The notes beneath the pieces are model-generated. The model was not told where the DNA came from and ran no database searches. It saw nothing but the letters and a program-made list of their open reading frames with translations. Both the position numbers and the translations under genes were made by a program. Shown here piece after piece: positions 1 to 64,000 of a stretch of DNA of 64,000 nt. The DNA comes from Alphaproteobacteria bacterium (GTDB lineage Bacteria; Pseudomonadota; Alphaproteobacteria; UBA7879; UBA5542). The DNA is taken from contig JBAWWO010000002.1 of NCBI GenBank assembly GCA_037146715.1, positions 81,417-145,416 of the forward strand. The letters run 5' to 3'. Every line of letters begins with the position of its first letter. The first letter of the stretch is position 1.

Positions 1-1
1 G

Positions 2-289
2 CACTTAGACCCAGAATTTCTGCCAAGCGAGAAGGCCTTAGTCATTGAACTCGCGTCCTGTTTTGATCAAATTCCCGAGAGCCTTTATGATGGAGTTTTG
101 ACTCATTTGCAGAGTTATTCGGGCTCCAAAATAGAAACCTGGACAATGCTATTAGAGTTTAAGGAATCGGACCTTGACTTCCAGAAATTGAGTGATCTTC
201 TACAAGATCTTGAGACTGATGATCCCGATTCATGGGAAAAGCCTTCTCAGATTAGCAAAGCAATTAAAAAGAGCTTGAGAAATCCTTGA
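2..289 (+). CDS. 3-prime end of a gene that begins upstream of the window; hypothetical protein
   Basis: Frame 2 is open from base 2 to the TGA at 287-289. The track ORF 98..289 is only the part after an internal TTG. No recognisable motif. Confidence 0.4.
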   Translation, partial: HLDPEFLPSEKALVIELASCFDQIPESLYDGVLTHLQSYSGSKIETWTMLLEFKESDLDFQKLSDLLQDLETDDPDSWEKPSQISKAIKKSLRNP

Positions 290-346
290 TACCAAACCTC
301 TTTTGTTTTGCAATTACAATTTAAACATTTTATAACCTTTAGGGTG

Positions 347-423
347 GCGCTCGTAGCTCAGTAGGATAGAGCACAAAATTCCTAATTTTGGGGTCGGAGG
401 TTCGAATCCTCTCGAGCGCACCA
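347..423 (+). tRNA. tRNA-Arg (anticodon CCT), CCA encoded
   Basis: Manual cloverleaf: acceptor GCGCTCG/CGAGCGC, D arm GCTC-AGTAGGATA-GAGC, anticodon stem CAAAA/TTTTG with loop TTCCTAA, T arm GGAGG-TTCGAAT-CCTCT, then A-CCA. Length 77 nt. Confidence 0.9.
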
Positions 424-465
424 TTTTTCCTTTTCAAGAACCAAAAATCACAGTACGATCTCTCT

Positions 466-924
466 ATGGGTATATTACAAATCACTTATGCTGAATGGTT
501 CACTCTGGGGGTTCTTCTTTTCCTGATAGCTCTTATCGTCAGAAGAAAGATCTCTATTTCCCTAAGTTTGGGGGCAATGTTGACAGGTTTGGTTGTGTGG
601 GGATTTACCTTATACACAGAAAGCATCACTATTTATAAGGAAATCTGGTTACAACTGGTTATTTTCTTTGCTTCCTTTTTGCTTATTTCTTTTATTTTTC
701 CTGGTCATTTAATATCCCGCAAGGGAAGAATCCCCTCCAGCAAATTCCGTCCGAAAAAAGGTCAGGTCTTTGTGCTCCCTACCCCCATTGTCGCAGGGCA
801 AGCCCTTATTGAAATTGAGGGGCAACAATGGACAATCATCGGCCCCGATTTACCCGCAGGAACTTCTGTGGTAGTATCCGCCACGGAAGAATTTAGAATT
901 TTTGTTAACACTCTATCAAAATAA
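466..924 (+). CDS. NfeD-family membrane protein (C-terminal OB-fold)
   Basis: N-terminal TM helices are followed by a GQVFVL...GQALIEIEGQQWTIIGPDLPAGTSVVV block typical of the NfeD C-domain. The start is moved to the ATG at 466 because the track ORF start at 388 overlaps tRNA-Arg. Confidence 0.65.
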   Translation: MGILQITYAEWFTLGVLLFLIALIVRRKISISLSLGAMLTGLVVWGFTLYTESITIYKEIWLQLVIFFASFLLISFIFPGHLISRKGRIPSSKFRPKKGQVFVLPTPIVAGQALIEIEGQQWTIIGPDLPAGTSVVVSATEEFRIFVNTLSK

Positions 925-930
925 AGAACG

Positions 931-1152
931 ATGAAAGAACTCATGACTTTTGAAAAAGCTCTGGAAGAGCTAGAAACTATTGTAAAAAAGCTAGAACTTG
1001 CTCAAGACAGCTTGGAAAACTCAATTGCTTTATATGAAAAAGGCGTTCAGCTCAAAAAATTCTGTGAAGAAAAACTGAAGGATGCCACCCTCAAAATAGA
1101 AAAAATCAGCTTGAGCAGCAATGGCACCCCCGAACTGGTGGATCAGATTTAA
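931..1152 (+). CDS. xseB: exodeoxyribonuclease VII small subunit
   Basis: 73 aa. FEKALEELETIVKKLE...LENSIALYEKGVQL matches the XseB helical hairpin signature. Confidence 0.85.
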   Translation: MKELMTFEKALEELETIVKKLELAQDSLENSIALYEKGVQLKKFCEEKLKDATLKIEKISLSSNGTPELVDQI

Positions 1153-1261
1153 TCTTCTCGCACACAACATCTTCCCCAGACCAGAAGATCTGCTTCTTTC
1201 CTGACATATACAATTAAAAATCTGTATGATAGGATTATAAAAAAGTAACAGCGAGATACTC

Positions 1262-3316
1262 ATGAAAAAAATATTTTTAATCACTTTATGTGCCCTGATG
1301 TTTTCTCTTGAAAGCCCTGCTGCTTCATCCGTTGCTGGCATGTTAAAAAGCGGCGCTGATGAGGTCGTAAGTGCTGGGTCCAGTTTGAATAAATTCTCAG
1401 ACTATCTCTCGAAAAATTTTAATGAGAGTTTTTCCTCGGTTCGTCATATTTTTCAATATTTTGACACGGAAACCGCCTCTATTGCCCCAGATGAAGGGTC
1501 CTGGGGCATTTTAATTGCCCAGTTTATTAAAACCCTTCTGGTTCTGTTTCTGTCAATAGGGGGCTTTTTCGTCCTGCAACGCTTTATCTTTTTTGTGTGG
1601 ATTCATCACCCATCTCAGAAAGGCTATAGCATTAGCAAAGGAGACCGAATTTTATTCTATGTTGCCCCGTGGATAGTTTTTCTTTTGCTTGGAAATTTTT
1701 TTGCTAATCTATTCAGCTTATTCCCTGTGTTACACAGCGCCTTGATAAAAACTTTCTTTATTTTTGCAACTATTTTTCCCATCAAACAAATTGCTTTTCT
1801 GTTTTATAAGGTAGATCAAAAAAATCTAGACGTAAAATCTCGCAAAAAGCTAAGAATGGTTGCCCCACCCTTTATTTATCGGTGGGTAATCTATTTGTTT
1901 TCTTTGGGTTTGATCTGCGCTGGGTTGATTTTAGTTTCTGCTTTTTTTATGGATTTTTTAATAGACCACAAGGGGGATGTGGGCCCTCTGATTTATAATC
2001 ACCTTCATCATCCTTCAATCATTTTTCCTGGGCAGTTAGTCTTTTATTTTTATATGGTTAGTTTGTTTTTATTTGTTTTATCTCTTGAACTGTTTTCTGA
2101 AGAAAACAAAAAAATACTTCCTGACAAAAAACTGCATGTTTTTGCCCACTATTGGAAACATTATGGAAAATATTGGAACCATCTGGCCAGATGGGGAATA
2201 TTATGTTCTTTTTTTATATGGTTTGGGGTTGAGGTGGAACTTGTGCCCTCTAAATTTCTGGATATTCTTTTAGGGGTCGATTTCCTTTTAATTCTGCTGT
2301 CTTCCCGTGCCGTTACAACAAATGTTTTGGGCTATGTTTCCGTAAGACTGACTGAGAAAATCCTATCTTCAAAGATGATTGATATTTTAGATTGTCGAAA
2401 ATTTTTCCGACTGGTCGGCTATTCTATCTATTATTTTCTATCTTTCTATTGCCTGATGAGTCTGTGGGGTTTTGATAAAGCAACTGAATCCATAGAGCAC
2501 ATATGCTATATTTTGTTCGAAAAAATCTTCTTTATTTCGCTTATTATCTTTATAACCTTTTCCGTAAGAAATTTCTTTCTTTCTATCATTAGAAAAATCT
2601 TAAATAGTCGAACGGAAAAAGAAATTGCTCTGCGGTCAGGAAACAGGTTGTATACTTTTCTGACGGTTTTTGAAGCCCTTCTTCCCACGTTTCTTTGGAT
2701 TCCAAGCCTAAGCATAATTCTGCTTCTGTTTGGATTAAGCGGCACAATTATCTTGATGGTATTTGCGGGTCTTGGTGCCGTTCTTGTATGGGTGGGCCAA
2801 AACGTGATGCAAGACATGATGAAAGGCATCATTTATATGATGGAAGATATTGTGGTTATTGGGGAAGAAGTTACCATCAATGATCATACGTCAGGCCGCA
2901 TTGAGCGCATCAGTTTACATAGCATTTCCGTGCGAGATTTCAATGGACTCCTTCACACTTATTCCTTTGGAAAAATTGACTCTATTGCCAGTTCCGAATG
3001 GAAATTTGTTAACCTAGTTTTGGATGTTATTATTGATTATAAGTCAGACCTAGAAAAAGCTATGGAGCTGATGCGAAAAGTTATTTTAGATATGAAAAAA
3101 GACCATGAAGATCAAAATCTACTTCAAGAAAACACGCTTGAGGTTTATGTGGAAGACTTCATTCAATATGGGGTTCACGTGAAAGCCCGGATCAAGATGA
3201 TTCCTGGTGCAAGAAAAACTCTAAAAACAGTTTTTTACCGCAGACTTAAACAAGCTTTTGACAAAAATAAAATTCAGATAGGAATTGTGGATCCAACAGT
3301 TACCTTGAATCCTTAA
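1262..3316 (+). CDS. large MscS-family mechanosensitive channel
   Basis: Signal-like N-terminus and many TM segments. The C-terminal MscS core reads GQNVMQDMMKGIIYMMEDIVVIGEEVTINDHTSGRIERISLHSISVRDFNG. Confidence 0.85.
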   Translation: MKKIFLITLCALMFSLESPAASSVAGMLKSGADEVVSAGSSLNKFSDYLSKNFNESFSSVRHIFQYFDTETASIAPDEGSWGILIAQFIKTLLVLFLSIGGFFVLQRFIFFVWIHHPSQKGYSISKGDRILFYVAPWIVFLLLGNFFANLFSLFPVLHSALIKTFFIFATIFPIKQIAFLFYKVDQKNLDVKSRKKLRMVAPPFIYRWVIYLFSLGLICAGLILVSAFFMDFLIDHKGDVGPLIYNHLHHPSIIFPGQLVFYFYMVSLFLFVLSLELFSEENKKILPDKKLHVFAHYWKHYGKYWNHLARWGILCSFFIWFGVEVELVPSKFLDILLGVDFLLILLSSRAVTTNVLGYVSVRLTEKILSSKMIDILDCRKFFRLVGYSIYYFLSFYCLMSLWGFDKATESIEHICYILFEKIFFISLIIFITFSVRNFFLSIIRKILNSRTEKEIALRSGNRLYTFLTVFEALLPTFLWIPSLSIILLLFGLSGTIILMVFAGLGAVLVWVGQNVMQDMMKGIIYMMEDIVVIGEEVTINDHTSGRIERISLHSISVRDFNGLLHTYSFGKIDSIASSEWKFVNLVLDVIIDYKSDLEKAMELMRKVILDMKKDHEDQNLLQENTLEVYVEDFIQYGVHVKARIKMIPGARKTLKTVFYRRLKQAFDKNKIQIGIVDPTVTLNP

Positions 3317-3326
3317 AAGATGAAAA

Positions 3327-3953
3327 ATGATAAGAACTGTCTCTTTTTTTAGTTTGATGTTATTATTTATTTCAACATATGGGGCTCCGTCAGAAAGCAT
3401 TATTAAGAACTGGGCCAATGAAGAATATATGCGCCCTTATTATGGGACTATATCTGAATTTCGAAAACTTATAGAGCAAGCCTCTCCAAAATCTAAAAAT
3501 GGCTTCATAAACCACCCCACGCCAGATTTTGATAATTTTAGATCCCCAAAATATTTATTTCTAGAGATCGCAAAAGGAGATTACATTACTGGATTTTTCA
3601 CGCCTTTTGGAAAAATAACTCTTATGCCCAGTGGGGCTCTAGATGATTGGATAGAGTACACACAAAAAATTATGAGCCAAGCAGCCAATCAATGGGAATT
3701 AGTTGATGTGACGTCTCATGTTAAGTGGTACGAGTTTTCTGGCGGCAAAGATGGGGAATCTATGCAAAAACCAGTGACTCTTAAGCAAAAAAGTGCAAAA
3801 CTTTTTCTGATAAAATCTTTTAAGGGACATCAATTTATCAAAAGCCCTGACAAAGAATTTCTATTATTTTCTAGCGTATCTCTTTCGGACGAGTGCAGCG
3901 AGAAAGACACGGCTCTATTCCACAAACTTTCTAGTGGCAGGAATTGTTTCTAA
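3327..3953 (+). CDS. hypothetical exported protein
   Basis: 208-aa ORF with a Sec-like signal peptide (MIRTVSFFSLMLLFISTYGAPS). No motif recognised. Looks AT-richer than its neighbours by eye. Confidence 0.5.
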   Translation: MIRTVSFFSLMLLFISTYGAPSESIIKNWANEEYMRPYYGTISEFRKLIEQASPKSKNGFINHPTPDFDNFRSPKYLFLEIAKGDYITGFFTPFGKITLMPSGALDDWIEYTQKIMSQAANQWELVDVTSHVKWYEFSGGKDGESMQKPVTLKQKSAKLFLIKSFKGHQFIKSPDKEFLLFSSVSLSDECSEKDTALFHKLSSGRNCF

Positions 3954-4040
3954 ATCTTCGATCCACGATGGAGCACCACAAAAGATTATGGTTTTTGTAA
4001 AAACCTAGATTTTTGCGTCGAGTACGAGTGAAATAAAGGG

Positions 4041-4083
4041 CGTGGATTCCGACGTGTACATTTGGGTACATGAGGAATCCACG
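4041..4083. repeat. hairpin with perfect 10-bp arms (CGTGGATTCC / GGAATCCACG) downstream of groEL; carries the GGAATCCA motif of the dispersed repeat family
   Basis: Arms lie at 4041-4050 and 4074-4083. The 23-nt loop contains a second small palindrome (TGTACA...GTACA). Confidence 0.7.
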
Positions 4084-4124
4084 AGCTTATAATTTCGCGA
4101 AGTAATCGGCCAAAAGGCTAGGCT

Positions 4125-5786
<1,662 letters not shown>

Positions 5787-5796
5787 TTATTAACAA

Positions 5797-6081
5797 CTAT
5801 ATAATTCCAAAAACATCAGATTCTTTCATGATAAGCAGCTCTTCACCGTCTATCTTGACTTCTGTGCCTGACCATTTTCCAAAAAGAACAGTATCACCCA
5901 CCTTAACTTCCAGGGGGTGCTGTTTGCCGGTTTCATCGCGGGCACCAGCCCCAACAGCCAATACTTTACCTTGAATAGGTTTTTCTTTTACCGTATCGGG
6001 GATAATGATGCCCCCTTTGGTTTTTTCTTCTTGTTCTAAGCGACGCACTAAAATACGATCGTGTAAGGGTTTAAATTTCAT
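5797..6081 (-). CDS. groES: co-chaperonin GroES
   Basis: [14 protein letters not shown] start with AGGAAG Shine-Dalgarno upstream. The longer track ORF (to 6165) would run through the CIRCE operator. Confidence 0.96.
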
Positions 6082-6113
6082 GGTCTTCCTCTTTTTAAAA
6101 GGGTTATTACGAG

Positions 6114-6140
6114 TTAGCACTCTTGTTCTTAGAGTGCTAA
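6114..6140 (-). promoter_or_regulatory. CIRCE operator (HrcA binding site)
   Basis: Perfect TTAGCACTC-N9-GAGTGCTAA inverted repeat, 33 nt upstream of the groES start. Confidence 0.9.
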
Positions 6141-6144
6141 TCTG

Positions 6145-6173
6145 GGTATAAATCAAATTTTTCATCCGGTCAA
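6145..6173 (-). promoter_or_regulatory. sigma-70-like promoter of groES-groEL
   Basis: On the minus strand TTGACC (6173-6168), a 17-nt spacer, then TATACC (6150-6145). The predicted start falls at the edge of CIRCE. Confidence 0.6.
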
Positions 6174-6202
6174 GAGGAGTATATAAGAAAATTAGAATTA
6201 TT

Positions 6203-6259
6203 CCCCACCCTCGTCATTGCGAAGAAATTCGCAGAATTTCTGTGGCAATCCAGCCTCTC
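6203..6259. repeat. copy of a dispersed palindromic repeat module (CGTCATTGC...GCAATCCAGC type)
   Basis: Internal hairpin GAAATTC-GCA-GAATTTC (6224-6240) is flanked by ATTGC/GCAAT. It ends in GCAATCCAGC (6245-6254), which recurs at 12757-12766 and 18596-18605. Confidence 0.6.
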
Positions 6260-6330
6260 TTTTTCCAACTTCAAATTAAAGCAACATTGCCCTCTTGATT
6301 TTTTCTCCATTTTTTTGTTTCATCTGTTCC

Positions 6331-7422
6331 ATGACAAACCCTTATCTGACAGAAACTTTACAACTGATCCGCAGTGAAAATCTGGGGCCGTTGACCTTTC
6401 ATCGGCTGCTCCAGCATTACCCAAATCCAGAAACCATTGTGACTCAGTGGGATGAGATTAAGGGACGGCTTAAGCGCAAAATTACCCTGCCCCCCCTGCC
6501 TCTGATCCACACAGAAATCGATAATACCTTAAAATTTGGGGCCCAGTTCATCACCCTTTTTGACCCCCAGTATCCAGACCTTTTAAAGCAGCTGCCCGAT
6601 GCGCCACCTGTTTTGATTGTAAAGGGGAATCTGGATTTGCTCACCCAAAACACTTTAGGTCTTGTTGGGGCGCGCAATGCCTCAAGTCACAGCTGTCGCC
6701 TTGCTTTTAAGATCGCTGCCACCATGGGAAAAGCCGACTGGGTTGTGGCCTCAGGTTTAGCCCGGGGGATCGATACGGCTGCCCATAAGGGGGCTTTAGA
6801 AACGGGTACCCTTGCGGTGATTGGCGGCGGTATTGACAATGTGTATCCGGAAGAAAACAAAGTGCTCTATGAAAAAATTTCCCAAGAAGGTCTCCTACTA
6901 ACAGAAGTGCCCTATGGAACCACCCCACAAGCCTCTCACTTTCCCCGGCGCAATCGGTTGATTTCTGGCTTGTCTCAAGGGCTGCTGGTGGTTGAGGCCT
7001 CAATCCAGTCCGGGTCCCTGATCACCGCCAACTGCGCCACAGAACAGGGTCGGGAAGTCTTTGCTGTACCGGGTTCCCCCATGGATCCCCGATGCCGGGG
7101 CACCAATTTTTTGCTGAAACAAGGGGCTATTTTAACAGAATCGGCCCAAGATATTTTAAATGTATTGGAAAAAAGATCTATGTTGCACGCCCCCCAGCAA
7201 AGCACACTGTTCGCAGAAGAATCCCCCCTGGAATTTTCCCCAACAGATGTGCAAAACACCTTGCTGACTGTGCTGAATGCCACCCCCTTGTCGGTCCATA
7301 CCTTGATTCAAGAAACCCGCCTGCCCGCTGACAAGCTGTGGCCTCTTTTGCTAGACTTAGAGATGTCTCAAAAGATTGAACGCCATCCGGGGGATTCTTT
7401 TTCGAAGGTTTTTGCATCTTAA
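6331..7422 (+). CDS. dprA: DNA-processing protein DprA (Smf family)
   Basis: LGLVGARNAS...ASGLARGIDTAAHKGAL...FPRRNRLISGLS...VVEA..QSGSLITA..A.EQGREVFAVPG signature. An alternative TTG start lies at 6295. Confidence 0.9.
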   Translation: MTNPYLTETLQLIRSENLGPLTFHRLLQHYPNPETIVTQWDEIKGRLKRKITLPPLPLIHTEIDNTLKFGAQFITLFDPQYPDLLKQLPDAPPVLIVKGNLDLLTQNTLGLVGARNASSHSCRLAFKIAATMGKADWVVASGLARGIDTAAHKGALETGTLAVIGGGIDNVYPEENKVLYEKISQEGLLLTEVPYGTTPQASHFPRRNRLISGLSQGLLVVEASIQSGSLITANCATEQGREVFAVPGSPMDPRCRGTNFLLKQGAILTESAQDILNVLEKRSMLHAPQQSTLFAEESPLEFSPTDVQNTLLTVLNATPLSVHTLIQETRLPADKLWPLLLDLEMSQKIERHPGDSFSKVFAS

Positions 7423-7509
7423 ATCCGCTACCATCACCTTGAATTTATTTCGGGATGACGATTGAAGTTGAATGGTATAATGTCAGATCATAAATCATAG
7501 AAGGACGTC

Positions 7510-9429
7510 ATGTGTGGATTAACCGGCTTTTGGGAGCTTAAAACCCGCTTTACAAAAGAAAATGAACATCAGGTTGCTGAAAAAATGGCCCTAAGCCTTA
7601 AGGCGCGGGGACCAGATGATAAGGGCACTTGGGTTGATGAAAATATAGGTTTAGCCTTTGGTTATAGGCGCTTGGCCATTATTGACATTTCTCCCCTGGG
7701 GGCCCAACCGATGGTATCGACTTCAGGCAACAGTGTTTTGGTTTTTAACGGGGAAATTTATAATTTTCAAGAGATACGGCACGACCTTGAATCCAAAGGC
7801 ATTCGCTTTAAAAGCCATTCTGATACAGAAGTTTTACTGGAAGCCTGTGAATTCTACGGAGTTCAGAAAGCTGTTGAAAAATGCTTGGGCATGTTCGCCT
7901 TTGCCCTGTGGCGCCGGGATGAACAAAAGCTTTATTTATGCCGGGATCGGCTTGGGGTGAAGCCTCTATACTGGGGCTTTCATAATAAAGTTTTGTTTTT
8001 TGGATCTCAGGTAAATAGTTTTTATGCCCACCCAGCTTTTAAGCCTGAAATTAATCTGGAAGCCCTGGGACTTTATTTTAAATACAACTATGTACCCAGC
8101 CCCCTATCTATCCTTCAGGATATCAACAAAGTAGAACCTGGGCATATTTTAACCATTGATGGGCAAGGTCATGTTCAAGAAACCACCTATTGGTCCCTGG
8201 ATAGAGCTTTACAAAGAGCCCAAGAAAATCCCTACACCCAAAGCTTTGAACAGGCCTGTGAGGATATTGAAACCTTATTGAAAGACTCAGTCAAAAAAAG
8301 AATGATTGCGGATGTTCCCTTGGGGTGTTTCTTGTCGGGGGGGATTGATAGTTCAACGGTTGCGGCACTGATGCAAAGCCAATCACCTACCCCTATCAAA
8401 ACGTTTTCTATTGGCTTTCATGAGGATTTTTATAACGAAGCGCCCCACGCCAAAGCCATTGCCAACCATCTGGGAACAGATCACACCGAATGGTATTGTG
8501 GACCAAAAGACTGCTTAAATCTTGTGCCCGAAATCTGTGAGTGGTTTGATGAGCCCTTTGCGGATGCCTCCCAAATTCCCACCTATCTGGTAGCCAAAAT
8601 GGCCCGACAGCATGTGACCGTAGCTCTGTCAGGGGACGGAGGAGACGAGGTTTTTGCAGGATACAATCGCTATCAAGCCCTAAGCCGCTATGGATGGATT
8701 TTTAAAACCCCCATGTTTTTGCGCAAACTTGGTAGCACGGGCCTGCGTGGGATACCACCTTCTTTGTTGAAAGCGGTGGAAAAATCAGGGGTTTTTCAAC
8801 TTGCTCAATTGCAGGAAAAAACCCATAAAATAGGGCAGTTACTAGACCTAAACACGATAGAAAACTTATATGACGGGCTGGTATCTATTTGGAACCACCC
8901 GTCATCTCTTTTAAAGAACTTCCCCCATTTACCAAATTCCCTCCCTAAGGTTATGGGGGACCCCATCCTTTATATGCAAATGCAAGATATGAAAACCTAT
9001 TTGCCCGATGATATTTTGGTGAAAGTTGATCGGACCAGCATGGCTGTCAGTCTTGAGACCCGGGAACCCCTGCTGGATCACCGGCTTTTGGAGCTTAGTT
9101 TCCGTTTGCCCACGTCCTTTAAAATAAACAAACAGACCTCTAAGCGTCCTTTAAGGTGGATTGCACACAAGCATATTCCAGTTGAGCTTTTAGAGCGTCC
9201 CAAGCAAGGATTTTCCATTCCCCTGGATCAATGGCTGCGTACAGGTTTGAACCCCTGGGCGTCTGATTTACTATCAAAGAATCAACTGGATCAGGATGGC
9301 ATTTTAAATAGTGAGTTCATTCATCAGCAGTGGGCTGACTTTAAAAACCACAAATCCGTCAACCCCCATGGTCTGTGGGGCGTTCTGATGTTTCAATCTT
9401 GGTATCAGCGATTTAAAGAGATGAGGTAA
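7510..9429 (+). CDS. asnB: asparagine synthase (glutamine-hydrolysing) family amidotransferase
   Basis: The MCG N-terminal nucleophile starts the glutaminase domain, and the SGGIDSS PP-loop marks the synthetase domain. 639 aa. Confidence 0.9.
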   Translation: MCGLTGFWELKTRFTKENEHQVAEKMALSLKARGPDDKGTWVDENIGLAFGYRRLAIIDISPLGAQPMVSTSGNSVLVFNGEIYNFQEIRHDLESKGIRFKSHSDTEVLLEACEFYGVQKAVEKCLGMFAFALWRRDEQKLYLCRDRLGVKPLYWGFHNKVLFFGSQVNSFYAHPAFKPEINLEALGLYFKYNYVPSPLSILQDINKVEPGHILTIDGQGHVQETTYWSLDRALQRAQENPYTQSFEQACEDIETLLKDSVKKRMIADVPLGCFLSGGIDSSTVAALMQSQSPTPIKTFSIGFHEDFYNEAPHAKAIANHLGTDHTEWYCGPKDCLNLVPEICEWFDEPFADASQIPTYLVAKMARQHVTVALSGDGGDEVFAGYNRYQALSRYGWIFKTPMFLRKLGSTGLRGIPPSLLKAVEKSGVFQLAQLQEKTHKIGQLLDLNTIENLYDGLVSIWNHPSSLLKNFPHLPNSLPKVMGDPILYMQMQDMKTYLPDDILVKVDRTSMAVSLETREPLLDHRLLELSFRLPTSFKINKQTSKRPLRWIAHKHIPVELLERPKQGFSIPLDQWLRTGLNPWASDLLSKNQLDQDGILNSEFIHQQWADFKNHKSVNPHGLWGVLMFQSWYQRFKEMR

Positions 9430-9590
9430 TACGGTTTTCCCTGGTCGTGATCCTCTAACGTAAAAGATTGGGGGAAGTTCCGAAAACTGCCCCTTTTCTG
9501 TCACCAAATCCTAATATGTACAAGGATGATGAAAGGGGCAGGGTCAAGCCCGAAAAGGCAATAAGAGGGTATATTTTAAAGGTTAGCTTG

Positions 9591-10103
9591 CTATTCGCTT
9601 CTTTCCTCGGCAGTTCTAGGAAGATCAAAGAAATTCCGCACATGCAAAGATTGAGGATCAGGGAAATAACCCCCCATAGGTTTCAAATAGTGACACGTTT
9701 TGGAGAATTCTGCAGCATAGCCATAGCGTAAAAGAGATTCATAATCTTTGTATTTATGTTCATTCAATAGGTCGTTCGCATCCCTTTTTGAGGCATAATC
9801 TGTTGAATGATGCATATCGAGAGAATTCATAAGATTGTCCAGATAAGATTTATTCGCAATGATCTCTAACTTTACTTTCTGCATTGCCAAACCATATTTT
9901 TTAACATCTGCTAAGGCTTGTTTATAGCCTTCCATATATTTGGAATACTGTTCAAATTTGCCGTTATTGTCTTTAACCGCAGTTTTCATCTTCTTTAGAA
10001 TTTCTTTGGCAGTTTCACTAGTGCTCTGATCCGCAGCAAAAGAAGACTCGAAAGAAGCAAGGCCACAGAAAAAAATGAAAATAAATGATAAAGTCTTGTA
10101 CAT
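9591..10103 (-). CDS. hypothetical exported protein
   Basis: The start is taken at MYKTLSFIFIFFCGLASFESSFA (signal peptide). The mature part is helical and Lys/Asp-rich. No motif recognised. Confidence 0.5.
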   Translation of the reverse strand: MYKTLSFIFIFFCGLASFESSFAADQSTSETAKEILKKMKTAVKDNNGKFEQYSKYMEGYKQALADVKKYGLAMQKVKLEIIANKSYLDNLMNSLDMHHSTDYASKRDANDLLNEHKYKDYESLLRYGYAAEFSKTCHYLKPMGGYFPDPQSLHVRNFFDLPRTAEERSE

Positions 10104-10396
10104 GGTATCCCCTGTTTTCTTAAATGTTGATCCAATCATAGCATATAAAAATGTTTACACAACTGGAAATCTTGAGTTTTCTTAAATTATTTTCCTTTTG
10201 TTGCTTAAGAAACAGAAAAATAAAACAGTCCAGCTTCTTTAGGGGGTTAAACTGCAACCATGGGGGTTTTTGTTACTTTACAATTACCAAAAAAACAAAA
10301 AAGATCAGAAAAAACGCATTATTTTCTGGAACTCTAAAAAAAGTTATGATAGGGATAAGTTATGGAACAACAATCCTAAACGTAAAGGAGATCGAC

Positions 10397-10594
10397 GTGA
10401 AACAAGCATATATCATTTTGTCTCTTGCCGCTTTGTTGGCTTTGGCTAACTGCAGCAAGAAAGATGAAGCTTCATCAGATCAAGCAACAGAAACAACAAC
10501 AGAAACAACAGATGCATCTGCCACTTCTGGAGACGCTTCTGAAGCTTCTACTGATGCTGCTGCTGATACAAGCTCTGACGAAAAGTCTGAGTAA
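10397..10594 (+). CDS. small acidic Thr/Ser/Asp/Glu-rich lipoprotein
   Basis: GTG start sits 6 nt after AGGAG. Lipobox LALANC. The remainder is a low-complexity acidic tail. A strong terminator follows the gene. The upstream part of track ORF 10151..10594 lacks coding features. Confidence 0.55.
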   Translation: MKQAYIILSLAALLALANCSKKDEASSDQATETTTETTDASATSGDASEASTDAAADTSSDEKSE

Positions 10595-10628
10595 GGTCTG
10601 AATAAAGTTTTACTTTATTTTAAAGGTG

Positions 10629-10663
10629 AAAGGCTTTCTTATTAGAAAGCCTTTTTCTTTTGG
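10629..10663 (+). terminator. rho-independent terminator
   Basis: AAAGGCTTTCT-TATT-AGAAAGCCTTT stem-loop followed by a T-rich run. Confidence 0.8.
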
Positions 10664-10699
10664 TAGAAACCGAACCCAATCTCCCCATTTCTTTCCTTG

Positions 10700-10934
10700 A
10701 GCTGACTCTAGGACCCCCGCCTTACTTACAAAGGATAACCTAACGAAACAATCCACCTGTTGCGTAGCAACCAGTCGGAACGCCTACTATGTAGAAAGAA
10801 AAAGGAAGTGCTGGATTACGACAGCCTTTCAGACCTCGTAATGACGGAAATTGGAGGCAGCAGCACTCTACTACTTTCCTCGGACGACCCGAGAACCTGC
10901 AGTTTCGCGATGCCCCTAAAGGCTAGGTTTTAAT
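10700..10934. repeat. mosaic of dispersed palindromic repeat modules downstream of rplS
   Basis: Contains GGACCCCCGCCTTACTT...AACCTAACG (compare 18476-18510), variants of the AATCCAGC motif, a CTCGG-ACGAC-CCGAG hairpin, and TTTCGCGA-N7-AAAGGCTAGG, which is also found downstream of groEL. Confidence 0.6.
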
Positions 10935-11342
10935 CTACTCTAGATCTGGGGTTACTTGCTGAACAGCCGCAACCTTTACAGGGCGAACAGTCTTCTTTTC
11001 TGCGATCCGCGCACTCTTTCCTTTACGATCTCTTAGATAGTAAAGCTTAGCACGACGCACATCACCGCGACGAACGACAGTGATTGTGATGCGCGGAGAA
11101 TACAAGGGGAACACACGCTCAACCCCTTCTCCATAAGAAATTTTACGAACGGTAAAAGACGAGTGCAATCCCGCATTCTTTCGGGCAATACAAACACCTT
11201 CATAAGCCTGAATACGTTCACGATCCCCTTCAACCACTTTCACGTCAACACGCAAACTATCGCCGGCAACAAAGGCTGGAATAGTTTTATTTTCCGTTAA
11301 GCGCTTAACTTGCTCTTGTTCAATCTGTTGTAAAATATTCAT
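10935..11342 (-). CDS. rplS: 50S ribosomal protein L19
   Basis: The [11 protein letters not shown] start is typical of L19. The rest matches L19, with a short C-terminal extension. Confidence 0.95.
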
Positions 11343-11358
11343 AACAAAACCTAACTTT

Positions 11359-12072
11359 TTATTTTTCAAACTTTCTACGCACGTATTCGGCCCATAAATC
11401 TGGGCGACGCTTCTGGGTTAACCGCTGTGATTCACGCAATTTCCATTTCTGGATTTGCTCGTGGTGGCCCGAAAGCAATACACTGGGAACTTCTAACCCT
11501 TCCCAAACCTGGGGCTTTGTATAATGGGGGTATTCCAAAAGTCCCTGTTCGAAGCTTTCTTCAAGCAAAGACCCCTGATCACCCATCACCCCGGGCAACA
11601 GGCGCACGCAAGCATCAATCAACGCAAGGGCGCCTAACTCTCCACCAGACAAGACAAAATCACCCAGACTTACTTCCTGGATCCGTCTCTTCTGAAGAAG
11701 TCTTTCATCAATACCCTCATATCTTCCACAAATCAAGTGAATTTTTGAACCCTTTATCCAATTTTTGACCATAGCCTGATTTAAGGGCTTTCCCCGGGGG
11801 CTTAAATAGATCAGCGGAACATCAGAATCCCGGGGCACAGACTGCAAGGCCTGGTCTAAAATATCGGCCCGAATAACCATGCCTGCGCCGCCGCCAAATG
11901 GGGTGTCATCAACGGATTTATAGTTGTCTCTGGCGAAATCTCGAATATTAACGGTTGTTAAATCCCAAATTTTTTTCTCAAGGGCCCGTCCCGTCAAAGA
12001 AAATCCTAAGGGACCGGGGAACATATCAGGAAACAGGGTGAAAACTGTCGCATGCCAAACAGGGGCTGTCAT
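11359..12072 (-). CDS. trmD: tRNA (guanine37-N1)-methyltransferase
   Basis: FTLFPDMF...PFGGGAGMV...[13 protein letters not shown]...[11 protein letters not shown] motifs. Confidence 0.95.
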
Positions 12073-12602
12073 TTAGGCTCTTCCTTTAACTGATCTGCGA
12101 AAGAATCTTCCACCTGCAAAAAGCCCTGTTTCAACTCAACCACAGGAACAAAATCATCTTTAAAAGGCACAAAAACCGTTTCACCAGGGTGTATAGATTG
12201 GACTTCCAGCAAAGGCCCTGCGCCAAAATGCTGGACACTCACAACCATTCCCAGGGATTCACCGGCAAGAGACTGAACGGAAAGCCCCACAAGATCGGCC
12301 TCATAAAAAGTCTGGTCGTCCAAGGATGGTAGCTCAGAATGATCAATGAAAAGTTCAGTGTTTTTAAGCTGTTCAACGGCTGTACGGTCCGTAACGCCTT
12401 GAATGTTAATAATCGCAACTTCCTTTTTCAGGTAAGAAATTTTTATTTTGGGAAAAGGGGTTCCGTCTTTTTTTTGTAAAGTTTTAAACTGATCTAAGTC
12501 TTTTGGATTTTTAAGGAAGCACTTCACGCGGGCTTGTCCCTTAATACCCTGAGGCGCCACAATCAAACCAACAAGTACTTTTTTATCAGGAGTCCAAGTC
12601 AT
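12069..12602 (-). CDS. rimM: 16S rRNA processing protein RimM
   Basis: GLIVAPQGIKGQARVK N-terminus. Lies between rpsP and trmD and overlaps trmD by 4 nt. Confidence 0.9.
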   Translation of the reverse strand: MTWTPDKKVLVGLIVAPQGIKGQARVKCFLKNPKDLDQFKTLQKKDGTPFPKIKISYLKKEVAIINIQGVTDRTAVEQLKNTELFIDHSELPSLDDQTFYEADLVGLSVQSLAGESLGMVVSVQHFGAGPLLEVQSIHPGETVFVPFKDDFVPVVELKQGFLQVEDSFADQLKEEPK

Positions 12603-12611
12603 AGAAGTATC

Positions 12612-12790
12612 CTTTATTGCATCCCTCGGGCTTGACCCAAGGACTCACGCCTTACTTTCAACACTGGCCGCTCTAACGGGGGTGCGTTCCGCACCCGAGG
12701 GAATCCATTGGAGGCAGGTTTTCCACGTCCTTGCAAGAAGGGCATAGCCTAACGAAGCAATCCAGCTTCCTTTCGTGACCTCGTAAAACC
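12612..12790. repeat. mosaic palindromic repeat element filling the rpsP-rimM intergenic region
   Basis: CCTCGGGCTTGACCCAAGG...CGCCTTACTTT...CTAACGGGGGTGCGTTCCGCACCCGAGGGAATCC aligns with 18460-18555 and with the reverse complement of 48111-48185. GCAATCCAGC lies at 12757-12766. Confidence 0.75.
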
Positions 12791-13372
12791 CTATTCTTTA
12801 TTTTCTTCTTCAGCTGGAGTTTCAACTGATTCAGGTGTTGTCTCTTCTGGGACAACGCTTTCTTCAGCCGGCACTTCTTCTGAAGCACTTTCTTCAACAG
12901 TTTCAGCTTCAACAGAAGCTTCTTCTGGTGCAATCTCTTCTGCTACAGATTCTTCAACAACTGGTTCTGCAGCTGCTTGAGCTGCAGCAGCGGCTTCCGC
13001 TTCAGCAGCATCTTTAGCCGCCTGTTCAGCAGCAGCTTTTCTATCGATATCAGCTTGAACACGTTCCATAGCTTTGCGCTTTGGTTTGTTCTTTTTTGTT
13101 TGTGGTGTCAAAGGCTTCTTTTCCAAAATTCCGGCATTTGCCAAAAACAAGTGAATGCGGTCAGATACTTGCGCGCCTACAGAAAGCCAATGCTTAACAC
13201 GATCTAGCTTCAAAACAACGCGACTAGGGTTTTCTCTGTCCAAGAAAGGATCATGGGAACCCAAGCGTTCGATGTACTTGCCATCACGCGGGTTGCGCTC
13301 GTCCGTCACAACGATGTGATAATAGGGACGCTTTTTTGCCCCTGCGCGAGCCATTCTAATTTTTAGTGCCAT
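12791..13372 (-). CDS. rpsP: 30S ribosomal protein S16 with long acidic Ala/Glu-rich C-terminal extension
   Basis: MALKIRMARAGAKKRPYYHIVV N-terminus. 193 aa, of which roughly the last 100 are low-complexity A/E/V/P. Confidence 0.93.
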   Translation of the reverse strand: MALKIRMARAGAKKRPYYHIVVTDERNPRDGKYIERLGSHDPFLDRENPSRVVLKLDRVKHWLSVGAQVSDRIHLFLANAGILEKKPLTPQTKKNKPKRKAMERVQADIDRKAAAEQAAKDAAEAEAAAAAQAAAEPVVEESVAEEIAPEEASVEAETVEESASEEVPAEESVVPEETTPESVETPAEEENKE

Positions 13373-13386
13373 TTTCTTTTCCTTCT

Positions 13387-14733
13387 TTAGTTAAATAAAT
13401 TCTTTAAACCACTTTGCAAAAATCCCTTTTTGCTCATCTTCTGAACCCTTTTCATCATCTGTAAGGTTCCTTCAAACTGTTTCAAAAGCCGATTCACTTC
13501 TTGCACCGTGGTGCCTGATCCTAAAGCAATTCGCCTTCTCCGAGACCCATTTAAAACCTTATAAAAGCGTCTCTCTTTCGGAGTCATAGATTGGATAATA
13601 GCAATCTGTTTTTTCAGAATTCTATCGTCCACTTGCTGTGACGCCATCTTTTCTTTCAGTCCTCCCATACCGGGAAGCATGTTCAAAAAGCCAGACATTC
13701 CGCCCATCTTCATCATTTGTTGCAGCTGGGCAGCCATATCGTTCAGGTCAAAAGACCCTTTTTCGATCTTCCTGTTTAGCCTTTCTGATTCATCTTTGTC
13801 AATAGTTTCTATTGCTTTTTCTACTAAAGAAACAATATCCCCTTGATCCAAGATGCGTCCAGCCACCCGATCCGGGTGAAAAACTTCAAGGGCATCAACC
13901 TTTTCGCCCACCCCCATGAACTTAATAGAACACCCAGTTACCTGCCGAATGGAAAGAGCCGCCCCACCCCGGGCGTCTCCATCCAACCGGGTCAGAATAA
14001 TACCTGTAAGACTTAATTGGTCTTGAAAGGCTTTTCCAATATTAGCCGCATCTTGCCCCGTCATGGCATCCACCACCAGCAGGGTTTCAATGGGCTTCAC
14101 ATGGCGTTTAACCTGAACAAGCTCGTCCATCAGAGCTTCATCAATGTGCAAACGCCCCGCCGTATCCAGAATCAACACATCATAAGCTTCCAAGCGCGCG
14201 GCCTTGAGGGCCCGTTCCGCGATATCCAGAGGCCCCTGCCCTTTTATAATAGGCAGGCTATGGCCATCAATCGTATGGGCCAACACCTCTAATTGTTCCT
14301 GAGCCGCCGGACGATAAACGTCTAAGGACGCCATCAAAACTTTTTTCTTCAGCTTGTCTTTTATATATTTAGCCAGCTTGGCTGAGGAGGTTGTTTTACC
14401 AGACCCCTGCAACCCCACCATCATAATGATCGCTGGCGGCGTGGTGGCCAAGTTCAGCTCTGTCGTTTCAGAACCCAGAACCTCAACCAATTCATCATGC
14501 ACAATTTTGGTGACAAGGTGGGCAGGCGACACACTTTCCACCACCTTTTGCCCAATGGCTTTTTCCTTAACTTTTTCAATAAAATTTTTAACAACGGGCA
14601 AAGCCACGTCGGCTTCTAGCAAAGCAATCCTGATTTCCCGCAGGGCTGTGGTCACATCTTGTTCCGTTAGGGCTCCCTGCCGGCCCAGCCCCTTAAGAAC
14701 GTTGGTGAGTTTTTCTGATAGACTTTGGAACAT
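13387..14733 (-). CDS. ffh: signal recognition particle protein Ffh
   Basis: GLQGSGKTT, DTAGR and LTRLDGDARGGAAL GTPase motifs, plus a Met-rich M domain. Confidence 0.97.
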   Translation of the reverse strand: MFQSLSEKLTNVLKGLGRQGALTEQDVTTALREIRIALLEADVALPVVKNFIEKVKEKAIGQKVVESVSPAHLVTKIVHDELVEVLGSETTELNLATTPPAIIMMVGLQGSGKTTSSAKLAKYIKDKLKKKVLMASLDVYRPAAQEQLEVLAHTIDGHSLPIIKGQGPLDIAERALKAARLEAYDVLILDTAGRLHIDEALMDELVQVKRHVKPIETLLVVDAMTGQDAANIGKAFQDQLSLTGIILTRLDGDARGGAALSIRQVTGCSIKFMGVGEKVDALEVFHPDRVAGRILDQGDIVSLVEKAIETIDKDESERLNRKIEKGSFDLNDMAAQLQQMMKMGGMSGFLNMLPGMGGLKEKMASQQVDDRILKKQIAIIQSMTPKERRFYKVLNGSRRRRIALGSGTTVQEVNRLLKQFEGTLQMMKRVQKMSKKGFLQSGLKNLFN

Positions 14734-14924
14734 TATTCTTGAACTTCTTTCACGCAGCCATCAGTGAATTGAACCGTCTGTTCAATAGGAGATTCATAAC
14801 ATAAAGATTTAAGCCCTGATCCCTTATGACTGCCATCACAGAAAGGATAGTTGGCGCTTTTCTCACAGGTGCAGAAAAAATATTTTTTTCCGGCCTCAAT
14901 TTTTACAATAGATTCTAATTTCAT
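14733..14924 (-). CDS. CDGSH iron-sulfur domain protein
   Basis: Contains CTCEKSANYPFCDGSH, which fits C-x-C-x2-S-x3-P-x-C-D-G-S-H. Its TAA stop overlaps the ffh ATG (TAATG). The start is taken at MKLESIV. Confidence 0.75.
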   Translation of the reverse strand: MKLESIVKIEAGKKYFFCTCEKSANYPFCDGSHKGSGLKSLCYESPIEQTVQFTDGCVKEVQE

Positions 14925-14974
14925 GATTATGAAACATACTCTATAGTCATCCCATGATTCAACATTTTTGTGAA
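14912..14974 (+). repeat. left copy of a 63-bp direct repeat (promoter region plus first 7 codons, MIQHFCE)
   Basis: 62 of 63 nt are identical to 16044-16106 by manual alignment. Confidence 0.9.
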
Positions 14975-14986
14975 AAAGCAAATATC

Positions 14987-15958
14987 ATGATAAAAACAAA
15001 ATCTAGTTTAGTTGTATACCAATCTAAGAATGGCGCTTTAGAGTTAAAAACAGACTCTCAATATAATACGATTTGGTTAACTCAAGAGCAACTTGCGTCT
15101 TTATTTGACGTGCAGCGTCAGGCGATTTCAAAGCATCTAGGAAATATTTTTTCTTCAGGAGAACTAAACGAAAATTCAGTGTGTTCCAAAATGGAACATA
15201 CTGCCAAAGATGGAAAAACATATAAAGTAAACCACTACAATCTTGATGCAGCACTTAGTGTTGGGTATCGGGTGAATTCAAAAAGCGCTACACATTTTCG
15301 CCAATGGGCGACCAAAACCCTAAGAAACCATATTGTTGAAGGATATACTATCAACCGCGATCGTATCAAAGAAAATTATGAACAATTCATGAAAGCAATC
15401 GCAGATGTTAAAAGTTTGCTCCCTTCTGCTTCACCTGTTGATAATGTGAGTATTTTAGAGCTTATTAGTCTGTTTGCTGATACCTGGATATCATTAGATG
15501 CCTATGATAGAGATCAACTTTCTATAACAGGAATCACTAAGAAAAAAGTTTCATTAACATCTGATAAACTTGATAAGGCTTTGCAAAAACTAAAGTATGC
15601 TTTGGTTCAAAAAGGTGAAGCGACAGAATTGTTTGGTGCCGAACGAACAAAGAATTCTATCGAAGGAATAGTTGGCAATGTAATGCAGAGCGTTGGAGAT
15701 CAAGATGTGTATCCTAGCATAGAAGAAAAAGCAGCACATCTGCTCTACTTCATTGTTAAAAATCACCCATTCTTGGATGGAAATAAAAGATCTGGAGCCT
15801 ATGCATTTATATGGTTCTTACAACAAGCTAAGGTTTTAGATAGATCTCGCATAACGCCCCCAGCGCTCACTGCCTTAACTTTATTGATCGCACAAAGTGA
15901 TGCCAAGGATAAAAATAAAATGGTTGCATTGGTGTGCACTACCCTATCAAAAAAGTAG
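14987..15958 (+). CDS. RhuM-family N-terminal domain fused to a Doc-type Fic domain (death-on-curing-like toxin)
   Basis: The N-terminal part (VVYQSKNGALELK...IWLTQEQLASLFDV.RQAISKHL...GYRVNS..ATHFRQWAT) is RhuM-like. The C-terminal HPFLDGNKR (15764-15790) is the Doc variant of the Fic motif. An upstream in-frame ATG at 14954 lies in the duplicated esterase 5-prime end. Confidence 0.85.
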   Translation: MIKTKSSLVVYQSKNGALELKTDSQYNTIWLTQEQLASLFDVQRQAISKHLGNIFSSGELNENSVCSKMEHTAKDGKTYKVNHYNLDAALSVGYRVNSKSATHFRQWATKTLRNHIVEGYTINRDRIKENYEQFMKAIADVKSLLPSASPVDNVSILELISLFADTWISLDAYDRDQLSITGITKKKVSLTSDKLDKALQKLKYALVQKGEATELFGAERTKNSIEGIVGNVMQSVGDQDVYPSIEEKAAHLLYFIVKNHPFLDGNKRSGAYAFIWFLQQAKVLDRSRITPPALTALTLLIAQSDAKDKNKMVALVCTTLSKK

Positions 15959-16000
15959 CGTAAATTTCCCGCCCATATTTGGTTATACAAGAGGTCTACT

Positions 16001-16056
16001 GTTGGTAAGTTTTTCTGATATACTTTGAAACATTATTCATAATATTCTGATTTCAT
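16001..16056 (-). pseudogene. relic of the ffh 5-prime end (11 codons, MFQSISEKLTN) plus a collapsed 7-codon remnant of the CDGSH gene
   Basis: 16001-16038 matches 14701-14738 with 4 or 5 mismatches by my manual count. 16033-16056 reads ATG AAA TCA GAA TAT TAT GAA TAA, which keeps the start and the ...E-stop/TAATG junction of the intact CDGSH gene. Confidence 0.8.
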
Positions 16057-16106
16057 GATTATGAAACATACTCTATAGTCATCCCATGATTCAACATTTT
16101 TGTGAA
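16044..16106 (+). repeat. right copy of the 63-bp direct repeat
   Basis: See 14912-14974. Confidence 0.9.
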
Positions 16107-16715
16107 GTTGCCAGTAAGGGCCCTGTAAAACACCTGGTTTTTATTCTGCATGGCTATGGGGCCAGCGCGGAAAATATTATGGGACTTGGGGAGTATTGGA
16201 AATCGTTCGTTCCCACCACCCTGTTCATTGCCCCTAATGCGCCTGAGTTTGTAGCCTCCGTCTATGGCTTTCAGTGGTTTCCTATTGGAAATTTAGAAGA
16301 GTCTTTGTTAACCGCCGGCTGTAAAAAAGCGGCTCCAAGTTTGGCCACTTTTATAAAACAGATGCAGGAAAAGCATCAAGTTTCTTGGCAGAATACTTGT
16401 ATCGTTGGATTTTCCCAAGGGGCCATGTTGGTCTTATATACAGCCCTTACCCAGCCCCATCTATGCAGCAAAGTCATTGGCTATTCGGGGGGAGTCCCCA
16501 TGGATCCGAAAGACATTACAAGCTCACCCAAGGACTTAGACATTCTATTGGTTCATGGAGCGCAAGATGATGTAGTTCCTGCAACGGCTTCAAAAGACGC
16601 GAATATAATGTTAAAAACCGCCGGGTTCCCCGTATCTCTGCATCTACTTCCCCATCTAGACCATTCAATTGATGAGCGAGGTCTAAAATTGGGGCAAGAG
16701 TTTTTTGGAAGATAA
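16086..16715 (+). CDS. phospholipase/carboxylesterase-family alpha/beta hydrolase
   Basis: LVFILHGYGASAEN, nucleophile elbow GFSQGAM, and HGAQDDVVP followed by a C-terminal His. Confidence 0.85.
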   Translation: MIQHFCEVASKGPVKHLVFILHGYGASAENIMGLGEYWKSFVPTTLFIAPNAPEFVASVYGFQWFPIGNLEESLLTAGCKKAAPSLATFIKQMQEKHQVSWQNTCIVGFSQGAMLVLYTALTQPHLCSKVIGYSGGVPMDPKDITSSPKDLDILLVHGAQDDVVPATASKDANIMLKTAGFPVSLHLLPHLDHSIDERGLKLGQEFFGR

Positions 16716-16792
16716 CTACCGCCACCCTCAAGCCTCATAGGGGCGAAGGGTCTATCTCTGCGCCCCCAGCACTCGGATCACAAGAAAAAATT

Positions 16793-17434
16793 ATGTATAT
16801 TATAGGTGAGGCTGAAAAGTCTCAGTATCCAGAAGCCTCCATTACAGATACGATGATCCATCGTTGGATGGGTATAGCAACTGTAGCCATTAATGCAAAT
16901 GCGTGTGGAGCAAGTAAAATTCTTGTCACATCAGGTGCTAGGATACACTGGGAGACGGATTATGACTTGCTTTTTTCAGCTCAAGAAATTCAAATCGATG
17001 GAAGTATTTATCATCAGAATGGACTAAGTTCTTTAAGATTTCTGCTAACTTCGGGCCCTAAGTGGAGCACGGGAACTAAAGCAAAAATTGGCCAACATGC
17101 GCGCATAGACTTTGGCTCAGGAGACTATGGTCCAGGAAGCAAAAGATTTTTTCACATAATATCTAAAGATGGGGCACCCCCCACCATTGAAGAGGGTGCA
17201 ATTTTGAAGGATAACAAAATTGATGAACATGAGATGAAGTATGATTTTCCTTTGCTTTCTTTGACGGCCGACCCCAAAGATCCTGTTATACAGACTATGC
17301 TGCGTAATACCGGCGATATAGATAGCACTACCCCATTCAGTATAACGAAAACCTATTATAACAGCTGGGCTGAATCACTTAAACCTGTAGACACTGAGAA
17401 ATCCTCTAGTTGCAACTTCGGCTGCCCCGTTTAG
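16793..17434 (+). CDS. hypothetical protein
   Basis: 213-aa ORF with no signal peptide, no obvious Shine-Dalgarno and no motif recognised. Confidence 0.4.
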   Translation: MYIIGEAEKSQYPEASITDTMIHRWMGIATVAINANACGASKILVTSGARIHWETDYDLLFSAQEIQIDGSIYHQNGLSSLRFLLTSGPKWSTGTKAKIGQHARIDFGSGDYGPGSKRFFHIISKDGAPPTIEEGAILKDNKIDEHEMKYDFPLLSLTADPKDPVIQTMLRNTGDIDSTTPFSITKTYYNSWAESLKPVDTEKSSSCNFGCPV

Positions 17435-17513
17435 TGTTTAGTTCGCAATAGGGTGTCTTGCCACGCTCATCAGAAACAGTAGACTTCTATTCCGGCTGTG
17501 CTAGAATGAAAAC

Positions 17514-18338
17514 ATGCACAAAAAACCATACGTCATTGTTTTAGGGAATGAGAAGGGGGGAACGGGCAAGTCCACCACGGCCATGCACGTTGTTGCCTCT
17601 CTTTTACACATGGGTTTTAAGGTCGCCAGTATTGATATTGACGCCCGCCAGGGAACCCTTAGCCGCTATTTTGATAATCGTCGCAACTATATTGATCGCA
17701 CCAAAATCAAGCTGCCCATTTCTGAGCATTTTCGCCTGACCCGCTCTGATGATGATTCCAGCAAAAAAGCGCATGAGGAAGACAAAGTCAAATTCGAAGA
17801 TCTTATGAGCTCTTTAAAGGATTATGATTTTATCGTTATAGACACCCCTGGGCACGACCTGTATTTGTCGCGCCTGGCGCACTCGTATGCGGATACGTTG
17901 ATCACCCCTTTAAATGACAGTTTTGTTGATTTAGACGTTTTGGTTCAACTGAATTCTGAATCTATGAGCATGGAAAAGCCCAGCATTTATGCAGATTGGG
18001 TATGGGAACAGAAAAAGCATCGGGCTGTGCGAGACCGAGGAAGTATTGACTGGATTGTTCTGCGAAATCGCTTATCCTCAATCAATGCTCACAATAAACA
18101 AAGAATGGAAACTGTTTTATCTACCCTTTCAAAAAGGCTGGCCTTCCGCACCACCAAGGGTTTCAGCGAGCGCGTGATCTTCCGTGAATTGTTTTTGCAG
18201 GGGTTAACCCTTTTGGATTTAAAAGCCGTGGGAATGCCGATGCAGATTTCCCACGTGGCCGCCCGTCATGAACTGCGGGATCTGATGAGCTTCCTAAATC
18301 TTCCCACCATCGAAAACCGCGTCGCAGAAAAGTTTTAG
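17514..18338 (+). CDS. mipZ: division-plane positioning ATPase MipZ (ParA superfamily)
   Basis: VLGNEKGGTGKST deviant Walker A, IDIDARQGTLSRYFDNRR, IDTPG and WIVLRNRL align along the full length with Caulobacter MipZ as I remember it. Confidence 0.85.
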   Translation: MHKKPYVIVLGNEKGGTGKSTTAMHVVASLLHMGFKVASIDIDARQGTLSRYFDNRRNYIDRTKIKLPISEHFRLTRSDDDSSKKAHEEDKVKFEDLMSSLKDYDFIVIDTPGHDLYLSRLAHSYADTLITPLNDSFVDLDVLVQLNSESMSMEKPSIYADWVWEQKKHRAVRDRGSIDWIVLRNRLSSINAHNKQRMETVLSTLSKRLAFRTTKGFSERVIFRELFLQGLTLLDLKAVGMPMQISHVAARHELRDLMSFLNLPTIENRVAEKF

Positions 18339-18612
18339 CGAAGAAAACTGGATTGCCACGCCCATCATTCTTCAGCCCTCTCTTATTGCTTTCTTCAGGC
18401 TCTCTTTTTTTGAATTCCTCATCCCCCCTTGCTTTCCTCGGGCTCTCTTTTTTTGCTTTCCTCGGGCTTGACCCGAGGACCCACGCCTTACTTTTTCTGA
18501 CAACCTAACGGGCCTGCGTTCCGCACCCTTAGACCCTCGGGTCAAGCCCGAGGGAATCCAATTGGGGTGAGTCCGGCTCTCGTCATCCAGAGGAAGCAAT
18601 CCAGCTTTCTTT
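18339..18612. repeat. largest mosaic palindromic repeat array in the window
   Basis: Perfect hairpin CCTCGGG-CTTGA-CCCGAGG lies at 18460-18478. 18460-18528 matches the reverse complement of 48117-48185 with 3 mismatches over 69 nt. A second copy of the hairpin (CCTCGGGTCAAGCCCGAGG) lies at 18534-18552. GCAATCCAGC is at 18596-18605. Confidence 0.8.
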
Positions 18613-18807
18613 TTACTGCAAAGTTTCACGCGGCGGACGCAAATAAGTATAGCGCACCTCCGCGTGAAGAAAACGAATGTCTCTTAATGTATTGAGAATG
18701 CCATCCTCCATTTGCTTTTGATGATCCAATAGATCAATCAAACGCTTATAGTGTGCATCAAGGCTCTTTAAAGTATAGAGAAAATCGTTTAGATTGTGAT
18801 CAGTCAT
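18613..18807 (-). CDS. small hypothetical protein (64 aa)
   Basis: GGAGG lies 6 nt upstream of the ATG. Predicted helical. The stop abuts the repeat array. Confidence 0.45.
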   Translation of the reverse strand: MTDHNLNDFLYTLKSLDAHYKRLIDLLDHQKQMEDGILNTLRDIRFLHAEVRYTYLRPPRETLQ

Positions 18808-18980
18808 GTAGACCTCCGTTTTAGGTTTATACGATTAGTGGGGTTCTATGTGTTGCAATCACAGGAACTCCACGCTTACTTTTTTTATTATTTGAATTTG
18901 AAGTCGCTTCAAACTCTTTTTCTGAATATTAGCTTTTTTGGAAAAAAAGGCAAGGGGAAAAGATACATCCCCCCTCAGAC

Positions 18981-19451
18981 TTAAAGAATCCCTTGCAAAC
19001 TAGAATCCAACCTAGGCTTATGAGGATTGTTGACCCACAAGGGGATCAGCGTCCGTAAAGGTTCTGGCATCAGATTAGTACCCTCAAGATCTCCTAAGGC
19101 TACCCATTTAAAGGCACAATTTTGTTCAGGAGAAGTGGGAATAAAAGGATATTTTACTTCTGCAGATTCAGCCCAGAAAACAAAGTTACATTCATGGGTA
19201 TGACAGCCGCCGGATCTTTCGAAAGAGTATTCTAAAACACCCAGGAATTGGGTCTTCTGAAACACAAGGCCTGTTTCCTCTAGCAGTTCTCGCTTAATGG
19301 CTGTTTCAGCCCCCTCGCTCCATTCCACATGCCCCCCTGGCAGATTAGTGTAAATATGCTCACTGGGGGGGTGGTAGGTCACCAAAAGATGATCTTGATC
19401 TATGATCACCGCCCGGCTAATGAAGTGAATGGGTTTATAGGATTGTTCCAT
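18981..19451 (-). CDS. NUDIX hydrolase
   Basis: Nudix box GGHVEWSEGAETAIKRELLEETG. Confidence 0.85.
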   Translation of the reverse strand: MEQSYKPIHFISRAVIIDQDHLLVTYHPPSEHIYTNLPGGHVEWSEGAETAIKRELLEETGLVFQKTQFLGVLEYSFERSGGCHTHECNFVFWAESAEVKYPFIPTSPEQNCAFKWVALGDLEGTNLMPEPLRTLIPLWVNNPHKPRLDSSLQGIL

Positions 19452-21259
19452 TATTTTCTTTCAAACAATTTTTCAATATCATTTAAACTTAAAACAATAT
19501 GGGTGGGGCGTCCATGGTTACATTGGCCTGAATAGGGTGTTTTTTCCACCTGACGCAGCAGCTCATTCATTTCTGAAATCAGCATTTTATGGCCTGACCG
19601 AATACTGCCATGACAAGCCATTAGGGAACAAACTGCATTCAAGCGTTCTTCCAGGGTGGAACTTTTTCCTTGCTCTGTAATCTCTTCAGACAGATCTTTT
19701 GCCAGCTTTTTAATATCAAGATGGGCCAGCATTGCGGGCACTTCCCGAATCAAAACGGAATCTTCCCCAAAGGCTTCAAACACAAACCCCAACGCTTTCA
19801 AAGATTCCTCTTGCCCCAGCAAGGCTTGCAGATCATTACCTGAAAGCTTCACAACCTCTGGAATCAACAGAATCTGGCTTTTAACACCCGCTTCTTTAAA
19901 TTCTCTTTTCAGTTTTTCATACACAATCCGTTCATGGGCTGCGTGTTGATCTGTGACAACGATACCTTGCTTTGTTTGGCTAACAATATAGGTTTCATGG
20001 ACTTGAGCACAAGCCATCCCCAGGGGATATTCCTGCTGAACATCAGCCTGCATTTCCATTTCATAGGTACGGACCGAGGGGGCAAAATAAACCTCAGCCG
20101 GATCCTTTGCCGAAAGGTGTTCTGATGCTCGCAGAGGCATTTGATAGGATGCTGGCCTTGAAAAATTCGGTCTTATAGACTGCTGAAAAGATGACAAAGA
20201 AGGTGAGGCGGATTGAAATCTTTCTAGTGTTTTCTCAGAAACCGTATTGGAAGATCTATGCCCCATCTGAGCCAAAGTTTGTTTAAGTCCCCCAATCAAA
20301 AAAGATCGCACAAGATTGATATCTTTAAATCGAACCTCCGTTTTAGCGGGGTGAACATTCACATCTACATCCCTGGGGGGAAGGTTCAAAAACAAACTTA
20401 CTAAGGGATATCTGTCATGGGCTATAAAATCTTGATAGGCAAGTTTAACAGCTATTGTCAGCAGTTTATCTTTTACAGGGCGTCCATTCACAAACAGAAA
20501 TTGATGCTGGGCATTAGACCGATTCAAGGTGGGCAAGCTCACAAAGCCCGTTAACGTCATGTCTTCCCGTTCCAAATTAACGGGCAAAGAATTATCAAAA
20601 AATTCAGCCCCCATAATGTCAGAAATTCTTTTCAGTTGCCCCTGGGAATCAGGGGAATGCCCATCATACTTCCACAGGGTTTTTTCTTCTGTTTTAACCG
20701 TAAAAGCCACATGAGGATAAATCATGGATAGCCGCTGGAGTACATCCACCACATACCCTTGCTCCGTTGCCTTAGTGCGCAAAAATTTCAGGCGGGCGGG
20801 AATGGCATAAAATAAATCTTTAACTTCAATTTTGGTGCCTTCTGTCATGGCAACGGGTATGATTTCTCCCAACATCCCCCCTTCAACAGACAGGGAATAT
20901 CCATCCTCCTGTCCCCTGGCGCGGCTTTGTATTTTAAGACGGCTAATTGCGCCAATTGAGGGCAAAGCCTCCCCCCGGAACCCAAGGGTATTAATATTAA
21001 ACAAATCATCTTCAGGTAATTTTGATGTAGCATGCCGTTCAATACACAGGCGCAAATTATCCGCTGTCATGCCGTGCCCGTTATCCATAATACTTAAATA
21101 ACTAGCTCCTCCATCCCGCAAACTAACTTCTATATGGGTTGCCCCCGCATCTAAAGAGTTTTCAACCAGCTCTTTGACAACGGATGCAGGCCGCTCTACA
21201 ACTTCTCCTGCTGCAATTTGGTTTACAAGATGGGATGGTAAAAGACGAATTTTTGTCAT
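19451..21259 (-). CDS. mutL: DNA mismatch repair protein MutL (endonuclease-motif type)
   Basis: N-terminal GHKL ATPase (QIAAGEVVERPASVVKELVENSLDAG) and a C-terminal DQHAAHERIVYE motif. Confidence 0.95.
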   Translation of the reverse strand: MTKIRLLPSHLVNQIAAGEVVERPASVVKELVENSLDAGATHIEVSLRDGGASYLSIMDNGHGMTADNLRLCIERHATSKLPEDDLFNINTLGFRGEALPSIGAISRLKIQSRARGQEDGYSLSVEGGMLGEIIPVAMTEGTKIEVKDLFYAIPARLKFLRTKATEQGYVVDVLQRLSMIYPHVAFTVKTEEKTLWKYDGHSPDSQGQLKRISDIMGAEFFDNSLPVNLEREDMTLTGFVSLPTLNRSNAQHQFLFVNGRPVKDKLLTIAVKLAYQDFIAHDRYPLVSLFLNLPPRDVDVNVHPAKTEVRFKDINLVRSFLIGGLKQTLAQMGHRSSNTVSEKTLERFQSASPSLSSFQQSIRPNFSRPASYQMPLRASEHLSAKDPAEVYFAPSVRTYEMEMQADVQQEYPLGMACAQVHETYIVSQTKQGIVVTDQHAAHERIVYEKLKREFKEAGVKSQILLIPEVVKLSGNDLQALLGQEESLKALGFVFEAFGEDSVLIREVPAMLAHLDIKKLAKDLSEEITEQGKSSTLEERLNAVCSLMACHGSIRSGHKMLISEMNELLRQVEKTPYSGQCNHGRPTHIVLSLNDIEKLFERK

Positions 21260-21262
21260 GAA

Positions 21263-22561
21263 TCACAGGGGCTGATGTTCTTGCTCTTTAATTTTTTTGA
21301 CAAGATAGGATTTGGCCAGCTTCTTGCCCTGCTCAACGGCCTGTTGATCAAAGGCATTAATTTTATACAAGTCTGCCATCACAATCGTTTCCAGCATGAA
21401 ATGCATCATCAGGGCCCCCATAGAGCCTTCGTTCAGCTCAGGCAAATGAATATGTCTGGTGGGTCTATTATTGGCGATTAGTGTATCAATGGTTGCTTTT
21501 TGTTCCGCCTCAATCAAATCAGCCATGGTTGCATCCAACAGAAATTCCACTTGAAGATCATGGGCAATATCTGCCAAAACCTTTGGCCCCTTAATCATAT
21601 GATCTAAAGTAACAACAGTGAAAAACTTATCACAAGGCCCATCCAAATAAAGCTGTAACTGACTATGTTGGTCAACAGCCCCTAATGCATCAATGGGTGT
21701 TGTGCCTTTGCCGTTTTTCCCCAGGCTTTCTGCCCATAATTGTCGGTACCATTTTGAGAAAATGCTCAAACGATCCACATAAGGCATCAAGACTGATTGA
21801 GAAATATTATGCTTTGTGGCCAGAGTGTATTGAACAGCTGCCCCTAAAACGGGGTCTAATTCCAAAACATTATTTGTTTCCAAAAGTTTATCAAAAACAT
21901 AAGCAGCACCCTCGCGAACAGCCACAGGATTAAGACCTGCAATCATGGCAGGCAAAAGCCCTACAGAGGACAAAACTGAAAAGCGCCCTCCCAATTTAGG
22001 ATCATGCTCCAGAAATGGAATTTCCCAACGGTCTGCAAATATTTTGAAGGGGGAGGTTTTATTTTCCGTTAAAATAATGAAATGATTTTTGAGCGCTTGA
22101 GGACCAATTTCTTTCAGCCACTTTTTTGCCAGCAACAAAAACTGCATCATGGTTTCAGGCGTGCTGCCTGACTTAGAAATGGCAATGACTGCTGTCGACT
22201 GAATTTCTATTTTTTGGCACAAAGACAAAAAAGTATGGGGGTCTATATTATCTAAAAAATGCAGCTTGGGATTAGATTGAGACGACAAAGCGCACAGTGC
22301 CTTCCCCCCCAAGCTTGATCCCCCAGTGCCCAAAATAATAACATCAGAAAAATCATCTTGAAGCCGTAAAACCAGCTCTTTTAAATCTTCGATATCCTTG
22401 CGGAAATAGGGCAGCCTTAATAAGGGAAGACCTCCCTCTTTGTAAGAATTTCTTAAAGTGTCAACCGAGTTTTCTAAAGTTGTTTTTAAGGGCTTGATGA
22501 AGTCCGAGGAGAGACCTTCTTTCCCCAGCCCAAAACAACCTTGTAAATTTTGATGATACAT
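21263..22561 (-). CDS. pgi: glucose-6-phosphate isomerase (short form)
   Basis: ILGTGGSSLGGKAL, ISKSGSTPET and a sugar-isomerase C-domain. The start is taken at the ATG at 22561, preceded by AAGGA. An alternative start at 22579 overlaps the upstream gene. Confidence 0.9.
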   Translation of the reverse strand: MYHQNLQGCFGLGKEGLSSDFIKPLKTTLENSVDTLRNSYKEGGLPLLRLPYFRKDIEDLKELVLRLQDDFSDVIILGTGGSSLGGKALCALSSQSNPKLHFLDNIDPHTFLSLCQKIEIQSTAVIAISKSGSTPETMMQFLLLAKKWLKEIGPQALKNHFIILTENKTSPFKIFADRWEIPFLEHDPKLGGRFSVLSSVGLLPAMIAGLNPVAVREGAAYVFDKLLETNNVLELDPVLGAAVQYTLATKHNISQSVLMPYVDRLSIFSKWYRQLWAESLGKNGKGTTPIDALGAVDQHSQLQLYLDGPCDKFFTVVTLDHMIKGPKVLADIAHDLQVEFLLDATMADLIEAEQKATIDTLIANNRPTRHIHLPELNEGSMGALMMHFMLETIVMADLYKINAFDQQAVEQGKKLAKSYLVKKIKEQEHQPL

Positions 22562-22571
22562 TGTGTCCTTT

Positions 22572-23111
22572 TTATTCATCGTCTTCTGTAGACGCAGCAG
22601 AATTTAAAATGGGTGAGTTTTCTTTTTCTAGGGTTTCTTTTTCTTCTTCAGGGTCAATCACTTTTCCCCGCTTCTTTTTTTTCCAAAAGAAAATTTGATC
22701 TTTAATTTTTTGTTCCAGGGTAGGTTCATGATGAGCTTCTTGGTCTATCGTCTGCCGGATTCCTTCTTGTTTTTTATTGACCCCAATTTTTTCTAGAAGC
22801 ATTTGTTCGCTTTTAACTTCTAAATCTGGTTTCCGGTCTATCTTTTTTGAAGCTGGCATTGTTTTGGGATGGGAAACAGTTGAATCTGACACGATAATGT
22901 TCATGGCTTTTTGACTGATAGATTGTTGTTGGGGGCGCCTAATGCCCAGCTTTGGATCTTGCAAAACAATCGTCGTGGGCATTTCAAGCCCTTCATTTCT
23001 TAGGGATTCATACTCATTAGGACCTTCTCGATTCAAACCCATATGTTCACGGACGGAAGAACAGCCGGCAAGAATAAGGCACAGGGCAAAACTTATTATT
23101 GGATATCTCAT
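22572..23111 (-). CDS. lipoprotein, DUF3035/BamF-like
   Basis: Lipobox LILAGCSS, followed by G..REGPNEY...L.MP....L.DPK.G.RRPQ, which resembles alphaproteobacterial DUF3035 proteins. Confidence 0.6.
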   Translation of the reverse strand: MRYPIISFALCLILAGCSSVREHMGLNREGPNEYESLRNEGLEMPTTIVLQDPKLGIRRPQQQSISQKAMNIIVSDSTVSHPKTMPASKKIDRKPDLEVKSEQMLLEKIGVNKKQEGIRQTIDQEAHHEPTLEQKIKDQIFFWKKKKRGKVIDPEEEKETLEKENSPILNSAASTEDDE

Positions 23112-23123
23112 TTCAAACTAACG

Positions 23124-24281
23124 TTACTTTTGTCCCACCTTAGTTTTCGTCCACATCCGTGTCAACTCTCTTTCGAAGCTTAAAGTTAAAACTTCATTAA
23201 TTCTAAAGTTTTCAAAGACCATTTTGGGATAAAGGAGGGGATTATTTCGTAAGGACGGGGGTAAATGCTTCAAAGCAGCATCATTAGCAATGGGGGACAA
23301 AAGATATTTAATATTTCTGGCTGCAATATCTCCCCTCATCATAAAGTCTAAAAACTTGTAGGCATTTTCCAGATGGGGCGCCCCACGGGGAATCACAAAT
23401 AAATCACACCAAAAACCTTGATACTCTTTGGGGATAAAGAACTCTAGCTGAACAGGTTTTCTGGAAGATTTGGCTTCAACCTGGGCCCGCAACGCTTCCC
23501 CAGACCAAGTCTGCATCAAACAAACTTCCCCATTCACCAAATCATTAATCATGCGTCCCGCATTAGCTGTGAAATTTTTAACATGGGGACGCATTTTTTT
23601 TAAGATTTTACGGGCTGTTTCAATTTGAGAAAAATCCCCATAATTCGGCTGAATTCCTTTGTAGTACAAAACGGATTCCACTAAATCTTGGGGGTAATCA
23701 AGCAGGGTTACCCCACACTTGGAAAGTTTTTTGATTTGTTCTTCGTCATAAACAAAAGACAAACTATCCGGCGGCAGTTTTTGATAAGGGAAAATCTTTT
23801 TTATCTTGTTGGCGTCATAAGCAAACCCTGTCACCCCCCAAGTAAAGGGAATGCCATAGGCATTGTCTTCATCTAACGCTTCCAAAAGACTTAGAATTGT
23901 TTCATCTAAATTGCCCCAGTTCTTCAACTTAGATTTATCAAGGGGTGTGAAAATTTTATCTTTTAGCAAAACCTGTCGGCCGAAGTAAGGGGTTGCCGAT
24001 GGCATTACAATATCGTACCCGGATTTTCCAGTAAGTAATTTGGCTTCTAAAATTTCATCACTTTCATAATAATCCATATGGACAGTGATGCCCGTTTCTT
24101 TTTCAAAATCTTTGATAGTTTCTGGATCAAAGGTATGCATCCAGGTATAAATCAAAAGCACCTTTTCTTTTTTTTCAGAATCAGCAAAGGGATTATAGAA
24201 AACAATTAAAACTAAAAGAGCTCCTATCAAAAGGCTCCAAAGGAAGAGGACGGGTTTTTTCACTATTCTTGGATGCTCCAT
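23124..24281 (-). CDS. PotD/PotF-like periplasmic polyamine-binding protein homologue with N-terminal membrane anchor
   Basis: Solute-binding family 1 pattern (VLLIYTWMHTFDPETIKDFEKETGITV...YDIVMPS...). The N-terminus KKPVLFLWSLLIGALLVLIVFY looks like an uncleaved TM anchor. The ATG overlaps the tssA 3-prime end by 19 nt. Confidence 0.8.
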   Translation of the reverse strand: MEHPRIVKKPVLFLWSLLIGALLVLIVFYNPFADSEKKEKVLLIYTWMHTFDPETIKDFEKETGITVHMDYYESDEILEAKLLTGKSGYDIVMPSATPYFGRQVLLKDKIFTPLDKSKLKNWGNLDETILSLLEALDEDNAYGIPFTWGVTGFAYDANKIKKIFPYQKLPPDSLSFVYDEEQIKKLSKCGVTLLDYPQDLVESVLYYKGIQPNYGDFSQIETARKILKKMRPHVKNFTANAGRMINDLVNGEVCLMQTWSGEALRAQVEAKSSRKPVQLEFFIPKEYQGFWCDLFVIPRGAPHLENAYKFLDFMMRGDIAARNIKYLLSPIANDAALKHLPPSLRNNPLLYPKMVFENFRINEVLTLSFERELTRMWTKTKVGQK

Positions 24282-25414
24282 AGGGGTTTAGCTGGTTCTT
24301 TAGAAGCATTCGAAGAAGCTGCATTTATAACCTGGTTATTTCCTAAGGGAGCATTGCCGGCAACGCCCAGAAGGCGACGAAGATCCGTCAGCGCATTGCC
24401 ATCGGCCACCATTTCTTTCAGCAAGTCCTCAAAGGGCAAGTTCCCCCACCTAACTGCCCGCTTAATCAAATAGGGGGCGGGACTATGGGGATCTAGTTGT
24501 GATAAATACTCAGCAGCCTTTTCTATCATGGCATAGGCCTCGGCCCGACCGTGAATCACATCATCCAGGGATGAAGGTTTATCCGCAGATACAGGCTCTA
24601 ATTGGATTGTTTCCGTTGTTTTTTTAGCATTTTCTTTTGCTTGCTCTTCTGCACGGCGCTCTGTCAAAATCATTTCCAAATACTGATTAAATTGATCCAG
24701 TTTCTCCTGAATTCTATACAATGATGGGCTTGATTTTTCCAGTTTTTGATCTAAAAAAGTTTGTAAAGTTTTGATTGTTTCTTTTGTTTGATCCACAGAT
24801 TCTTTAAACTGAGCAAAAAAAGCTGTGTCTGTTTTTTTAACACTTGCCTTTAAATCTAGTGCTTTCTTTTCACGACTGACCTGATTGGCTGCATTCGGAG
24901 CTACCTTTGTATCCGTTGTATAATGGGTATCGATATAGGCAGAAAAACTATAGACTAAAGTATCCTTATCGGTTGGGGCTGTGATGATAATTCTGTTCAA
25001 GTATTCCGATAGTTTTTCATTGATCCAATTAAAGGGTCCCACCCGATATTCCAGATCATCTGGGCCAATAGCGGGGTAAGCAATATCCCAATATTTTTCA
25101 GAAAGTTTCAGCAAAAGTTCAAACCCCTTTTGCAAACCTTCTATATTGTATAGAAACATCCAAGACCGAATCAACCACGAAGCAATCTGCAAGTCTTTTG
25201 ACTGGTCTGTCAGAATACCAGTGCACAGGGTTTCAACCTTTTTCCAGTCAGCGGTTTTCAAATCCTTAACCCAAACGCCTTGGGGCAGGTCTAAATCTTC
25301 GCGAGATGCCTCTTGAATATCATCATAGATCACATCATATTTCAGATCTTTTCCTTGGGGATCTTTCCCCGGAATATCTTTTAAATAGACATTAAGATCA
25401 TCAATGGGGTTCAT
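24263..25414 (-). CDS. tssA: type VI secretion protein TssA (ImpA N-terminal domain)
   Basis: GKDLKYDVIYDDIQEA...LPQGVW...ADWKKVETLC..IL...SKDLQIASWL matches ImpA_N. ATGA overlap with the tssM stop. Confidence 0.8.
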   Translation of the reverse strand: MNPIDDLNVYLKDIPGKDPQGKDLKYDVIYDDIQEASREDLDLPQGVWVKDLKTADWKKVETLCTGILTDQSKDLQIASWLIRSWMFLYNIEGLQKGFELLLKLSEKYWDIAYPAIGPDDLEYRVGPFNWINEKLSEYLNRIIITAPTDKDTLVYSFSAYIDTHYTTDTKVAPNAANQVSREKKALDLKASVKKTDTAFFAQFKESVDQTKETIKTLQTFLDQKLEKSSPSLYRIQEKLDQFNQYLEMILTERRAEEQAKENAKKTTETIQLEPVSADKPSSLDDVIHGRAEAYAMIEKAAEYLSQLDPHSPAPYLIKRAVRWGNLPFEDLLKEMVADGNALTDLRRLLGVAGNAPLGNNQVINAASSNASKEPAKPLWSIQE

Positions 25415-28400
25415 AGAACTCCTTCCCGTAAGACTGGCGCAGAAGTGGGGAATTTGGGAATCTTGAAATCAATTGCTGTTGTGCCCATGGTATCAACAGG
25501 CACAACCTGTACATACAATTTAGCATTTGTAGCTGCTGGCCCATTCGGGGCAGGCGCCAGTGGAATTGTAAATCCAAGGGTGACATCGTTAATAGAGGAC
25601 CCGCCATCTTTTGCAGACACCAGATGAAGCATCATAGCCCTTAGCAGTGCCCAAGTGCCGTCATAGACAAAAAGACTTCTTTTTTCCATGGGGATCAGGG
25701 CCGGATCTCTGGGATCTTTTGTCGCAAAAACAGGAAAATTGGGCATCCATTCAAAACCAAAGGATATGGGGGTGCCCAGTTCATAGCGAATGGTGTTAGC
25801 ATTCCCATTTTCTTTTAAGCTTAATACTTTATCATTGTTAATAAATGCCCAGTCAGCCAAGCGATCCGCCAGCAAAGATTTAGCCTTGTTTTCGTTAAAT
25901 TTAAGGATAAAGCTAAGACCAGGGGCACCATCTTTTTTAATAGGGGCAAAGTATTTATCAAAGAAAGTTTTGATCTCACGCATGTTGGCCATAAATTGCT
26001 TAGAGTGAGACCAAAAATGTCCAGGTTTTGCAACAGCATCAATTGATGCAATAACATCAGGGGTTAACAAGTCTAGCTCTTTAAAGAAACCATTCAGAAC
26101 ATCATATGACACATCTGAATCTGAATTAGGATCTTTTGAAACAATAGCAACGAAGGGGAATGAATTCGCTAAGTTTGCATTGAAATAATCAGAGACTTTT
26201 TTATACTGGGCAATCCCCTTTTCAGCGGCTAACTGCTGACACCTTTTATACATACTCTTCATGATTAAGTTGCGTTTTTGCAGGAAGAAATCTCCTGTAG
26301 GGGCATTCATAACAGCTGGATCTAACAGGGTAAAACAGTTGTCGTAGGTAATTTTATTGCCATCTTCTTCCAAGAATTTTTCCAGTACTTTCATGGACCC
26401 TGTTGTTTTGCCCTTGTCATAGGCCGCTGCTTCATCAAGCAATCCGCCCCACCGGGTTACAACCTTAATTTGATCAATGGAAAGCCGGAAAGAATCTGAC
26501 TTCAGAAAACTTACAACAGGCGATGCGTGCCGCAAAGCTAAACTCATCACTCGGGCGCTCTGATTGGTGAAATAGCTGATCATTTCTGTTTGATCAGAAA
26601 GATTATAGGCGCCCAAAAGTCCATTGGCTTCCCCATTCCACCGTTTGAAATCAGGATCAACCGGTTCATAGAAATCACTATTTGTTAGGGCCTGATCTAT
26701 TGTTTCGAGGCTACTGTACATTTGGGTGAATAATAAGCTCTTAAGTCGTGCATAGGTGGCGCGCGCGCCAATATCATCTAACGTCTTCAAAAGCTTTACA
26801 AACAAGGGTCCTGTTTCGCTAATGTTATTGGCTTGCACCTGAGATGCATTGTCAGCCTGACTCCCCCAATTTTGGGAGGGGACTTCATAAAAAGTTTGGG
26901 CCCGTTCCAACATAACTTCAATATTAGTCTGAAGTTGCTCTTGTCCAACCAGCCGCAAGACATCCTGCAAATTAACAGGATAAGAAGAAAGATCCATCTC
27001 AACAAAGGTTCGGTAATTTTCAATTAAGGCCAACGCATTTCGAACGCTATTCGGGTCCCAATACAAAAATTGTCCATCGGGAATTCTGTCAATAAACTTA
27101 CTGCCTGATGCTTTTTGCATAAAAGGTTGATCCAGGAAAGTATTTAGCCCTTTTTCTAGTTTTAATAGCCCCTCAGAGGGAGTCAAAGAATTAGTAGCTG
27201 AAGACCAGGTTAAGAAATACCCAGTTAAAGGAGACCCATAACTTCTTAAATAGGTGGCTGATTTTTGATAAAGCTTTTCTGCAGTGTCAGAAATTTTTCT
27301 ATAAACTGGCTCAGTAAAAATAGGAATACTTTTTATGGTATCCATCAATTTTTGATATCTGGAACCCGGGTCAAAGACTGGGTTTGTAAGCCATCTTCCC
27401 CCCGCATTGGTAATGAATGACAGAACATCTTTTATTTCTACCAAGCTGTTTCGGAAACTATCCAAATCCGGCACACCACGCCCTTCAACTCTCTCTAAAG
27501 TTTTTTGCAATTTATAGATCAGGGCTGCGTTATATTCGGGATCAAGAACACGTTTCAAGAAATTGTTATACAGTTCATAGAGTCTTTTTTCAGCAAACAA
27601 ATTATAACGATCCAGATAAAAAGGCTTACAAGAACTATCAGAAATCAATCCCTGCAGAAAAGTTTCACTAGAAGGTGTCAAAGATTTTTTAAGATTGTAT
27701 CCGTCATACAAATAGGCCGTGAATTGGGCGAACAAATCTATCTTCTTCATGAAAGCCTGGGCATTATAGTCAATGGTCATTGTATGTAGCTTTTGTAAGG
27801 CCTTTACGTATCCTTCTAGCAGTAAAAATTCCGGCGTTTCCGTGGGGCTTAAAACTGTTTTTTTGTCCAGGGGCATGGATGGCATGGCAAGGGGCGTTAT
27901 CAAAAGACGTTGGGCCTTTATGTCCAGGTTGCTGGCTATACGATCCCCGATAAATTTGTCATAGAAAAACTGGCAAATTTCTTTCAGATTATAATCTGCA
28001 ACAAGGGCCCAGGTGGGGATGTAAGTTCGCGTATTTCCAACTTGGACTATAAGATCTAAAATGCTTTGAGCCTGGGAAATATTTTCAACCCCTTGGCTGG
28101 TAGAATTTAAGTTTTCAAGGGAATGGAGCACATTCACCATAGATGGCTTCAGTTGATCAACAGCATTCGATACATTTTTTTGGACCCAGTAAGTTCCTAA
28201 GAAACCCAAAACAAGGGTAGAAAAAATGCCAACACGCCCGATATTTAAAGTACGGTTAGCAGAAAGCAAAAATCTTTTAAAGGGCGCAGCAACACCCACT
28301 TCCTGAAAAATCTTTTTGTCAAAAAGATCCTTTAAAAACAGATGAGAAAATTCTGATGAGCCAGGCACTTCTTCCTGTTGCCCGGTCGCATAAATTCCTC

Positions 28401-29451
28401 GCAGAATAAAGTGATCCCTATAATCTTCTTCTTTAAAAATTGCATTCAAATACGTCTGAAGGCCTGATTCAATCTGGGCAAAATTATCTGGAAAAACCAT
28501 AATGTCGTCCTGATAAACAACGGCTTCCTTTTTGGCAAATATTTTGAGTAAACTTTTCAGCAGAAAATCTTGGACGGAAGAAAAAGCTTCCTTGATCCAC
28601 GCGGAATTATAGGAAAGATCGGTTGTATAGGGATTAGACCAACCGAAAATTTCTTCTAAAGATTTTAGGGAAAGTTCCTTTGAAAACCCTTTGAATCCAC
28701 CCACCAAATCACACTTAGTCAGAAGCACATAAATGGGCAATTTTAGCCCCAGCATATCTTCTGTCTGAATTAATTTTTCTGAAAGCTCTTGCCCTTTTTT
28801 GGCCAACTGGTCTGCAGACAAAACATCAGGCCCCAAGAAATAAGAGCTGGGAACTGTTAGAATAATACCGTCTAAGGGGCGTGCTGGGCGATATCTTTTT
28901 AAGGCCAGCAAAAAATGATGCCACCGGTCCTTGTGAAGCGTTTCCCCGTTCACTACAGACCCCTTCAGATCAATCACAATACCATGTTCGTAGAACCACC
29001 ATTGCATTAAGGGATGATCAAAAGGCATGCCAAAATTAGGGCTGATTAAGGGGTTGGGCAACTTTGCTTGAGCAAGCAAACTAGACTTACCAGATCCCGT
29101 ATCTCCAACCATAACAAACCACGGTAATTTATAAGAATAGTCTTTGCCGTCAATATGGGCAGCCAATGCCTTTTTAGCTGCCCGAATGGAATCATAAAAG
29201 GCCCCAATAGGGCGAATTCTTAAAACATCTAAAACTTGCTCAAGAAATTGGAAGACAGGTTGCCAAAAAAGATTATTGTCACTGTCCCAACCCAATTTCT
29301 TAAACAAGGGAGAACTTTTTAGGCCAAGACCTTCAAACTGTTTCTTTAAAGAAAATCCTGAAAAATAGACAATGACAAAGAAAATCATGCCCACCAAAAG
29401 GAAGATGGTCAGTAAAAAATAGGGCAAAGAATCAGTTAAATGTTCCAGCAT
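25411..29451 (-). CDS. tssM: type VI secretion membrane protein TssM (IcmF family), 1346 aa
   Basis: N-terminal TM segment, Walker A VMVGDTGSGKSSLL, a second TM segment (IFSTLVLGFLGTYWV), and a long periplasmic IcmF-like region. Confidence 0.85.
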   Translation of the reverse strand: MLEHLTDSLPYFLLTIFLLVGMIFFVIVYFSGFSLKKQFEGLGLKSSPLFKKLGWDSDNNLFWQPVFQFLEQVLDVLRIRPIGAFYDSIRAAKKALAAHIDGKDYSYKLPWFVMVGDTGSGKSSLLAQAKLPNPLISPNFGMPFDHPLMQWWFYEHGIVIDLKGSVVNGETLHKDRWHHFLLALKRYRPARPLDGIILTVPSSYFLGPDVLSADQLAKKGQELSEKLIQTEDMLGLKLPIYVLLTKCDLVGGFKGFSKELSLKSLEEIFGWSNPYTTDLSYNSAWIKEAFSSVQDFLLKSLLKIFAKKEAVVYQDDIMVFPDNFAQIESGLQTYLNAIFKEEDYRDHFILRGIYATGQQEEVPGSSEFSHLFLKDLFDKKIFQEVGVAAPFKRFLLSANRTLNIGRVGIFSTLVLGFLGTYWVQKNVSNAVDQLKPSMVNVLHSLENLNSTSQGVENISQAQSILDLIVQVGNTRTYIPTWALVADYNLKEICQFFYDKFIGDRIASNLDIKAQRLLITPLAMPSMPLDKKTVLSPTETPEFLLLEGYVKALQKLHTMTIDYNAQAFMKKIDLFAQFTAYLYDGYNLKKSLTPSSETFLQGLISDSSCKPFYLDRYNLFAEKRLYELYNNFLKRVLDPEYNAALIYKLQKTLERVEGRGVPDLDSFRNSLVEIKDVLSFITNAGGRWLTNPVFDPGSRYQKLMDTIKSIPIFTEPVYRKISDTAEKLYQKSATYLRSYGSPLTGYFLTWSSATNSLTPSEGLLKLEKGLNTFLDQPFMQKASGSKFIDRIPDGQFLYWDPNSVRNALALIENYRTFVEMDLSSYPVNLQDVLRLVGQEQLQTNIEVMLERAQTFYEVPSQNWGSQADNASQVQANNISETGPLFVKLLKTLDDIGARATYARLKSLLFTQMYSSLETIDQALTNSDFYEPVDPDFKRWNGEANGLLGAYNLSDQTEMISYFTNQSARVMSLALRHASPVVSFLKSDSFRLSIDQIKVVTRWGGLLDEAAAYDKGKTTGSMKVLEKFLEEDGNKITYDNCFTLLDPAVMNAPTGDFFLQKRNLIMKSMYKRCQQLAAEKGIAQYKKVSDYFNANLANSFPFVAIVSKDPNSDSDVSYDVLNGFFKELDLLTPDVIASIDAVAKPGHFWSHSKQFMANMREIKTFFDKYFAPIKKDGAPGLSFILKFNENKAKSLLADRLADWAFINNDKVLSLKENGNANTIRYELGTPISFGFEWMPNFPVFATKDPRDPALIPMEKRSLFVYDGTWALLRAMMLHLVSAKDGGSSINDVTLGFTIPLAPAPNGPAATNAKLYVQVVPVDTMGTTAIDFKIPKFPTSAPVLREGVL

Positions 29452-30235
29452 TATTTTTAATCCACATGTTAAAACTCTTTACAAGGCCCAAAATTTCCCG
29501 GGTTTCTATAAACCAAATCAGCACCATAACAATCAGAAAAAATCCTCCCACAAGGCCCCATCCCAAATACCAGGGGCGCAAATTAATAATTTCAGATGAA
29601 TCCCGCTGGTCTAAAGTATGCATATAGGCCTCTTCAAAAAGGGGTAGCCCTTCCCGACGACCGTCCGGAATATCATAGGTAATCATATCATAAAGCTTCT
29701 GCCGATATTGATTTAAAATAGAGGCTGAATTTTCCGCCCGGTACTTACCCTGAAAACCCAATCCAAGACCCATCAAATAAATCACAGCTAAATCTAAAGC
29801 TGAAACATCCCGACCTTGTAAAAAGGTCTCTAAATTTTTAAAAAACTTATCACCCGCATCTTGGGTCCCATAAAGACGAGATTCCAATAAATTATCTTGC
29901 CATTCTAATTTACCCTTCCAGGGAAGGTTTAAAAAAATTTCATCTGCCAAGGAAACCATTACATATTGGGCCTCCTCATAGTAACGGGCCGCATAACCCC
30001 CGCCCTGAATTTCAATCAATCGATATTGAGCCTTTAAGGTTTTTTCCAAACGATTTAGAATTTTACCAGCAAGCGATTGGGATGTTTTTTCTGACAGATT
30101 GCCCTCTAAAGACGCCTCTTCCTCGGCAGAAATTGATCCATCGTTCAAAGCTAAGTGTTTCAATAGAATCAATTCGTCATAGAAAGACCTAAAATTCTGC
30201 ACCAGAACAGATTTCATATACCTTTCTTGCGTCAT
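29432..30235 (-). CDS. tssL: type VI secretion protein TssL (DotU family), no peptidoglycan-binding extension
   Basis: DotU pattern ...MVSLADEIFLN.PW......W....LES.LYGT.DAGDKFF.NLE. There is a single C-terminal TM and the protein ends about 25 aa later. Confidence 0.8.
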   Translation of the reverse strand: MTQERYMKSVLVQNFRSFYDELILLKHLALNDGSISAEEEASLEGNLSEKTSQSLAGKILNRLEKTLKAQYRLIEIQGGGYAARYYEEAQYVMVSLADEIFLNLPWKGKLEWQDNLLESRLYGTQDAGDKFFKNLETFLQGRDVSALDLAVIYLMGLGLGFQGKYRAENSASILNQYRQKLYDMITYDIPDGRREGLPLFEEAYMHTLDQRDSSEIINLRPWYLGWGLVGGFFLIVMVLIWFIETREILGLVKSFNMWIKNNAGTFN

Positions 30236-30242
30236 GGATTAC

Positions 30243-31583
30243 CTATCCTGCTGTATATAAAACAATTTCTTCTGGCCTGCTGTTTTCTGTATCAGACGGA
30301 TTCAAGATCTGCAGAGTTTCTTCAGCCTTAATAAATTTCTCATCAACCAAAACTTTAACAAGCAACTGACGATTAGTAGCCAACAGTCCCATTTCTGAAA
30401 CCTGGTCAACAACTTCCCTGATGGGACCTAATATTCTTTTTTCCTTGGCTTCCTCAAGGGCGGAATCGCAAGCGATAATGGCCCCATTTAGCCAATGGGC
30501 TATGGCCGAAGGTGATGCATCCACCCCCAATTTAATGCCCAAAATCAGATAATCTGTATCCAACCAATCTTTTCTAAGTTTACGTTCAAAAACACGACCA
30601 CTTTTTGTGAATGGCAAAGAAATTGAGGGGCTTTTAACCATTTCAATAATCTTTTCAATAAAATTCACAACGGGATCAAAGGTTGATTTTAAATCATTGT
30701 GGTCATAGGGATCAAAGACAGGCGGAATTTGGCCCCGATGGAGTGCACAATAGGTTCCTGCCGCCACACAAAGCTCTTTATAAACTTCAAAAGGATGACA
30801 TTTTTCAGAAAAATACAGTGCTTCTAAAACAACCACTCGCCCCACAATAATATTATAAATACGGTCATAGTATTCCAGAATAGATGCCGTGTCTTGGGTC
30901 ATCAAACTTTGAAGGCGCTCCCCCAAGAAAGTCGTTCGTTTTCTTAAATTCTTGATCAACCGCCCCAGATATTCCCCGATAATGTTTTGTTGTTGTACGC
31001 TGGTAAAGGGCGGAATAAAGTCTGTTTTTGCAAAAGCATCGTCTTCGAACTTAACCTGCATCAAGGGGAATCCAGAATAGCGAGAAGGCAAATTGTCCCC
31101 CGCCACCAGAAATGCTTTCAAAGAAAGGCGTGGCATAGTAATGGCCCCATCTCCTGTGTTTTCGTCAACGATAGGGTTTGATTCGATGGAATCATATCGG
31201 CAAGGCTGCTGCTCTGTATTTGCAGCATCTTCTTGACGCTCGACAACCGCCAAATAGATGGTAGTGGGTTTCAACAGCAGATCATCTTTCATTCCGGAAA
31301 TATCCAGTTCAATTTTCTGTTTGGATCCAGTTGCTTTCTCAACAACGCTGCCATCTGGCATCATAGCCAAAATTTTGTTGACTCGAATGATACCGCTTAA
31401 CAACAAGGCCTCATCAATTTCCACATGATGAATGCCCCAGTACCAAGGAGTACTAATAGTCAGATAGCATAAGGAAAGCTGCTGAATTTCATGACGCATT
31501 TGCTGGTAATGGTGGGGATACAAAAGCTGCCCTTCGTACCATTGCACCATGTCTTGAATTTTGAAGTTATACTTTTCTTCCAT
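30243..31583 (-). CDS. tssK: type VI secretion baseplate protein TssK
   Basis: N-terminal VQWYEGQLLYPHHYQQ matches the V.W.EG..L.PQHFQQ TssK signature. The length of 446 aa is typical. Confidence 0.85.
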   Translation of the reverse strand: MEEKYNFKIQDMVQWYEGQLLYPHHYQQMRHEIQQLSLCYLTISTPWYWGIHHVEIDEALLLSGIIRVNKILAMMPDGSVVEKATGSKQKIELDISGMKDDLLLKPTTIYLAVVERQEDAANTEQQPCRYDSIESNPIVDENTGDGAITMPRLSLKAFLVAGDNLPSRYSGFPLMQVKFEDDAFAKTDFIPPFTSVQQQNIIGEYLGRLIKNLRKRTTFLGERLQSLMTQDTASILEYYDRIYNIIVGRVVVLEALYFSEKCHPFEVYKELCVAAGTYCALHRGQIPPVFDPYDHNDLKSTFDPVVNFIEKIIEMVKSPSISLPFTKSGRVFERKLRKDWLDTDYLILGIKLGVDASPSAIAHWLNGAIIACDSALEEAKEKRILGPIREVVDQVSEMGLLATNRQLLVKVLVDEKFIKAEETLQILNPSDTENSRPEEIVLYTAG

Positions 31584-31706
31584 TAGATCCCTGAAAGTCC
31601 TGTTATTTTATATTTAAATTCACCCTTAGTCTAACGTTCCTATGAAAATAACTCAAGCACATTCCTTTTACCTTGTACAGGTTCATGTCGCAAAAATTAA
31701 ACGGTA

Positions 31707-32354
31707 TTACTTTTTCTTAGCGTGGAGGTGAATATATGTGGCGACGATATCTGAAACTGCAGTCAGATGATCTTTAAAGAAATGGTCAGCCCCTTCAACC
31801 TCTTGCAATTCAACTTGAACACCTTTTTGTTTAGAAAGTTTTGCTGCAAGAGTCCGAACAGCATCTGGAGAGACAATCTCGTCTGCTGTCCCCTGAATCA
31901 TTTGCCCAGAAACGGGGCAAGGGGCCAAAAAGTTGAAATCATATTTGTTAGCGGGGGGGGCAACAGCAATGAACCCCTCCAATTCTGGTCGGCGCATCAA
32001 TAATTGCATAGCAATCCAGGCGCCAAAAGAAAACCCAGCCACCCAAAAAGAAGGGGCATTCTTATTGTCGGTCTGTAACCAGTCTAGGGCTGCGGCTGCA
32101 TCGCTTAGTTCTCCTTCGCCGGAGCCAAAAGAACCCTGAGATTTTCCAACACCACGATAGTTGAATCGCATCACATTAAACCCTTGCTTCACAAAGGTTT
32201 GGTATAGGGTATAAGTTACCTTGTTATTCATCGTGCCGCCATAAAGGGGATGGGGATGTAAAATCAACGCTACAGGAGCCGATTCCGTCGCATTTTGACG
32301 ATGATATTTTGCCTCAATTCGCCCAGCGGGGCCTGGTATGATAATTTCTGGCAT
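31707..32354 (-). CDS. alpha/beta hydrolase (COG2945-like)
   Basis: PGPAGRIE...ALILHPHPLYGGTMNNKV...FNYRGVGKSQG...AGFSFGA pattern. Confidence 0.8.
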   Translation of the reverse strand: MPEIIIPGPAGRIEAKYHRQNATESAPVALILHPHPLYGGTMNNKVTYTLYQTFVKQGFNVMRFNYRGVGKSQGSFGSGEGELSDAAAALDWLQTDNKNAPSFWVAGFSFGAWIAMQLLMRRPELEGFIAVAPPANKYDFNFLAPCPVSGQMIQGTADEIVSPDAVRTLAAKLSKQKGVQVELQEVEGADHFFKDHLTAVSDIVATYIHLHAKKK

Positions 32355-32380
32355 CGGGTCTCCTAACCTTACACTCTTAC

Positions 32381-32405
32381 AAACTTGACTATTTTAGTAG
32401 GATAT
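32381..32405 (+). promoter_or_regulatory. candidate type-1 IscR box upstream of iscR
   Basis: AAACTTGACTATTTTAGTAGGATAT matches the consensus ATASYYGACTRWWWYAGTCRRSTAT at 22 of 25 positions by manual comparison. It lies 69 nt upstream of the iscR ATG. Confidence 0.45.
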
Positions 32406-32473
32406 AGTAATTTCCCACTGGATCCTACAAGCGTGGGGATTATATAAATGTTTTTAAGGAAATACAAGACAAT

Positions 32474-32893
32474 ATGAAGCTTGGTACTCGCGGACGTTAT
32501 GCTGTTATGGCAATGGTTGATTTGGCTGAGTCCTCTCACAAAGGGCCTGTACCGTTGTCTGAAATTGCGAATCGTCAGGAAATTTCCCTAAGCTACCTTG
32601 AACAACTTTTTGGAAAATTGCGCCAACAGGGCTTGGTGCAAAGCGTTCGAGGATCTACGGGAGGATATATCCTGCCCCGTTCTGCATCCTTGATTAGTGT
32701 AGCAGACATTGTCTCTGCAGCAGATAAACCCTTTAAAGCAACCAGATGTTCTTCTTCAAAACAAGAAGGATGCTTACAGTCAAAGTCGCGTTGTAAGGTC
32801 CATCATTTGTGGGAAGAGCTGGGCAGTCAAATCAATGGATTTTTACAGTCTATTTCCTTACAAGATGTGTTAGAAAACAAGATACAAAAATGA
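32474..32893 (+). CDS. iscR: Rrf2-family Fe-S cluster regulator IscR
   Basis: MKLGTRGRYAVMAMVDLA start, wHTH region, and C-terminal Cys residues (C-x6-C-x5-C). Confidence 0.85.
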   Translation: MKLGTRGRYAVMAMVDLAESSHKGPVPLSEIANRQEISLSYLEQLFGKLRQQGLVQSVRGSTGGYILPRSASLISVADIVSAADKPFKATRCSSSKQEGCLQSKSRCKVHHLWEELGSQINGFLQSISLQDVLENKIQK

Positions 32894-34011
32894 ATTTACA
32901 GAACTATATTTACTTAGATCACAATGCAACAGCACCTCTTCGCCCGCAGGTTATGTCTGCTATGACGGCAGCTATGAGTCTTCCGCTAAACGCATCGTCC
33001 TTACATGGACTGGGGCAATACGCAAAAAAAATTGCTGCAAAGGCTCGTCAAAATTTAGCTGATTTTATTCAGTGTTCTGCAGATGAACTTATTTTTACTA
33101 GTGGGGGAACGGAAAGCAACAATATGATTTTGAACCAAGATTGGGACCATGTTTTTGTTTTGGCAACGGAGCATGACTCTATTTTAAAAGCAGTGTCTGT
33201 AGCTCAGATGATTCCCGTTGATGACCAAGGAATCATTCAATTAGATTGGTTGGAGGAAGCATTACAAGTCTTGCCTGAAAAATCAAAAACCTTAGTATGT
33301 GTTCAATACGCTAATAATGAAACAGGGGTACTGCAACCTATCGAGAAAGTTGTTGCTTTAGCGCACACATACAATGCCCTGGTTCATACGGATGCCGTCC
33401 AATGTTTTGGTAAAATTCCTTTGTCGTTTAAAGATTTAGGCATAGACTTTATGTCTATCAGCGCCCACAAGGTGGGTGGCCCTCAGGGGGTTGGAGCTTT
33501 GATTGCGCGCGCGTCTTTAACTTTGGAATCTTTTTTAAAGGGTGGTGGGCAAGAAAAAAACCGTCGGGCAGGAACGGAAAATATTGCGGCCATTGCAGGG
33601 TTTGGCGCCCTTCCAGAGCTTATTGATTTAAAGCATTCTGAATCCTTAGCCCTATGGCATCACACCCTGGAAAAATCTTTGCAAGAATTTGCGCCCAATA
33701 GCACAGTTGTGGGATCAGCAGTCAAAAGGCTGCCTAATACCACATGTCTGGTCATGCCAAACGTTAAAAATGCCATTCAGTTGATTCATTTTGACTTGAA
33801 GGGAATTGCCGTAAATACGGGATCAGCTTGTTCATCGGGAACTTTGAAACCCTCTCGCGTTTTGAAGGCTATGAATCTTCCCGAATCTGTTTACAACAAT
33901 GCTATTCGAGTTTCTTCTGGATGGAATACAAAGCAAGAAGATCTATTGAAATTTTGTGAAGACTGGAAGATGTTGTTTCAGTTGCATCACCAACAAAAGG
34001 AAAGCGCATGA
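32890..34011 (+). CDS. NifS-like class V aminotransferase / cysteine desulfurase
   Basis: The start [16 protein letters not shown] overlaps the iscR stop (ATGA). Contains [14 protein letters not shown] (PLP lysine) and GSACSSG. Confidence 0.9.
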
Positions 34012-35219
34012 GTTCATATATCTATTTAGATTGCCAGTCTACAACTCCCTGCGATCCGCGGGTGGTTACCAAGATGCTGCCCTATTTTTCCGAAAAATTT
34101 GGGAATCCTCATTCCCGCAATCACGCTTATGGTTGGGATGCAGAGGAGGCCGTTGAACAGGCTCGCACTCAAGTTGCTGAAGTGATTGGGGCGAACGCCA
34201 AAGAGATTATTTTTACAAGTGGAGCAACAGAATCCAACAACCTGGCTCTTAAGGGATTGGCCCATTTCCACAAGGATAAACGCAACCACATTATTACGTA
34301 CCAAACAGAACATAAATGTGTTTTAGATACCTGTCGCCACTTGCAGCAAGAGGGGTTTGAAGTGACCTATTTGCCTGTTCAAAAGAATGGTCTGATTTGT
34401 CTTGAAACCTTGAAAGCAGCAATCACGGAAAAAACTTTGCTTGTATCTGTTATGGCTGTTAACAATGAAATCGGAGTCATCCAACCCCTAGCTGATATTG
34501 GAAAAATTTGCCGCGGGCATAATGTATTCTTTCACACAGACGCCGCCCAGGCTTTTGGAAAAATCCCCCTGAATGTGGAAGACATGAATATCGATTTGCT
34601 CAGTATTTCCGGCCATAAAATTTATGGACCTAAAGGGGTGGGTGCCCTGTACGTACGTCGTAAACCCCGGGTGCGGTTGTTACCTTTAATCAATGGTGGC
34701 GGTCAAGAACGTGGGATGCGCTCAGGCACCTTATCGCCCGCCCTGTGTGTGGGGCTTGGGGAGGCTAGCGTCCTTGCAGCCCAGGAAATGGTTACGGAAA
34801 ACCAGCGACTAAAAAAATTGCGGGACCTTTTCTATGAAACCATCATGGGGGCCCTGCCTAACGTTTATTTGAATGGGGATCTTGAGCAAAGAATTCCAGG
34901 CAATTTAAACCTAAGTTTCGCCTATGTTGAAGGCGAAGGGCTCATGATGGGCATTAAGAACTTGTGTGTATCTTCCGGATCTGCTTGTACTTCAGCCTCC
35001 TTAGAGCCATCCTATGTTTTAAAAGCTTTAGGCGTGGGGGAAGATTTGGCCCATACGTCCCTTAGAATTGGATTTAGTCGCTTCACAACGGAACAGGAAG
35101 TAGTCGACGCCGCCCAACAAATTATTAAAGCTGTCCAAAAATTACGGGACATGAGCCCCCTTTGGGAATTAGCCCAACAGGGTGTTGATATTAATTCCAT
35201 CCAGTGGGCAGGCCACTAA
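34008..35219 (+). CDS. iscS: cysteine desulfurase IscS
   Basis: [20 protein letters not shown] and SSGSACTS active-site loop. Confidence 0.95.
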
Positions 35220-35233
35220 AAAAGGAGCACATC

Positions 35234-35617
35234 ATGGCATACAGTAAAAAATTGATCGACCATTACGAAAACCCAAAAAACGTTGGGTCCTTTGACTTGA
35301 CGGAAGAAAATGTGGGCACGGGCCTTGTAGGTGCGCCCTCATGTGGCGATGTAATGAAATTACAGATTAAGGTGAATGATGAAGGCATCATCGAAGATGT
35401 TCGGTTTAAGACGTTTGGGTGTGGATCAGCCATTGCCTCAAGCTCTTTCGCGACAGAGCTGTTAAAAGGAAAAACCTTAGAAGAAGCTAGCGAAGTCAGA
35501 AACAAGGAAATTGTTGAAGCCTTAGAACTTCCTCCTGTGAAGATCCATTGTTCTGTGTTGGCGGAAGATGCCATTCGCGCTGCCATTGCGGATTATAGAA
35601 AAAGGAAATCTCTATAA
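35234..35617 (+). CDS. iscU: Fe-S cluster scaffold IscU
   Basis: MAYSKKLIDHYENPKNVG, GAPSCGD, FGCGSAIASSS, PPVKIHCS. Confidence 0.95.
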   Translation: MAYSKKLIDHYENPKNVGSFDLTEENVGTGLVGAPSCGDVMKLQIKVNDEGIIEDVRFKTFGCGSAIASSSFATELLKGKTLEEASEVRNKEIVEALELPPVKIHCSVLAEDAIRAAIADYRKRKSL

Positions 35618-35618
35618 A

Positions 35619-35957
35619 ATGGCCCCCAGAAGTCCTATCACTGTGACTCTTGCTGCTGTAGAGCGCATTAAGCATCTTTTGGAAAATCGTGGGAAACCTT
35701 CTTTTGGTATTCGTATTGGGGTTAGAACGCGGGGATGTTCTGGACATGCCTATACCCTGGAATTTGCAGATGCTCCAAATCCAGCTGATGAAAACGTGGA
35801 AATGGCGGGAGTTAATATTTTGATTGATCCCAAAGCTATTTTATTTATTGTGGGCACAGAAATGGATTTTGTTCAAAAGGATATGGAATCTGGATTCGTT
35901 TTTAAAAATCCAAATGAAAAAGGTCGTTGTGGCTGTGGAGAATCTTTCCATGTCTAA
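35619..35957 (+). CDS. iscA: Fe-S cluster insertion protein IscA/HesB family
   Basis: GCSGHAY and C-terminal GCGCGESF. Confidence 0.9.
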   Translation: MAPRSPITVTLAAVERIKHLLENRGKPSFGIRIGVRTRGCSGHAYTLEFADAPNPADENVEMAGVNILIDPKAILFIVGTEMDFVQKDMESGFVFKNPNEKGRCGCGESFHV

Positions 35958-36438
35958 TCCTTTCACGGTTTTTGATTTAGAACAGACTTATGTTCTGGAT
36001 ATGCAAATTTTAGACAAAAGTTATTTAAAGTTGCAGCAATTGTGGCATCCAGACCGATTTATCAATGGATCTACTGAAGAAAAAGAAAAAGCCCAAACTG
36101 AAACAGTTTCTTTGAATCAAGCTTATCAGACTTTGAAAAATCCGGTCTTAAGGGCTAAGGTTTTATTGAATCTTTTTTTTCCAGGGGTTGTTGGGGCGCC
36201 AAACCCTGAAACTCTAGAGGATCAATTTTCTTTACAGGAAAATCTGGCTTCCCTATCAGAGGCTGATAAAATAAGGGAGCTCCATGTGGCAATAAGGGAA
36301 AGAATCAAAGGTGTGGAAGAGTCATTTGAAAAAGACTTGAAGGATAAAAACATCCGGGCTTTTCAAGAGTATTTTGTCTTAAAATTTCTGTACAAAATTC
36401 ACGAGGATATTTCCCACAAACTTTATGGGTTTCACTAA
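35950..36438 (+). CDS. hscB: co-chaperone HscB
   Basis: J-domain with HPD (LQQLWHPDRF). Overlaps iscA by 8 nt. Confidence 0.85.
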   Translation: MSNPFTVFDLEQTYVLDMQILDKSYLKLQQLWHPDRFINGSTEEKEKAQTETVSLNQAYQTLKNPVLRAKVLLNLFFPGVVGAPNPETLEDQFSLQENLASLSEADKIRELHVAIRERIKGVEESFEKDLKDKNIRAFQEYFVLKFLYKIHEDISHKLYGFH

Positions 36439-36440
36439 CA

Positions 36441-37829
36441 ATGCTTCTTCAAATTCACGAACCTGGCCAAACACCTCTTCCCCATGATCAGCAACAAGTA
36501 GCGATTGGAATTGATTTGGGAACTACCAATTCTGTGGTAGCCATTGCCCGTGATCATAAAGCTGAAATTATAAAAATAGAGGGGCATTCTCTTGTACCAT
36601 CCATCACCTTTTATGGTGAACCCAAATCTGTGGGGCGGGCCGCTGAAAAAGCTGGAAAGACCTCATCAGATTTGATGCTGAAATCTGTGAAACGGTTGTT
36701 TGAAGATGCCCCTTTGGTTGGCTTAATAGGCCAAATTACCCCCCTGAAAGCAGCCACTGATATTCTGATTTATTTAAAAGAGCAAGCAGAAAAATCTTTG
36801 GGTAAAAAAGTAACCAAAGCGGTGATTACGGTGCCTGCTTATTTCTCAGAAGGTGCTCGCACCATGACTCGAAAAGCAGCCACCTTGGCAGGTTTTGAAG
36901 TTCTGCGCCTGTTGAATGAACCAACGGCTGCTGCTTTAGCTTATCATTTAGATGAAGGAAAAGAAGGGCATTATGTCGTCTATGATTTGGGAGGCGGGAC
37001 GTTTGATGTATCTGTTCTGCGTCTTGAAAAAGGAATCTTTCAGGTTTTGGCTGTGGGTGGAGATACAGGATTGGGAGGGGATGATTTTGATAAACTCATC
37101 CAAGATTTTTTCCAAGATCATGTCTCAATTGATCAAGCAAAACAGATTAAAGAATATCTTTCTGAAAATCCTGTATGGCAAGAAAAACAAGGATCTATAA
37201 GTCAATCTGACTTTGAAAAAATAGTCAGTCCTTTGGTTGAAAAAACTCTTAAGATTGTGGAAAAAACACTGCGGGATGCCAAGGTTGAAGATATTCAAAC
37301 TATTCAGCAAATTGTATGCGTGGGAGGAATGACCCGCATGCCCCTGATTCAACACAGTTTGGAAAAGTTATTTAAAAAGAAACCTCTGGCAATTTTGAAC
37401 CCAGATGAAGCTGTAGCTCTGGGGGCAGCCTTACAAGCTGAAGCCCTGATGACAGGTATGGGAAAATTGCTTATTGACGTAACACCTTTTTCTCTTGGCC
37501 TTGAAACCATGGGAGGTTTTGTGGAAAAACTGATTCCTCGAAATACAGCGATTCCCTTTTCCGTAACTCAGGAATTTACAACCCATCAAGATGATCAAAA
37601 ATCTATGTCCATTCATGTGCTTCAGGGAGAAAGCGATCGCCTTCAAGACTGCAGGTCTCTCGCAAAATTTAGCTTCACAAATTTGCCGCCCTTACCCGCA
37701 AAAACAGCCCGTGTGGTCATTACGTTCACCCTGGATGCGGATGGTATTCTGACTGTGTCAGCCCAAGAAAAAATTACAGGGCAAAAGCAGACCGTTCATG
37801 TGGGGTTACAGAACTTAACTAATTCCTGA
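36441..37829 (+). CDS. hscA: Hsp70-type chaperone HscA, short form (462 aa)
   Basis: IGIDLGTTNSVVA, DLGGGTFDVS and the beta-sandwich substrate domain are present. The protein ends before a helical lid. Confidence 0.85.
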   Translation: MLLQIHEPGQTPLPHDQQQVAIGIDLGTTNSVVAIARDHKAEIIKIEGHSLVPSITFYGEPKSVGRAAEKAGKTSSDLMLKSVKRLFEDAPLVGLIGQITPLKAATDILIYLKEQAEKSLGKKVTKAVITVPAYFSEGARTMTRKAATLAGFEVLRLLNEPTAAALAYHLDEGKEGHYVVYDLGGGTFDVSVLRLEKGIFQVLAVGGDTGLGGDDFDKLIQDFFQDHVSIDQAKQIKEYLSENPVWQEKQGSISQSDFEKIVSPLVEKTLKIVEKTLRDAKVEDIQTIQQIVCVGGMTRMPLIQHSLEKLFKKKPLAILNPDEAVALGAALQAEALMTGMGKLLIDVTPFSLGLETMGGFVEKLIPRNTAIPFSVTQEFTTHQDDQKSMSIHVLQGESDRLQDCRSLAKFSFTNLPPLPAKTARVVITFTLDADGILTVSAQEKITGQKQTVHVGLQNLTNS

Positions 37830-37831
37830 AC

Positions 37832-39106
37832 TTAAATACTAACCTTCAAAAATCCAGCGGGGAACCCCTTATGGTGTTTCCACATATTTTTTAAGTCCAC
37901 CACCAGACATTCGTCATTCCCGATGCGGGCAAAGTCTTTTTCAGTCATGTGTTTAAATTGGTCATGGGGAACAGTTCCAACAATGCAGTCATAGCCTTTT
38001 AAATCATCAAAATCTTTCAAATCCATACCATAGTATTTCTTGGCCTCATGGGGGTTTGCATGGGGGTCAGTCACATCCACGTCATAACCCAACTTTTCAA
38101 GCCTTGATACTAAATCCACAACCTTAGTGTTTCTAAGGTCTGGAATATTTTCTTTAAAAGTCAACCCCAGAATCAAAACCTTTTTGTTTTGAATTCCTCT
38201 TTGTTTTATATGCTGATGAACAAAGTCCCCAAAAATAGAAGCCATGGAATCATTCATATGGCGTCCTGCCAAAATTACTTCAGGGTGATGCCCTTTTTGT
38301 TGAGCATAATTCGCCAGGTAAAAGGGATCAACCCCAATACAATGCCCCCCCACAAGACCCGGCTGGAAAGGCAGAAAATTCCACTTGGTTTGGGCAGCCT
38401 CTAGCACATCATAAATTGAAATACCGTCCTTATTAAAAATGGCCGTAATTTCATTCATGAAGGCAATATTGATATCGCGTTGTGCATTTTCAATGACCTT
38501 AGCGGCCTCAGCCGTTTTGATGTTTGCTGCTTTAAAAACAGTCGTAATGGTCCCATAAATTTTAGCAAGGGTTTCGCAAACATCTGGTGTCTGACCCGCA
38601 ACTACCTTGGTAATTTTATAAACTGTATGTTCTTTATCGCCTGGATTAATGCGCTCTGGTGAATATCCCAAGAAAAAGTCTTGTCCTATCTTAAGTCCCG
38701 AAGCCTTTTCAAGAACAGGCCCACAGTAGTCTTCCGTCACACCTGGATAAACTGTACTTTCATAAACCACAATGGCCCCAGATTCCATCACTTGGCCTAT
38801 CATTTCTGAAGCAACCTTTAGCAGCGTTAAATCAGGCATGTTTGTATCTTCATGAACGGGAGTTGGAACCGTCACAATATAAACCTTACACCCCTTTAAA
38901 TCTTCTAAGGTATGGGTTTTTTGAAGGGAACTGTTTTGAAGCTCTTTTTCGGAAAGCTCATGGGTTCGATCAAAACCAGTTTTCAGTTCCTCAATACGTT
39001 TTTTATCAACGTCAAATCCAATGACCTTATAATGCTTGGCAAGTGCCGTTGCCAGGGGAAGCCCCACATATCCAAGTCCTAAAACTGCTATTTTCATCTG
39101 TGTCAT
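37832..39106 (-). CDS. UDP-sugar (UDP-glucose/GDP-mannose family) dehydrogenase
   Basis: MKIAVLGLGYVGLPLA Rossmann start, GGHCIG catalytic Cys region. 424 aa. Confidence 0.9.
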   Translation of the reverse strand: MTQMKIAVLGLGYVGLPLATALAKHYKVIGFDVDKKRIEELKTGFDRTHELSEKELQNSSLQKTHTLEDLKGCKVYIVTVPTPVHEDTNMPDLTLLKVASEMIGQVMESGAIVVYESTVYPGVTEDYCGPVLEKASGLKIGQDFFLGYSPERINPGDKEHTVYKITKVVAGQTPDVCETLAKIYGTITTVFKAANIKTAEAAKVIENAQRDINIAFMNEITAIFNKDGISIYDVLEAAQTKWNFLPFQPGLVGGHCIGVDPFYLANYAQQKGHHPEVILAGRHMNDSMASIFGDFVHQHIKQRGIQNKKVLILGLTFKENIPDLRNTKVVDLVSRLEKLGYDVDVTDPHANPHEAKKYYGMDLKDFDDLKGYDCIVGTVPHDQFKHMTEKDFARIGNDECLVVDLKNMWKHHKGFPAGFLKVSI

Positions 39107-39109
39107 TCC

Positions 39110-39571
39110 TTATTTTAACTGATCTAAGATGTATTGTTTTTTGTCTTTAGCAGTTAACTTGTTTTTCAGGGAAGATTCAACTTTTTTTAACATATTTTTT
39201 AGGAACTTTTTTTCTAGTTCCTGTTCCCTTATACCCAGAAGATATTTTTTTTTGGTCTCAATCGTTTGCAAAAGTTCTTTTTCCAGCTCTTCCATTTTTT
39301 TAAGTGTTTCCTTTTGAATAGCAGAAATTTTCTTTTGGGTATCTTTCAAATGCCTTTCATGAACAGTTTTTTGTTTTTTTAGAGCGCTTCTAGCCTTTAA
39401 ACAAGAATGTTCTGTTTCTTCATGTAAATCTGCAGCTTCTCTCAACTGTTGAGAAATACGATGGGCCCTATCATCAAGTTGCACAATAATTTTCTTGAAA
39501 AATCGGCGCCCCACCACAGCAAAAAACAGCAAAAAAGAAATCAAAACCCAAAAGGATGCATCATATACCAT
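39110..39571 (-). CDS. atpF: F0F1 ATP synthase subunit b
   Basis: Single N-terminal TM followed by a long charged helix. Last gene of the F0 operon. Confidence 0.85.
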   Translation of the reverse strand: MVYDASFWVLISFLLFFAVVGRRFFKKIIVQLDDRAHRISQQLREAADLHEETEHSCLKARSALKKQKTVHERHLKDTQKKISAIQKETLKKMEELEKELLQTIETKKKYLLGIREQELEKKFLKNMLKKVESSLKNKLTAKDKKQYILDQLK

Positions 39572-39574
39572 GAT

Positions 39575-40021
39575 CTATCCCTTTTTTTTAGAAGAAAGTA
39601 ATTTAGCAAAAATCTGATCTACAAACTCTGCCTCTTTTTCTTGCAACAACTTTAAAGTTTTATCCTGATTTTTTGCAATTGCTTCATCAAACAAAGCCAA
39701 TTCCTGCAACAGTTTTTTATGATGATTTTCCTTTAAGGCCTGAATTTCTGTATTCGTTTTGGCCATGGTTTCTTGGATGATTTTCTTTAGGCGCTCTTGA
39801 AATTGATCTTCCGCCAATTGAGCTTGATCCTTTAGCCGATCTGTTTCTTTTTTTAGAAATTCAATTTCTTTCAACTTTTCGTCGATTTCTAAAGATCGTT
39901 TTTGGAAAATCTTCTGAAAACGAGGTTCAATAACAAAATATATGCCTAAAAAAAGCAACACAAAGAATATGCATAGCCAAAAAAGTTGGGGAATATATAG
40001 GCTTATATCTAGCTGCGGCAT
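39575..40021 (-). CDS. atpF2: F0F1 ATP synthase subunit b-prime
   Basis: MPQLD...PQLFWL start typical of alphaproteobacterial b-prime. Confidence 0.85.
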   Translation of the reverse strand: MPQLDISLYIPQLFWLCIFFVLLFLGIYFVIEPRFQKIFQKRSLEIDEKLKEIEFLKKETDRLKDQAQLAEDQFQERLKKIIQETMAKTNTEIQALKENHHKKLLQELALFDEAIAKNQDKTLKLLQEKEAEFVDQIFAKLLSSKKKG

Positions 40022-40046
40022 TCTTAAAAACCGTCTTTAAGATTTC

Positions 40047-40271
40047 TTATTTAAACAAAATCAAGAAAGCAATAAGCAAAGCAAACAGGGCAACGGCTTC
40101 TGTTAAAGCAAACCCTAAAATACCGATGGAAAAAACATCCTTGCGGGCTTCTGGGTTGCGTGCAACCGAACTAATAAGGGTTGAAAAAATACTTCCAATA
40201 CCCAAACCAACCCCTAATAAAGGGAATACAGCAAGTCCGGCACCAATCATTCTAGCGGCTTCAGTTTCCAT
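40047..40271 (-). CDS. atpE: F0F1 ATP synthase subunit c
   Basis: 74-aa hairpin with ARNPE loop and LTEAVALF. Confidence 0.95.
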
Positions 40272-40301
40272 TTGAATCTCCTTTTCTATACTGAATTTAT
40301 A

Positions 40302-41033
40302 TCACGAATGTAAGTAGATCGCATCATTTAAATACAAACACGTCAAGACAGAAAACACATAGGCCTGTAAAAATGAGACCAAGAATTCAAAGCCCATGAG
40401 CATACTATTTGCCAAAATTGTTGAAAACCCAAAGACCCCTAAACTTACGGTGAAAAGACCAAAAACCTTTAGCATGGTGTGCCCAGCCATCATATTCGCA
40501 AAAAGACGAATGGCAAGGCTAACGGGGCGGGAAAGAAAGGAAATAATCTCAATAGGAACAAGCAGGGGAGCCATAACCCATGGGGCGCCTTCAGGGAAAA
40601 AGATCGTTAAAAATTTAACCCCGTGATTCAGAACACCTACCAAAATCACCGTAAAAAAAACAATCAGAGCAAGACCAAAAGTTAAAACAATCTGACTGGT
40701 AAACGTAAAACTATATGGAATCATGCCCAAAAAATTCCCCATCAGAACGAAAAGAAACAAGGAAAAAACAAAGGGATGAAACTGCTTTCCGCGGCTTCCA
40801 ATATTTTCTTCCAGCATGTTGGCTACAAACTCATAACAAAGTTCAACAAAGGATTGTAACCTTCCGGGAATCGTTTGATTTTTAAGAGTTCCCAAAAATA
40901 ATAATATCAAAATTAAAAAGACCGCAATGCCCATAAACAGGGCCGAATTCGTGAAGGAAAGATCTATACCGAAAAATTCCAGAGGAATAAGCTTTTTAAC
41001 GACAAATTGTTTAAGAGGTGTTTCCATACACAA
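40302..41033 (-). CDS. atpB: F0F1 ATP synthase subunit a
   Basis: LAIRLFANMMAGH motif, multi-TM. Confidence 0.95.
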   Translation of the reverse strand: MCMETPLKQFVVKKLIPLEFFGIDLSFTNSALFMGIAVFLILILLFLGTLKNQTIPGRLQSFVELCYEFVANMLEENIGSRGKQFHPFVFSLFLFVLMGNFLGMIPYSFTFTSQIVLTFGLALIVFFTVILVGVLNHGVKFLTIFFPEGAPWVMAPLLVPIEIISFLSRPVSLAIRLFANMMAGHTMLKVFGLFTVSLGVFGFSTILANSMLMGFEFLVSFLQAYVFSVLTCLYLNDAIYLHS

Positions 41034-41034
41034 A

Positions 41035-41295
41035 TCACTTTTTAAATTTTTGTATTGTCAGCCCGTACCCAGCTTTACACAAACTCTTATAAACATTCAG
41101 CATGCCCGCAGTAGCCCCAAGCAAAAACCCAATGATCAAACCCCAGTGGGGGCAATTAAGCCACCGATCTAGCAAAAATCCCAGGCCTGTACCCACCACA
41201 ATACCCCCAATCATATCAGCGCTGGCTCTTAAGGCCATAGCATTAAAGGGCAAAGGTTCAGGTTGTGATTTTTTTTCTGTCATTTTGCTTTCCAA
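41035..41295 (-). CDS. atpI: AtpI/AtpZ-like ATP synthase protein I
   Basis: Small two-TM protein immediately upstream of atpB. GGIVVGTGLGFLLDRW pattern. Confidence 0.7.
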   Translation of the reverse strand: MESKMTEKKSQPEPLPFNAMALRASADMIGGIVVGTGLGFLLDRWLNCPHWGLIIGFLLGATAGMLNVYKSLCKAGYGLTIQKFKK

Positions 41296-41905
41296 ATGTT
41301 TCTAAGGGCTTCCCGCTTTTAACATGGTTTAAAGCATCTTGTATAACTTTTTTTAACTCAGCCCAAGATTCTAAACCATTGATGATCTGAGCCCCCACAA
41401 TAAAAACAGGAACACCGCTGATGTCGTATTTTTTTTCTCCTAAAAATCTGGATTGGATAATTTCGTCCAAAATAATTCTATTGTTCACAGATTGGACAAT
41501 TTCTGCCCTTGTCATTCCAGCACCAATCAGGATGTTCTTTGCTTGTTGCAAAGGATTCTTGGCTGAAGTCCACAAAAATTGGGAATCATAAATGATTTTT
41601 TGATATTTAGAGGGGCTCGAACTGCCCCGAATAATTTGGCTGATTTTCATATCTATATCGTTCAGGGGAAAATCTAATACAACTAGAATCACTTGCCCCG
41701 TTTGAATAAATTCTTTATCAAGCTGTGGAAAAATTTTTTCCATAAATTCCCCACAATAGTGGCAACTAGGGGATGTATACTGAATAATCTTAATGGGGGC
41801 GTTCTCTTGCCCATAATAGATATCGTGTTTTTTGGGTAGCGCGGTAGCTCCTGCTCCCATCGCTGAAAGCAAGAAAAAAACAAACAGAAAAAAACATCGT
41901 TTCAT
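41258..41905 (-). CDS. DsbA-family thiol:disulfide oxidoreductase
   Basis: Signal peptide, CHYC active site (SPSCHYCGEF), thioredoxin fold. Its 3-prime end overlaps the atpI ORF by 38 nt. Confidence 0.8.
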   Translation of the reverse strand: MKRCFFLFVFFLLSAMGAGATALPKKHDIYYGQENAPIKIIQYTSPSCHYCGEFMEKIFPQLDKEFIQTGQVILVVLDFPLNDIDMKISQIIRGSSSPSKYQKIIYDSQFLWTSAKNPLQQAKNILIGAGMTRAEIVQSVNNRIILDEIIQSRFLGEKKYDISGVPVFIVGAQIINGLESWAELKKVIQDALNHVKSGKPLETFGKQNDRKKITT

Positions 41906-41927
41906 TAATTAAAAAAACCTAACTTTT

Positions 41928-43400
41928 TTAGTTAGCCGAATTTGGCATCATTTTTTCTTTATATTCTTGCACAAGTTCTTTCAGCAAGGGCTTCATGTAT
42001 TTTGTTTGGTACTTCAAAAGTTTAAGAGGATCCTTCCCAAAAACAGTTGGAACCAACAATACATCTATCAGTTTTTCTTTGGTCCCAAAAGTCTTAAGAA
42101 GAGAATTTTTCAAAATAACAAAAACATCCTTCAATTTCTCTGCATTAATTTTATCATCCTCACTTTTAGCATAAGCATCAATATAACCCTTCAAGAAAGG
42201 CTTTATAATCAGTTGATGCCATTCTTCCGTTGGAATATCACCCTTTGCATATTGATGTTTTTTTCTATTGATAGCCGCAAAAATATAAAACTTTCTAAGG
42301 TCTGCCCCTACGTATCTTGGCTTATTTAATGCTAGGGCCATTGTTTCAGCATCAATAAAGGTAACCGCATTGTGATTTTTTGTATCAATGAAAATGTTAT
42401 TCGAATGCATATCCCCATGAACAGCCGTTGAAAAGCCAGTCAAGTGACCGTTTTTTTCTGTCATGCCAAATAGATGAAACTTACCCAACTGATGACCAAA
42501 ATCATACATTATTTTGGGAAGATCTTTTTTCTGTTTCATATAATTTATTCTTTTTTCCATGTCTTTGTCAGAAGGTGTGGCAACAGAAAAGGCACCGTAG
42601 TTGTCAGCGAAACTTTGCAGTATTTTTATAAGTTGTTCCCCGGGAGCTGCGGGAAGAACTGCTACTGTATGGAGTTTTCCATTTGGATCTCTGTAAGTTG
42701 AAAAAATAACATTTAACGCAATAAAAGGCATTCCCGTAAATGCATTTGGTCCATCAGGATTCAAAATGAACTCTTTAAGGGAGCTTTTTTTAATAATTCC
42801 AATGTTGCTAGTTTCACCAATGCTCTTCTTTAATTCTTTAACAATATATTTAACATCGCCCTTAACATCTTTTACAATAAACAATTGGAGAGTTTGAGCA
42901 CCTCCACCCCCTACAGCATAAGAAGCATAATTATCGTCAAAGTCTTTTATTTTTCCCTTCTTTTTTAAGATCCTTAAAACAGTTGTAATATAGTCTGCAT
43001 TCGTTACATCAGCTGCCTTTACAACAGAAACTTCGTTTACAAGGCTTTCTAGGATAGTTGGAAAACTACTTTTCTCTTCCAAGCCAAATGATTGCCGAAT
43101 ATTATCTATAATTTCTACAGTGCATTTCTGATCTTCTTTACAGACTGAAATACTGTTGTTTTCATAACTGAAGGTTCCATCTTTTTTCAAAGAATGTTTG
43201 ACTAAACAGCACTTACAAGAATTTAGCTGCATATCTTCTGACCATTTCCAATTAGAGGCTTTACAACTAGTGCTACGAGTCATAATTTTTTGAACACCCC
43301 CAATTTCAACAACCGCTGTACCAGAGCGGGTTATTCTAAAAGAATGGGCATTGAAAAAAAATGTTGCGAAGGCAACTAAAATAGCCAAAAATGAAGTCAT
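41928..43400 (-). CDS. exported protein-kinase-like (APH/choline-kinase fold) protein with Cys-rich N-domain
   Basis: AGGAGA lies 5 nt before the ATG. Signal peptide MTSFLAILVAFATFFFNAHS. There are 7 Cys within about 50 aa. GGGGAQ loop, YIVKELK lysine, HGDMHSNNIFID catalytic loop (42384-42419) and FIDAE. Confidence 0.7.
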   Translation of the reverse strand: MTSFLAILVAFATFFFNAHSFRITRSGTAVVEIGGVQKIMTRSTSCKASNWKWSEDMQLNSCKCCLVKHSLKKDGTFSYENNSISVCKEDQKCTVEIIDNIRQSFGLEEKSSFPTILESLVNEVSVVKAADVTNADYITTVLRILKKKGKIKDFDDNYASYAVGGGGAQTLQLFIVKDVKGDVKYIVKELKKSIGETSNIGIIKKSSLKEFILNPDGPNAFTGMPFIALNVIFSTYRDPNGKLHTVAVLPAAPGEQLIKILQSFADNYGAFSVATPSDKDMEKRINYMKQKKDLPKIMYDFGHQLGKFHLFGMTEKNGHLTGFSTAVHGDMHSNNIFIDTKNHNAVTFIDAETMALALNKPRYVGADLRKFYIFAAINRKKHQYAKGDIPTEEWHQLIIKPFLKGYIDAYAKSEDDKINAEKLKDVFVILKNSLLKTFGTKEKLIDVLLVPTVFGKDPLKLLKYQTKYMKPLLKELVQEYKEKMMPNSAN

Positions 43401-43443
43401 GGTACTCTCCTGATTATTATTATTTAGTATCATAATAGAAAAA

Positions 43444-44772
43444 CTAAATTTTCGTCAATGTTTTTGGGGTTTTATCTAGAAATTCGACCTCTTCAATCTC
43501 TTCAGCTGGGGAACTGGCCCCCAATTCCTTAAACTTACGGGCAGAAACCAAGACCCGCCGTTCCAAAGTTCCCAGCGTATGGTTATAGGAATCAACGGCA
43601 CTTCCCAAATGTTTGCCAACCTTTGTGAAGTGATCCCCCATATCGGCCAATCTTTTGTACATTTCTTTTCCTAGTTCGCTAATTTCTTTTGCATTACGGG
43701 TTAGAACTTCTTGCCGCCAGCCGTAGGACGCAGCCCTTAGCAAAGCAATCAATGTTGTTGGGGTGGCCAAGATAACCTTTTGCTCTGCCCCCAACTCAAT
43801 CAAGGTTGGGTCTTGTTCCAGGGCTGCACTAAAAAAAGTTTCCCCTGGCAAAAACAATACCACAAATTCAGGGGATGATTCAAACTTATCCCAATAAGCC
43901 TTAGATGCCAGAGCTAAAATATGAGTCCGCACTTGTTTGGCATGTTGCTTCAATTTTTGATTTTTCGTTTCTATATCTTTGGCTTCCAAGGCCTCAAGAT
44001 ATGCATGCAGGGGTGCTTTAGCATCCACAATAATGCTTTTATTCCCGGGCAGATTAATGATCATATCGGGCCTTAAAAGACCATCTTCTGTACGCTGAGA
44101 ATTCTGTTCAAAGAAGTCACAATGAGATAACATTCCCGCCATCTCAACGACCCGACGCAATTGCATTTCCCCCCAGCGGCCCCGAACAGAAGGCGTTTTC
44201 AAGGCATGAACCAGATTGGTCGTTTCTTCCTTTAATTCTTTTTGAGATGAAATTAAATCAGACACCTGTTGTTTTAACCCATCATAAGCGGTCAGTCTGA
44301 TCTTTTCTAAGTCTTGGAGTTTTTGGTCAACCCCCGTCAGCGCTTGTTTAACGGGATGCAAAATGTCCACAATAGCTTTTTGTCGGTTATCTAAATCTCC
44401 ACGAGCTGATTCCTGAAACTTTTCCAAAGTTGTTTTGGCTAAATCCAAAAAAGATTGATTGTTGGCTCGTAAGGCATCTGTTGAGAGAACTTTGAAAGAA
44501 TTTTCCAGCTCTTTTTTTGCCCGATCCAATAGTTCAATTTTTTCTTCAAAAGATTTTCGTTCCTGAAAAAGGGTCGTCTTCAGTTCAGCGTTATAGGTTT
44601 TTAAGGAAACTAATTCCTGATGAATATGGTTATTTTCTGTTTCTAAAATCCCGATTCTTTCTTTCAAAAGACCGCTCAGATTATCATTCGCTGGGCGACG
44701 AATTTTTCCAACAATATAAAAGGCAACGCCTAAAATACCAACGCCCATACATACAAAAATAAGTGTTTCCAT
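43444..44772 (-). CDS. rmuC: DNA recombination protein RmuC
   Basis: N-terminal TM, coiled coil, GRWGEMQLRRVVE and a nuclease-like C-domain. The start is taken at METLIF. Confidence 0.9.
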   Translation of the reverse strand: METLIFVCMGVGILGVAFYIVGKIRRPANDNLSGLLKERIGILETENNHIHQELVSLKTYNAELKTTLFQERKSFEEKIELLDRAKKELENSFKVLSTDALRANNQSFLDLAKTTLEKFQESARGDLDNRQKAIVDILHPVKQALTGVDQKLQDLEKIRLTAYDGLKQQVSDLISSQKELKEETTNLVHALKTPSVRGRWGEMQLRRVVEMAGMLSHCDFFEQNSQRTEDGLLRPDMIINLPGNKSIIVDAKAPLHAYLEALEAKDIETKNQKLKQHAKQVRTHILALASKAYWDKFESSPEFVVLFLPGETFFSAALEQDPTLIELGAEQKVILATPTTLIALLRAASYGWRQEVLTRNAKEISELGKEMYKRLADMGDHFTKVGKHLGSAVDSYNHTLGTLERRVLVSARKFKELGASSPAEEIEEVEFLDKTPKTLTKI

Positions 44773-44853
44773 TGTTCTCTCTTTTCCAGGTATTGTACTA
44801 TATACTAAAACCAGATACATTTCACCTATAGGGGAAAAATAAGGACATAATAT

Positions 44854-46107
44854 ATGACACAAACTCTGATCCAAGCTTTTTTAGGAATGCTCGCTTTCGT
44901 TGTGATTTGCTGGTTGATTAGCGAGAATAAAAAACAAATTCACCTTAAACAAGTAGGCTTTGGCTTAGGTATTCAGATCATCATTGCGGCAGCTATTTTG
45001 CATCTACCCTTTATTCGGTGTGGGTTTCATTATGTAGCCCAAGGGGTTGTGGCAGTCAAAGAAGCCACGCTTAAGGGAACCACATTTGTGTTTGGTTTTT
45101 TGGGTGGCGGAGACATTCCCTTTGATGTGAAGGGCAGCACCTTTATTTTCGCTTTTCAAGCCTTACCCATGATCATTGTAGTGAGCGCCCTTTCCATGTT
45201 GCTATTTCATCTAAGAATCCTACCCCTTTTTGTGCGCGGCGTTTCCTGGATCATGCGTCGGTCCATGGGCATTGGGGGGGCCTTGGGTGTGTGTGCGGCT
45301 GCAAAGGTTTTCTTGGGCCAAACAGATGCCCCCTTGTTGATTCGACCCTATTTAAAAAATATGTCTCGCAGTGAGATTTTTTCTGTTATGTGCATGGGGT
45401 TTTCGACAACGTCTGCCACCATCATGGGTCTTTACGCCATGGTCATTGAAAAAAGCGTTCCTGATTCCATGGTGCATATTTTGACTGCGTCCATTATCAG
45501 TGTTCCTGCAGCCATTACCTTATCACGAATTGTGGTGCCAAACACAACGTTGACTGAGGGGAAAGTTGTCATGCCCTATACTTTTTCTGGGTCTATGGAT
45601 GCCATATCAAAGGGTACAAGTGATGGCATGAAATTGTTTGTCAGCATCATTGCCATGCTGATCGTTTTTGTAGCCCTTGTAGCCTTGGGTAATAAAATTT
45701 TAGGAGTGTTTCCTGATTTTTATGGAGAGCCCATTACCTTACAACGAACCCTAGGATTTCTAATGGCGCCTATTGCATGGCTTATGGGAATTCCCTGGGC
45801 TGAATCGCTAACGGCTGGTAGTCTTTTGGGCGTTAAAACCGTTTTGAATGAATTCTACGCCTTCACAGAACTCGCCCAGGTTAAAACCGATTCTTTAAGT
45901 GAACACAACCGCATCATTATGACCTATGCCCTGTGTGGTTTTGCCAATATCAGCAGCATTGGTATTATGATTGGGGGGCTTGGAATCCTTGCCCCCGATA
46001 AAAGAGATGAAATCGTTTCGTTAAGCTTTAAGGCTTTAGCTGTTGGAACATTAGCGTCTTGCCTTAGCGGAACCATCATTGGCATTCTTATGAAGCTTCA
46101 GGGATAA
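44854..46107 (+). CDS. NupC-family concentrative nucleoside transporter
   Basis: Multi-TM protein with the N- and C-terminal nucleoside-transporter pattern (GTTFVFGFLGG..., ...CGFANISSIGI). Confidence 0.85.
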   Translation: MTQTLIQAFLGMLAFVVICWLISENKKQIHLKQVGFGLGIQIIIAAAILHLPFIRCGFHYVAQGVVAVKEATLKGTTFVFGFLGGGDIPFDVKGSTFIFAFQALPMIIVVSALSMLLFHLRILPLFVRGVSWIMRRSMGIGGALGVCAAAKVFLGQTDAPLLIRPYLKNMSRSEIFSVMCMGFSTTSATIMGLYAMVIEKSVPDSMVHILTASIISVPAAITLSRIVVPNTTLTEGKVVMPYTFSGSMDAISKGTSDGMKLFVSIIAMLIVFVALVALGNKILGVFPDFYGEPITLQRTLGFLMAPIAWLMGIPWAESLTAGSLLGVKTVLNEFYAFTELAQVKTDSLSEHNRIIMTYALCGFANISSIGIMIGGLGILAPDKRDEIVSLSFKALAVGTLASCLSGTIIGILMKLQG

Positions 46108-46109
46108 AA

Positions 46110-48095
46110 GTGATTGCCTTTAAACTTCAGTCTTCCTTTCAGCCGGCAGGCGACCAAATACAAGCCATTAAAGAGCTTACAGAAAACCTGAACCAAAAAG
46201 AACACAATCAGGTTCTGCTGGGGGTTACTGGATCAGGTAAAACATTTACGGCGGCCCACGTTATTCAAAACATTCAAAAACCAGCGTTGATTATGGCCCC
46301 AAATAAAACTTTGGCAGCCCAACTTTATGAGGAAATGAGAGGGCTTTTTCCTGATAATGCTGTTGAATATTTTGTGTCGTATTATGACTATTATCAGCCC
46401 GAAGCCTATGTTCCCCGGCGCGATCTTTATATAGAAAAAGAAGCCACCATCAACGAAGAAATTGATCGTATGCGGCACAGTGCCACCCGATCTTTGCTGG
46501 AAAGACGAGACGCCATTATTGTTGCTAGTGTGTCCTGTATTTATGGACTGGGGGATGTGGAATCTTATAGTCGTATGATTGTAACGCTGACCCAAAACAC
46601 AACCTTTGACCGCCGTGAATTATTCAGATCTTTTGCTGAATTGCAGTATGAAAGAAATGATATGGATTTTCACCGGGGCACCTTTCGGGTACGGGGCGAT
46701 ATGGTCGAAATTTTTCCCTCCCACTTAGAAGACAGGGCCTGGCGGCTTTCTTTTTTTGATGATTTGATTGAATTCATTCATGAAATAGACCCCTTAACAG
46801 GCAAAAAACTATCTGAACTTTCTTCTGTGTCCCTATACCCCAACAGCCACTATGTGACCCCAAAACCAACGATAGCTCAAGCCATTAAGCAAATTCAACA
46901 GGATCTGCAGATCCGCCTAAAAGAGTTTGAATCGCAAAATAAATTGATTGAAGCCCAACGACTGCGCGAACGCGTAACCTTTGATCTGGAAATGTTGCAA
47001 ACGACAGGAATGTGTGCGGGAATTGAAAACTATTCTCGCTATCTAACAGGGCGACTGCCAGGCCAACCGCCGCCAACTCTATTTGACTATTTGCCCAAGG
47101 ATGGTCTGTTGATTGTGGATGAAAGCCACATCAGTATTCCCCAGGTTCAAGGAATGTATCGGGGCGATCAACAAAGGAAATCGAACCTATCGGAATACGG
47201 ATTTCGCTTGCCTGCCTGTATGGATAACAGGCCCCTGAAATTTGAAGAATGGGATGCCATTCGCCCCCAAACCATTTTTGTGTCGGCCACCCCTGCTCCT
47301 TGGGAAATGGCCCAAACCCACGGTGTTTATACCGAGCAAGTTATTAGGCCCACAGGTCTTTTGGACCCTATCTGCATTATTCACCCAACGGAAAATCAGG
47401 TAGACCATTTAATTGCAGAATGTTTGGAAAATGCAAAAAAAAATGAACGGGTTTTGGTTACAACACTCACTAAAAAAATGGCGGAAGCGCTCACAAATTA
47501 TCTATCCGAAGCGGGGCTGAAAGTTCAATATATTCATTCAGACGTTGATACCATGGAACGCATTGATATTATTCGTAATCTGCGGTTAGGTGTTTTTGAT
47601 GTACTGGTGGGGATCAACCTGTTGCGGGAAGGACTTGATATTCCTGAGTGTTCCCTGGTTGCTATTTTGGATGCGGATAAAGAAGGATTTTTGCGGTCAA
47701 AAACGTCCCTTATTCAAACGATTGGGCGGGCCGCCAGAAATGTGAATGGACGGGTTATTTTGTATGCTGACCGGATGACAAAATCTATGGAAGGTGCCAT
47801 TGGGGAAAATAACCGTCGTCGGGAAAAGCAAGAGCAATACAATATCCTTAACAACATTACCCCGGCCTCTATTAAGAAAAATATTACGAGTATTTTAAAC
47901 AGTCCCTATGAGCAAGATCATGTGACGGTCAGTCTGTTTGGCGAAAAAATGTTGACGGGGAAAAAGTTGAAAGCTCATCTGAAAACGTTGACAAAACAAA
48001 TGCATGCGGCAGCCCTGGATTTAGACTTTGAAACAGCGGCTCGCTTAAGGGATGAAATACGCCACCTTGAAAAAGAAGATTTAAAAATTAGTTGA
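46110..48095 (+). CDS. uvrB: excinuclease ABC subunit B
   Basis: GVTGSGKTFT, DESH, helicase motifs and a C-terminal UVR domain (LDFETAARLRDEI). GTG start. Confidence 0.97.
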   Translation: MIAFKLQSSFQPAGDQIQAIKELTENLNQKEHNQVLLGVTGSGKTFTAAHVIQNIQKPALIMAPNKTLAAQLYEEMRGLFPDNAVEYFVSYYDYYQPEAYVPRRDLYIEKEATINEEIDRMRHSATRSLLERRDAIIVASVSCIYGLGDVESYSRMIVTLTQNTTFDRRELFRSFAELQYERNDMDFHRGTFRVRGDMVEIFPSHLEDRAWRLSFFDDLIEFIHEIDPLTGKKLSELSSVSLYPNSHYVTPKPTIAQAIKQIQQDLQIRLKEFESQNKLIEAQRLRERVTFDLEMLQTTGMCAGIENYSRYLTGRLPGQPPPTLFDYLPKDGLLIVDESHISIPQVQGMYRGDQQRKSNLSEYGFRLPACMDNRPLKFEEWDAIRPQTIFVSATPAPWEMAQTHGVYTEQVIRPTGLLDPICIIHPTENQVDHLIAECLENAKKNERVLVTTLTKKMAEALTNYLSEAGLKVQYIHSDVDTMERIDIIRNLRLGVFDVLVGINLLREGLDIPECSLVAILDADKEGFLRSKTSLIQTIGRAARNVNGRVILYADRMTKSMEGAIGENNRRREKQEQYNILNNITPASIKKNITSILNSPYEQDHVTVSLFGEKMLTGKKLKAHLKTLTKQMHAAALDLDFETAARLRDEIRHLEKEDLKIS

Positions 48096-48107
48096 ACCAG
48101 TTCTATT

Positions 48108-48270
48108 GATTCCCTCGGGTGCGGAACGCAGGCCCGTTAGGTTAGCAGAAGAAGTAAGGCGTGGGTCCTCGGGTCAAGCCCGAGGAATTCAAGGGTGGGG
48201 CAAGGAAGGCAAAAAAAGGAAGCTGGATCCCCACGTCGGTCTTGCGACCTCCTCGGGATGACGGGAATGG
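48108..48270. repeat. mosaic palindromic repeat element (inverted relative to the 18339-18612 copy)
   Basis: 48117-48185 is the reverse complement of 18460-18528 with 3 mismatches over 69 nt. The hairpin CCTCGGGTCAAGCCCGAGG lies at 48167-48185. Confidence 0.8.
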
Positions 48271-48522
48271 TGGAATTGTGCCAAAACCTCTTCCAAAAAA
48301 TAAAATTCTGGGCTATTTAGTGTTCTAGTTATTTATAATTTCTGTATTATGCATATGTTGCATACCAGGTATTTGATATTTGATATACCAGATCGCGGAT
48401 AAGTATCTTATATTCCCCTTAGAGTTTGCCGAAAGGTAGTAAGATTCTGAACGCAAAGTTCAGAGCTGAGGATGAAAATCCTTAGTACGTCTTCCCAGAC
48501 GTAAAGCCTCCCTGTTAAAAAA

Positions 48523-48552
48523 AGAGCCGATGTAACAATCGGCTCTTTTTTA
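48523..48552 (+). terminator. rho-independent (bidirectional-looking) terminator
   Basis: AGAGCCGAT-GTAACA-ATCGGCTCT stem-loop, flanked by an A-run upstream and TTTTTTATT downstream. Confidence 0.85.
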
Positions 48553-48608
48553 TTATCTGTGTCATTTTTCCATCTTTGGTATTATCCAATTTCTGTTATT
48601 AATAGAAA

Positions 48609-49550
48609 ATGACCAAAAATATTTTAATCATTAAGCACGGCGCCCTGGGGGATTTGATTTTTGCTGCTGGCGCTTTTAAGGCTATTCGTGCCTATCACAA
48701 AAATGATCATGTGGTTTTACTGACTTCATCTCCTTTTAAACAGATGATGGAGTCGTCACCCTATTTCGATGAAGTGTGGGTTGATGATAGGCCCCGTCTT
48801 TGGACGCATCCTTTGAAATGTGTTCGTCTTTTCCAACAATTGAAACAGGCCAATTTTGACCAAGTTTATGATTTGCAAAGATCTAAGAGAACGTCTTGGT
48901 ATTTTAGAGTTATGGAATGGTTTTTTAGGGCTATGCCAAAATGGTCAGGCACTATGAAGGGGTGTGCTTTCCCATATCTTATTAAAAGCAAATATGAAAA
49001 ACATATTATTACGATGAATCAGGAACAGCTGGAGAAAGCCCATATAAAAAATGTTCCCTTACCAAATCTTGACTGGATGAAAGCCCCCATTAGTGGCCTA
49101 CAATTGCCTAAAAAATATTTCTTATTGGTTCCAGGGTGTTCCCCAACCCAACCTCATAAAAGATGGAATGCGCAGGGATATGCTGCGGTTGCAACTTATT
49201 TGAAAGAAAAAAAAATTACCCCCATTATTTTAGGCACCAAGGATGAAAAAGAAGTCATTGATCGCCTTGTGAAATTGGCCCCCTATTGCCTTAATTTAAT
49301 GGGAAAAACTTCTTTATTTCAAATTGCAGAATTGGGACGTCATGCGGTAGGCGCCCTAGGCCACGATACGGGCCCCATGCATATTTTAGTTTATGTGGGG
49401 TGCCCCAGTCTTCTTCTTTTTTCCTATTCTTCAGGGCTTGACTTGTGTGGCCCCTTGATGCCCCAAAGCCATGCTATTCAGCGCGCTAATTTGCAAGATT
49501 TGACATCCGAAGAAGTGATTAAGTATCTGAAACTATCCTCCCCTTCTTGA
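48609..49550 (+). CDS. glycosyltransferase family 9 (heptosyltransferase-like)
   Basis: ILIIKHGALGDLIF start and the C-terminal GHDTGPMHI motif typical of GT9. Confidence 0.85.
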   Translation: MTKNILIIKHGALGDLIFAAGAFKAIRAYHKNDHVVLLTSSPFKQMMESSPYFDEVWVDDRPRLWTHPLKCVRLFQQLKQANFDQVYDLQRSKRTSWYFRVMEWFFRAMPKWSGTMKGCAFPYLIKSKYEKHIITMNQEQLEKAHIKNVPLPNLDWMKAPISGLQLPKKYFLLVPGCSPTQPHKRWNAQGYAAVATYLKEKKITPIILGTKDEKEVIDRLVKLAPYCLNLMGKTSLFQIAELGRHAVGALGHDTGPMHILVYVGCPSLLLFSYSSGLDLCGPLMPQSHAIQRANLQDLTSEEVIKYLKLSSPS

Positions 49551-49599
49551 AATTTGTTCTAAGAATACCTATCTGAAACTCAGGTAGGAGATTTTTAGA

Positions 49600-51081
49600 A
49601 TGAAATTTTTAATGTTAATCAGCTTTAGTATCATGATGATCTTTTGCTGCCCCTCTTTTGGTGCACATCAAGAAGTAAAAGATTTAACCCCAACTCAAAA
49701 ACTCTTTTTACTAGAAAAAGTCAGAGATGTTGCTGAGTTCCAGAACCTAGAACGAGCTGGTTTCGAAAAAGTTACTCAGTTTATTGCAGAGACTTTAGGG
49801 GAAAAATACGGCCCAACTTTTTGCCCAATGGATCCAAGCTCGTGGGATGAAACTTTATTTTCTTTAATTCGAACTCGACATTATTACAAAGGCATGCCCA
49901 CTTTAGTATCAGAAAATTTTTTCAAATATGATGCTGAAAAATTGCAAAATGGTTTATTTCTGCAAAGAATGCAGGTGCTTTTTTTTCTAGATCGATTAGT
50001 TGCTAATTCTTTGTGTAAAACGACATTTGAAGATATGTGGAAAGATGGGGCAGCTTTTGGAAATTATCCCCCCCACATAATCGCAATCTTAGAGCAAGAC
50101 TTTCAATTATATGGGGGAAATTTGTACAAGGAAAATTATGGAAAAAACAATACGGTTAATACCTTGTTCAAAATCCACAACACTTTCTTTGAAAAAGCTT
50201 TTGATATTTATAGTCTTTTTGCCCCACCAATCACCTTGGAATCTTTTTATACTGAAATTTCACAAGTGGTCAACTGGCGTGGGTGGATCATTCATAATGA
50301 TGTAAATGCTATCTTTAAGGGACTGGGAGAATTGCGCTCATTCCGAGATAGTCCATTAAAAAAACTCCATTTCTTTTCAACAACAAGTCGTGGATTTTGG
50401 CTTCCACAAGAAATCGAGGAAGATTCGGCAGAATTTACTATTGCGATTGAATATAATTTCCCCTATCCCCTTTTAAGTTTAGAACAGAATAGATTTATTA
50501 TTACTAAATCAGTAAAAAAGGATTTCAGAGCATTTGTTTACACTAATTATTCTGCAAATGTCGAAAAATATCTTGTTACGAGGGACCAAAATTTTGCCTC
50601 AAAAAAAGCGGGGATAAATTTTATGAATTCTCCAACAGAAAGAATGGAATTTCTAAGAGATATTTCCAGATTTAGAGACCCCTTGCCTCAATTCACTTAT
50701 GCAAATGCAAATTTTAATGGAATGGCGGGAGAGCAAGATTTCGTAGCAGCAAGAGCTTATCACAAACTTTCTGCAGATCAGGGATTTATGCCAGCTCAAT
50801 TTTCTTATGCGCTGATGTGTAGAAATGGTGAAGGTGGTGACCAAGATCTGCCAGAAGCACGGATGTATTTTAAGCTTGCTGCTGATCAAGAAGAAATGGA
50901 ATCTGAAGTTTGCTATGCCAATATGTGTTATAGAGGCGAAGGAGGTGATCGAAACCTTAAAGAAGCCATTACTTACTATGAACGCGCAGTATCTAAAGGA
51001 AATGCCGCATTTAAGAAAGTTTTAGAGGCTGCTCGATTAGAGCTAAAATCTAATCAATCAGAAATTTCAGAAACTGTTTAG
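49600..51081 (+). CDS. exported protein with C-terminal Sel1-like (TPR-type) repeats
   Basis: Signal peptide MKFLMLISFSIMMIFCCPSFGA. At least three Sel1-type units (A..YHKLSADQGFMPAQFSYALMCRNGEGGDQDLPEARMYFKLAADQ..., ...YANMCYRGEGGDRNLKEAITYYERAVSKGN). Confidence 0.8.
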   Translation: MKFLMLISFSIMMIFCCPSFGAHQEVKDLTPTQKLFLLEKVRDVAEFQNLERAGFEKVTQFIAETLGEKYGPTFCPMDPSSWDETLFSLIRTRHYYKGMPTLVSENFFKYDAEKLQNGLFLQRMQVLFFLDRLVANSLCKTTFEDMWKDGAAFGNYPPHIIAILEQDFQLYGGNLYKENYGKNNTVNTLFKIHNTFFEKAFDIYSLFAPPITLESFYTEISQVVNWRGWIIHNDVNAIFKGLGELRSFRDSPLKKLHFFSTTSRGFWLPQEIEEDSAEFTIAIEYNFPYPLLSLEQNRFIITKSVKKDFRAFVYTNYSANVEKYLVTRDQNFASKKAGINFMNSPTERMEFLRDISRFRDPLPQFTYANANFNGMAGEQDFVAARAYHKLSADQGFMPAQFSYALMCRNGEGGDQDLPEARMYFKLAADQEEMESEVCYANMCYRGEGGDRNLKEAITYYERAVSKGNAAFKKVLEAARLELKSNQSEISETV

Positions 51082-51184
51082 AAAATAAATTTTTCAGATT
51101 TTTTCTTTTCCCTCTATCCAAAAAGGAAAGTCTTCTGTATGTTGGCGGAAAAATAAAGTCTAACATGGAACGTTGGCGGTACTT

Positions 51185-52978
51185 ATGAAATTTTTCTTTC
51201 TTTCTATCCTATTGATAGGCCTGACTTCTTGTAAAAATCCCCCTATTAAAGATGTGACTACAACTCATACCCGTACAGAAATTGGGGATTTTTTGACAGA
51301 AAAAACGTCGATTCCTGAGAAAGAATCATCCTCTACAGAAAATAAAAATACCATGTCCCCGGCTATTTCCCCCATTTTCAATAAGCGGGTTTCTTTGCGC
51401 ATTGATGACACTATGGATGTGAAAGAGATTCTGAAAAAACTAGCTACTCAGGCTAAGATCAGTTTGGTTTTAAACAAAAATGTGGAAGGCAGCGTTAACT
51501 ATCAGGTTGAAAAACAGCCCTTTCTAAAAGTAATTGAAACCATTTGTCACATGGCTAATTTGCGCTATAAAGTTGATCATGAAATTCTGTGGATTGAACG
51601 AGATCTACCCTATCTTAAAACCTATAATGCCCAGTTTCTATCTCTTGAACGCAACACGGAAAATCAAGTTTCTATCAACAGTAATATCTTTGGAAAAACA
51701 GATTCAGATCAAAGCTTAGCTAATGGGTCTTCCAGCATTATTTCAAGTAAAAATAATATTGATTTTTGGGCCGAGTTGGAAAATAGCTTGGCCAATATTT
51801 TGCAGATCTCAAGTTCCCAAACCACCTTTGATGAGGAGCAAGAAATTCATGAAGAAAAGAAAATTTTAAGTGACGATCTGCTGCCCCAAGAAAAAGTAAA
51901 TCGCGTGAGAACTGTTGAGAAAAAGAAAAAAATAGCCTACAAAAAACCATCCTTTTCTATCCATAAACAAGCGGGAATCGTGACTGTTTTTGCGACAGAA
52001 AAGCAGCATAAAATCATTCAAGATTTTATGGCCAATTTACGCAAAAAAACATCAACCCAAATTCTGATTGAAGCCAAGGTAGTGGAAGTTCATTTAAACG
52101 AGGAATACAAAAGCGGCATAGATTGGCAACGGATCGGCCACTATGGAATTGGAGCCTATTCATCTTCGGGCCCTCATAACGGATTCACGGGCGACTTGAA
52201 TGCAACCAGCATGTTGGGGACCATGGCACAAAAGAGATCAGCCCTTGTATCTAACCCAGAAACATCCCAAGTGATTAGTTTGGGGCTAAGTGGGCCATCC
52301 CTTTCTGCCATGCTGAATTTTATGGAAGCTTTTGGAACGGTGCGAACCCTTTCCAGCCCGCGTCTGACTGTTTTAAATAATCAAACGGCCATTTTAAAAG
52401 TGGCAGAAAATTATATCTTTTTTGACATTACCGCAGACCGGCAGTTTCTAAATAGTAGCAACATAAACTATGGCACCCTGGTTTCTGCTACCAGCAAACC
52501 CCGCAGCATTCCGATTGGCCTTGTCATGGCGGTGCAACCGTCTATTGACGAAGAATCCGATGAAGTTATTTTAACATTACGCCCCACTATTTCCAGACTG
52601 ATTGCGACTAAAGAGGATCCGGCTGTTCAGCTGCTCAACCAATCTTTACCCACCCCTTCGGCTAATTTAAAATCTGAATTTCCCGTGGTGGCTGTTCGGG
52701 AAATTGATTCAGTTTTGCGTATAAAATCTGGGGGCATTGCGGTTCTGGGGGGGTTAATGACAGAAGGCGCTGAAACGGGTTCCGCCGGCATCCCCGGAAC
52801 GGCGGATTCGGCTGTTAGTTTTTTAACTACCTCAAAAAGACAGGCGCGAGTGGTTTCTGAATTGGTCATATTTATACGGGCCACCATCCTAAGTGAAAGC
52901 CGCCCTGATGCAGCCGATTTTCGCTTGTATGACAGATTTACGAAAGACCCCAGACCTCTGGAGAATAAACCCGCATGA
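51185..52978 (+). CDS. secretin-family outer-membrane channel lipoprotein (MshL/PilQ-like)
   Basis: Lipobox LIGLTSC. N0-like domain (VSLRIDDTMDVKEILKKLA...ISLVLNKNVEGSV). ILIEAKVVEV N1 motif. Secretin core SSPRLTVLNNQTAILKV...GGIAVLGGLM...ELVIFIRATIL. Confidence 0.88.
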   Translation: MKFFFLSILLIGLTSCKNPPIKDVTTTHTRTEIGDFLTEKTSIPEKESSSTENKNTMSPAISPIFNKRVSLRIDDTMDVKEILKKLATQAKISLVLNKNVEGSVNYQVEKQPFLKVIETICHMANLRYKVDHEILWIERDLPYLKTYNAQFLSLERNTENQVSINSNIFGKTDSDQSLANGSSSIISSKNNIDFWAELENSLANILQISSSQTTFDEEQEIHEEKKILSDDLLPQEKVNRVRTVEKKKKIAYKKPSFSIHKQAGIVTVFATEKQHKIIQDFMANLRKKTSTQILIEAKVVEVHLNEEYKSGIDWQRIGHYGIGAYSSSGPHNGFTGDLNATSMLGTMAQKRSALVSNPETSQVISLGLSGPSLSAMLNFMEAFGTVRTLSSPRLTVLNNQTAILKVAENYIFFDITADRQFLNSSNINYGTLVSATSKPRSIPIGLVMAVQPSIDEESDEVILTLRPTISRLIATKEDPAVQLLNQSLPTPSANLKSEFPVVAVREIDSVLRIKSGGIAVLGGLMTEGAETGSAGIPGTADSAVSFLTTSKRQARVVSELVIFIRATILSESRPDAADFRLYDRFTKDPRPLENKPA

Positions 52979-53625
52979 AAAAACTCTCTTTCTTTATAAA
53001 ACCCGTAAAAAACACTGAAGGCTTTTTGTTGATCGAGGTGGCTATTGCCCTTCTGATTATTGGCTTACTAATAGGGGGTGTTTTAAAGGGGAAGGAATTA
53101 TTGGAAACCTCTAAATTACAAGCCGTTATAAAAAATTTAGAAACTTATCGGGTTGCCACCCAATTGTTTCAAGACCGCTATGGATTTTTGCCCGGAGATT
53201 TTCCTGAGGCGACGACCTATTTGAATTCAACTTTAAAAGATGGAAACGGGAATGGAGCGGTGGAAGATTCTGAATCTAGCCAATTTTGGGCCCATCTATC
53301 TGTATCTGGTTTTCTACAAGCATCTACAAAGGAGGCCCCTCAAGAAAAAATCGGGGGATGCGTCACAGTTGTCCATACTCCAGCCCCAGATCTTCCCGGG
53401 AATTGGTTTCTGTTGGGCGAACGAAATGGATCCAAAAATGATGGAGCACTGTTAACCCCTATTCAGGCAAAGACCCTTTGCCAAAAAATGGATAACCCGA
53501 ATCCGAATGAAGGATCGGTTCAAGTTAAAGATGGTGCTAATGTCCCACCGGGCAGCTGTATTGATCAGGGCCAATTTAATGGAAAAACAAAAAATCCAGC
53601 GTGTGTAGTTTATGTCGCCCTATAA
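52975..53625 (+). CDS. prepilin-type N-terminal domain protein (pilin/pseudopilin-like), 216 aa
   Basis: Class III signal: leader MKKLSFFIKPVKNTEG, then FLLIEVAIALLIIGLL with Glu at +5. The ATGA start overlaps the secretin stop. Confidence 0.8.
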   Translation: MKKLSFFIKPVKNTEGFLLIEVAIALLIIGLLIGGVLKGKELLETSKLQAVIKNLETYRVATQLFQDRYGFLPGDFPEATTYLNSTLKDGNGNGAVEDSESSQFWAHLSVSGFLQASTKEAPQEKIGGCVTVVHTPAPDLPGNWFLLGERNGSKNDGALLTPIQAKTLCQKMDNPNPNEGSVQVKDGANVPPGSCIDQGQFNGKTKNPACVVYVAL

Positions 53626-54385
53626 GCTGCTTAAAAATGATGAAGGATTTTTGTTGATTGAGGTGGCGATCGCTCTGTTGATTATGGGGATTATTCTAGG
53701 GTTTGGGATGCCGAAGATTTTTTCCTATCTAACTTTGCAAAAACGTAAAGAAACAACAGAACGACAGGAACGTATTTTTCATAGCGTTGCTGCTTTTAGC
53801 ATTCAATATGGATACATCCCTTTGCCAGCTGACCCTTATGCTCTACCCGATCAATTTGGGTGGGCACGTTCTAGGGCTTCTTCTGAAAAAGATCTGGTGG
53901 GGTTGGTGCCTTATAAAACCTTGGGACTACCGGCTGACTATAGCAAGGATGGATTTAATCATTATTTCACCTATGCAGGGGGCTGGCCGAATCCTGGGTT
54001 TGTTACTAGAAAAATACAAACAATTTGTCAAATGCGCCTGCCCTTTCCTTTAAATATTTCTTCCTATGCGGGCCCTGATCCCATCCTTCTAACCCTGATC
54101 AGCTATGGGGAAAAAGGGAGGGGAGCTTACAAAGGATCACCAGGGCATTTATATAGAAATAGGGAAGGTTTAACTGCAGGCGAAAAACAAAATGCAGCTG
54201 AAGATTTAGGTTTCATAGATCAGGCACCAACCCCAAATTTTGATCATCATGTGGCCTGGGTAACGGGACGAAATTTAATGGCTATTTATGGAAAGGTTCC
54301 TATGGAGGAATTAAATAAACCTGACACAGATTCTGCTGCCATTTTTACGTCAGGAAATAGACAAACCACTGAAGGTATAGCTTAG
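53612..54385 (+). CDS. prepilin-type N-terminal domain protein (pilin/pseudopilin-like), 257 aa
   Basis: Leader MSPYKLLKNDEG, then FLLIEVAIALLIMGIIL. Overlaps the previous gene by 14 nt. Confidence 0.8.
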   Translation: MSPYKLLKNDEGFLLIEVAIALLIMGIILGFGMPKIFSYLTLQKRKETTERQERIFHSVAAFSIQYGYIPLPADPYALPDQFGWARSRASSEKDLVGLVPYKTLGLPADYSKDGFNHYFTYAGGWPNPGFVTRKIQTICQMRLPFPLNISSYAGPDPILLTLISYGEKGRGAYKGSPGHLYRNREGLTAGEKQNAAEDLGFIDQAPTPNFDHHVAWVTGRNLMAIYGKVPMEELNKPDTDSAAIFTSGNRQTTEGIA

Positions 54386-54400
54386 AAAGGATACTTAATT

Positions 54401-54748
54401 ATGGCAAAAATTTTTATACTGAATCCAAAAGGGGCCAAAAAAACTCCCCAACGCTTCTATGAAATCCCCCACAAGAACAAGCCTATTAAGCAAAAAATTT
54501 CTGTTCGGAAACAACTGAATCATTGGTTGCCTGCTATAGGTGTTGTGTTAGGACTTAGTCTATGTAGTTTATCTTTACTTTTGTACTATTGGGAGCAGCA
54601 AGAAACAATCGTTCTGCCGGATTTAAAGTTGCCCGAAACTTTGTATGTCAGCGATACAAAAAGGCCCAAACCTTTTGTGAATCCACAAGATGATTTGTCA
54701 GTTCCTTTTATTAAAGTAGAAGATGCAGAAGATTTGCACAAGGATTGA
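54401..54748 (+). CDS. small single-pass membrane protein, hypothetical
   Basis: 115 aa with a basic N-terminus and one TM (WLPAIGVVLGLSLCSLSLLLYYW). Lies 15 nt after the second pilin-like gene. Confidence 0.5.
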   Translation: MAKIFILNPKGAKKTPQRFYEIPHKNKPIKQKISVRKQLNHWLPAIGVVLGLSLCSLSLLLYYWEQQETIVLPDLKLPETLYVSDTKRPKPFVNPQDDLSVPFIKVEDAEDLHKD

Positions 54749-54778
54749 GACCCCTCTGGTCAAATTGGGTAAATAATC

Positions 54779-55639
54779 TTATAGTTTTTTCGTTTCAAGC
54801 AACTTCTGATATACTTCCCTTTTTGATTTTCCTAAGGCTTTAGCCAGATGAGTGGCTCCTTCCTTTAGGGAAAAAATTTTCAAGGTATCTTCATAAACTT
54901 TTAGGGATGTTTCTTCTGATAGGGGCTCTGAACTTGGGGCCACAAGGATAACGAATTCTCCCTTAAGATTTATTTGATCCAGCTTTGCCAAAAGGTCAGA
55001 TGTTTGTCCCCCCGTCACCTGTTCGAACTTTTTGGTCAGTTCCTTGGCCAAAACCACAAATCGATCACCTAAGATTTCATGGATGGCAGCCAACGTTGAT
55101 TTGATGCGGGTGGGCCCCTCGTAAAAAATAAGTACAAAGGGAAAGGCCTTATATTGCTCCAAAACTTTTTTCTTGCCCTTGTGGGGCAAAAATCCCCCAA
55201 AGAAAAAACGATCTGTTGGAAGGCCTGATAAAATTAAAGCATTCACAAAGGCTACTGGACCGGGAACGGATGTTACGTGGATCCCCTGTTTTCTGACATC
55301 TTCAACCAGTTTATAGCCCGGGTCTGAGATCAGAGGCGTTCCCGCATCTGATACCAACACAATGATTTTCCCCTTTTTAAGTTCTTCAATAATCTTAGGC
55401 CCCTGACGGTCTTCGTTATGATCATGATAGGACCATAAGGTTTTTTTCAGCCCGAGCATTTTTAGTAAAGCCCCTGTTACACGAGTATCCTCACATAAAA
55501 CCAGGTCTGCTTTTTCAAAAGTTTCCAAGGCTCTAAGACTGAGATCGGCTAGATTTCCAATAGGGGTTGCTACAAGATAAAGACCAGGTCCGAAAGTCTG
55601 ATGGGCCAAAGATTGTTGCAAAATTGTATAATCGATCAT
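54779..55639 (-). CDS. rsmI: 16S rRNA (cytidine1402-2-prime-O)-methyltransferase
   Basis: LYLVATPIGNLADLSLRALE...LCEDTR signature of the tetrapyrrole-methylase-fold RsmI. Confidence 0.9.
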   Translation of the reverse strand: MIDYTILQQSLAHQTFGPGLYLVATPIGNLADLSLRALETFEKADLVLCEDTRVTGALLKMLGLKKTLWSYHDHNEDRQGPKIIEELKKGKIIVLVSDAGTPLISDPGYKLVEDVRKQGIHVTSVPGPVAFVNALILSGLPTDRFFFGGFLPHKGKKKVLEQYKAFPFVLIFYEGPTRIKSTLAAIHEILGDRFVVLAKELTKKFEQVTGGQTSDLLAKLDQINLKGEFVILVAPSSEPLSEETSLKVYEDTLKIFSLKEGATHLAKALGKSKREVYQKLLETKKL

Positions 55640-55710
55640 TTTTCTATTTTAGGAATTGACGCAAGGTAACCACTTGATTACATTCAAGATTATCAGAAAA
55701 ATACAAAAAA

Positions 55711-56520
55711 ATGTCATTAAAAATTTATACGGGTCTACGAGAATTTTATAGCAAGTATGATTACTTCTTGATTGATTTATGGGGAGTAGTTCATAACGGG
55801 CATAATCTTCTGCCCGGGGTTGATATGTGCATCAGCAATCTGAAGGCACATAAAAAAAACATTCTGTTCTTAACGAATTCACCCCGACCTGGTTACGTGT
55901 TAGAAGCCCATCTGAAAGAACTTGGGCTCCCCTTAGATGGTCCCAGGGTTTATAGTTCGGGCGATTCTTGCCTTCAGGCTCTTAAAGAAAATTGGGCCCA
56001 TAAATCATGTTATTTCTTGGGGGATCCAGTTTTTCATGAAAGTATTGTGAAGGCGATTCCCGGTCCCGTAGTTACTTCCATAGAAAAAGCTGACTATGTT
56101 TTGATGACTGGCATTCCTGGAACAACGGCCTATGTGATAGAAGAATCTTTAAAACTTGGTTTGCCTTTAATTTGTGCAAATCCCGATAAATCGGCCATCC
56201 ATGGCACTACACAAGTGATGTGTCCTGGCACTGTGGCGGACGATTATGAAAAACAGGGTGGGAAAGTCTATTATTTTGGGAAACCTTATCCTTCTATTTA
56301 TGAGCAAGCTTTGAAAAATTTGGGGCCCCCCCCTAAAGACAAAGTGCTGGCCATTGGGGATGGCTTGTTTACAGATATTTTGGGGGCTACAGGGGTTGGG
56401 ATAGATTGTGTGTTTATTCAGGCGGGTCTGTATCACAGCCTTTCTTTAGAATCTATTGAAAAAATCTGTAAAGATAATCAGATGATGCCAACTTATGGAC
56501 TTGAACGATTGAATTGGTAG
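55711..56520 (+). CDS. HAD-superfamily subfamily IIA hydrolase (TIGR01459-like)
   Basis: FLIDLWGVVHNG (DxxG nucleophile region), LTNSPR, GKP, IGDGLFTDILGA. Confidence 0.85.
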   Translation: MSLKIYTGLREFYSKYDYFLIDLWGVVHNGHNLLPGVDMCISNLKAHKKNILFLTNSPRPGYVLEAHLKELGLPLDGPRVYSSGDSCLQALKENWAHKSCYFLGDPVFHESIVKAIPGPVVTSIEKADYVLMTGIPGTTAYVIEESLKLGLPLICANPDKSAIHGTTQVMCPGTVADDYEKQGGKVYYFGKPYPSIYEQALKNLGPPPKDKVLAIGDGLFTDILGATGVGIDCVFIQAGLYHSLSLESIEKICKDNQMMPTYGLERLNW

Positions 56521-56591
56521 CGGAGGAGGGATTCGAACCCCCGACACATGGATTATGATTCCACCGCTCTAACCGACTGAGCTACTCCGCC
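56515..56591 (-). tRNA. tRNA with anticodon CAT (elongator Met, or Ile2 if lysidine-modified)
   Basis: Manual fold: GGCGGAG-TA-GCTC-AGTCGGTTA-GAGC-G-GTGGA-ATCATAA-TCCAT-GTGTC-GGGGG-TTCGAAT-CCCTC-CTCCGCT-A-CCA. There is no initiator-type GGG/CCC anticodon stem. Confidence 0.88.
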
Positions 56592-56676
56592 AAAAGTCTA
56601 GCTCGTTTCTTTAAACTTCGCTGACTTGTTCTCACTACACTTGATCTATAAGGGGTCAATAATGTAGTGTCAAGAG

Positions 56677-57351
56677 ATGATGATCGGAAAAGTAAAAATA
56701 TCCCCTTCTATTTTAGCTGCAGATTTTGCTCAACTGGGGGCTGAAATACAGGCTGTTGAAATGGCCGGCGCTGACCGCATTCATATTGATATTATGGATG
56801 GTCATTTTGTACCTAATTTAACCATGGGACCTGCTGTAGTTAAATCAATTCGTCCCCATACGCAACTGCCTTTTGAAGTTCATTTGATGGTCACAAATCC
56901 AGAGTTATTTTTAGGAGCCTTTGCGAAAGCAGGCGCTGATATGCTGATTGTTCATGCAGAATTAGCCATGGTGGAATCTTATATTCATCAGATAAAATCC
57001 TTGGGAAGAAAAGTGGGAGTTTCTATCAATCCTGAAACAGATGTTGATGGCATCCTGCCCTATCTTGACCAATTGGATCAGGTCCTGATTATGACGGTTT
57101 CACCTGGATTCGGGGGGCAAGAATTTCAAGAAGAGTGCCTGGAAAAATTGAGAATATTGCGCCAAATCAGAGATCAACAGAGCTTAAAAATTGAATTTTC
57201 TGTAGACGGGGGAGTCAACGAATCAACAGCACCCTTGGCTATTCAAATGGGCGCAGACGTGCTGGTGGCAGGAACCAGTATTTTTTCCAGGGGCGCCCAC
57301 GGCTATAAACAGGCTATTCAGTCCTTAAGAGGATCTACTTTGCTACACTAA
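56677..57351 (+). CDS. rpe: ribulose-phosphate 3-epimerase
   Basis: ISPSILAADFAQLG, HIDIMDGHFVPNLT, MTV.PGFGGQ.F, DGG. Confidence 0.95.
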   Translation: MMIGKVKISPSILAADFAQLGAEIQAVEMAGADRIHIDIMDGHFVPNLTMGPAVVKSIRPHTQLPFEVHLMVTNPELFLGAFAKAGADMLIVHAELAMVESYIHQIKSLGRKVGVSINPETDVDGILPYLDQLDQVLIMTVSPGFGGQEFQEECLEKLRILRQIRDQQSLKIEFSVDGGVNESTAPLAIQMGADVLVAGTSIFSRGAHGYKQAIQSLRGSTLLH

Positions 57352-57865
57352 CCATGGCTGGGCGTAGCAATCGTCCTGAAAGCGTGTATCCCTTTTGAAA
57401 AACTTCCAAAACCGTGTTCGATGCATGATTTCCATCTTCTAACTGGGCCACAGCTTGGTGCAGGGCCGGGTCAAAATTTTGGTGAAGAGGGTTCACCACT
57501 TCAATTTTGTGGCGGCTAAAAACTTTAGACAGTTCTGTTTGAGTGAGCAAAAGACCATCACATAGAACTTTTAAGAATCCCTCTTTCTCACGTTCTTCGG
57601 CGGGAATGCTGCTAAGGGCACGATCTAATGTGTCGCTGATGACAAGAAGATCACGGGCAAAGTTAGTGATGGCATATTTCTGTGTATCTTCTTTTTCTTT
57701 GTGGCCGCGCTTTTGTGTGTTTTCTACCTCAGCCAATGCGCGAAGCAATTGATTTCTGAGCAGAGAAATTTCCTCTTCAAAATTCTTTTCAGGAGCCTGC
57801 GGGGAATCTTCTGCTTGTTCAGATTCTTCCATCATATTTTCTTCAAGGGGATGATCTTTTTCCAT
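57335..57865 (-). CDS. grpE: nucleotide exchange factor GrpE
   Basis: LLRALAEVENTQKR...AITNFARDLL...DTLDRAL and a beta C-domain. The start is taken at MEKDHP because the longer track ORF overlaps tRNA-Pro. Confidence 0.9.
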   Translation of the reverse strand: MEKDHPLEENMMEESEQAEDSPQAPEKNFEEEISLLRNQLLRALAEVENTQKRGHKEKEDTQKYAITNFARDLLVISDTLDRALSSIPAEEREKEGFLKVLCDGLLLTQTELSKVFSRHKIEVVNPLHQNFDPALHQAVAQLEDGNHASNTVLEVFQKGYTLSGRLLRPAMVSVAK

Positions 57866-57887
57866 CGTGTCGACTTTCTTCTTTTTA

Positions 57888-57965
<78 letters not shown>

Positions 57966-58134
57966 CATCACTGACAAAGTAAATACCATTAAGTAGCCTC
58001 ATTGGGCAAGCTAAATTTTCGATATAGCCGATTCCTTATAAAGGACATATGTCGTTCAACTAGGTTTTACTAAGCCTCTCTCCTCGTGCCTCGTATCCTT
58101 TAAAGTAATCTAGCTATAGCTTGTTTCTTATAAG

Positions 58135-61100
58135 TTAATCCCGCCTATTTTCTTGCAGTTTTAAATCATTAACCTGAGATAAAAGATTTTTTGCAATCAG
58201 CTCTTCTTTTTTAATTCTTTCTATATCTTTTTGCAGTTCAGCAGGGAGGTTATCTGTCTTTACTGATAGAAAGCGATGATCCATGTTAAATGCAGGACCT
58301 TGATATTCCATATCTGAGATTTTATTGGCTAAAATTCTATTATCATTTTCATCGCTGCCTCTGATATTTTCCTGACGGAGGGTTCTCAGCTTTTTCTCCA
58401 AAGCATGGGTTTTCCTTTTATAATCGGGATCATAGGTTTGATTACCTACATCATGGTCTTCAAGAGCCTTCTGTAAGGCCGGCGCAAGTTTTACAGGACC
58501 AATAGGAATCCATTCAAGATTTTGGAAATTAGATGAATCATCTTCTGCAGCATCTAAACTTGAAACAACCTGAGACCCATTAACGCTTAGACTAAACGAA
58601 GTATCTTGGGTTCCAGAATCTGTGGGGTCAACAGGCTGTTGTGATTGGTCTATTGGGTTACCTGAATCATTCGTAAACCCATCAGATCCTCCCTGATTTT
58701 CATCCCCACCCAAATCTGGGGAACCTCCTAAAAGTTGCCCTGTGATATCATCAGGGGTGAATGTTGTATCCACTGTTCCGGGATCCGCAGGGTCTGTTGG
58801 GACATCACCGGGTGCTATTTCAATGGTATAAGATCCATCAGGTGCTGTATAATTGCCGTCTCCATTACCTCCTTGTCCTGAATCCTGGTTTGATCCCAAA
58901 CCCGGATCAGTCGGAAGATCACCATTTCCCCCATTATTGTTCGTTGGATTTGGCGGTAGAGGGGGCTCTGGTTGGGGTGGTGTTGGGGGGCCTCTATAAA
59001 TAATATATGTCTCTGCAACTGGCCCAGGGGCAGGATTAAAAACTATCCAAGTACCTGGTTCAACCGTATAGATTGGCCATTGATTGGTGTAAAGAGTTGG
59101 AATGCCTACCATTGTTACGGTGCCGTTATAGATTTGATTGTTCACTGTATAGGCGCTACCGCTTAAAGTTATGGCTGGGGCTGTGGTGGTTAAAGAGGTC
59201 AGCGGAGCCCCCGTCCAAACCCCTATTTGACCCATGGATAGGGTTCCTGCTGCATTTAAGGTTAGATTTTGCGCCGTGGGAGTGCTTGTGATCGCCCCAA
59301 TACTTATATTGTTGGCAGTGCTTGTTAGGGTGGCATCTGTTCCAGATAGATTTGTAGTGCCTGTATAAGTTTGACTTTCTGTGGTGGTTATATTGTCAGT
59401 TAAGTTTATAAGAGTCGCTATACTATTTAAACTTGTAAGGGGTGTGCCTGACCCTATAAGGGGTAGTTGAAGCGTCTCTACGACTCCTCCATCGGGGGCG
59501 CCCTGAATTGTTAAAGAGTGGGCGCCATCGATTGTGCTAGGCGCTTGTCTTCCAAACCCATTCGTGAAAGTCTGAAATCCAATTTGTCCAGTAACGGTTT
59601 GTAATGTGACATCACCATTTAAGATAACAGCACCAGTGTAAATTTGTAGCCCTTCTGTGATAGTCGTTATATTTCCTAGGGTAATGTTGCCCAAACTGCC
59701 CCCATTCAAGGCCGTTGCCGTTAAATTGCTTAAGGAATGTGTCGTTCCTATATTATTAGGCAGGCTAATATTAGCTGCAGAAAGAGTAAGATTATATGAG
59801 GTTTCAAATCCATTAATGCTGCTGCTAAAAATTATATCCGTATTGGTTGTTAAAGTAGAGTCTGCTCCTACGGTTACCGGCCCATGATAAGTTTGATTGC
59901 CTGTTGTCGTTATGTTTCCGGTAAAAGCTATGTTTGGGGTTGTGCTGTTCCCTAGTACTAATGTGTTGACACCCGTAACTGTAGCTAATTTTACTCCGCC
60001 TCTACCTGATGGGACATCAATGGTTAGATTAAATGGACCGCCAAGTGCGTTACCTGTTATTGTACTGTTAATAAATAGAATGCCATCATCTTTAGTGGCG
60101 GGAGATGTTGTTACGGTCAATGCTAGGTTATTGCCTAGATTTACCGGCATCGTATAGCTTTGGAGCAGTTGTGTTGTAACATTATCACGTATGGTAATCG
60201 TTCCTACCCCTGAAATATCCATCGATATCAGTGGAATTATTCCACCAACAACCCCACCAAAGTATACTCCTTGCGATCCTGAATTCGTTGTCAAGACAGA
60301 GGCCCCGTTAAGGGTTGATGTAAAAGAAATAAGGCCAGAAATACCAGTTGTCGTTAATGTAATCGGCGTTGCAGCCAAATTTACTGGCCCATAATAAGTT
60401 TGTGGTCCCGTCGTTGTAGCATCCCCAATTAAATCTATAGCGCTGGCAGTGACAGATAGAGTCGTTAAGTAAGGTACAGTATTTAAAACAGGCAAATTAG
60501 CTTGGGTAACAATTCCTCCACCTGTAGTTCCCTGAATAGTTAAAGCATAAGATCCTGTGATAGTGCTATCAGCAGAGAACTCAATTGAACCATTGGTTGC
60601 TTTCAAAGCCAGGTCATTATCCAATGTCATAGACGCCGTATAACTTTGGTTTCCAGTTGTCGCAATAGAACTGGTACCATTTACGGTAAGGGCTCGGTTT
60701 GCAGCACCATTAGGACCAACGGTTAGGCTGGTTATGGGGGTTGTGTCTCCTATATCAGCATTTAAGTTAATTGTGTTTGCATAAACAAAAAGATCTTGTG
60801 CCCCATCAATGGTGCTGCCAATAGTTATCGTGTCTCCTCTTAAGGTTGGATCTGCGGCTAAGGTAATTGCACCCCCATAGGTTTGATCACCTGTGGTTGT
60901 GACATTACTAGTCAGAATAGTAGAAACCCCACTTCCTATAGTTAATGATGCTAAGTTAGCAGAACCAAAAGTCACCTGAGTCGTGGGAGTTGCAATGATT
61001 AGATTATGCGCGCCGTCAACACTTCCATCAAATTCGATGTAATTGGTTTCAGAAGTTAAAGTAAAATCTGAATCTAAAGTAACATTACCAGAATAGGTTT

Positions 61101-64000
61101 GAGTTCCTGATGTTGTAATAGAACTGTTTAAGGCCGTTGTTCCAGAAACACTAAAATTATTGATATTGGTAAACAGTCCATTCAAAGCACTGTTTCCAGT
61201 GATGGTCAAGTTATATGGAGTACCTGTACCTGTTGCTATAAGAGGTCCTAAACTGATCGTACCTCCTGTCAATGTTAAATTGTCAGCCCCTAAAGTTATG
61301 CTGCCCGAATAGGTCTGTGTTCCTGTGGTAGTGACATTGCCATATAAATTAACAGGTCCAATCCCTGTGTTCACAGAAGCTAGGGAAGTTCCTGAACCCA
61401 CATTGCCCCCAAATGTGATGGACCCTGTTCCTGTACTTAAAATAAGATCATAATTCCCATTAATTGCACTTTGAAAATTAATAGGATTACTACTACTGTT
61501 TAAGGACGTATTGGTACCTAGGGTAACGGCTCCCCCATACAGTTGGTTGGCAGAAGTAGATACATTTCCTCCCAAAACAATAGTAATCGGATTTGTGATG
61601 GTTAAGTGTGTTAAATAGTTGCCTCCTCCTCCCACATTACCAAATCCTACGCTTCCAGTTGATGAGGCAATAGTCAAACCATAATGGGTTCCACTGGTTA
61701 CTCCGCTAATATCTGCCAGAGTGATAAAGGTTCCATTTAAAGTTGTATTGCCGCCCAAGGTTGCAAGTCCAGTGTAGACCTGAGTACCTGTAGTCGTAAT
61801 AGAAACATTTAGCTTTGAGGGGCCATCAATTCTTAGGTTATCTATATTGTCAACGGTATCATTCATGGTGACAAGTCCCTCCGTTGCTGAAAGCGTTAAA
61901 CTGTTGCCTCCCCCCGCTATGGACGTATTCAAAGTGACATTTCCTGTCGTTGATTCCAGAGTAGAATCTGTATTCAAGGTAACAGTTCCAGAATAGGTTT
62001 GACTGTCTACAGTAGTAATGCCCCCGTTAAGAGTAATCGCATTAGTATCGTTTATTAAAAGGGTAGTTAAAGGATTGGAAAATCCAATGTTTCCTAGTGT
62101 TACACCAGATGTTGATCCATTAATTGTTAAGCTATAAGCAGATATGGTTCCATCAACATTACCTAGGGTAAGAGTGCTGCTGTTTCCAGCTGTTAGGGTT
62201 CTGGTGTTTCCTAATGTAACAGTGCCCCCATAGATTTGATTACCGGTTGTGGTGATATCTTCATTTAAAGTGATTGTGTTTGCCGAATAATCAGAACCAT
62301 TATTCACACTAAGATTATTAATATTATTAATTGGATTATTCAGGGTCATGTTTCCTGTAAGGGTAAAATTGTGTCCATTTCCGGCAACAGTTTGTAAAAC
62401 AACTGTCCCCCCTTCTGTTGAACTTAGGGTAAGATCATCATTCAAAGTCAGGGTATTTCTATAAGTTTGATCGCCTGTAGTGGTGATAGAGATAGGACTT
62501 AATCTCCCCATACTAATCGGCCCTAATCCCGTGTCTAGAGAGATTAGTGGTGTAGTCGTTCCCGCACTTCCCCCAAAAGAAAGGGCTCCAACTCCTGTGC
62601 TTAAGGTAAGTGCATGGGCCCCATCAATAGCGCCACCAAAGGTGATATTATGATCTGTTGTGGTCAGAGTAGAATCTGCACCTAATGTCATCGCTCCTGT
62701 ATAGATTTGTGTTCCTAATGTTGTTATAGAGTTATTTAAGGCAGTTGTTCCCGAAACACTGAAATTACCAACAACACTAAAGGCTCCATCCAGAACGCTG
62801 TTACCTGTAATGGTTAAATTATTGCCTGCCCCTGTAATAGCTTTTAACGTAATAGTGCTACCTTCAAGAGTCAAATTTGTACCCAAAGTCATTGGACTAC
62901 CATAGGTTTGATACCCTGAAGTAGTGATGCCAGAAATACTATTGCTTAAAGTGATAGTGTTATCGGGCAACCCATCATTGATACTAAGGTTGTTTACGCC
63001 AGAAATATTATCATTCAGATCTACAGCGTTTCCTGCAATATTAAGGCTATAGTTTTGCCCAGTAACTGCACCCAATTCGATGGTACCCCCGGCCGTTAAG
63101 GCCATATCATCACTCAAAGTCATCGTTCCACCATAGGTTTGAGCACCTGTGGTAGCAATAGAAGTTGGAGTTGCCCCCCCCGCCGGCCCCATGTTCACAG
63201 CGCTTGCCCCTGTATTCAAAGAACCCAGAGCATAGATTAATCCCATATTTCCGTCAAAATTCACATTTCCGGTCGCAGCAAGAGTTAGGGCCTGTCCTTG
63301 ACTTCCGCCCTCTCCATCAGGTGTGGCATCAACAGTGCTGTAAAAAGAGATATCTCCACTACTGTTCGTTAAAATGATTGTTCCCGATGGGGTACCCCCC
63401 AATGTTACAGTTCCCGGATAAGTTTGAGCGGTTGTGGTTGTAACGTCACCTGTTAAGGTGGCAGGAATGGTTGAATCTATTTGTAAAGTATGTACGTTTG
63501 TAATTGTACCAAAAGTAACCGCTGATGCTGATGCGATGTGTAGATTAGAACTCTCTCCACTGACGTTACTCATGATAATGAGTCCAGTTCCTGCCGTTAG
63601 AACAGACCCGCTGTTCAATGTTATGGTTCCACCATAGTTTTGACCATCTGCTCCCGTGGTAGTGACATTTCCGGTTAGGCTAACAGCTCCAGATCCTGTG
63701 TTGAGAGAAGTTAAGGCAGTTAGGGGCGTATAGCCCACATTCCCGCCAAAAGTCACGCTGCCGGCGCTTCCTCCAGATCCTGTGTTAAGGGTAAGAGCAT
63801 GGGCCCCGCTTATCGTACCACTAAACCCTATATTACTATTCGTCGTCTTCAAAGTAGCATCTCCACCTAAGGTTATCCCCACATAAGATTGGGACCCTGT
63901 TGTGATGATGTTATTATTTATCGCGACAGTGTTGCTTGGTGTACTATCAAGGGAAGTCAAATTTGTTCCCCCACCTACAACTCCTGTAAATGTGACAACT
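58135..64000 (-). CDS. giant repetitive beta-helix-type surface or secreted protein (more than 1950 aa; N-terminus lies beyond the window)
   Basis: The frame stays open past 63960 to the window edge (...VVTFTGVVGGGTN-LTSLD). About 21 copies of an (I/V)TTxGxQxYxGxhTL motif are present. A Pro-rich hinge starts near 58989, followed by a D/G/N/T/P-rich linker and a charged helical C-terminus. Confidence 0.85.
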   Translation of the reverse strand, partial: VVTFTGVVGGGTNLTSLDSTPSNTVAINNNIITTGSQSYVGITLGGDATLKTTNSNIGFSGTISGAHALTLNTGSGGSAGSVTFGGNVGYTPLTALTSLNTGSGAVSLTGNVTTTGADGQNYGGTITLNSGSVLTAGTGLIIMSNVSGESSNLHIASASAVTFGTITNVHTLQIDSTIPATLTGDVTTTTAQTYPGTVTLGGTPSGTIILTNSSGDISFYSTVDATPDGEGGSQGQALTLAATGNVNFDGNMGLIYALGSLNTGASAVNMGPAGGATPTSIATTGAQTYGGTMTLSDDMALTAGGTIELGAVTGQNYSLNIAGNAVDLNDNISGVNNLSINDGLPDNTITLSNSISGITTSGYQTYGSPMTLGTNLTLEGSTITLKAITGAGNNLTITGNSVLDGAFSVVGNFSVSGTTALNNSITTLGTQIYTGAMTLGADSTLTTTDHNITFGGAIDGAHALTLSTGVGALSFGGSAGTTTPLISLDTGLGPISMGRLSPISITTTGDQTYRNTLTLNDDLTLSSTEGGTVVLQTVAGNGHNFTLTGNMTLNNPINNINNLSVNNGSDYSANTITLNEDITTTGNQIYGGTVTLGNTRTLTAGNSSTLTLGNVDGTISAYSLTINGSTSGVTLGNIGFSNPLTTLLINDTNAITLNGGITTVDSQTYSGTVTLNTDSTLESTTGNVTLNTSIAGGGNSLTLSATEGLVTMNDTVDNIDNLRIDGPSKLNVSITTTGTQVYTGLATLGGNTTLNGTFITLADISGVTSGTHYGLTIASSTGSVGFGNVGGGGNYLTHLTITNPITIVLGGNVSTSANQLYGGAVTLGTNTSLNSSSNPINFQSAINGNYDLILSTGTGSITFGGNVGSGTSLASVNTGIGPVNLYGNVTTTGTQTYSGSITLGADNLTLTGGTISLGPLIATGTGTPYNLTITGNSALNGLFTNINNFSVSGTTALNSSITTSGTQTYSGNVTLDSDFTLTSETNYIEFDGSVDGAHNLIIATPTTQVTFGSANLASLTIGSGVSTILTSNVTTTGDQTYGGAITLAADPTLRGDTITIGSTIDGAQDLFVYANTINLNADIGDTTPITSLTVGPNGAANRALTVNGTSSIATTGNQSYTASMTLDNDLALKATNGSIEFSADSTITGSYALTIQGTTGGGIVTQANLPVLNTVPYLTTLSVTASAIDLIGDATTTGPQTYYGPVNLAATPITLTTTGISGLISFTSTLNGASVLTTNSGSQGVYFGGVVGGIIPLISMDISGVGTITIRDNVTTQLLQSYTMPVNLGNNLALTVTTSPATKDDGILFINSTITGNALGGPFNLTIDVPSGRGGVKLATVTGVNTLVLGNSTTPNIAFTGNITTTGNQTYHGPVTVGADSTLTTNTDIIFSSSINGFETSYNLTLSAANISLPNNIGTTHSLSNLTATALNGGSLGNITLGNITTITEGLQIYTGAVILNGDVTLQTVTGQIGFQTFTNGFGRQAPSTIDGAHSLTIQGAPDGGVVETLQLPLIGSGTPLTSLNSIATLINLTDNITTTESQTYTGTTNLSGTDATLTSTANNISIGAITSTPTAQNLTLNAAGTLSMGQIGVWTGAPLTSLTTTAPAITLSGSAYTVNNQIYNGTVTMVGIPTLYTNQWPIYTVEPGTWIVFNPAPGPVAETYIIYRGPPTPPQPEPPLPPNPTNNNGGNGDLPTDPGLGSNQDSGQGGNGDGNYTAPDGSYTIEIAPGDVPTDPADPGTVDTTFTPDDITGQLLGGSPDLGGDENQGGSDGFTNDSGNPIDQSQQPVDPTDSGTQDTSFSLSVNGSQVVSSLDAAEDDSSNFQNLEWIPIGPVKLAPALQKALEDHDVGNQTYDPDYKRKTHALEKKLRTLRQENIRGSDENDNRILANKISDMEYQGPAFNMDHRFLSVKTDNLPAELQKDIERIKKEELIAKNLLSQVNDLKLQENRRD

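Follow-up and report, generated by a model that had tools for sequence, protein, structure and literature searches.

An uncultured freshwater alphaproteobacterium carries a foreign DNA fragment with a RhuM-Doc gene, fixed between two copies of one of its own gene junctions, namely that between the ffh-CDGSH operon and a divergent esterase gene. We are highly confident that this insertion is real. The full account given below, i.e., the structure together with promoter capture and an origin in two steps, is on balance considered probable, and the specific two-step route itself is put forward tentatively. The event is of a known kind, if an unusual case of it, and does not amount to a new system.

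A host gene junction is duplicated around a RhuM-Doc gene

The locus lies in a stretch of 64,000 nucleotides (the window; GenBank contig JBAWWO010000002.1) and comprises the following features, with L001 and L002 denoting two related metagenomic contigs:

13387–14733, minus strand: ffh, SRP54-type GTPase, intact (Pfam SRP54, SRP_SPB, SRP54_N); collinear with L001 and L002
14701–14974, no strand: left, complete junction copy (ffh codons 1–11, CDGSH, 29-bp spacer, esterase codons 1–7; repeat families D1 and D2); collinear with L001 304–577
14733–14924, minus strand: CDGSH iron-sulfur protein gene, 63 aa, intact (Pfam zf-CDGSH); stop overlaps the ffh start (TAATG); 95% DNA identity to L001
14954–14974, plus strand: spare esterase start MIQHFCE, fused in frame to the inserted ORF; ORF 14954–15958 is open and in frame with the ATG at 14987, 33 nt downstream
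14975–16000, plus strand: foreign insert, 1,026 bp (12 bp of donor leader, RhuM-Doc ORF, 42-bp 3′ flank); absent from L001 and L002
14987–15958, plus strand: RhuM N-domain plus Fic/DOC protein, 323 aa from the native start (Pfam PF13310, PF02661; PADLOC PDC-S23)
16001–16106, no strand: right, collapsed junction copy, 106 bp; runs on into the intact esterase gene
16001–16033, minus strand: ffh′ relic, first 11 codons (MFQSISEKLTN); dead end against the insert
16001–16004, plus strand: GTTG at the joint of insert and right copy; the same 4 bp at 16107–16110 (esterase codon 8), next to the junction in the ancestral sequence
16033–16056, minus strand: CDGSH relic, 7 codons (MKSEYYE, stop); remnant of a 168-bp in-frame internal deletion
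16086–16715, plus strand: esterase, Abhydrolase_2 (phospholipase/carboxylesterase; Pfam), intact; its orthologues P0121 (88%) and P0122 (57%) directly adjoin CDGSH

The left copy of the junction measures 274 bp and the right one 106 bp; thus, 168 bp (56 codons) are missing from the latter. At the esterase end, the copies share a core repeat identical at 62 of 63 positions (14912–14974 versus 16044–16106; self-BLAST E = 2.5e-26), the sole mismatch being A at 14917 and G at 16049. At the ffh end, 35 of 38 positions are identical (14701–14738 versus 16001–16038; mismatches at 14707, 14721, and 14728; self-BLAST E = 4e-9), and the translated right copy reads MFQSISEKLTN where native Ffh begins with MFQSLSEKLTN. 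On the minus strand, 16033–16056 (ATGAAATCAGAATATTATGAATAA) translates into MKSEYYE followed by a stop, a relic of CDGSH in which the start of the gene and its TAATG overlap with ffh′ survive; the first four codons of the relic (atgaaatcagaa) are those with which CDGSH starts in L001. MIQHFCE is the start common to the ORF at 14954 and the esterase ORF at 16086. The original prediction had already named the 62/63 repeat with its shared MIQHFCE, the 11-codon ffh repeat and the 7-codon CDGSH collapse with TAATG, all of which were borne out by base comparison. Its wider claims, that the entire ffh-5′/CDGSH/intergenic/esterase-5′ junction had been duplicated around ∼1 kb of RhuM-Doc sequence and that the second copy of CDGSH derives from the gene by internal deletion, are supported as well. 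A 14-nt inverted repeat (15990–16003 and 17475–17488) was dismissed as being at chance level.

The surroundings are housekeeping genes (rpsP-ffh ... mipZ), among which RhuM-Doc is solitary. From what is generally known of the SRP, ffh is expected to be essential. The esterase gene diverges from the CDGSH-ffh operon over a spacer of 29 bp. As had been stated from the sequence at the outset, no integrase or transposase was found, here among the Pfam-scanned ORFs within ∼10 kb; the ORFs scanned between ∼6 and 25 kb gave housekeeping genes, T6SS genes, DprA, and nothing else. Rfam returned three tRNAs for the whole window and no match at the junction. The DprA gene is located at 6295–7422; DprA alone is no proof of natural competence.

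The insertion is supported by independent sequencing runs and by empty sites

The insertion form agrees with the contigs of eight independent sequencing runs. In six of these runs, a junction is covered, and an assembly artefact is thus unlikely. The left insert junction is crossed by a unitig of run X5 (14813–15227) that reaches unique sequence on both sides of the repeat; the right one is crossed in X2 (15800–16303), X3 (15961–16355), X4 (15868–16118), and X7 (15878–16129), and is also covered in X6. The structure could in principle reflect a mixed population or chimeric threading of an empty site and a separate molecule through a 57-bp repeat. It is true that the de Bruijn graph of X1 breaks at this 57-bp exact repeat (the repeat unitig has a depth of 36 versus 13–15 in its neighbours), and that the topology of X1 alone is compatible both with integration and with an empty site accompanied by a circle. 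However, other runs have unitigs that span the repeat and are anchored in unique sequence at either end, depths are equal (flank 13.7, insert 15, esterase 12.6), and neither an empty-site joint nor a circle joint occurs in the contigs of the eight runs; these are Logan contigs, from which rare variants are dropped, so that a minority excised or circular form could escape. The artefact, for which the insertion structure had been flagged to be checked, is therefore hardly credible.

The claim that RhuM-Doc is an insertion was tested at the orthologous locus and held: the uninterrupted arrangement ffh-CDGSH/esterase-mipZ is present in both L001 and L002, the esterases of which are 88% and 57% identical, respectively, to that of the window. 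The last 50 bp of the right copy (16057–16106) are identical to L001 528–577 (50/50). Nowhere in the locus is conservation higher than at the junction, which is 50/50 identical to L001 in both copies; identity to L001 is 86–92% in esterase, ffh, and mipZ and 95% in CDGSH; such a gradient could stem from a recombination tract or from functional constraint. A perfect empty site would also result if the two copies recombined with each other; the direction of the event thus cannot be read from empty sites alone, and RhuM-Doc might be ancestral and have been lost precisely, via the repeats, in the lineages of L001 and L002. Such a history would require two independent losses, one of them in the distant L002 lineage. 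It is further opposed by the closest homologues of the insert, which are at most 79% identical and reside in unrelated contexts (one adjoins a Legionella_OMP gene), by the lower GC of the insert and by its leader, a truncated version of that of the donors. We regard an ancestral RhuM-Doc as very improbable.

The insert is a truncated fragment with a candidate toxin gene

The inserted ORF matches PF13310 (RhuM-type; E = 1.1e-22, 81 bits versus a cut-off of 33.7; residues 75–144 of the 334-aa ORF) and PF02661 (Fic/DOC; E = 5.4e-12), as well as, over its full length, PDLC04965, the profile of PDC-S23 (E = 3.2e-109; residues 4–322 on profile positions 3–325 of 327). The ORF contains the Doc-type motif HPFLDGNKR (HxFxDGNKR; KNHPFLDGNKRSG), across which the Doc structure 9vzc of the PDB aligns to the protein; TIGR01550 (DOC_P1) scored 34 bits, under its cut-off of 38.65 bits. 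The RhuM-Doc protein is thus a candidate abortive-infection/defence toxin. PDC-S23 is a candidate system in PADLOC, and a literature search returned no paper with an assay of toxic or anti-phage activity for it.

Homologues are abundant (7,998 of 8,000 scored candidates at E ≤ 1e-5), with a top identity of 79% among those scored. They are 318–353 aa long, mostly 320–332, and cover 87–97%, mostly 94–97%, of the 334-aa ORF; from these lengths and coverages, the native start of RhuM-Doc follows as the ATG at 14987. By this measure, MIQHFCEKANI is an in-frame extension from the duplicated esterase start and not the native N-terminus. The proposal that the RhuM-Doc ORF can begin with MIQHFCE is consequently right as far as the reading frame is concerned but, given the lengths of the homologues, not for the native start.

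A leader and promoter present in the donors L003, L005, L074, and L078 are cut off in the insert, the ends of which fall inside conserved donor sequence, leaving 12 bp of leader ahead of the ATG and 42 bp of trailer. The flanks in L003, L005, L074, L077, and L078 are unlike one another. Judged by its ends, the insert is not a defined cassette but part of a larger donor unit, truncated and without a promoter. The 42-bp 3′ flank resembles the donors' trailer; it was also considered, and rejected, as a relic of the esterase-mipZ spacer (local alignments scored 17–23, with shuffled sequences reaching 19 at the 95th percentile and 29 at most). No terminal inverted repeats were found at 14975 or 16000, nor in the 42-bp flank. 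With regard to base composition, for which a comparison of insert and flanks had been suggested, the insert is indeed lower in GC (0.36, GC3 0.29) than its flanks (0.45–0.47), but does not leave the range spanned by other genes of the window. Searches for exact matches to the esterase or to the 334-aa ORF came up empty; metagenome and genome scans with the protein gave homologues of at most 68% identity and no allele of the insertion; plasmid and phage collections held family members of <60% identity over the full length, among which no vector was identified.

The duplicated junction may provide the insert with a promoter

The spacer of 29 bp is very short, and the control region of each gene must therefore lie in or beside the other, which means that duplication of the junction would preserve control of both sides. 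In the left copy, CDGSH-ffh would retain its upstream 50 bp, and in the right copy, the esterase would retain its upstream 85 bp and its start. The spare esterase promoter and start codon of the left copy would now drive RhuM-Doc, and the product would either carry an N-terminal fusion of 11 residues or be translated from its own ATG 33 nt downstream. No plus-strand terminator-like site was predicted between 14954 and 16086, so that RhuM-Doc and the esterase gene may be co-transcribed. A consensus promoter scan gave 6 sites versus 4.6 expected from shuffled sequence; as the count was no higher than in shuffled sequence, no promoter is claimed from it. Metatranscriptomes from the same samples had zero coverage of the organism, even of groEL.

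The duplication may have originated in two steps

The insert is positioned at codon 7/8 of the conserved esterase gene. The presence of GTTG at 16001–16004 and again at 16107–16110 (in L001, it occupies 578–581) suggests that the duplication was preceded by a simple-insertion allele and came about, as a later step, with participation of an uninterrupted allele; GTTG being 4 bp only (∼0.4% by chance at a fixed position), coincidence is possible. The route that we propose, plausible if short of probable, would have begun with the illegitimate insertion of a fragment X between esterase codons 7 and 8 (...GTGAA-X-GTTGCC...). The end of X would then have been joined, at the GTTG microhomology, to ffh codon 11 (GTTGGT) of an uninterrupted allele, and resolution by homologous exchange in the esterase would have restored that gene and created the 274-bp duplication. 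A Campbell-type step, as put forward in the original prediction and here taking the form of integration of a circle excised via GTTG, would be one of two ways to this duplication, the other being homology-facilitated illegitimate recombination of taken-up DNA. Finally, a 168-bp deletion in the redundant CDGSH copy would have shortened the flanking repeat. Neither intermediate allele was found, i.e., neither the simple insertion (...TCTACT-GTTGCCAG...) nor a right copy in which the second CDGSH is still complete.

Other origins were weighed against this route. A single repair or replication event might have joined the foreign fragment and re-copied the 274-bp target, either by fill-in of a staggered break or by a nascent strand switching template to foreign DNA and then back 274 bp behind, with the CDGSH deletion following later. 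This needs the fewest events for the staggered breakpoints, the left one (esterase codon 7) being further to the right than the right one (ffh codon 11), and is consistent with the varying length of junction duplications elsewhere (27–63 bp), as expected for a non-enzymatic, variable process. The identity of GTTG with esterase codon 8 would then be coincidence, and we know of no established bacterial mechanism for target duplications of 274 bp; we therefore think a one-step origin unlikely, if worth keeping in mind. Even less likely is a decayed or trans-mobilized site-specific islet, in which the copies would be attL and attR at the esterase 5′ end, a replacement promoter and 5′ end would have been carried along, and the integrase would have been lost or would act in trans. 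A precedent for such an islet is provided by L005, where a 76% identical homologue and a DUF6602 gene form a 2.1-kb islet that lacks an integrase and has at its borders a perfect 56-bp repeat of the 3′ half of tRNA-Leu, and the near-perfect 63-bp repeat of the window has an att-like length. The direct border repeats (62/63 and 35/38) are present, though with two host-gene relics that an att core does not need: instead of an element-specific arm, the right copy holds an ffh′ fragment of the same lineage (35/38) and the CDGSH relic. Element-specific shared ends and an integrase (in the ORFs scanned within ∼10 kb) are both absent, the ends lack inverted repeats, and they cut through the donors' leader and trailer, matching no conserved element termini. 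The reverse order, a tandem 274-bp duplication via GTTG into which the foreign fragment landed later, is more improbable still. A GTTG microhomology is expected at the joint of a tandem duplication, and in L026 (see below), the RhuM-Doc ORF interrupts the spare duplicated 5′ copy of its target gene; here, however, the insert would have had to land between GAA and GTTG, one in ∼300 positions unless the events were coupled. The earlier proposal of duplication then replacement is disfavoured in the same way, as the insert would need to land exactly on the duplication joint.

The locus resembles, and departs from, several known systems

The structure fits a Campbell product in that a contiguous host segment is directly duplicated around the insert and the site is empty in relatives. 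As in a Campbell single crossover by suicide plasmids or circular intermediates, the host segment is found on both sides and the genes at the ends are intact. However, the locus has no vector or replicon, and no recombinase among the nearby ORFs scanned, the inserted DNA amounts to a truncated gene fragment of 1 kb, one copy is internally deleted, and formation of the circle would need a prior illegitimate event at GTTG. Homology-facilitated illegitimate recombination occurs during natural transformation in Acinetobacter baylyi and Streptococcus pneumoniae; shared with it are one end made by homology (esterase), another by 3–10-bp microhomology (GTTG), and the lack of mobile-element machinery. 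Classically, foreign DNA is added and recipient sequence deleted, whereas here the wild-type allele would have been taken up and a duplication would have resulted. Integrative elements of the SXT/R391 family rebuild the 5′ end of their target gene, prfC. They likewise insert in the first codons and leave the gene functional through a copy of promoter and 5′ end beyond the insert, but the locus has no integrase, att core, or element-specific arms, and the rebuilt 5′ end is the host's own, accompanied by ffh and CDGSH relics. A transposon or IS does not fit, as there is no transposase, there are no terminal inverted repeats, and the duplication amounts to 274 bp. With integron cassettes, the insert has in common that an ORF-sized, promoterless unit would be expressed from a resident upstream promoter; it differs in lacking attC (the 3′ flank has 42 bp only), attI, and IntI, and its boundaries vary between loci.

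RhuM/Fic-DOC proteins are found in type I R-M operons and defence islands (Anantharaman et al, 2013; PMC3710099). The gene of the window is of the same family and architecture, and L049 represents the classic hsdM-RhuM-Doc-hsdS setting, but in the window, the gene stands alone among housekeeping genes without an R-M partner. Duplication at microhomologies can switch on transferred genes that lack a promoter (Zhang et al, 2024; PMC11111574). There, as would be the case here, a microhomology-mediated duplication puts a host promoter before a promoterless foreign gene, although it is the foreign gene that is tandemly amplified, whereas here, it is single-copy and the host junction is duplicated.

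Similar junctions at other RhuM-Doc loci

The search for other RhuM-Doc loci flanked by host-junction duplications, suggested together with the original prediction, turned up L026 and L049. In L026, RhuM-Doc is fused to the first nine codons of an ABC ATPase gene, the 5′ region of which is duplicated downstream; this locus also holds a second cassette, and the 5′ end occurs there a third time. In L049, the insertion lies ∼10 codons into a GxxExxY ORF, where the stop of hsdM and the start of this ORF overlap, and the junction duplication at this hsdM/GxxExxY overlap is 40 bp. The flanking repeat of L019 was rejected as a junction duplication (a paralogous protein domain in two neighbouring genes), as were those of L062/L025 and L057 (a lineage-specific hairpin motif between cassettes in Paceibacterota). 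Overall, flanking repeats were observed for 5 of 49 RhuM-Doc genes versus 3 of 183 neighbouring genes, a modest contrast, and ∼90% of RhuM-Doc loci are without them.

That RhuM-Doc (PDC-S23), and perhaps other promoterless defence or toxin ORFs, repeatedly enter compact genomes via the first codons of expressed host genes, capturing promoter and start while the host gene is rescued by the junction duplication, is a speculative generalization of which we are doubtful. Its signature may be a 5′ end, the cassette, and a further 5′ end with the gene, and may iterate into small arrays; three loci display it (the window at esterase codon 7, L026, and L049). To our knowledge, such a recombinase-free route of gene domestication has not been described as a class.

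The locus is a natural example of a foreign, promoterless toxin/defence gene installed beside ffh, in a bidirectional control region of 29 bp, without mobile-element machinery and with both neighbours undamaged. The duplicated junction serves as an adaptor: one copy for the old genes and a spare copy that would express the newcomer. If the recurrence in L026 and L049 were general, one could search genomes for junction duplications around solitary defence genes as a footprint of recent gene acquisition without a recombinase, and such duplications would help explain orphan defence genes outside defence islands.

A duplicated ffh–CDGSH–esterase junction brackets the RhuM-Doc gene

The region 13,000–17,500 was read directly and searched for repeats. 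Its genes (assigned by Pfam) and repeat families are listed here; rpsP, rimM and trmD lie upstream of ffh.

13387–14733, minus strand: ffh
14733–14924, minus strand: CDGSH protein, 63 aa
14954/14987–15958, plus strand: RhuM + Fic/DOC protein (RhuM-Doc)
16086–16715, plus strand: esterase (Abhydrolase_2)
17514–18338: MipZ
14901–14974 and 16033–16106: repeat family D1, direct
14701–14748 and 16001–16048: repeat family D2, direct

The repeat search thus placed two direct-repeat families around ORF 14954–15958. The D1 core (14912–14974 versus 16044–16106) matches at 62 of 63 positions, the sole mismatch being A at 14917 versus G at 16049, and the first 38 bp of D2 match at 35. Self-BLAST returned both segments (E = 2.5e-26 for D1 and 4e-9 for D2), and no further comparable repeat pair was found near the junction when the 64-kb window was searched. 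Read on the minus strand, the right copy begins with ffh codons 1–11 (MFQSISEKLTN; native, MFQSLSEKLTN) at 16001–16033, followed at 16033–16056 by a seven-codon ORF, MKSEYYE* (ATGAAATCAGAATATTATGAATAA). This relic of CDGSH retains the ATG of that gene and the TAATG at which its stop overlaps the ffh start; its first four codons are those found in the related metagenomic contig L001. Of the two copies, the left spans 274 bp and the right 106 bp; 168 bp (56 codons) of CDGSH are absent from the latter, and 1,026 bp (14975–16000) lie between the two. The original prediction had described the near-perfect repeat, the repeated ffh start and the collapsed CDGSH gene; its factual statements all hold, and the feature was described correctly.

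Related metagenomic contigs carry an uninterrupted site

The nearest esterase homologue (P0121, 88% identity) is encoded on L001, a 2-kb contig with the order ffh-5′/CDGSH/esterase/mipZ, in which nothing separates CDGSH from the esterase gene. In a second related contig (L002; esterase 57% identical), the order is rplS-trmD-rimM-rpsP-ffh-CDGSH|esterase-mipZ. L001 aligns collinearly with the left copy up to esterase codon 7 and with the right copy from ffh codon 11 on, apart from the CDGSH deletion. As judged from these alignments, RhuM-Doc at this locus is an insertion.

No part of the locus is better conserved than the junction: between the CDGSH start and esterase codon 7 (14925–14974 = 16057–16106), both copies match L001 at 50 of 50 positions, compared with 95% identity for CDGSH, 92% for ffh and mipZ, and 86% for the esterase gene. 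About 25 bp (CCATGATTCAACATTTTTGTGAAGT) are also identical in L002 (7980–8020), despite the esterase identity of 57%. This stretch forms an imperfect palindrome (TTCAaCA..TGTGAA), which suggests a candidate regulatory site overlapping the esterase start.

The esterase-mipZ spacer (16716–17477) also differs in the window, spanning ∼760 bp versus ∼150 bp of unrelated sequence in L001 and ∼50 bp in L002. It contains a 213-aa ORF (16793–17434) with no Pfam, NCBIfam or PADLOC match, and homology to L001 resumes at 17472 (CAGAAAyAGTAGACTTCTATTCC). By this comparison, the spacer is a second lineage-specific insertion or replacement, one that lacks flanking repeats.

The arrangement is present in independent metagenomes

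Logan contigs from eight independent runs of several studies match the window at 100% where they overlap it. In run X1, the assembly graph breaks at an exact 57-bp repeat; the depth of the repeat is 36, that of the left flank 13.7, of the insert 15 and of the esterase gene 12.6. A contig of X5 (14813–15227) starts in unique CDGSH sequence and reaches the insert by way of the repeat, and the right junction is crossed from insert through repeat to esterase in X2 (15800–16303), X3 (15961–16355), X4 (15868–16118) and X7 (15878–16129); a contig of X6 (15983–16106) starts in the insert and stops where the right copy ends. An assembly artefact was rejected because contigs of independent runs cross both junctions. 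No contig of the eight runs joins 14974 to 16107, although a rare excised form could escape contigs. The insertion is real and fixed in the sampled populations.

The runs with matching sequence are freshwater and lake metagenomes, and GroEL is at most 71–77% identical to that of named alphaproteobacteria, with metagenomic relatives reaching 88%. The host is thus an uncultured freshwater alphaproteobacterium. Elsewhere in the window, rpsP (12791–13372) encodes a 193-aa protein that is extended at its C terminus by a long Ala/Glu-rich stretch (residues ∼100–193; the L002 orthologue has 180 aa). An intergenic element, repeated between rimM and rpsP (12610–12696) and after mipZ (18386–18528), carries CTCGGGCTTGACCCrAGGAC as its hairpin core; identity between the sites is 88% over 49 nt and 80% over 87 nt, and a 43-nt tandem pair occupies 18386–18463. 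The element had no Rfam match at either site and looks REP/MITE-like. Type VI secretion genes lie within 24263–31583, including an ImpA_N ORF (24263–25414) and a 1,346-aa ORF (25411–29451) that is a candidate TssM-like protein, guessed from size and position. A minus-strand ORF of 1,941 aa (58135–63960) contains diverged repeats with a period of ∼200–240 nt (10–11 copies detected) and may encode a large surface or adhesin-like protein.

The insert is a truncated fragment around an ordinary RhuM-Doc gene

The RhuM-Doc protein gives a full-length match to PDC-S23, a PADLOC candidate system (E = 3e-109), and carries the Doc-type motif HPFLDGNKR, across which it was aligned to a Doc protein of known structure. 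The literature discusses RhuM-Doc fusions as toxins that reside within R-M loci (PMC3710099). In the homologue search, 7,998 of 8,000 scored candidates reached E ≤ 1e-5, which makes this a family of thousands; the closest among them outside the host genome is 79% identical. The RhuM-Doc protein is an unremarkable representative of this widespread family, and searches of catalogued plasmids and phages turned up no close copy. Homologues measure 318–353 aa (mostly 320–332) and cover 87–97% (mostly 94–97%) of the 334-aa ORF, which indicates that the native start is the ATG at 14987. The 11 residues MIQHFCEKANI are an in-frame extension supplied by the duplicated esterase start.

The closest homologues have upstream sequence of their own: loci L003 and L005 have a common leader (...ACTGTATrTTTAACGAGTAATA..ATG), and L074 and L078 share TTGACC-17-TATATC plus a conserved trailer. 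The window keeps just 12 bp of leader and 42 bp of trailer-like sequence; thus, the insert is a truncated, promoterless fragment without defined ends. Its GC content (0.36; GC3, 0.29) is low compared with its neighbours (0.45–0.47) but inside the spread of window genes, which is supportive of, but not decisive for, foreign origin.

Origin of the arrangement

The breakpoints are staggered: the left one falls at esterase codon 7 and the right one at ffh codon 11, which in ancestral coordinates puts the left breakpoint 274 bp rightward of the other. The right copy starts with GTTGGT, and the ancestral sequence after esterase codon 7 is GTTGCC (window 16107, L001 578). A 4-bp match at a fixed position is expected by chance in ∼0.4% of cases, and GTTG is what a microhomology joint of "insert end | GTTGCC" and "GTTGGT" would leave. 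Such a joint would imply an earlier allele in which the insert lay between esterase codons 7 and 8 as a simple insertion (...GAGGTCTACT|GTTGCCAGTAAGG...). A second event would have involved an uninterrupted allele: either wild-type DNA would have been taken up and joined by homology-facilitated illegitimate recombination, or a circle, excised via the GTTG repeat, would have integrated in the Campbell manner. The 168-bp deletion would have followed, eliminating the redundant CDGSH copy and leaving a shorter flanking repeat. At 6295–7422 lies a DprA gene, by itself no proof of competence.

The microhomology footprint points to this two-step, illegitimate-plus-homologous route, with which a one-step duplicative insertion competes. 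A decayed att-type islet is a further rival; the repeat search detected no terminal inverted repeats on the insert, and none of the ORFs scanned within ∼10 kb is a recombinase gene. Two further alternatives are an ancestral RhuM-Doc gene that the related lineages lost, and a duplication that preceded the insertion. The arrangement can be grouped with recombinase-free genomic islets or with Campbell/HFIR-like products. Over ∼101 bp, the left and right copies differ at four positions, and each differs from L001 at three; the right copy does not resemble the left copy more closely than it does L001, which is compatible with its descent from another allele, or with age and decay. The ffh relic has two right-copy-specific changes, G-to-A and G-to-T, which, together with the CDGSH relic, fit AT-biased drift of non-functional sequence.

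The duplicated junction may serve both neighbours and the insert

Given what is generally understood of SRP, ffh is expected to be essential. CDGSH-ffh and the esterase gene diverge across a spacer of only 29 bp, so the conserved junction would fit a compact bidirectional control region, and an insertion there would separate at least one gene from it. After duplication, the left copy would retain 50 bp upstream of CDGSH, and the right copy the esterase start with the 85 bp preceding it; the second esterase promoter and start codon, in the left copy, would stand in frame directly before the promoterless RhuM-Doc. The duplicated junction could thereby have rescued both neighbours and supplied a promoter. 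A promoter scan scored no better than shuffled sequence, and metatranscriptomes from the sampled sites yielded zero coverage. No plus-strand terminator-like site was found between 14954 and 16086, and read-through into the esterase gene is therefore possible.

Flanking repeats at other RhuM-Doc loci

Most of the ∼75 homologous loci examined have no flanking repeat; several do. In L026, the RhuM-Doc ORF opens with the first nine codons (MQTIDKSEQ) of a downstream ABC-transporter ATPase gene. Positions 2340–4210 of this low-GC contig form an array-like structure: ATPase 5′ end, RhuM-Doc, ATPase 5′ continuation, a 201-aa ORF (taken to be NYN-like, as a candidate only) with terminator hairpin, and the intact ATPase gene with upstream sequence. 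In L049 (Nitrospirales, type I R-M operon), where the hsdM stop overlaps the start of a GxxExxY ORF, RhuM-Doc lies ∼10 codons into the latter; a 40-bp duplication of the junction keeps hsdM and GxxExxY both intact. At 4948–6430 of the same locus, inverted copies of TCCGCAGATGrCGCAGATGrGCGCAGAT bracket the GxxExxY gene, and a third copy, in direct orientation, lies ahead of RhuM-Doc where hsdM ends (three matches versus 0.01 expected).

In L005 (2349–4574), the 3′ half of tRNA-Leu(taa) is duplicated perfectly over 56 bp at the borders of a 2.1-kb islet, which lies upstream of a tRNA-Leu/Cys/Gly cluster; the islet carries a RhuM-Doc gene 76% identical to that of the window and a DUF6602 gene, and no integrase is present in it. 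In L011, the msrB 3′ end is repeated perfectly over 30 bp. The 27-bp hairpin repeat of L057 (4864–4890 and 5973–5999) is part of a lineage-specific inter-cassette motif: in the Paceibacterota loci L062 (= L025; 1870–8900) and L057, a ∼28-nt hairpin motif (ATTCGAACATCCTCCCAAGTCTGGAGCA; five exact-pattern copies in L062) stands between successive small genes including RhuM-Doc, and the arrangement resembles an array of cassettes with a recurring element between the genes. In L078 (a 2.28-Mb genome), a group II intron reverse transcriptase gene (RVT_1 + GIIM; 1701–3077) lies ∼2 kb upstream of the RhuM-Doc homologue.

At a flank-versus-flank alignment score of at least 22, repeats surrounded 5 of 49 RhuM-Doc genes versus 3 of 183 neighbouring genes; one of these three is the L026 co-cassette, and two are in repeat-rich loci. 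The enrichment around RhuM-Doc is suggestive, not strong, and the mechanisms behind the repeats are clearly heterogeneous. What stands out in the window is the mode of installation, a promoterless fragment set into a duplicated bidirectional junction beside ffh without mobile-element machinery; a more remote possibility is that this represents a recurrent mode of defence-gene domestication.

What the first reader, a model, noticed from the sequence alone, without database searches (positions are those of the whole stretch)
24263..31583. Stand-alone tssK-tssL-tssM-tssA module: a type VI secretion membrane and baseplate core with no sheath, tube, spike, ClpV or TssJ genes in the window
Four consecutive minus-strand genes carry clear T6SS signatures: the TssK N-terminal WYEGQLLYPHHYQQ, a DotU-type TssL, an IcmF-type TssM with Walker A GDTGSGKS, and a TssA ImpA_N domain. 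They are tightly coupled. There is a 7-nt gap between K and L, a 20-nt overlap between L and M, and an ATGA overlap between M and A. The 64 kb window has no recognisable TssB/C, Hcp, VgrG, PAAR, TssE/F/G or ClpV. Neighbours on both sides are housekeeping genes: an alpha/beta hydrolase and the isc operon upstream, and pgi and mutL downstream. TssL has no peptidoglycan-binding domain, no TssJ-like gene is adjacent, and TssM at 1346 aa is long for the family. Two readings are possible. The apparatus may be split across the genome in an unusual way. Alternatively, the membrane complex has been retained or repurposed without a contractile sheath.
Basis: partly seen in the sequence, partly recalled or inferred. 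Interest (0 to 1): 0.75.

Follow-up and report, generated by a model that had tools for sequence, protein, structure and literature searches.

The report
Known split T6SS locus of Holosporales
The four genes are a real, intact type VI secretion membrane and baseplate module, but it is almost certainly one of several scattered pieces of a complete secretion system, an arrangement already published for this group of protist-associated Alphaproteobacteria, so the finding is ordinary.

Summary
Four tightly coupled minus-strand genes encode TssK, TssL, TssM and TssA, and no other T6SS core gene lies in the 64 kb window. The interpretation mostly dissolves.

- **Relatives.** The closest TssM relatives are Holosporaceae and uncultured alphaproteobacterial MAGs (39-63% identity), several with the same extended order K-L-M-A-SBP-DUF3035-pgi-mutL.
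- **Literature.** Midha et al. [quoted passage not shown] All are transcribed in Ca. Bodocaedibacter. George et al. and a 2025 review had already noted the poorly detectable TssJ and Hcp.
- **Contiguous versions.** In five Desulfobacterales loci and one soil contig, the same unusual TssM subfamily lies inside a contiguous lipoprotein-K-L-M-A-B-C-Hcp-E-F-G cluster. This membrane module therefore belongs to a contractile machine.

I could not inspect the rest of this genome.

One feature remains of modest interest. This TssM subfamily has a roughly 900-residue periplasmic region with no detectable similarity to canonical TssM, apart from a weak C2-like C-terminal domain.

The parts
30243..31583 (-). 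tssK, the baseplate subunit that docks onto the membrane complex (446 aa)
   Evidence: PF05936 at 4e-38. TIGR03353 equivalog scores 195 bits against a cut-off of 100. It is 74% identical to the orthologue in L005 and 50-58% identical to those in Holosporaceae MAG loci. Its length equals Ca. Bodocaedibacter CPBP_00934 (1341 nt).
29432..30235 (-). tssL, a DotU-family inner-membrane protein (267 aa) with a single C-terminal TM helix and no peptidoglycan-binding extension
   Evidence: PF09850 at 6e-30. TIGR03349 scores 90.1 against 89.95. The TM helix lies at residues 225-243, followed by only about 24 residues.
25411..29451 (-). tssM variant (1346 aa). It has a TM helix at 12-30, a cytoplasmic Walker-A NTPase / IcmF-related_N domain, a second weaker hydrophobic segment around 405-424, and a roughly 920-aa non-canonical periplasmic region that ends in a C2-like beta-sandwich.
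   Evidence: Only PF14331 matches. TIGR03348 falls below its cut-off. hhalign against canonical TssM aligns only residues 82-513. AF2 models have pLDDT 85.8 and 90.0. Foldseek finds no TssM and only weak C2 hits. The subfamily runs 1319-1528 aa.
24263..25414 (-). tssA (383 aa), an ImpA_N-domain protein that coordinates baseplate and sheath assembly in characterised systems
   Evidence: PF06812 at 7e-34. TIGR03363 matches full length at 263.7 bits against 160.85.
31605..31633 (-). Weak sigma-70-like promoter candidate (TAGACT-17-TAAAAT) in the 123-nt gap upstream of tssK
   Evidence: The number of promoter-like sites in the region is not above the shuffled expectation, so this is only a candidate.
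22572..24281 (-). Context genes, probably co-transcribed but probably not T6SS parts: a PotF/PotD-like solute-binding protein (23124-24281, overlapping tssA by 19 nt) and a DUF3035 lipoprotein (22572-23111)
   Evidence: The pair follows tssA in L001, L007, L009 and L015 (SBP only in L020) but is absent after tssA in L002, L003, L006, L010, L011 and L013 and in all non-alphaproteobacterial clusters.

Best explanation
The region is the tssK-tssL-tssM-tssA locus of the dispersed type VI secretion system typical of Holosporales-type, protist-associated Alphaproteobacteria.

The four genes encode the following parts:
- the inner-membrane anchor, TssL plus the N-terminal part of TssM;
- the envelope-spanning part of TssM;
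- the baseplate connector, TssK;
- the assembly coordinator, TssA.

The sheath (TssB/C), an Hcp-like tube, the baseplate wedge (TssE/F/G) and the spike (VgrG, PAAR-like) are expected elsewhere in the same genome. There they form separate small loci embedded among housekeeping genes.

Shown here: the gene identities, their intactness and conservation, the synteny with Holosporaceae MAGs, and physical linkage of the same TssM subfamily to a full contractile gene set in other phyla. Taken from the literature: the split layout and its transcription in related complete genomes. Inferred: that this particular genome also carries the other loci, and that the system fires like a normal T6SS.
For: **Identity of the four genes.**

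**Relatives and synteny.**
- The nearest TssM relatives in 185,579 species genomes are Holosporaceae and uncultured alphaproteobacterial MAGs at 39-63% identity.
- K-L-M-A is intact and colinear in 10 of 12 distinct alphaproteobacterial loci. The extended order K-L-M-A-SBP-DUF3035-pgi-mutL is shared with L001, L007, L009 and L015.
- Conservation of the T6SS proteins in L001 (TssK 55%, TssM 44%, TssA 48%) is similar to that of the neighbouring PGI (54%) and MutL (55%). This argues for purifying selection.
- GC content of the module (0.40-0.415) matches the window.

**Literature.**
- Its Supplementary Table 3 gives locus tags: 00933-00937 for lipoprotein-K-L-M-A, 00985-987 for B-C-Hcp-like, 00125-126 for F-G, 00258 for E, and 00353/355 for VgrG. 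Each has RNA-seq reads.
- The T6SS is conserved in almost all Holosporales genomes.

**Contiguous versions of the same module.** In Desulfobacterales loci L014, L016-L019 and L022, and in soil contig L024, the same K-L-M-A block with the same TssM variant is contiguous with TssB-TssC-Hcp-TssE-TssF-TssG and VgrG.
Against: - The rest of this genome could not be examined. The window's contig is 147 kb and is not retrievable. The presence of sheath, tube and spike loci in this organism is therefore inferred, not shown.
- No named, cultured Holosporales protein appeared among the homologues. Taxonomic placement rests on MAG labels and synteny.
- The published arrangement is stated for three families that may not include this lineage. 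The MAG relatives are labelled Holosporaceae.
- No TssJ-like lipoprotein gene precedes tssK here, unlike in Bodocaedibacter (CPBP_00933) and the Desulfobacterales clusters.
- No tblastn hit to sheath or baseplate genes was found within 10 kb of the module in any alphaproteobacterial locus. This fits dispersal but equally fits absence.
Confidence: 0.85

Rival explanations
1. The membrane complex and TssK/TssA are kept in a genome that has lost the sheath, tube and spike. They serve a new, non-contractile function such as an envelope conduit or scaffold.
For: No other T6SS core gene was found in 64 kb of window or within 10 kb of the module in any of the 12 alphaproteobacterial loci. The TssM periplasmic region is non-canonical. 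Published surveys report that Hcp and TssJ are undetectable in Holosporaceae.
Against: TssK and TssA are only known as adaptors to the baseplate and sheath. Every sequenced Holosporales T6SS described retains TssB/C, TssE/F/G and VgrG elsewhere. The same TssM subfamily is embedded in complete contractile clusters in other phyla.
Confidence: 0.06
2. The module is a decaying paralogue or remnant of a T6SS that is being lost during genome reduction.
For: Reduced symbiont genomes lose secretion systems stepwise. In one relative (L015, CP060261.1) TssM is broken into six ORFs. L003 lacks tssK next to L-M-A.
Against: All four window ORFs are full length with translationally coupled junctions. They pass curated family cut-offs, except TssM, which fails for subfamily-wide reasons. 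Identity to orthologues is as high as for the neighbouring housekeeping genes. In L015 the neighbouring pgi and DUF3035 genes are broken too, which suggests assembly frameshifts rather than gene-specific decay.
Confidence: 0.04
3. The module is a recently acquired horizontal-transfer island carrying a partial T6SS.
For: The same TssM subfamily occurs in distant phyla: Desulfobacterota, a soil contig of unknown taxon (L024), an Edaphobacter MAG, and a Rokubacteria TssK hit. This implies ancient transfers of the whole system.
Against: GC content is indistinguishable from the flanks. No mobile-element genes are adjacent. The position next to SBP-DUF3035-pgi-mutL is conserved in relatives with only 44-45% TssM identity, so the insertion is old and vertically inherited.
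Confidence: 0.03

Closest known systems
Dispersed T6SS of Holosporales (Ca. Bodocaedibacter vickermanii, Paracaedibacteraceae, Caedimonadaceae; Cytomitobacter and Nesciobacter)
   Same: Both have the same four-gene block in the same order, flanked by housekeeping genes, with the other core genes not adjacent. TssK has the same length (446 aa). TssM is long (4272 nt in Bodocaedibacter, 4041 nt here). TssJ and Hcp are hard to detect.
   Different: Bodocaedibacter has a 'T6SS membrane lipoprotein' gene (CPBP_00933) immediately upstream of tssK. Here the upstream gene is an alpha/beta hydrolase, and no such lipoprotein was found in the window. Sequence identity to Bodocaedibacter could not be measured because its proteins were not available to the tools.
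Contiguous T6SS clusters with the same TssM subfamily in Desulfobacterales (L014, L016-L019, L022) and a soil contig (L024)
   Same: K-L-M-A is orthologous (TssK 32-34%, TssM 24-26%, TssA 34-39% identity). The gene order is the same. The TssM architecture is the same, with only PF14331 detected and a length of 1370-1490 aa.
   Different: There the block is preceded by a conserved lipoprotein of about 185 aa and followed directly by TssB-TssC-Hcp-TssE-TssF-TssG, with VgrG nearby. In the window all of these are missing locally.
Canonical T6SSi membrane complex TssJ-TssL-TssM (for example EAEC Sci-1)
   Same: It shares a DotU-type TssL and a TssM with an N-terminal cytoplasmic NTPase-like domain (hhalign probability 100 over residues 82-513), and it couples to TssK.
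   Different: The PF06761 and PF21070 periplasmic domains are not detected. PF06744 is seen in only 5 of 28 family members. There is no sequence or Foldseek match to solved TssM structures. The protein is about 150-200 aa longer, apparently has two rather than three TM segments, and has no TssJ gene nearby.
Acinetobacter TssJ-less non-canonical membrane complex (TsmK, TssM GS-linker)
   Same: It sets a precedent that a functional contractile T6SS can lack TssJ and compensate with lineage-specific envelope proteins and TssM changes (PMC10564176).
   Different: Acinetobacter TssM keeps the canonical periplasmic domains. Its compensating proteins (TsmK, TslA, TagX) are Acinetobacter-specific according to that paper. 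Its T6SS genes are described there as one operon rather than dispersed. I did not search for TsmK, TslA or TagX homologues here.

Membership tests
Type VI secretion system (T6SSi) core components | TssK baseplate subunit matching the curated equivalog model | tested here: met
   TIGR03353 scores 195.1 bits against a cut-off of 100; PF05936 at 4e-38.
Type VI secretion system (T6SSi) core components | TssL/DotU inner-membrane protein with a C-terminal TM anchor | tested here: met
   TIGR03349 scores 90.1 against 89.95, a marginal pass. PF09850 at 6e-30. The TM helix lies at 225-243.
Type VI secretion system (T6SSi) core components | Full-length TssM: N-terminal IcmF-related domain plus the periplasmic IcmF-related, helical and IcmF_C domains | tested here: not met
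   Only PF14331 is detected. TIGR03348 scores 166 bits against a cut-off of 388 and covers profile positions 93-489 of 1168. hhalign aligns only the N-terminal third. IcmF_C is detectable in 5 of 28 subfamily members but not in the window protein. The protein is a TssM by N-terminal homology and gene context, but not a canonical TssM.
Type VI secretion system (T6SSi) core components | TssA with an ImpA_N domain | tested here: met
   TIGR03363 scores 263.7 against 160.85 and matches full length; PF06812 at 7e-34.
Type VI secretion system (T6SSi) core components | Contractile sheath TssB/C, Hcp, TssE/F/G and VgrG in the same genome | not testable with these tools
   They are absent from the 64-kb window. 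They are present next to orthologous K-L-M-A in other phyla and elsewhere in published Holosporales genomes.
Type VI secretion system (T6SSi) core components | TssJ outer-membrane lipoprotein | tested here: not met
   No PF12790 hit in the window. The window has no homologue of the Desulfobacterales lipoprotein or of the Cys-rich protein found upstream of tssK in relatives. The only nearby lipoprotein is DUF3035, which is not linked to the module outside one sub-clade. This test covers the window only.
Holosporales dispersed T6SS arrangement (Midha et al. 2021) | A tssK-tssL-tssM-tssA block in this order, separated from the other core genes and flanked by housekeeping genes | tested here: met
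   compared with the published statement.
Holosporales dispersed T6SS arrangement (Midha et al. 2021) | The host genome belongs to Holosporales | tested here: inconclusive
   The best genome matches are MAGs labelled Holosporaceae or Alphaproteobacteria, with shared extended synteny. No marker-gene phylogeny was made, and no named cultured species appeared among the hits.
Holosporales dispersed T6SS arrangement (Midha et al. 2021) | Separate [tssB-tssC-hcp], [tssG-tssF] and [ywqK-vgrG] loci elsewhere in the genome | not testable with these tools
   The genome beyond the window is unavailable. A TssC homologue search returned only Desulfobacterales-like sequences and gave no link to alphaproteobacterial contigs.

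The most novel reading that the evidence does not exclude
TssM proteins of this subfamily occur in Holosporales-type Alphaproteobacteria, Desulfobacterales, and soil and groundwater MAGs. They carry a roughly 900-residue periplasmic region that is not detectably related to the canonical TssM periplasmic domains. In the non-alphaproteobacterial clusters they are paired with their own small lipoprotein, or with SPOR-domain proteins, instead of TssJ. This could define a structurally distinct, so far uncharacterised T6SS membrane-complex architecture. If so, it may explain why surveys call the Holosporales T6SS 'modified' and fail to find TssJ.
Probability: 0.35. Interest if true: 0.45.

Novelty: already known. 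Interest (0 to 1): 0.18.

Why it matters
A stand-alone K-L-M-A block in this kind of bacterium is the published norm, not a sheath-less or repurposed membrane complex.

The case is useful as a caution. In reduced symbiont genomes, secretion systems are routinely scattered, so local absence of partner genes says nothing about their absence from the genome.

The one feature that may deserve specialist attention is the divergent periplasmic part of this TssM subfamily and its lineage-specific lipoprotein partners. These bear on how T6SS membrane complexes cross the outer membrane without a recognisable TssJ.

Tried and rejected
1. **Scan with the wide alignment.** A genome-contig scan with the 28-sequence alignment A1 failed because no stretch was conserved enough. 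I repeated it with the 13 closest sequences.
3. **Recovering the source contig.** An exact look-up of the window's TssK returned no record. The later homologue search shows the protein sits on a 147,139-bp contig with the source withheld.
4. **Naming the organisms.** The listing of cluster members gave only generic MAG labels.
5. **Structure of the TssM periplasmic region.** The models are confident. Foldseek against the PDB gave no match at E<=0.001 and no TssM chain, only weak C2-domain similarity. A profile search against PDB sequences also found no TssM.
6. **DUF3035 lipoprotein or the PotF-like SBP as TssJ substitutes.** I rejected this. They accompany the module in only one alphaproteobacterial sub-clade and are absent from all complete clusters.
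7. **Recent horizontal acquisition.** I rejected this on GC content and conserved synteny.
8. **Promoter and terminator scan.** Site counts were no higher than in shuffled sequence.
Full report
**1. What is in the sequence**

The window carries four consecutive minus-strand ORFs at exactly the reported coordinates:
- 30243-31583 (446 aa)
- 29432-30235 (267 aa)
- 25411-29451 (1346 aa)
- 24263-25414 (383 aa)

There is a 7-nt gap between K and L, a 20-nt overlap between L and M, and an ATGA overlap between M and A. The quoted motifs are present: WYEGQLLYPHHYQQ in TssK, and GDTGSGKS at TssM residues 116-123.

Profile searches identify the proteins as follows:

| Protein | Pfam | NCBIfam | Note |
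|---|---|---|---|
| TssK | PF05936, 4e-38 | TIGR03353, 195 bits vs cut-off 100 | |
| TssL | PF09850, 6e-30 | TIGR03349, 90.1 vs 89.95 | DotU family |
| TssA | PF06812, 7e-34 | TIGR03363, 264 vs 161 | full-length match |
| TssM | PF14331 only, 1e-43 | TIGR03348, 166 vs 388 (fails) | only profile positions 93-489 of 1168 covered |

TssL has a single TM helix at residues 225-243 with about 24 residues after it, so it has no peptidoglycan-binding domain.

**2. The surroundings**

Pfam scans of essentially every ORF of 100 aa or more in the window found no TssB, TssC, Hcp, VgrG, PAAR, TssE/F/G, ClpV or TssJ. A tblastn search with the VgrG, TssB, TssC, Hcp, TssE, TssF and TssG proteins of a related cluster gave no hit at E<=1.

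Upstream lie an alpha/beta hydrolase and a divergently transcribed isc operon: IscR, two cysteine desulfurases, IscU, IscA, HscB and HscA.

One is a PotF/PotD-like solute-binding protein at 23124-24281, which overlaps tssA by 19 nt. The other is a DUF3035 lipoprotein at 22572-23111. After these come pgi, mutL and a NUDIX gene, all packed with overlaps or gaps of 12 nt or less.

A weak promoter-like site lies in the 123-nt gap before tssK. The best minus-strand terminator follows the NUDIX gene. Site counts are not above shuffled expectation. GC content of the module (0.40-0.415) equals that of its flanks.

**3. Relatives and synteny**

The TssM query retrieves a distinct subfamily of 1319-1528-aa proteins in which only PF14331 is detected. 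Canonical TssMs, which carry PF06761, PF21070 and PF06744, match only over the N-terminal 20% or so.

A scan of one genome per species (185,579 species) returned 18 loci. They fall into two groups:
- Holosporaceae and uncultured alphaproteobacterial MAGs at 39-63% identity (33% for L012), including a complete 1.02-Mb Holosporaceae chromosome, CP060261.1.
- A second clade in Desulfobacterales at 25-27% identity.

BLASTP of all ORFs in the loci shows K-L-M-A intact and colinear in 10 of 12 distinct alphaproteobacterial loci. The two exceptions are L003, which lacks tssK, and L015, where tssM is fragmented.

Four loci (L001, L007, L009, L015) share the longer order K-L-M-A-SBP-DUF3035-pgi-mutL with the window. 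In other relatives the four genes sit between quite different housekeeping genes, for example rpe and lpxC in L002. One lineage, L003, has only L-M-A next to mutL.

In L001 the T6SS proteins are about as conserved as the housekeeping neighbours:
- TssK 55%, TssM 44%, TssA 48%
- PGI 54%, MutL 55%

This level of conservation speaks for purifying selection and against decay.

**4. The same module inside complete clusters**

In Desulfobacterales loci L014, L016-L019 and L022, the orthologous K-L-M-A block carries the same TssM architecture. It is preceded by a conserved lipoprotein of about 185 aa with a lipobox. It is followed directly by TssB, TssC, Hcp, TssE, TssF and TssG, with VgrG upstream.

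Other contexts vary:
- Soil contig L024 has the same contiguous order, ending with VgrG.
- L025 has VgrG and PAAR upstream of K-L-M-A but no sheath genes downstream.
- L023 has a SPOR-domain protein upstream.

The variant TssM therefore belongs to a bona fide contractile T6SS lineage. The block structure [K-L-M-A][B-C-Hcp][E-F-G] is ancestral, and the blocks have been separated in some lineages.

**5. Literature**

Midha et al. [quoted passage not shown]

Their Supplementary Table 3 lists the Ca. Bodocaedibacter genes. All have RNA-seq reads except 01201.

| Locus tag (CPBP_) | Product |
|---|---|
| 00933 | T6SS membrane lipoprotein |
| 00934 | TssK (1341 nt, the same length as here) |
| 00935 | TssL |
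| 00936 | TssM (4272 nt) |
| 00937 | TssA |
| 00985-00987 | TssB, TssC, Hcp-like |
| 00125-00126 | TssF, TssG |
| 00258 | TssE |
| 00353 / 00355 | VgrG |
| 01201 | DUF4280 |

Other papers agree:
- George et al. (bioRxiv 10.1101/719211) report that Holosporaceae endosymbionts retain most canonical T6SS components, while Hcp and TssJ are not detected. They call this a 'modified T6SS'.
- A 2025 preprint repeats that it is 'conserved throughout Holosporales'.
- TssJ-less functional T6SSs with lineage-specific membrane complexes are documented in Acinetobacter (PMC10564176).

**6. Most likely function**

The four proteins form the membrane complex and its cytoplasmic adaptors.
- TssL and the two-TM, Walker-A-containing N-terminal part of TssM anchor the system in the inner membrane.
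- The roughly 920-residue periplasmic part of TssM spans the envelope.
- TssK docks the TssE/F/G-VgrG baseplate.
- TssA coordinates tube and sheath polymerisation.

These roles follow from established knowledge of T6SSi. They are inferred here from homology and context, not shown. That this genome carries the sheath, wedge and spike loci elsewhere is inferred from the relatives and the literature. I could not test it, because the window's 147-kb contig and genome are not retrievable. A TssC-based attempt to link contigs also failed.

**7. What is unusual: the TssM periplasmic region**

Several tests fail to connect this region to canonical TssM:
- None of 28 subfamily members hits PF06761 or PF21070. 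Only 5 hit IcmF_C, described as 'C2-like' (best E-value 7e-6), and the window protein is not among them.
- Profile-profile comparison with 15 canonical TssMs aligns only window residues 82-513.
- A subfamily profile finds no TssM among PDB sequences.

The AlphaFold2 models are confident. For residues 425-1346, pLDDT is 85.8 and pTM 0.48. For residues 1050-1346, pLDDT is 90.0 and pTM 0.85. They show a long helical region followed by a beta-sandwich.

Foldseek against the PDB finds no TssM chain. It returns only weak C2-domain similarities, such as 4xoh at E=0.0098 and 2nq3. This is consistent with a very divergent IcmF_C-like end domain but does not prove it.

Only one strong N-terminal TM segment (12-30) and a weaker one (about 405-424) are predicted, against three in canonical TssM. 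The canonical figure is from my own knowledge.

Candidate outer-membrane partners differ between lineages:
- a 185-aa lipoprotein in Desulfobacterales;
- a Cys-rich secreted protein of about 185 aa upstream of tssK in L001, L007, L009, L015 and L013;
- SPOR-domain proteins in L023 and L025.

None of these has a homologue in the window.

**8. Verdict**

Its significance is low.

I give about 0.85 to that explanation. Sheath-less repurposing gets about 0.06, decay about 0.04 and recent transfer about 0.03.

The residual novelty is the uncharacterised periplasmic architecture of this TssM subfamily. If real, it is a variant of a known kind.

Noticed in passing
window 49600-54748 (+): A Sel1-repeat protein (49600-51081) is followed by an MshL/PilQ-like secretin (51173-52978; PF00263 at 1e-18; TIGR02519 at 176 bits, below its cut-off). 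Three overlapping ORFs without any Pfam hit come next (52975-53625, 53612-54385, 54401-54748). This looks like the reduced type IV pilus / T2SS remnant reported for Holosporales.
   Followed up: partly
window 58135-64000 (-): A giant ORF of at least 1941 aa runs off the window end. It is very rich in T, G, S and N, with dozens of 'TTTGxQxYxGxxTL'-type repeats and a Pro/Asp-rich, then charged, C-terminus. It has no Pfam or PDB sequence hit. It looks like a beta-helical surface adhesin or a possible secreted effector.
   Followed up: partly
L015 9974-14043 (CP060261.1, complete Holosporaceae chromosome): The TssM orthologue is split into six ORFs. The neighbouring DUF3035 and pgi genes are also truncated. 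The cause is either frameshift errors in a long-read assembly or widespread pseudogenisation.
   Followed up: no
L001 7180-7779; L007 7244-7798; L009 7002-7574; L015 7117-7698; L013 6105-6872: A conserved Cys-rich protein of about 185 aa with a signal peptide (motif NLGYCPK...C..SLA.AL.V.TNCPL) sits immediately upstream of tssK in several alphaproteobacterial relatives. It has no Pfam hit and no homologue in the window. It may be a lineage-specific periplasmic partner of the membrane complex.
   Followed up: partly
L019 7132-7689 and equivalents in L014, L016, L017, L018, L021, L022; L024 6726-7298: A conserved lipoprotein of about 185 aa with a lipobox lies directly upstream of tssK in every Desulfobacterales cluster. 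A 190-aa protein with no Pfam hit occupies the same position in the soil contig L024; neither its homology nor a lipobox was checked. The Desulfobacterales protein has no Pfam or NCBIfam hit, including no hit to TssJ/SciN. It occupies the position that tssJ takes in canonical clusters.
   Followed up: partly
L023 5867-6886; L025 5980-6984: SPOR-domain (peptidoglycan-binding) proteins are encoded two genes upstream of tssK in two members of the same T6SS lineage. They could supply the peptidoglycan anchoring that the short TssL lacks.
   Followed up: no
window 36441-37829 (+): The HscA-like Hsp70 of the isc operon is only 462 aa and matches HSP70 profile positions up to about 497 of 599. It ends 2 nt before the convergent UDP-glucose dehydrogenase gene. 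It may be a C-terminally truncated HscA.
   Followed up: no
window 3327-3953 (+) and 14954-15958 (+): Two possible toxin or effector-type genes. A 208-aa ORF has a weak Tox-REase-5 hit (E=0.003). A 334-aa protein carries RhuM and Fic domains.
   Followed up: no
window 41928-43433 (-): A 501-aa ORF with no Pfam or NCBIfam hit lies in the lowest-GC stretch of the window (0.37-0.39), between rmuC and a DsbA-like thioredoxin gene.
   Followed up: no

What the first reader, a model, noticed from the sequence alone, without database searches (positions are those of the whole stretch)
51185..54748. Minimal secretin plus two prepilin-like genes plus small membrane protein, without ATPase, platform or prepilin peptidase
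A secretin lipoprotein (MshL/PilQ-like core) is followed by two overlapping genes for proteins with class III signal sequences, and then by a 115-aa single-pass membrane protein. The junctions are an ATGA overlap, a 14-nt overlap and a 15-nt gap. The window contains no PilB/GspE-type ATPase, no PilC/GspF platform, no PilM/N/O/P and no PilD peptidase. The flanks are a Sel1-repeat protein and rsmI. The cluster could be the outer part of a type IV filament machine encoded in pieces. DprA at 6331-7422 would fit a DNA-uptake pseudopilus. Alternatively it could be a pared-down secretin system of unknown use.
Basis: partly seen in the sequence, partly recalled or inferred. Interest (0 to 1): 0.65.

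Follow-up and report, generated by a model that had tools for sequence, protein, structure and literature searches.

The report
Outer half of a split pilus machine
These four genes encode the outer-membrane pore and filament subunits of a type IV pilus-like machine whose motor genes lie elsewhere in relatives' genomes; this split layout is normal for this group of Holosporales-like bacteria, so the finding is real but ordinary.

Summary
Window 51185-54748 holds a tightly packed, same-strand set of four genes: a lipoprotein secretin, two proteins with intact class III (prepilin) signals, and a small single-pass membrane protein. No ATPase, platform or prepilin peptidase lies anywhere in the 64 kb.

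It is not a pared-down orphan system. The secretin plus two-pilin cassette is conserved in many uncultured Alphaproteobacteria, including Holosporales and Micavibrio relatives. In some relatives it sits directly beside a PilB/GspE-type ATPase, a GspF-type platform and two conserved accessory proteins. In Micavibrio-type genomes PilD and PilT/PilU join them in one ~17 kb locus.

In closer relatives the motor genes form a separate four-gene operon. Twice that operon turned up in the same sequencing run as a window-clade secretin contig of matching composition.

The secretin and both pilin-like genes are under purifying selection, and the locus is intact in natural populations.

The best reading is the outer-membrane and filament module of a divergent, multi-locus type IV filament machine, most likely a pilus. 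Published work already notes "incomplete type IV pili" in most Holosporales. I could not check the motor genes in this genome itself. The link to DprA and DNA uptake is unsupported.

The parts
51185..52978 (+). Lipoprotein secretin, the outer-membrane channel. It is MshL/BfpB-like, with an N0-like domain, N-domains and a C-terminal secretin core.
   Evidence: Pfam Secretin 1.2e-18. NCBIfam ranks MshL 175.9 > GspD 87 > PilQ 74.5 bits, all below their cut-offs. The lipobox L-T-S-C is seen in the sequence, and homologues also carry an L-x-x-C signal. The AF2 model has pLDDT 67.6, and its best fold match is the liposecretin BfpB at E 1.8e-19. There are 1,638 homologues at E<=1e-5. pN is far below pS against relatives.
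52975..53625 (+). Pilin-like protein A, the probable major subunit. It has a 16-aa leader, G(-1) F(+1) E(+5), a conserved PGD motif and a C-terminal Cys pair.
   Evidence: In alignment A3 of 22 orthologues F17, E21, P73 and G74 are invariant, and G16, D75 and C210 are nearly invariant. The profile hits PilE at 1e-6 over residues 14-80. The family has 5,790 representative clusters at E<=1e-10, many matching over full length. pN is 0.06-0.34 against a saturated pS of about 0.7. ATGA overlap with the secretin stop codon.
53612..54385 (+). Pilin-like protein B, probably a minor pilin. It has a class III signal and a different, faster-evolving globular part.
   Evidence: In alignment A4 L15 and E17 (the +5 Glu) are invariant and G12 (the -1 Gly) is nearly invariant. 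The profile hits geopilin at 2.6e-7 and GspG at 8.6e-5. It shares only the N-terminal 66 columns with family A (hhalign probability 98%). It is always the second gene after the secretin, in 16 of 79 species-representative loci.
54401..54748 (+). Small single-pass (bitopic) membrane protein. It belongs to the module only tentatively.
   Evidence: One hydrophobic span at residues 43-61. A small protein with one membrane span occupies the same position in L003, L004, L014, L087 and L089, and L092 and L094 have a short ORF (58-60 aa) there. Identity is only about 30% and pN is 0.41-0.50. A short motif F-I-x-V-E-D follows the membrane span in several, read directly from the sequences. Holosporaceae-type loci carry an unrelated HIT-family gene at this position. 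No family match.

Best explanation
The four genes form the outer-membrane and filament module of a divergent type IV filament (type IV pilus-like) machine that is encoded at several loci.

Inferred mechanism:
- The secretin is exported, lipidated at Cys16 and inserted in the outer membrane as a multimeric gated channel. Lipoprotein secretins such as BfpB can often do without a separate pilotin.
- Pilin-like A and B are inserted in the inner membrane through their hydrophobic N-terminal helix.
- A prepilin peptidase (PilD type), encoded elsewhere, cuts them after Gly(-1).
- A PilB/GspE-type ATPase polymerises them on a GspF-type platform, helped by two accessory membrane proteins (~420-530 aa and ~180-215 aa). 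B probably primes or caps the filament and A forms its body.
- The filament passes through the secretin.
- In relatives those motor genes form a separate four-gene operon, and the same is expected in this genome.

The most likely product is a surface pilus used to attach to a host or prey cell, rather than a secretion piston or a DNA-uptake fibre.

Shown: gene identities, the class III signals, conservation and purifying selection, physical linkage to the motor genes in relatives, and absence of those genes from this window.

Inferred: presence of the motor genes elsewhere in this genome, the division of labour between A and B, and the biological role.
For: 1. Identity of the parts.

2. Linkage in relatives.
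- L026, L017 and L072 read secretin, pilin, pilin, then ATPase (T2SSE + MshEN, 1.6e-114), platform (T2SSF) and a ~500-aa protein, with a further ~200-aa protein in L026.
- L004 (secretin 45% identical to the window's) has the same four motor-side genes within 7 kb on the opposite strand.
- Micavibrio-type loci carry everything, including PilD and two PilT-like ATPases, in one ~17 kb locus.
- PilD sits directly upstream of the secretin in six loci.

3. Split layout is typical. Of 7 secretin-plus-two-pilin loci with at least 8 kb on both flanks, 5 have no ATPase or platform nearby. All window-clade loci examined share this layout: L003, L086-L089, L092-L094 and L096-L099.

4. A stand-alone operon of ATPase, platform, ~420-aa and 178-aa proteins occurs in L083, L084, L085 and L095. 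Its accessory proteins are homologous to those next to the secretin in L004 and L026.

5. Same-run co-occurrence with window-clade secretin contigs, seen twice.
- SRR22388164 holds L093 and L085. ERR4193932 holds L099 and L095.
- GC matches for the first pair (0.428 against 0.430), and L093 is the nearest non-orthologous contig to L085 by tetranucleotide distance.
- Divergence is consistent across the two pairs: PGI 86%, MutL 82% on one side and GyrA 95%, SSB 87% on the other.

6. The module is maintained. pN is far below pS for the secretin and both pilins. G(-1) and E(+5) are kept across the families. A 9,681-nt contig in run X1 is 100% identical, and no indels appear in four runs.

7. Pilus rather than pseudopilus.
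- The secretin is nearest MshL and BfpB.
- Pilin A has a C-terminal Cys pair and is about 200 aa when mature.
- PilT/PilU are present in the complete loci of relatives.
- The ATPase carries an MshE-type c-di-GMP-binding motif, above cut-off in L083 and L026.

8. Literature: most Holosporales have 'incomplete Type IV pili' by TXSScan (PMC9992710). T4aP are usually encoded at multiple loci (PMC6668835).
Against: - The motor genes and PilD were not found for the window's own genome or its nearest subclade (W, P0002, P0003, P0004). Only 64 kb of the genome was available.
- The ATPase homologue lists were saturated by generic PilB/GspE hits, and no contig-size cross-match was found.
- The same-run evidence is co-occurrence in metagenomes, not proof of one genome. 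It concerns subclade B, which is only about 55-60% identical to the window in housekeeping proteins.
- GC of L095 (0.433) and L099 (0.458) differs by 2.5 points.
- One relative (L086) has a deletion removing the signal of pilin B, so loss does happen.
- No expression data: the available metatranscriptomes were too shallow.
- The pilus-versus-secretion call rests on resemblance only.
Confidence: 0.75

Rival explanations
1. It is the same split machine, but it works as a type II secretion-like piston. A and B would form a short periplasmic pseudopilus that pushes folded proteins through the secretin, for example host-interaction effectors of an intracellular bacterium.
For: - By sequence profile the secretin is closest to solved T2SS GspD structures (1.3e-16).
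- The relatives' platform is nearest GspF, and the ATPase scores almost equally as GspE and PilB.
- The window-clade and Holosporales-type loci examined show no PilT near the module.
- Only two pilin-like genes are present, so the filament may be minimal.
Against: - Every T2SS equivalog is far below its cut-off: GspD 87 against 351, GspG 14-17 against 89, GspE about 415-452 against 630.
- No GspC, GspL or GspM was detected.
- Pilin A is about 200 aa when mature and has a C-terminal Cys pair, unlike the ~134-aa GspG.
- The secretin's best NCBIfam and fold matches are pilus secretins, MshL and BfpB.
- Complete loci in relatives carry PilT/PilU retraction ATPases.
Confidence: 0.2
2. It is a DNA-uptake (competence) pseudopilus module that works with DprA.
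For: DprA is present in the window (6295-7422). It lies 2-3 kb downstream of the module in clade C relatives. Type IV filaments with secretins mediate DNA uptake in many Gram-negative bacteria (established knowledge).
Against: - DprA is widespread in bacteria (established knowledge), including many that are not known to be transformable. In relatives it sits in a dprA-topA pair next to housekeeping genes.
- It is 45 kb from the module in the window.
- No comEA or comEC was seen in the window or in any locus.
- HofQ and ComG-type models score far below their cut-offs.
- In L092 DprA is split into two ORFs.
Confidence: 0.1
3. In this genome it is an orphan: the motor genes have been lost. The module would then be either a decaying remnant or a secretin-based system with another use, such as a channel used by another apparatus.
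For: - No partner gene lies within 51 kb upstream or 9 kb downstream.
- The literature calls Holosporales type IV pili 'incomplete' (PMC9992710).
- The partner ATPase of the window's subclade was not recovered.
- L086 shows a deletion in pilin B.
- In 13 of 14 fully flanked loci where no pilin-like gene was detected, including Paracaedibacter and Odyssella, no motor gene was detected either.
Against: - All four ORFs are intact.
- Both class III signals are perfectly kept, which only makes sense if a prepilin peptidase and an assembly motor exist.
- pN is far below pS for three genes.
- There are no indels in natural populations.
- Relatives with the same isolated cassette co-occur with a stand-alone motor operon.
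Confidence: 0.1

Closest known systems
MSHA pilus system of Vibrio / Shewanella (secretin MshL, ATPase MshE)
   Same: MshL is the best-scoring NCBIfam model for the secretin (175.9 bits), and JGI annotators call many homologues MshL. The secretin is a lipoprotein. The relatives' ATPase has the MshEN domain and an MshE-type c-di-GMP-binding motif. A large (~420-530 aa) and a small (~180-215 aa) accessory protein occupy positions like MshI and MshJ; this last point is from memory and was not tested.
   Different: The MshL score is below its equivalog cut-off of 250. No MshM-like ATPase and no set of 5-7 Msh pilins occurs in any locus. MSH is almost always a single locus and is known from Gamma- and Epsilonproteobacteria (PMC6668835), whereas this system is alphaproteobacterial and split. 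Complete relatives carry PilD in the locus, and MSH loci do not.
Type IVa pilus (PilA, PilB, PilC, PilD, PilMNOP, PilQ, PilT)
   Same: It is encoded at several loci, as T4aP usually are (PMC6668835). The ATPase's top NCBIfam model is PilB (420-467 bits). PilT/PilU-like ATPases and PilD are in the complete loci of relatives. The pilins have F at +1 and E at +5. Pilin A matches PilE at 1e-6.
   Different: The PilQ model scores only 74.5 against 284, and there are no AMIN domains. PilM/N/O/P are not recognisable. The leader is 16 aa, which is long for T4a. Only two pilin-type genes sit next to the secretin. All equivalog scores are below their cut-offs.
Bundle-forming pilus secretin BfpB (type IVb, EPEC), with its partner BfpG
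   Same: It is the best structural match of the secretin model (E 1.8e-19). Both are lipoproteins. The long pilin leader and the large (~200 aa) mature pilin are T4b-like.
   Different: Sequence identity is 14%. F at +1 is T4a-like. No other Bfp components are present. Any analogy between the small fourth ORF and BfpG is speculation.
Type II secretion system (GspD, E, F, G)
   Same: It has the same superfamily and overall architecture. The secretin profile is closest to GspD among solved structures. The platform is nearest GspF.
   Different: All T2SS equivalogs are far below their cut-offs. GspC/L/M and GspH-K are not found. Pilin A is much larger than GspG.
'Incomplete type IV pili' reported for Holosporales genomes by TXSScan (PMC9992710)
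   Same: This is very probably the same gene set. The secretin family includes Finniella, Odyssella, Paracaedibacter and Holospora, and the window also carries the reduced T6SS typical of that group.
   Different: That paper gives no gene-level description. The modular layout, the two-pilin cassette and the two unannotated accessory proteins are described here for the first time, as far as the searched literature shows.

Membership tests
Secretin superfamily (Pfam PF00263) | C-terminal secretin domain scoring above the gathering threshold | tested here: met
   67.8 bits against 27.5. The fold search returns secretins only, with 45 hits at E<=1e-3.
MshL (NCBIfam TIGR02519 equivalog) | Score at or above the curated cut-off of 250.2 bits | tested here: not met
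   175.9 bits. It is the best of all secretin models but below the cut-off.
MSH system (MacSyFinder model, PMC6668835) | [quoted passage not shown] | tested here: not met
   No MshM-like (ExeA/AAA) protein occurs in the window or in the complete loci of relatives. The L026 and L055 neighbours were scanned with Pfam.
MSH system (MacSyFinder model, PMC6668835) | Encoded almost exclusively in a single locus, with no prepilin peptidase in the locus | tested here: not met
   The system is split into separate modules in 5 of 7 fully flanked loci. PilD is in or next to the locus in 17 loci.
Type IV pilins (class III signal peptide) | Short positively charged leader, Gly at -1, hydrophobic alpha-1 helix, Glu at +5 | tested here: met
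   The motif is read directly in both proteins. F17 and E21 are invariant and G16 nearly invariant in A; E17 is invariant and G12 nearly invariant in B. Profile hits to solved pilins are at 1e-6 and 2.6e-7.
Type IV pilins (Pfam N_methyl PF07963) | Score at or above the gathering threshold of 21.2 | tested here: not met
   13.6 and 14.5 bits for the window proteins. An orthologue-family member in L055 passes with 28.2 bits. The shortfall reflects FLLIE in place of the consensus FTLIE.
Type IV pilins | Cleavage and N-methylation by a prepilin peptidase | not testable with these tools
   No PilD is in the window. PilD is present in relatives' loci.
Type IVa pilus | PilQ, PilB and PilC equivalogs plus PilM/N/O/P alignment proteins | tested here: not met
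   PilQ scores 74.5 against 284. The relatives' ATPase scores 420-467 against 676 for PilB, and the PilC models 84-151 against 700. The accessory proteins have no Pfam, NCBIfam or PDB sequence match.
Type IVa pilus | Retraction ATPase PilT | tested here: inconclusive
   Two PilT-like genes occur in Micavibrio-type loci. None was seen near Holosporales-type modules. The rest of the genome could not be searched.
Type II secretion system | GspD, GspE, GspF and GspG equivalogs plus GspC/L/M | tested here: not met
   GspD 87 against 351 and GspG 14.6-17.5 against 88.9. GspE 415-452 against 630 and GspF 143-201 against 424. No GspC, GspL or GspM hits.
Tad pilus | RcpA secretin, TadA ATPase without an N-terminal domain, TadB/TadC platform, short Flp pilin | tested here: not met
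   RcpA is only rank 40 in the fold search. The relatives' ATPase carries MshEN, and their platform has two T2SSF repeats in one protein. The pilins are 216-257 aa.
Competence (DNA-uptake) pilus | Association with ComEA/ComEC, and HofQ- or ComG-type components | tested here: inconclusive
   HofQ scores 35 against 554-598 and ComGA 240-257 against 300. No comEA or comEC occurs in the window or the loci. The genome-wide search could not be made.

The most novel reading that the evidence does not exclude
The cassette may belong to a distinct, streamlined class of type IV filament machine. It would be shared by Holosporales-like endosymbionts and Micavibrio-like predators and fit none of the named classes (T4aP, T4bP, MSH, T2SS, Tad, Com). 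Its features would be:
- an MshL/BfpB-like self-piloting liposecretin;
- only one major and one minor pilin;
- a c-di-GMP-sensing PilB/GspE-like ATPase;
- two alignment proteins with no recognisable relatives.

In obligate intracellular lineages this class would have been broken into two portable modules and kept for host-cell contact or effector export.
Probability: 0.3. Interest if true: 0.5.

Novelty: new member of a known kind. Interest (0 to 1): 0.3.

Why it matters
- For annotation: a secretin with two 'hypothetical' neighbours should be read as half of a pilus-type machine, not as a stand-alone oddity. The two neighbours are pilins that standard Pfam thresholds miss.
- For Holosporales biology: the 'incomplete type IV pili' repeatedly scored in these host-dependent bacteria may be complete but modular, with two accessory proteins that current models do not recognise. 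That would make a surface filament a candidate for host attachment or entry, alongside the better-known type VI system.
- This is a modest refinement of what is known, not a new kind of system.

Tried and rejected
1. Finding the window genome's own ATPase.
- Two homologue searches, with the L004 ATPase and with a profile of the P0126 clade, were saturated by generic PilB/GspE hits at 43-48% identity.
- No contig-size cross-match with the secretin-bearing contigs was found.
- Two cluster look-ups for organism names gave nothing usable.

2. A metagenome scan with the system-specific ~420-aa accessory protein returned only two L004-type contigs.

4. Structure prediction of the pilin-like proteins.
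- The single-sequence model of A had pLDDT 42.7 and was not used.

5. Expression. Three metatranscriptomes from the same sample hold no contig of this organism, not even GroEL, so they say nothing.

6. Promoter and terminator scans gave counts equal to shuffled sequence.

7. Sel1 protein as a pilotin-like partner: rejected. It is adjacent to the secretin only in the window, L021 and L032, and not in the closest relative L002.

8. Prophage or island origin: rejected. The flanks are housekeeping genes, composition is in the normal range, and the module is vertically conserved across subclades.

9. Accessory proteins as PilM/GspL: no sequence-level support.

10. The literature gave only one coarse statement, PMC9992710. 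Nothing was found on Micavibrio or Bodo-symbiont type IV pili.


Full report
**Observation.**
- A secretin at 51185-52978. An upstream TTG at 51173 is an alternative start.
- A 216-aa ORF at 52975-53625, with an ATGA overlap onto the secretin stop.
- A 257-aa ORF at 53612-54385, with a 14-nt overlap.
- A 115-aa ORF at 54401-54748, after a 15-nt gap.

The secretin passes Pfam Secretin (67.8 bits against 27.5). Among NCBIfam models it ranks MshL (175.9 bits) above GspD (87) and PilQ (74.5), all below their equivalog cut-offs. Its N-terminus, MKFFFLSILLIGLTSC, is a lipoprotein signal, and the homologues listed carry an L-x-x-C signal too.

Both following proteins read ...EG|FLLIEVAIALLI..., which is a textbook class III signal with Gly at -1, Phe at +1 and Glu at +5. 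Pfam N_methyl nevertheless scores them below threshold. The fourth ORF has a single hydrophobic span.

Pfam scans of essentially all other large ORFs of the window found no T2SSE-type ATPase, T2SSF platform, A24 peptidase or PilM/N/O/P. tblastn with relatives' ATPase, platform, PilD, PilT and accessory proteins gave only noise.

**Who carries it.** The secretin has 1,638 homologues at E<=1e-5, mostly from uncultured Alphaproteobacteria. A scan of species-representative genomes returned 80 loci. They include Candidatus Finniella, Odyssella, Paracaedibacter symbiosus, Holospora undulata and H. curviuscula, many Holosporales and Holosporaceae MAGs, Micavibrio and a Rhodospirillum.

The window's organism comes from freshwater and lake metagenomes. 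It also carries TssA, TssM, TssL and TssK genes, which fits the reduced T6SS reported as typical of Holosporales (PMC9992710, PMC11909080). Three secretin subclades surround the window:
- Clade A: the window, P0002, P0003 and P0004.
- Clade B: P0005-P0007.
- Clade C: P0008, P0010, P0012 and P0017.

**The cassette is conserved and selected.** I clustered all ORFs of the loci. A pilin-like gene directly follows the secretin in 21 of 79 loci, and two follow it in 16. Every window-clade locus examined has the order secretin, pilin-like A, pilin-like B, small ORF: L003, L086-L089, L092-L094 and L096-L099.
- In family A, F(+1) and E(+5) are invariant. G(-1), a PGD motif and a C-terminal Cys are nearly invariant.
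- In family B, E(+5) is invariant and G(-1) nearly so.
- Profiles of A and B hit solved type IV pilins: PilE at 1e-6, geopilin at 2.6e-7 and GspG at 8.6e-5.
- A and B share only the alpha-1 helix region (hhalign probability 98% over 66 columns), so they are two different pilin types.
- A belongs to a large full-length family, with 5,790 representative clusters at E<=1e-10.

Non-synonymous divergence is far below saturated synonymous divergence for the secretin, A and B (pN 0.06-0.40 against pS about 0.7-0.8). The fourth ORF evolves fast, at about 30% identity.

In the natural population the locus is intact. A 9,681-nt contig in run X1 is 100% identical at about 14x depth, and no indels or joints appear in four runs.

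The flanks differ between subclades. Clade A has GT9 and Sel1 upstream and rsmI downstream. Clade B has PSD, PssA and LOG upstream. Clade C has PolA upstream and rpe downstream. The genes therefore move as a cassette.

**What it belongs to.** In L026, L017 and L072 the two pilin-like genes are followed directly by these genes:
- an ATPase with T2SSE and MshEN domains (E 1.6e-114);
- a T2SSF platform;
- a ~480-530-aa protein, in L026 and L072 (the L017 contig ends inside the platform gene);
- a ~200-aa protein, in L026.

In L004, whose secretin is 45% identical to the window's, the same four genes lie within 7 kb on the other strand.

In nine Micavibrio-type loci everything is in one ~17 kb locus. 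The order is ATPase, platform, ~530-aa, ~215-aa and ~200-aa proteins, ABC, TPR, PilD, PilT, PilT/U, then the secretin, an AraC regulator and a pilin. PilD is immediately upstream of the secretin in six further loci.

The ~420-530-aa and ~180-215-aa proteins are each homologous across these loci. They have no Pfam, NCBIfam or PDB sequence match.

The ATPase scores almost equally as PilB and GspE, below both cut-offs. It carries an MshE-type c-di-GMP-binding motif, above cut-off in L083 and L026. The platform is nearest GspF.

The secretin model (pLDDT 67.6) matches the liposecretin BfpB best (E 1.8e-19). By sequence profile it is nearest GspD.

**Is the split layout normal?** Yes. Of seven secretin-plus-two-pilin loci with at least 8 kb on both sides, five lack any ATPase or platform. 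Conversely, a stand-alone operon of ATPase, platform, ~420-aa and 178-aa proteins occurs in L083, L084, L085 and L095, always beside gyrA, ssb and a ShlB-type gene.

Two independent coincidences tie this operon to the window's clade.
- L085 comes from run SRR22388164, the same run as the clade-B secretin contig L093.
- L095 comes from run ERR4193932, the same run as the clade-B secretin contig L099.

L093 and L098 carry the SBP-DUF3035-PGI-MutL block that the window has at 19451-24281.

Composition agrees with this pairing. The motor-operon contigs are closest in tetranucleotide signature to window-clade secretin contigs and far from L004, Micavibrio and Finniella. L085 and L093 have GC of 0.430 and 0.428.

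Divergence between the two runs' contigs is also mutually consistent. It is 82-86% for PGI, MutL and SBP, and 87-95% for SSB, BolA and GyrA.

This is good but indirect evidence that clade-B genomes carry both modules at separate loci. For the window's own subclade A, the partner genes could not be looked for.

**Mechanism.** The best-supported reading is the outer-membrane and filament module of a multi-locus type IV filament machine. The steps below are inferred from established knowledge of the superfamily.
- The lipidated secretin forms the outer-membrane channel.
- A and B are cleaved after Gly(-1) by a PilD-type peptidase.
- They are polymerised by the ATPase, platform and accessory complex encoded elsewhere.
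- A forms the filament body, and B acts as a minor pilin that primes or caps it.

Several features favour a surface pilus over a secretion piston.
- The secretin has MshL/BfpB affinities.
- Pilin A is large and carries a C-terminal Cys pair.
- Complete relatives carry PilT/PilU.
- The ATPase carries a c-di-GMP-binding motif.

The T2SS-like alternative keeps about 0.2. The DNA-uptake idea has no specific support: DprA is 45 kb away and forms a dprA-topA pair in relatives, and no comEA or comEC was seen. The orphan or remnant reading is disfavoured, because both class III signals are perfectly preserved and the genes are under purifying selection. It cannot be excluded for this genome.

**Comparison with known systems.** The system fails membership of MSH on three counts: there is no MshM, it is not a single locus, and PilD sits in the locus (PMC6668835). 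It also fails membership of T4aP, T2SS, Tad and Com at the level of curated models. It works like a T4aP/MSH-type pilus.

The literature already states that most Holosporales possess 'incomplete Type IV pili' by TXSScan (PMC9992710), and that T4aP are usually multi-locus (PMC6668835). So the finding is a new member of a known kind, with some unannotated parts.

**Verdict.** The feature is real and correctly observed, and its explanation is ordinary.
- Interest: 0.3.
- Confidence in the split-machine explanation: 0.75.
- Most novel reading not excluded: a distinct streamlined type IV filament class shared by Holosporales-like and Micavibrio-like bacteria. Probability about 0.3, interest 0.5 if true.

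Noticed in passing
window 24263-31583 (- strand): A type VI secretion gene set: TssA (ImpA_N), TssM (IcmF-related), TssL (DotU) and TssK (VasE). It fits the reduced T6SS described as typical of Holosporales.
   Followed up: partly
window 58135-63960 (- strand): A very large ORF (1,941 aa) with no Pfam match at all. It could be a giant surface or effector protein.
   Followed up: no
window 41928-43433 (- strand): A 501-aa ORF with no Pfam match, lying between a RmuC gene and a thioredoxin/DsbA-like gene.
   Followed up: no
window 14954-15958 (+ strand): A protein combining a RhuM virulence-family domain with a Fic/DOC domain. It may be a toxin or effector.
   Followed up: no
window 49600-51081 (+ strand): A Sel1-repeat protein with a signal peptide lies directly upstream of the secretin. 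A Sel1-like neighbour is also seen in L032 and L021 but not in the closest relative L002, so no conserved link to the module is supported.
   Followed up: yes
L086 12400-13300, compared with L087 and L088: One public MAG of a window-clade species has an in-frame 243-nt deletion that removes the N-terminus (class III signal) of pilin-like B. Other assemblies of the same species are intact. This is either strain-level loss or an assembly artefact.
   Followed up: partly
L092 15375-16450: DprA is split into two ORFs (294 and 61 aa) in one clade-C relative. This is either a frameshift or a sequencing error.
   Followed up: no
L093, L098 and L099, compared with window 19451-24281: The MutL-PGI-DUF3035-SBP block lies a few kb from the secretin module in clade B (separated by a ~1,170-aa ORF) but 27 kb away in the window. 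The module's flanks differ in each subclade, so it relocates as a cassette.
   Followed up: partly
L085 compared with L095, and L093 compared with L099: Between the same two presumed genomes the motor module diverges faster than the outer module. The ATPase is 73% identical, the platform 60% and the accessory proteins 58-59%. The secretin is 85% and the pilins 71-77%. GyrA is 95% identical.
   Followed up: no
L083 6319-9863, L085 6084-9799, L095 5058-9118: The stand-alone motor operon always sits beside a ShlB-type two-partner-secretion transporter and a large unannotated protein (612-795 aa, only about 26-36% identical between species).
   Followed up: no
L055 11876-13395 and equivalent positions in Micavibrio-type loci: Two conserved proteins (~255 and ~248 aa, clusters 5 and 4) directly follow the secretin in 18-19 loci and have no Pfam match. 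They occupy the place that the two pilin-like genes have in the window.
   Followed up: no
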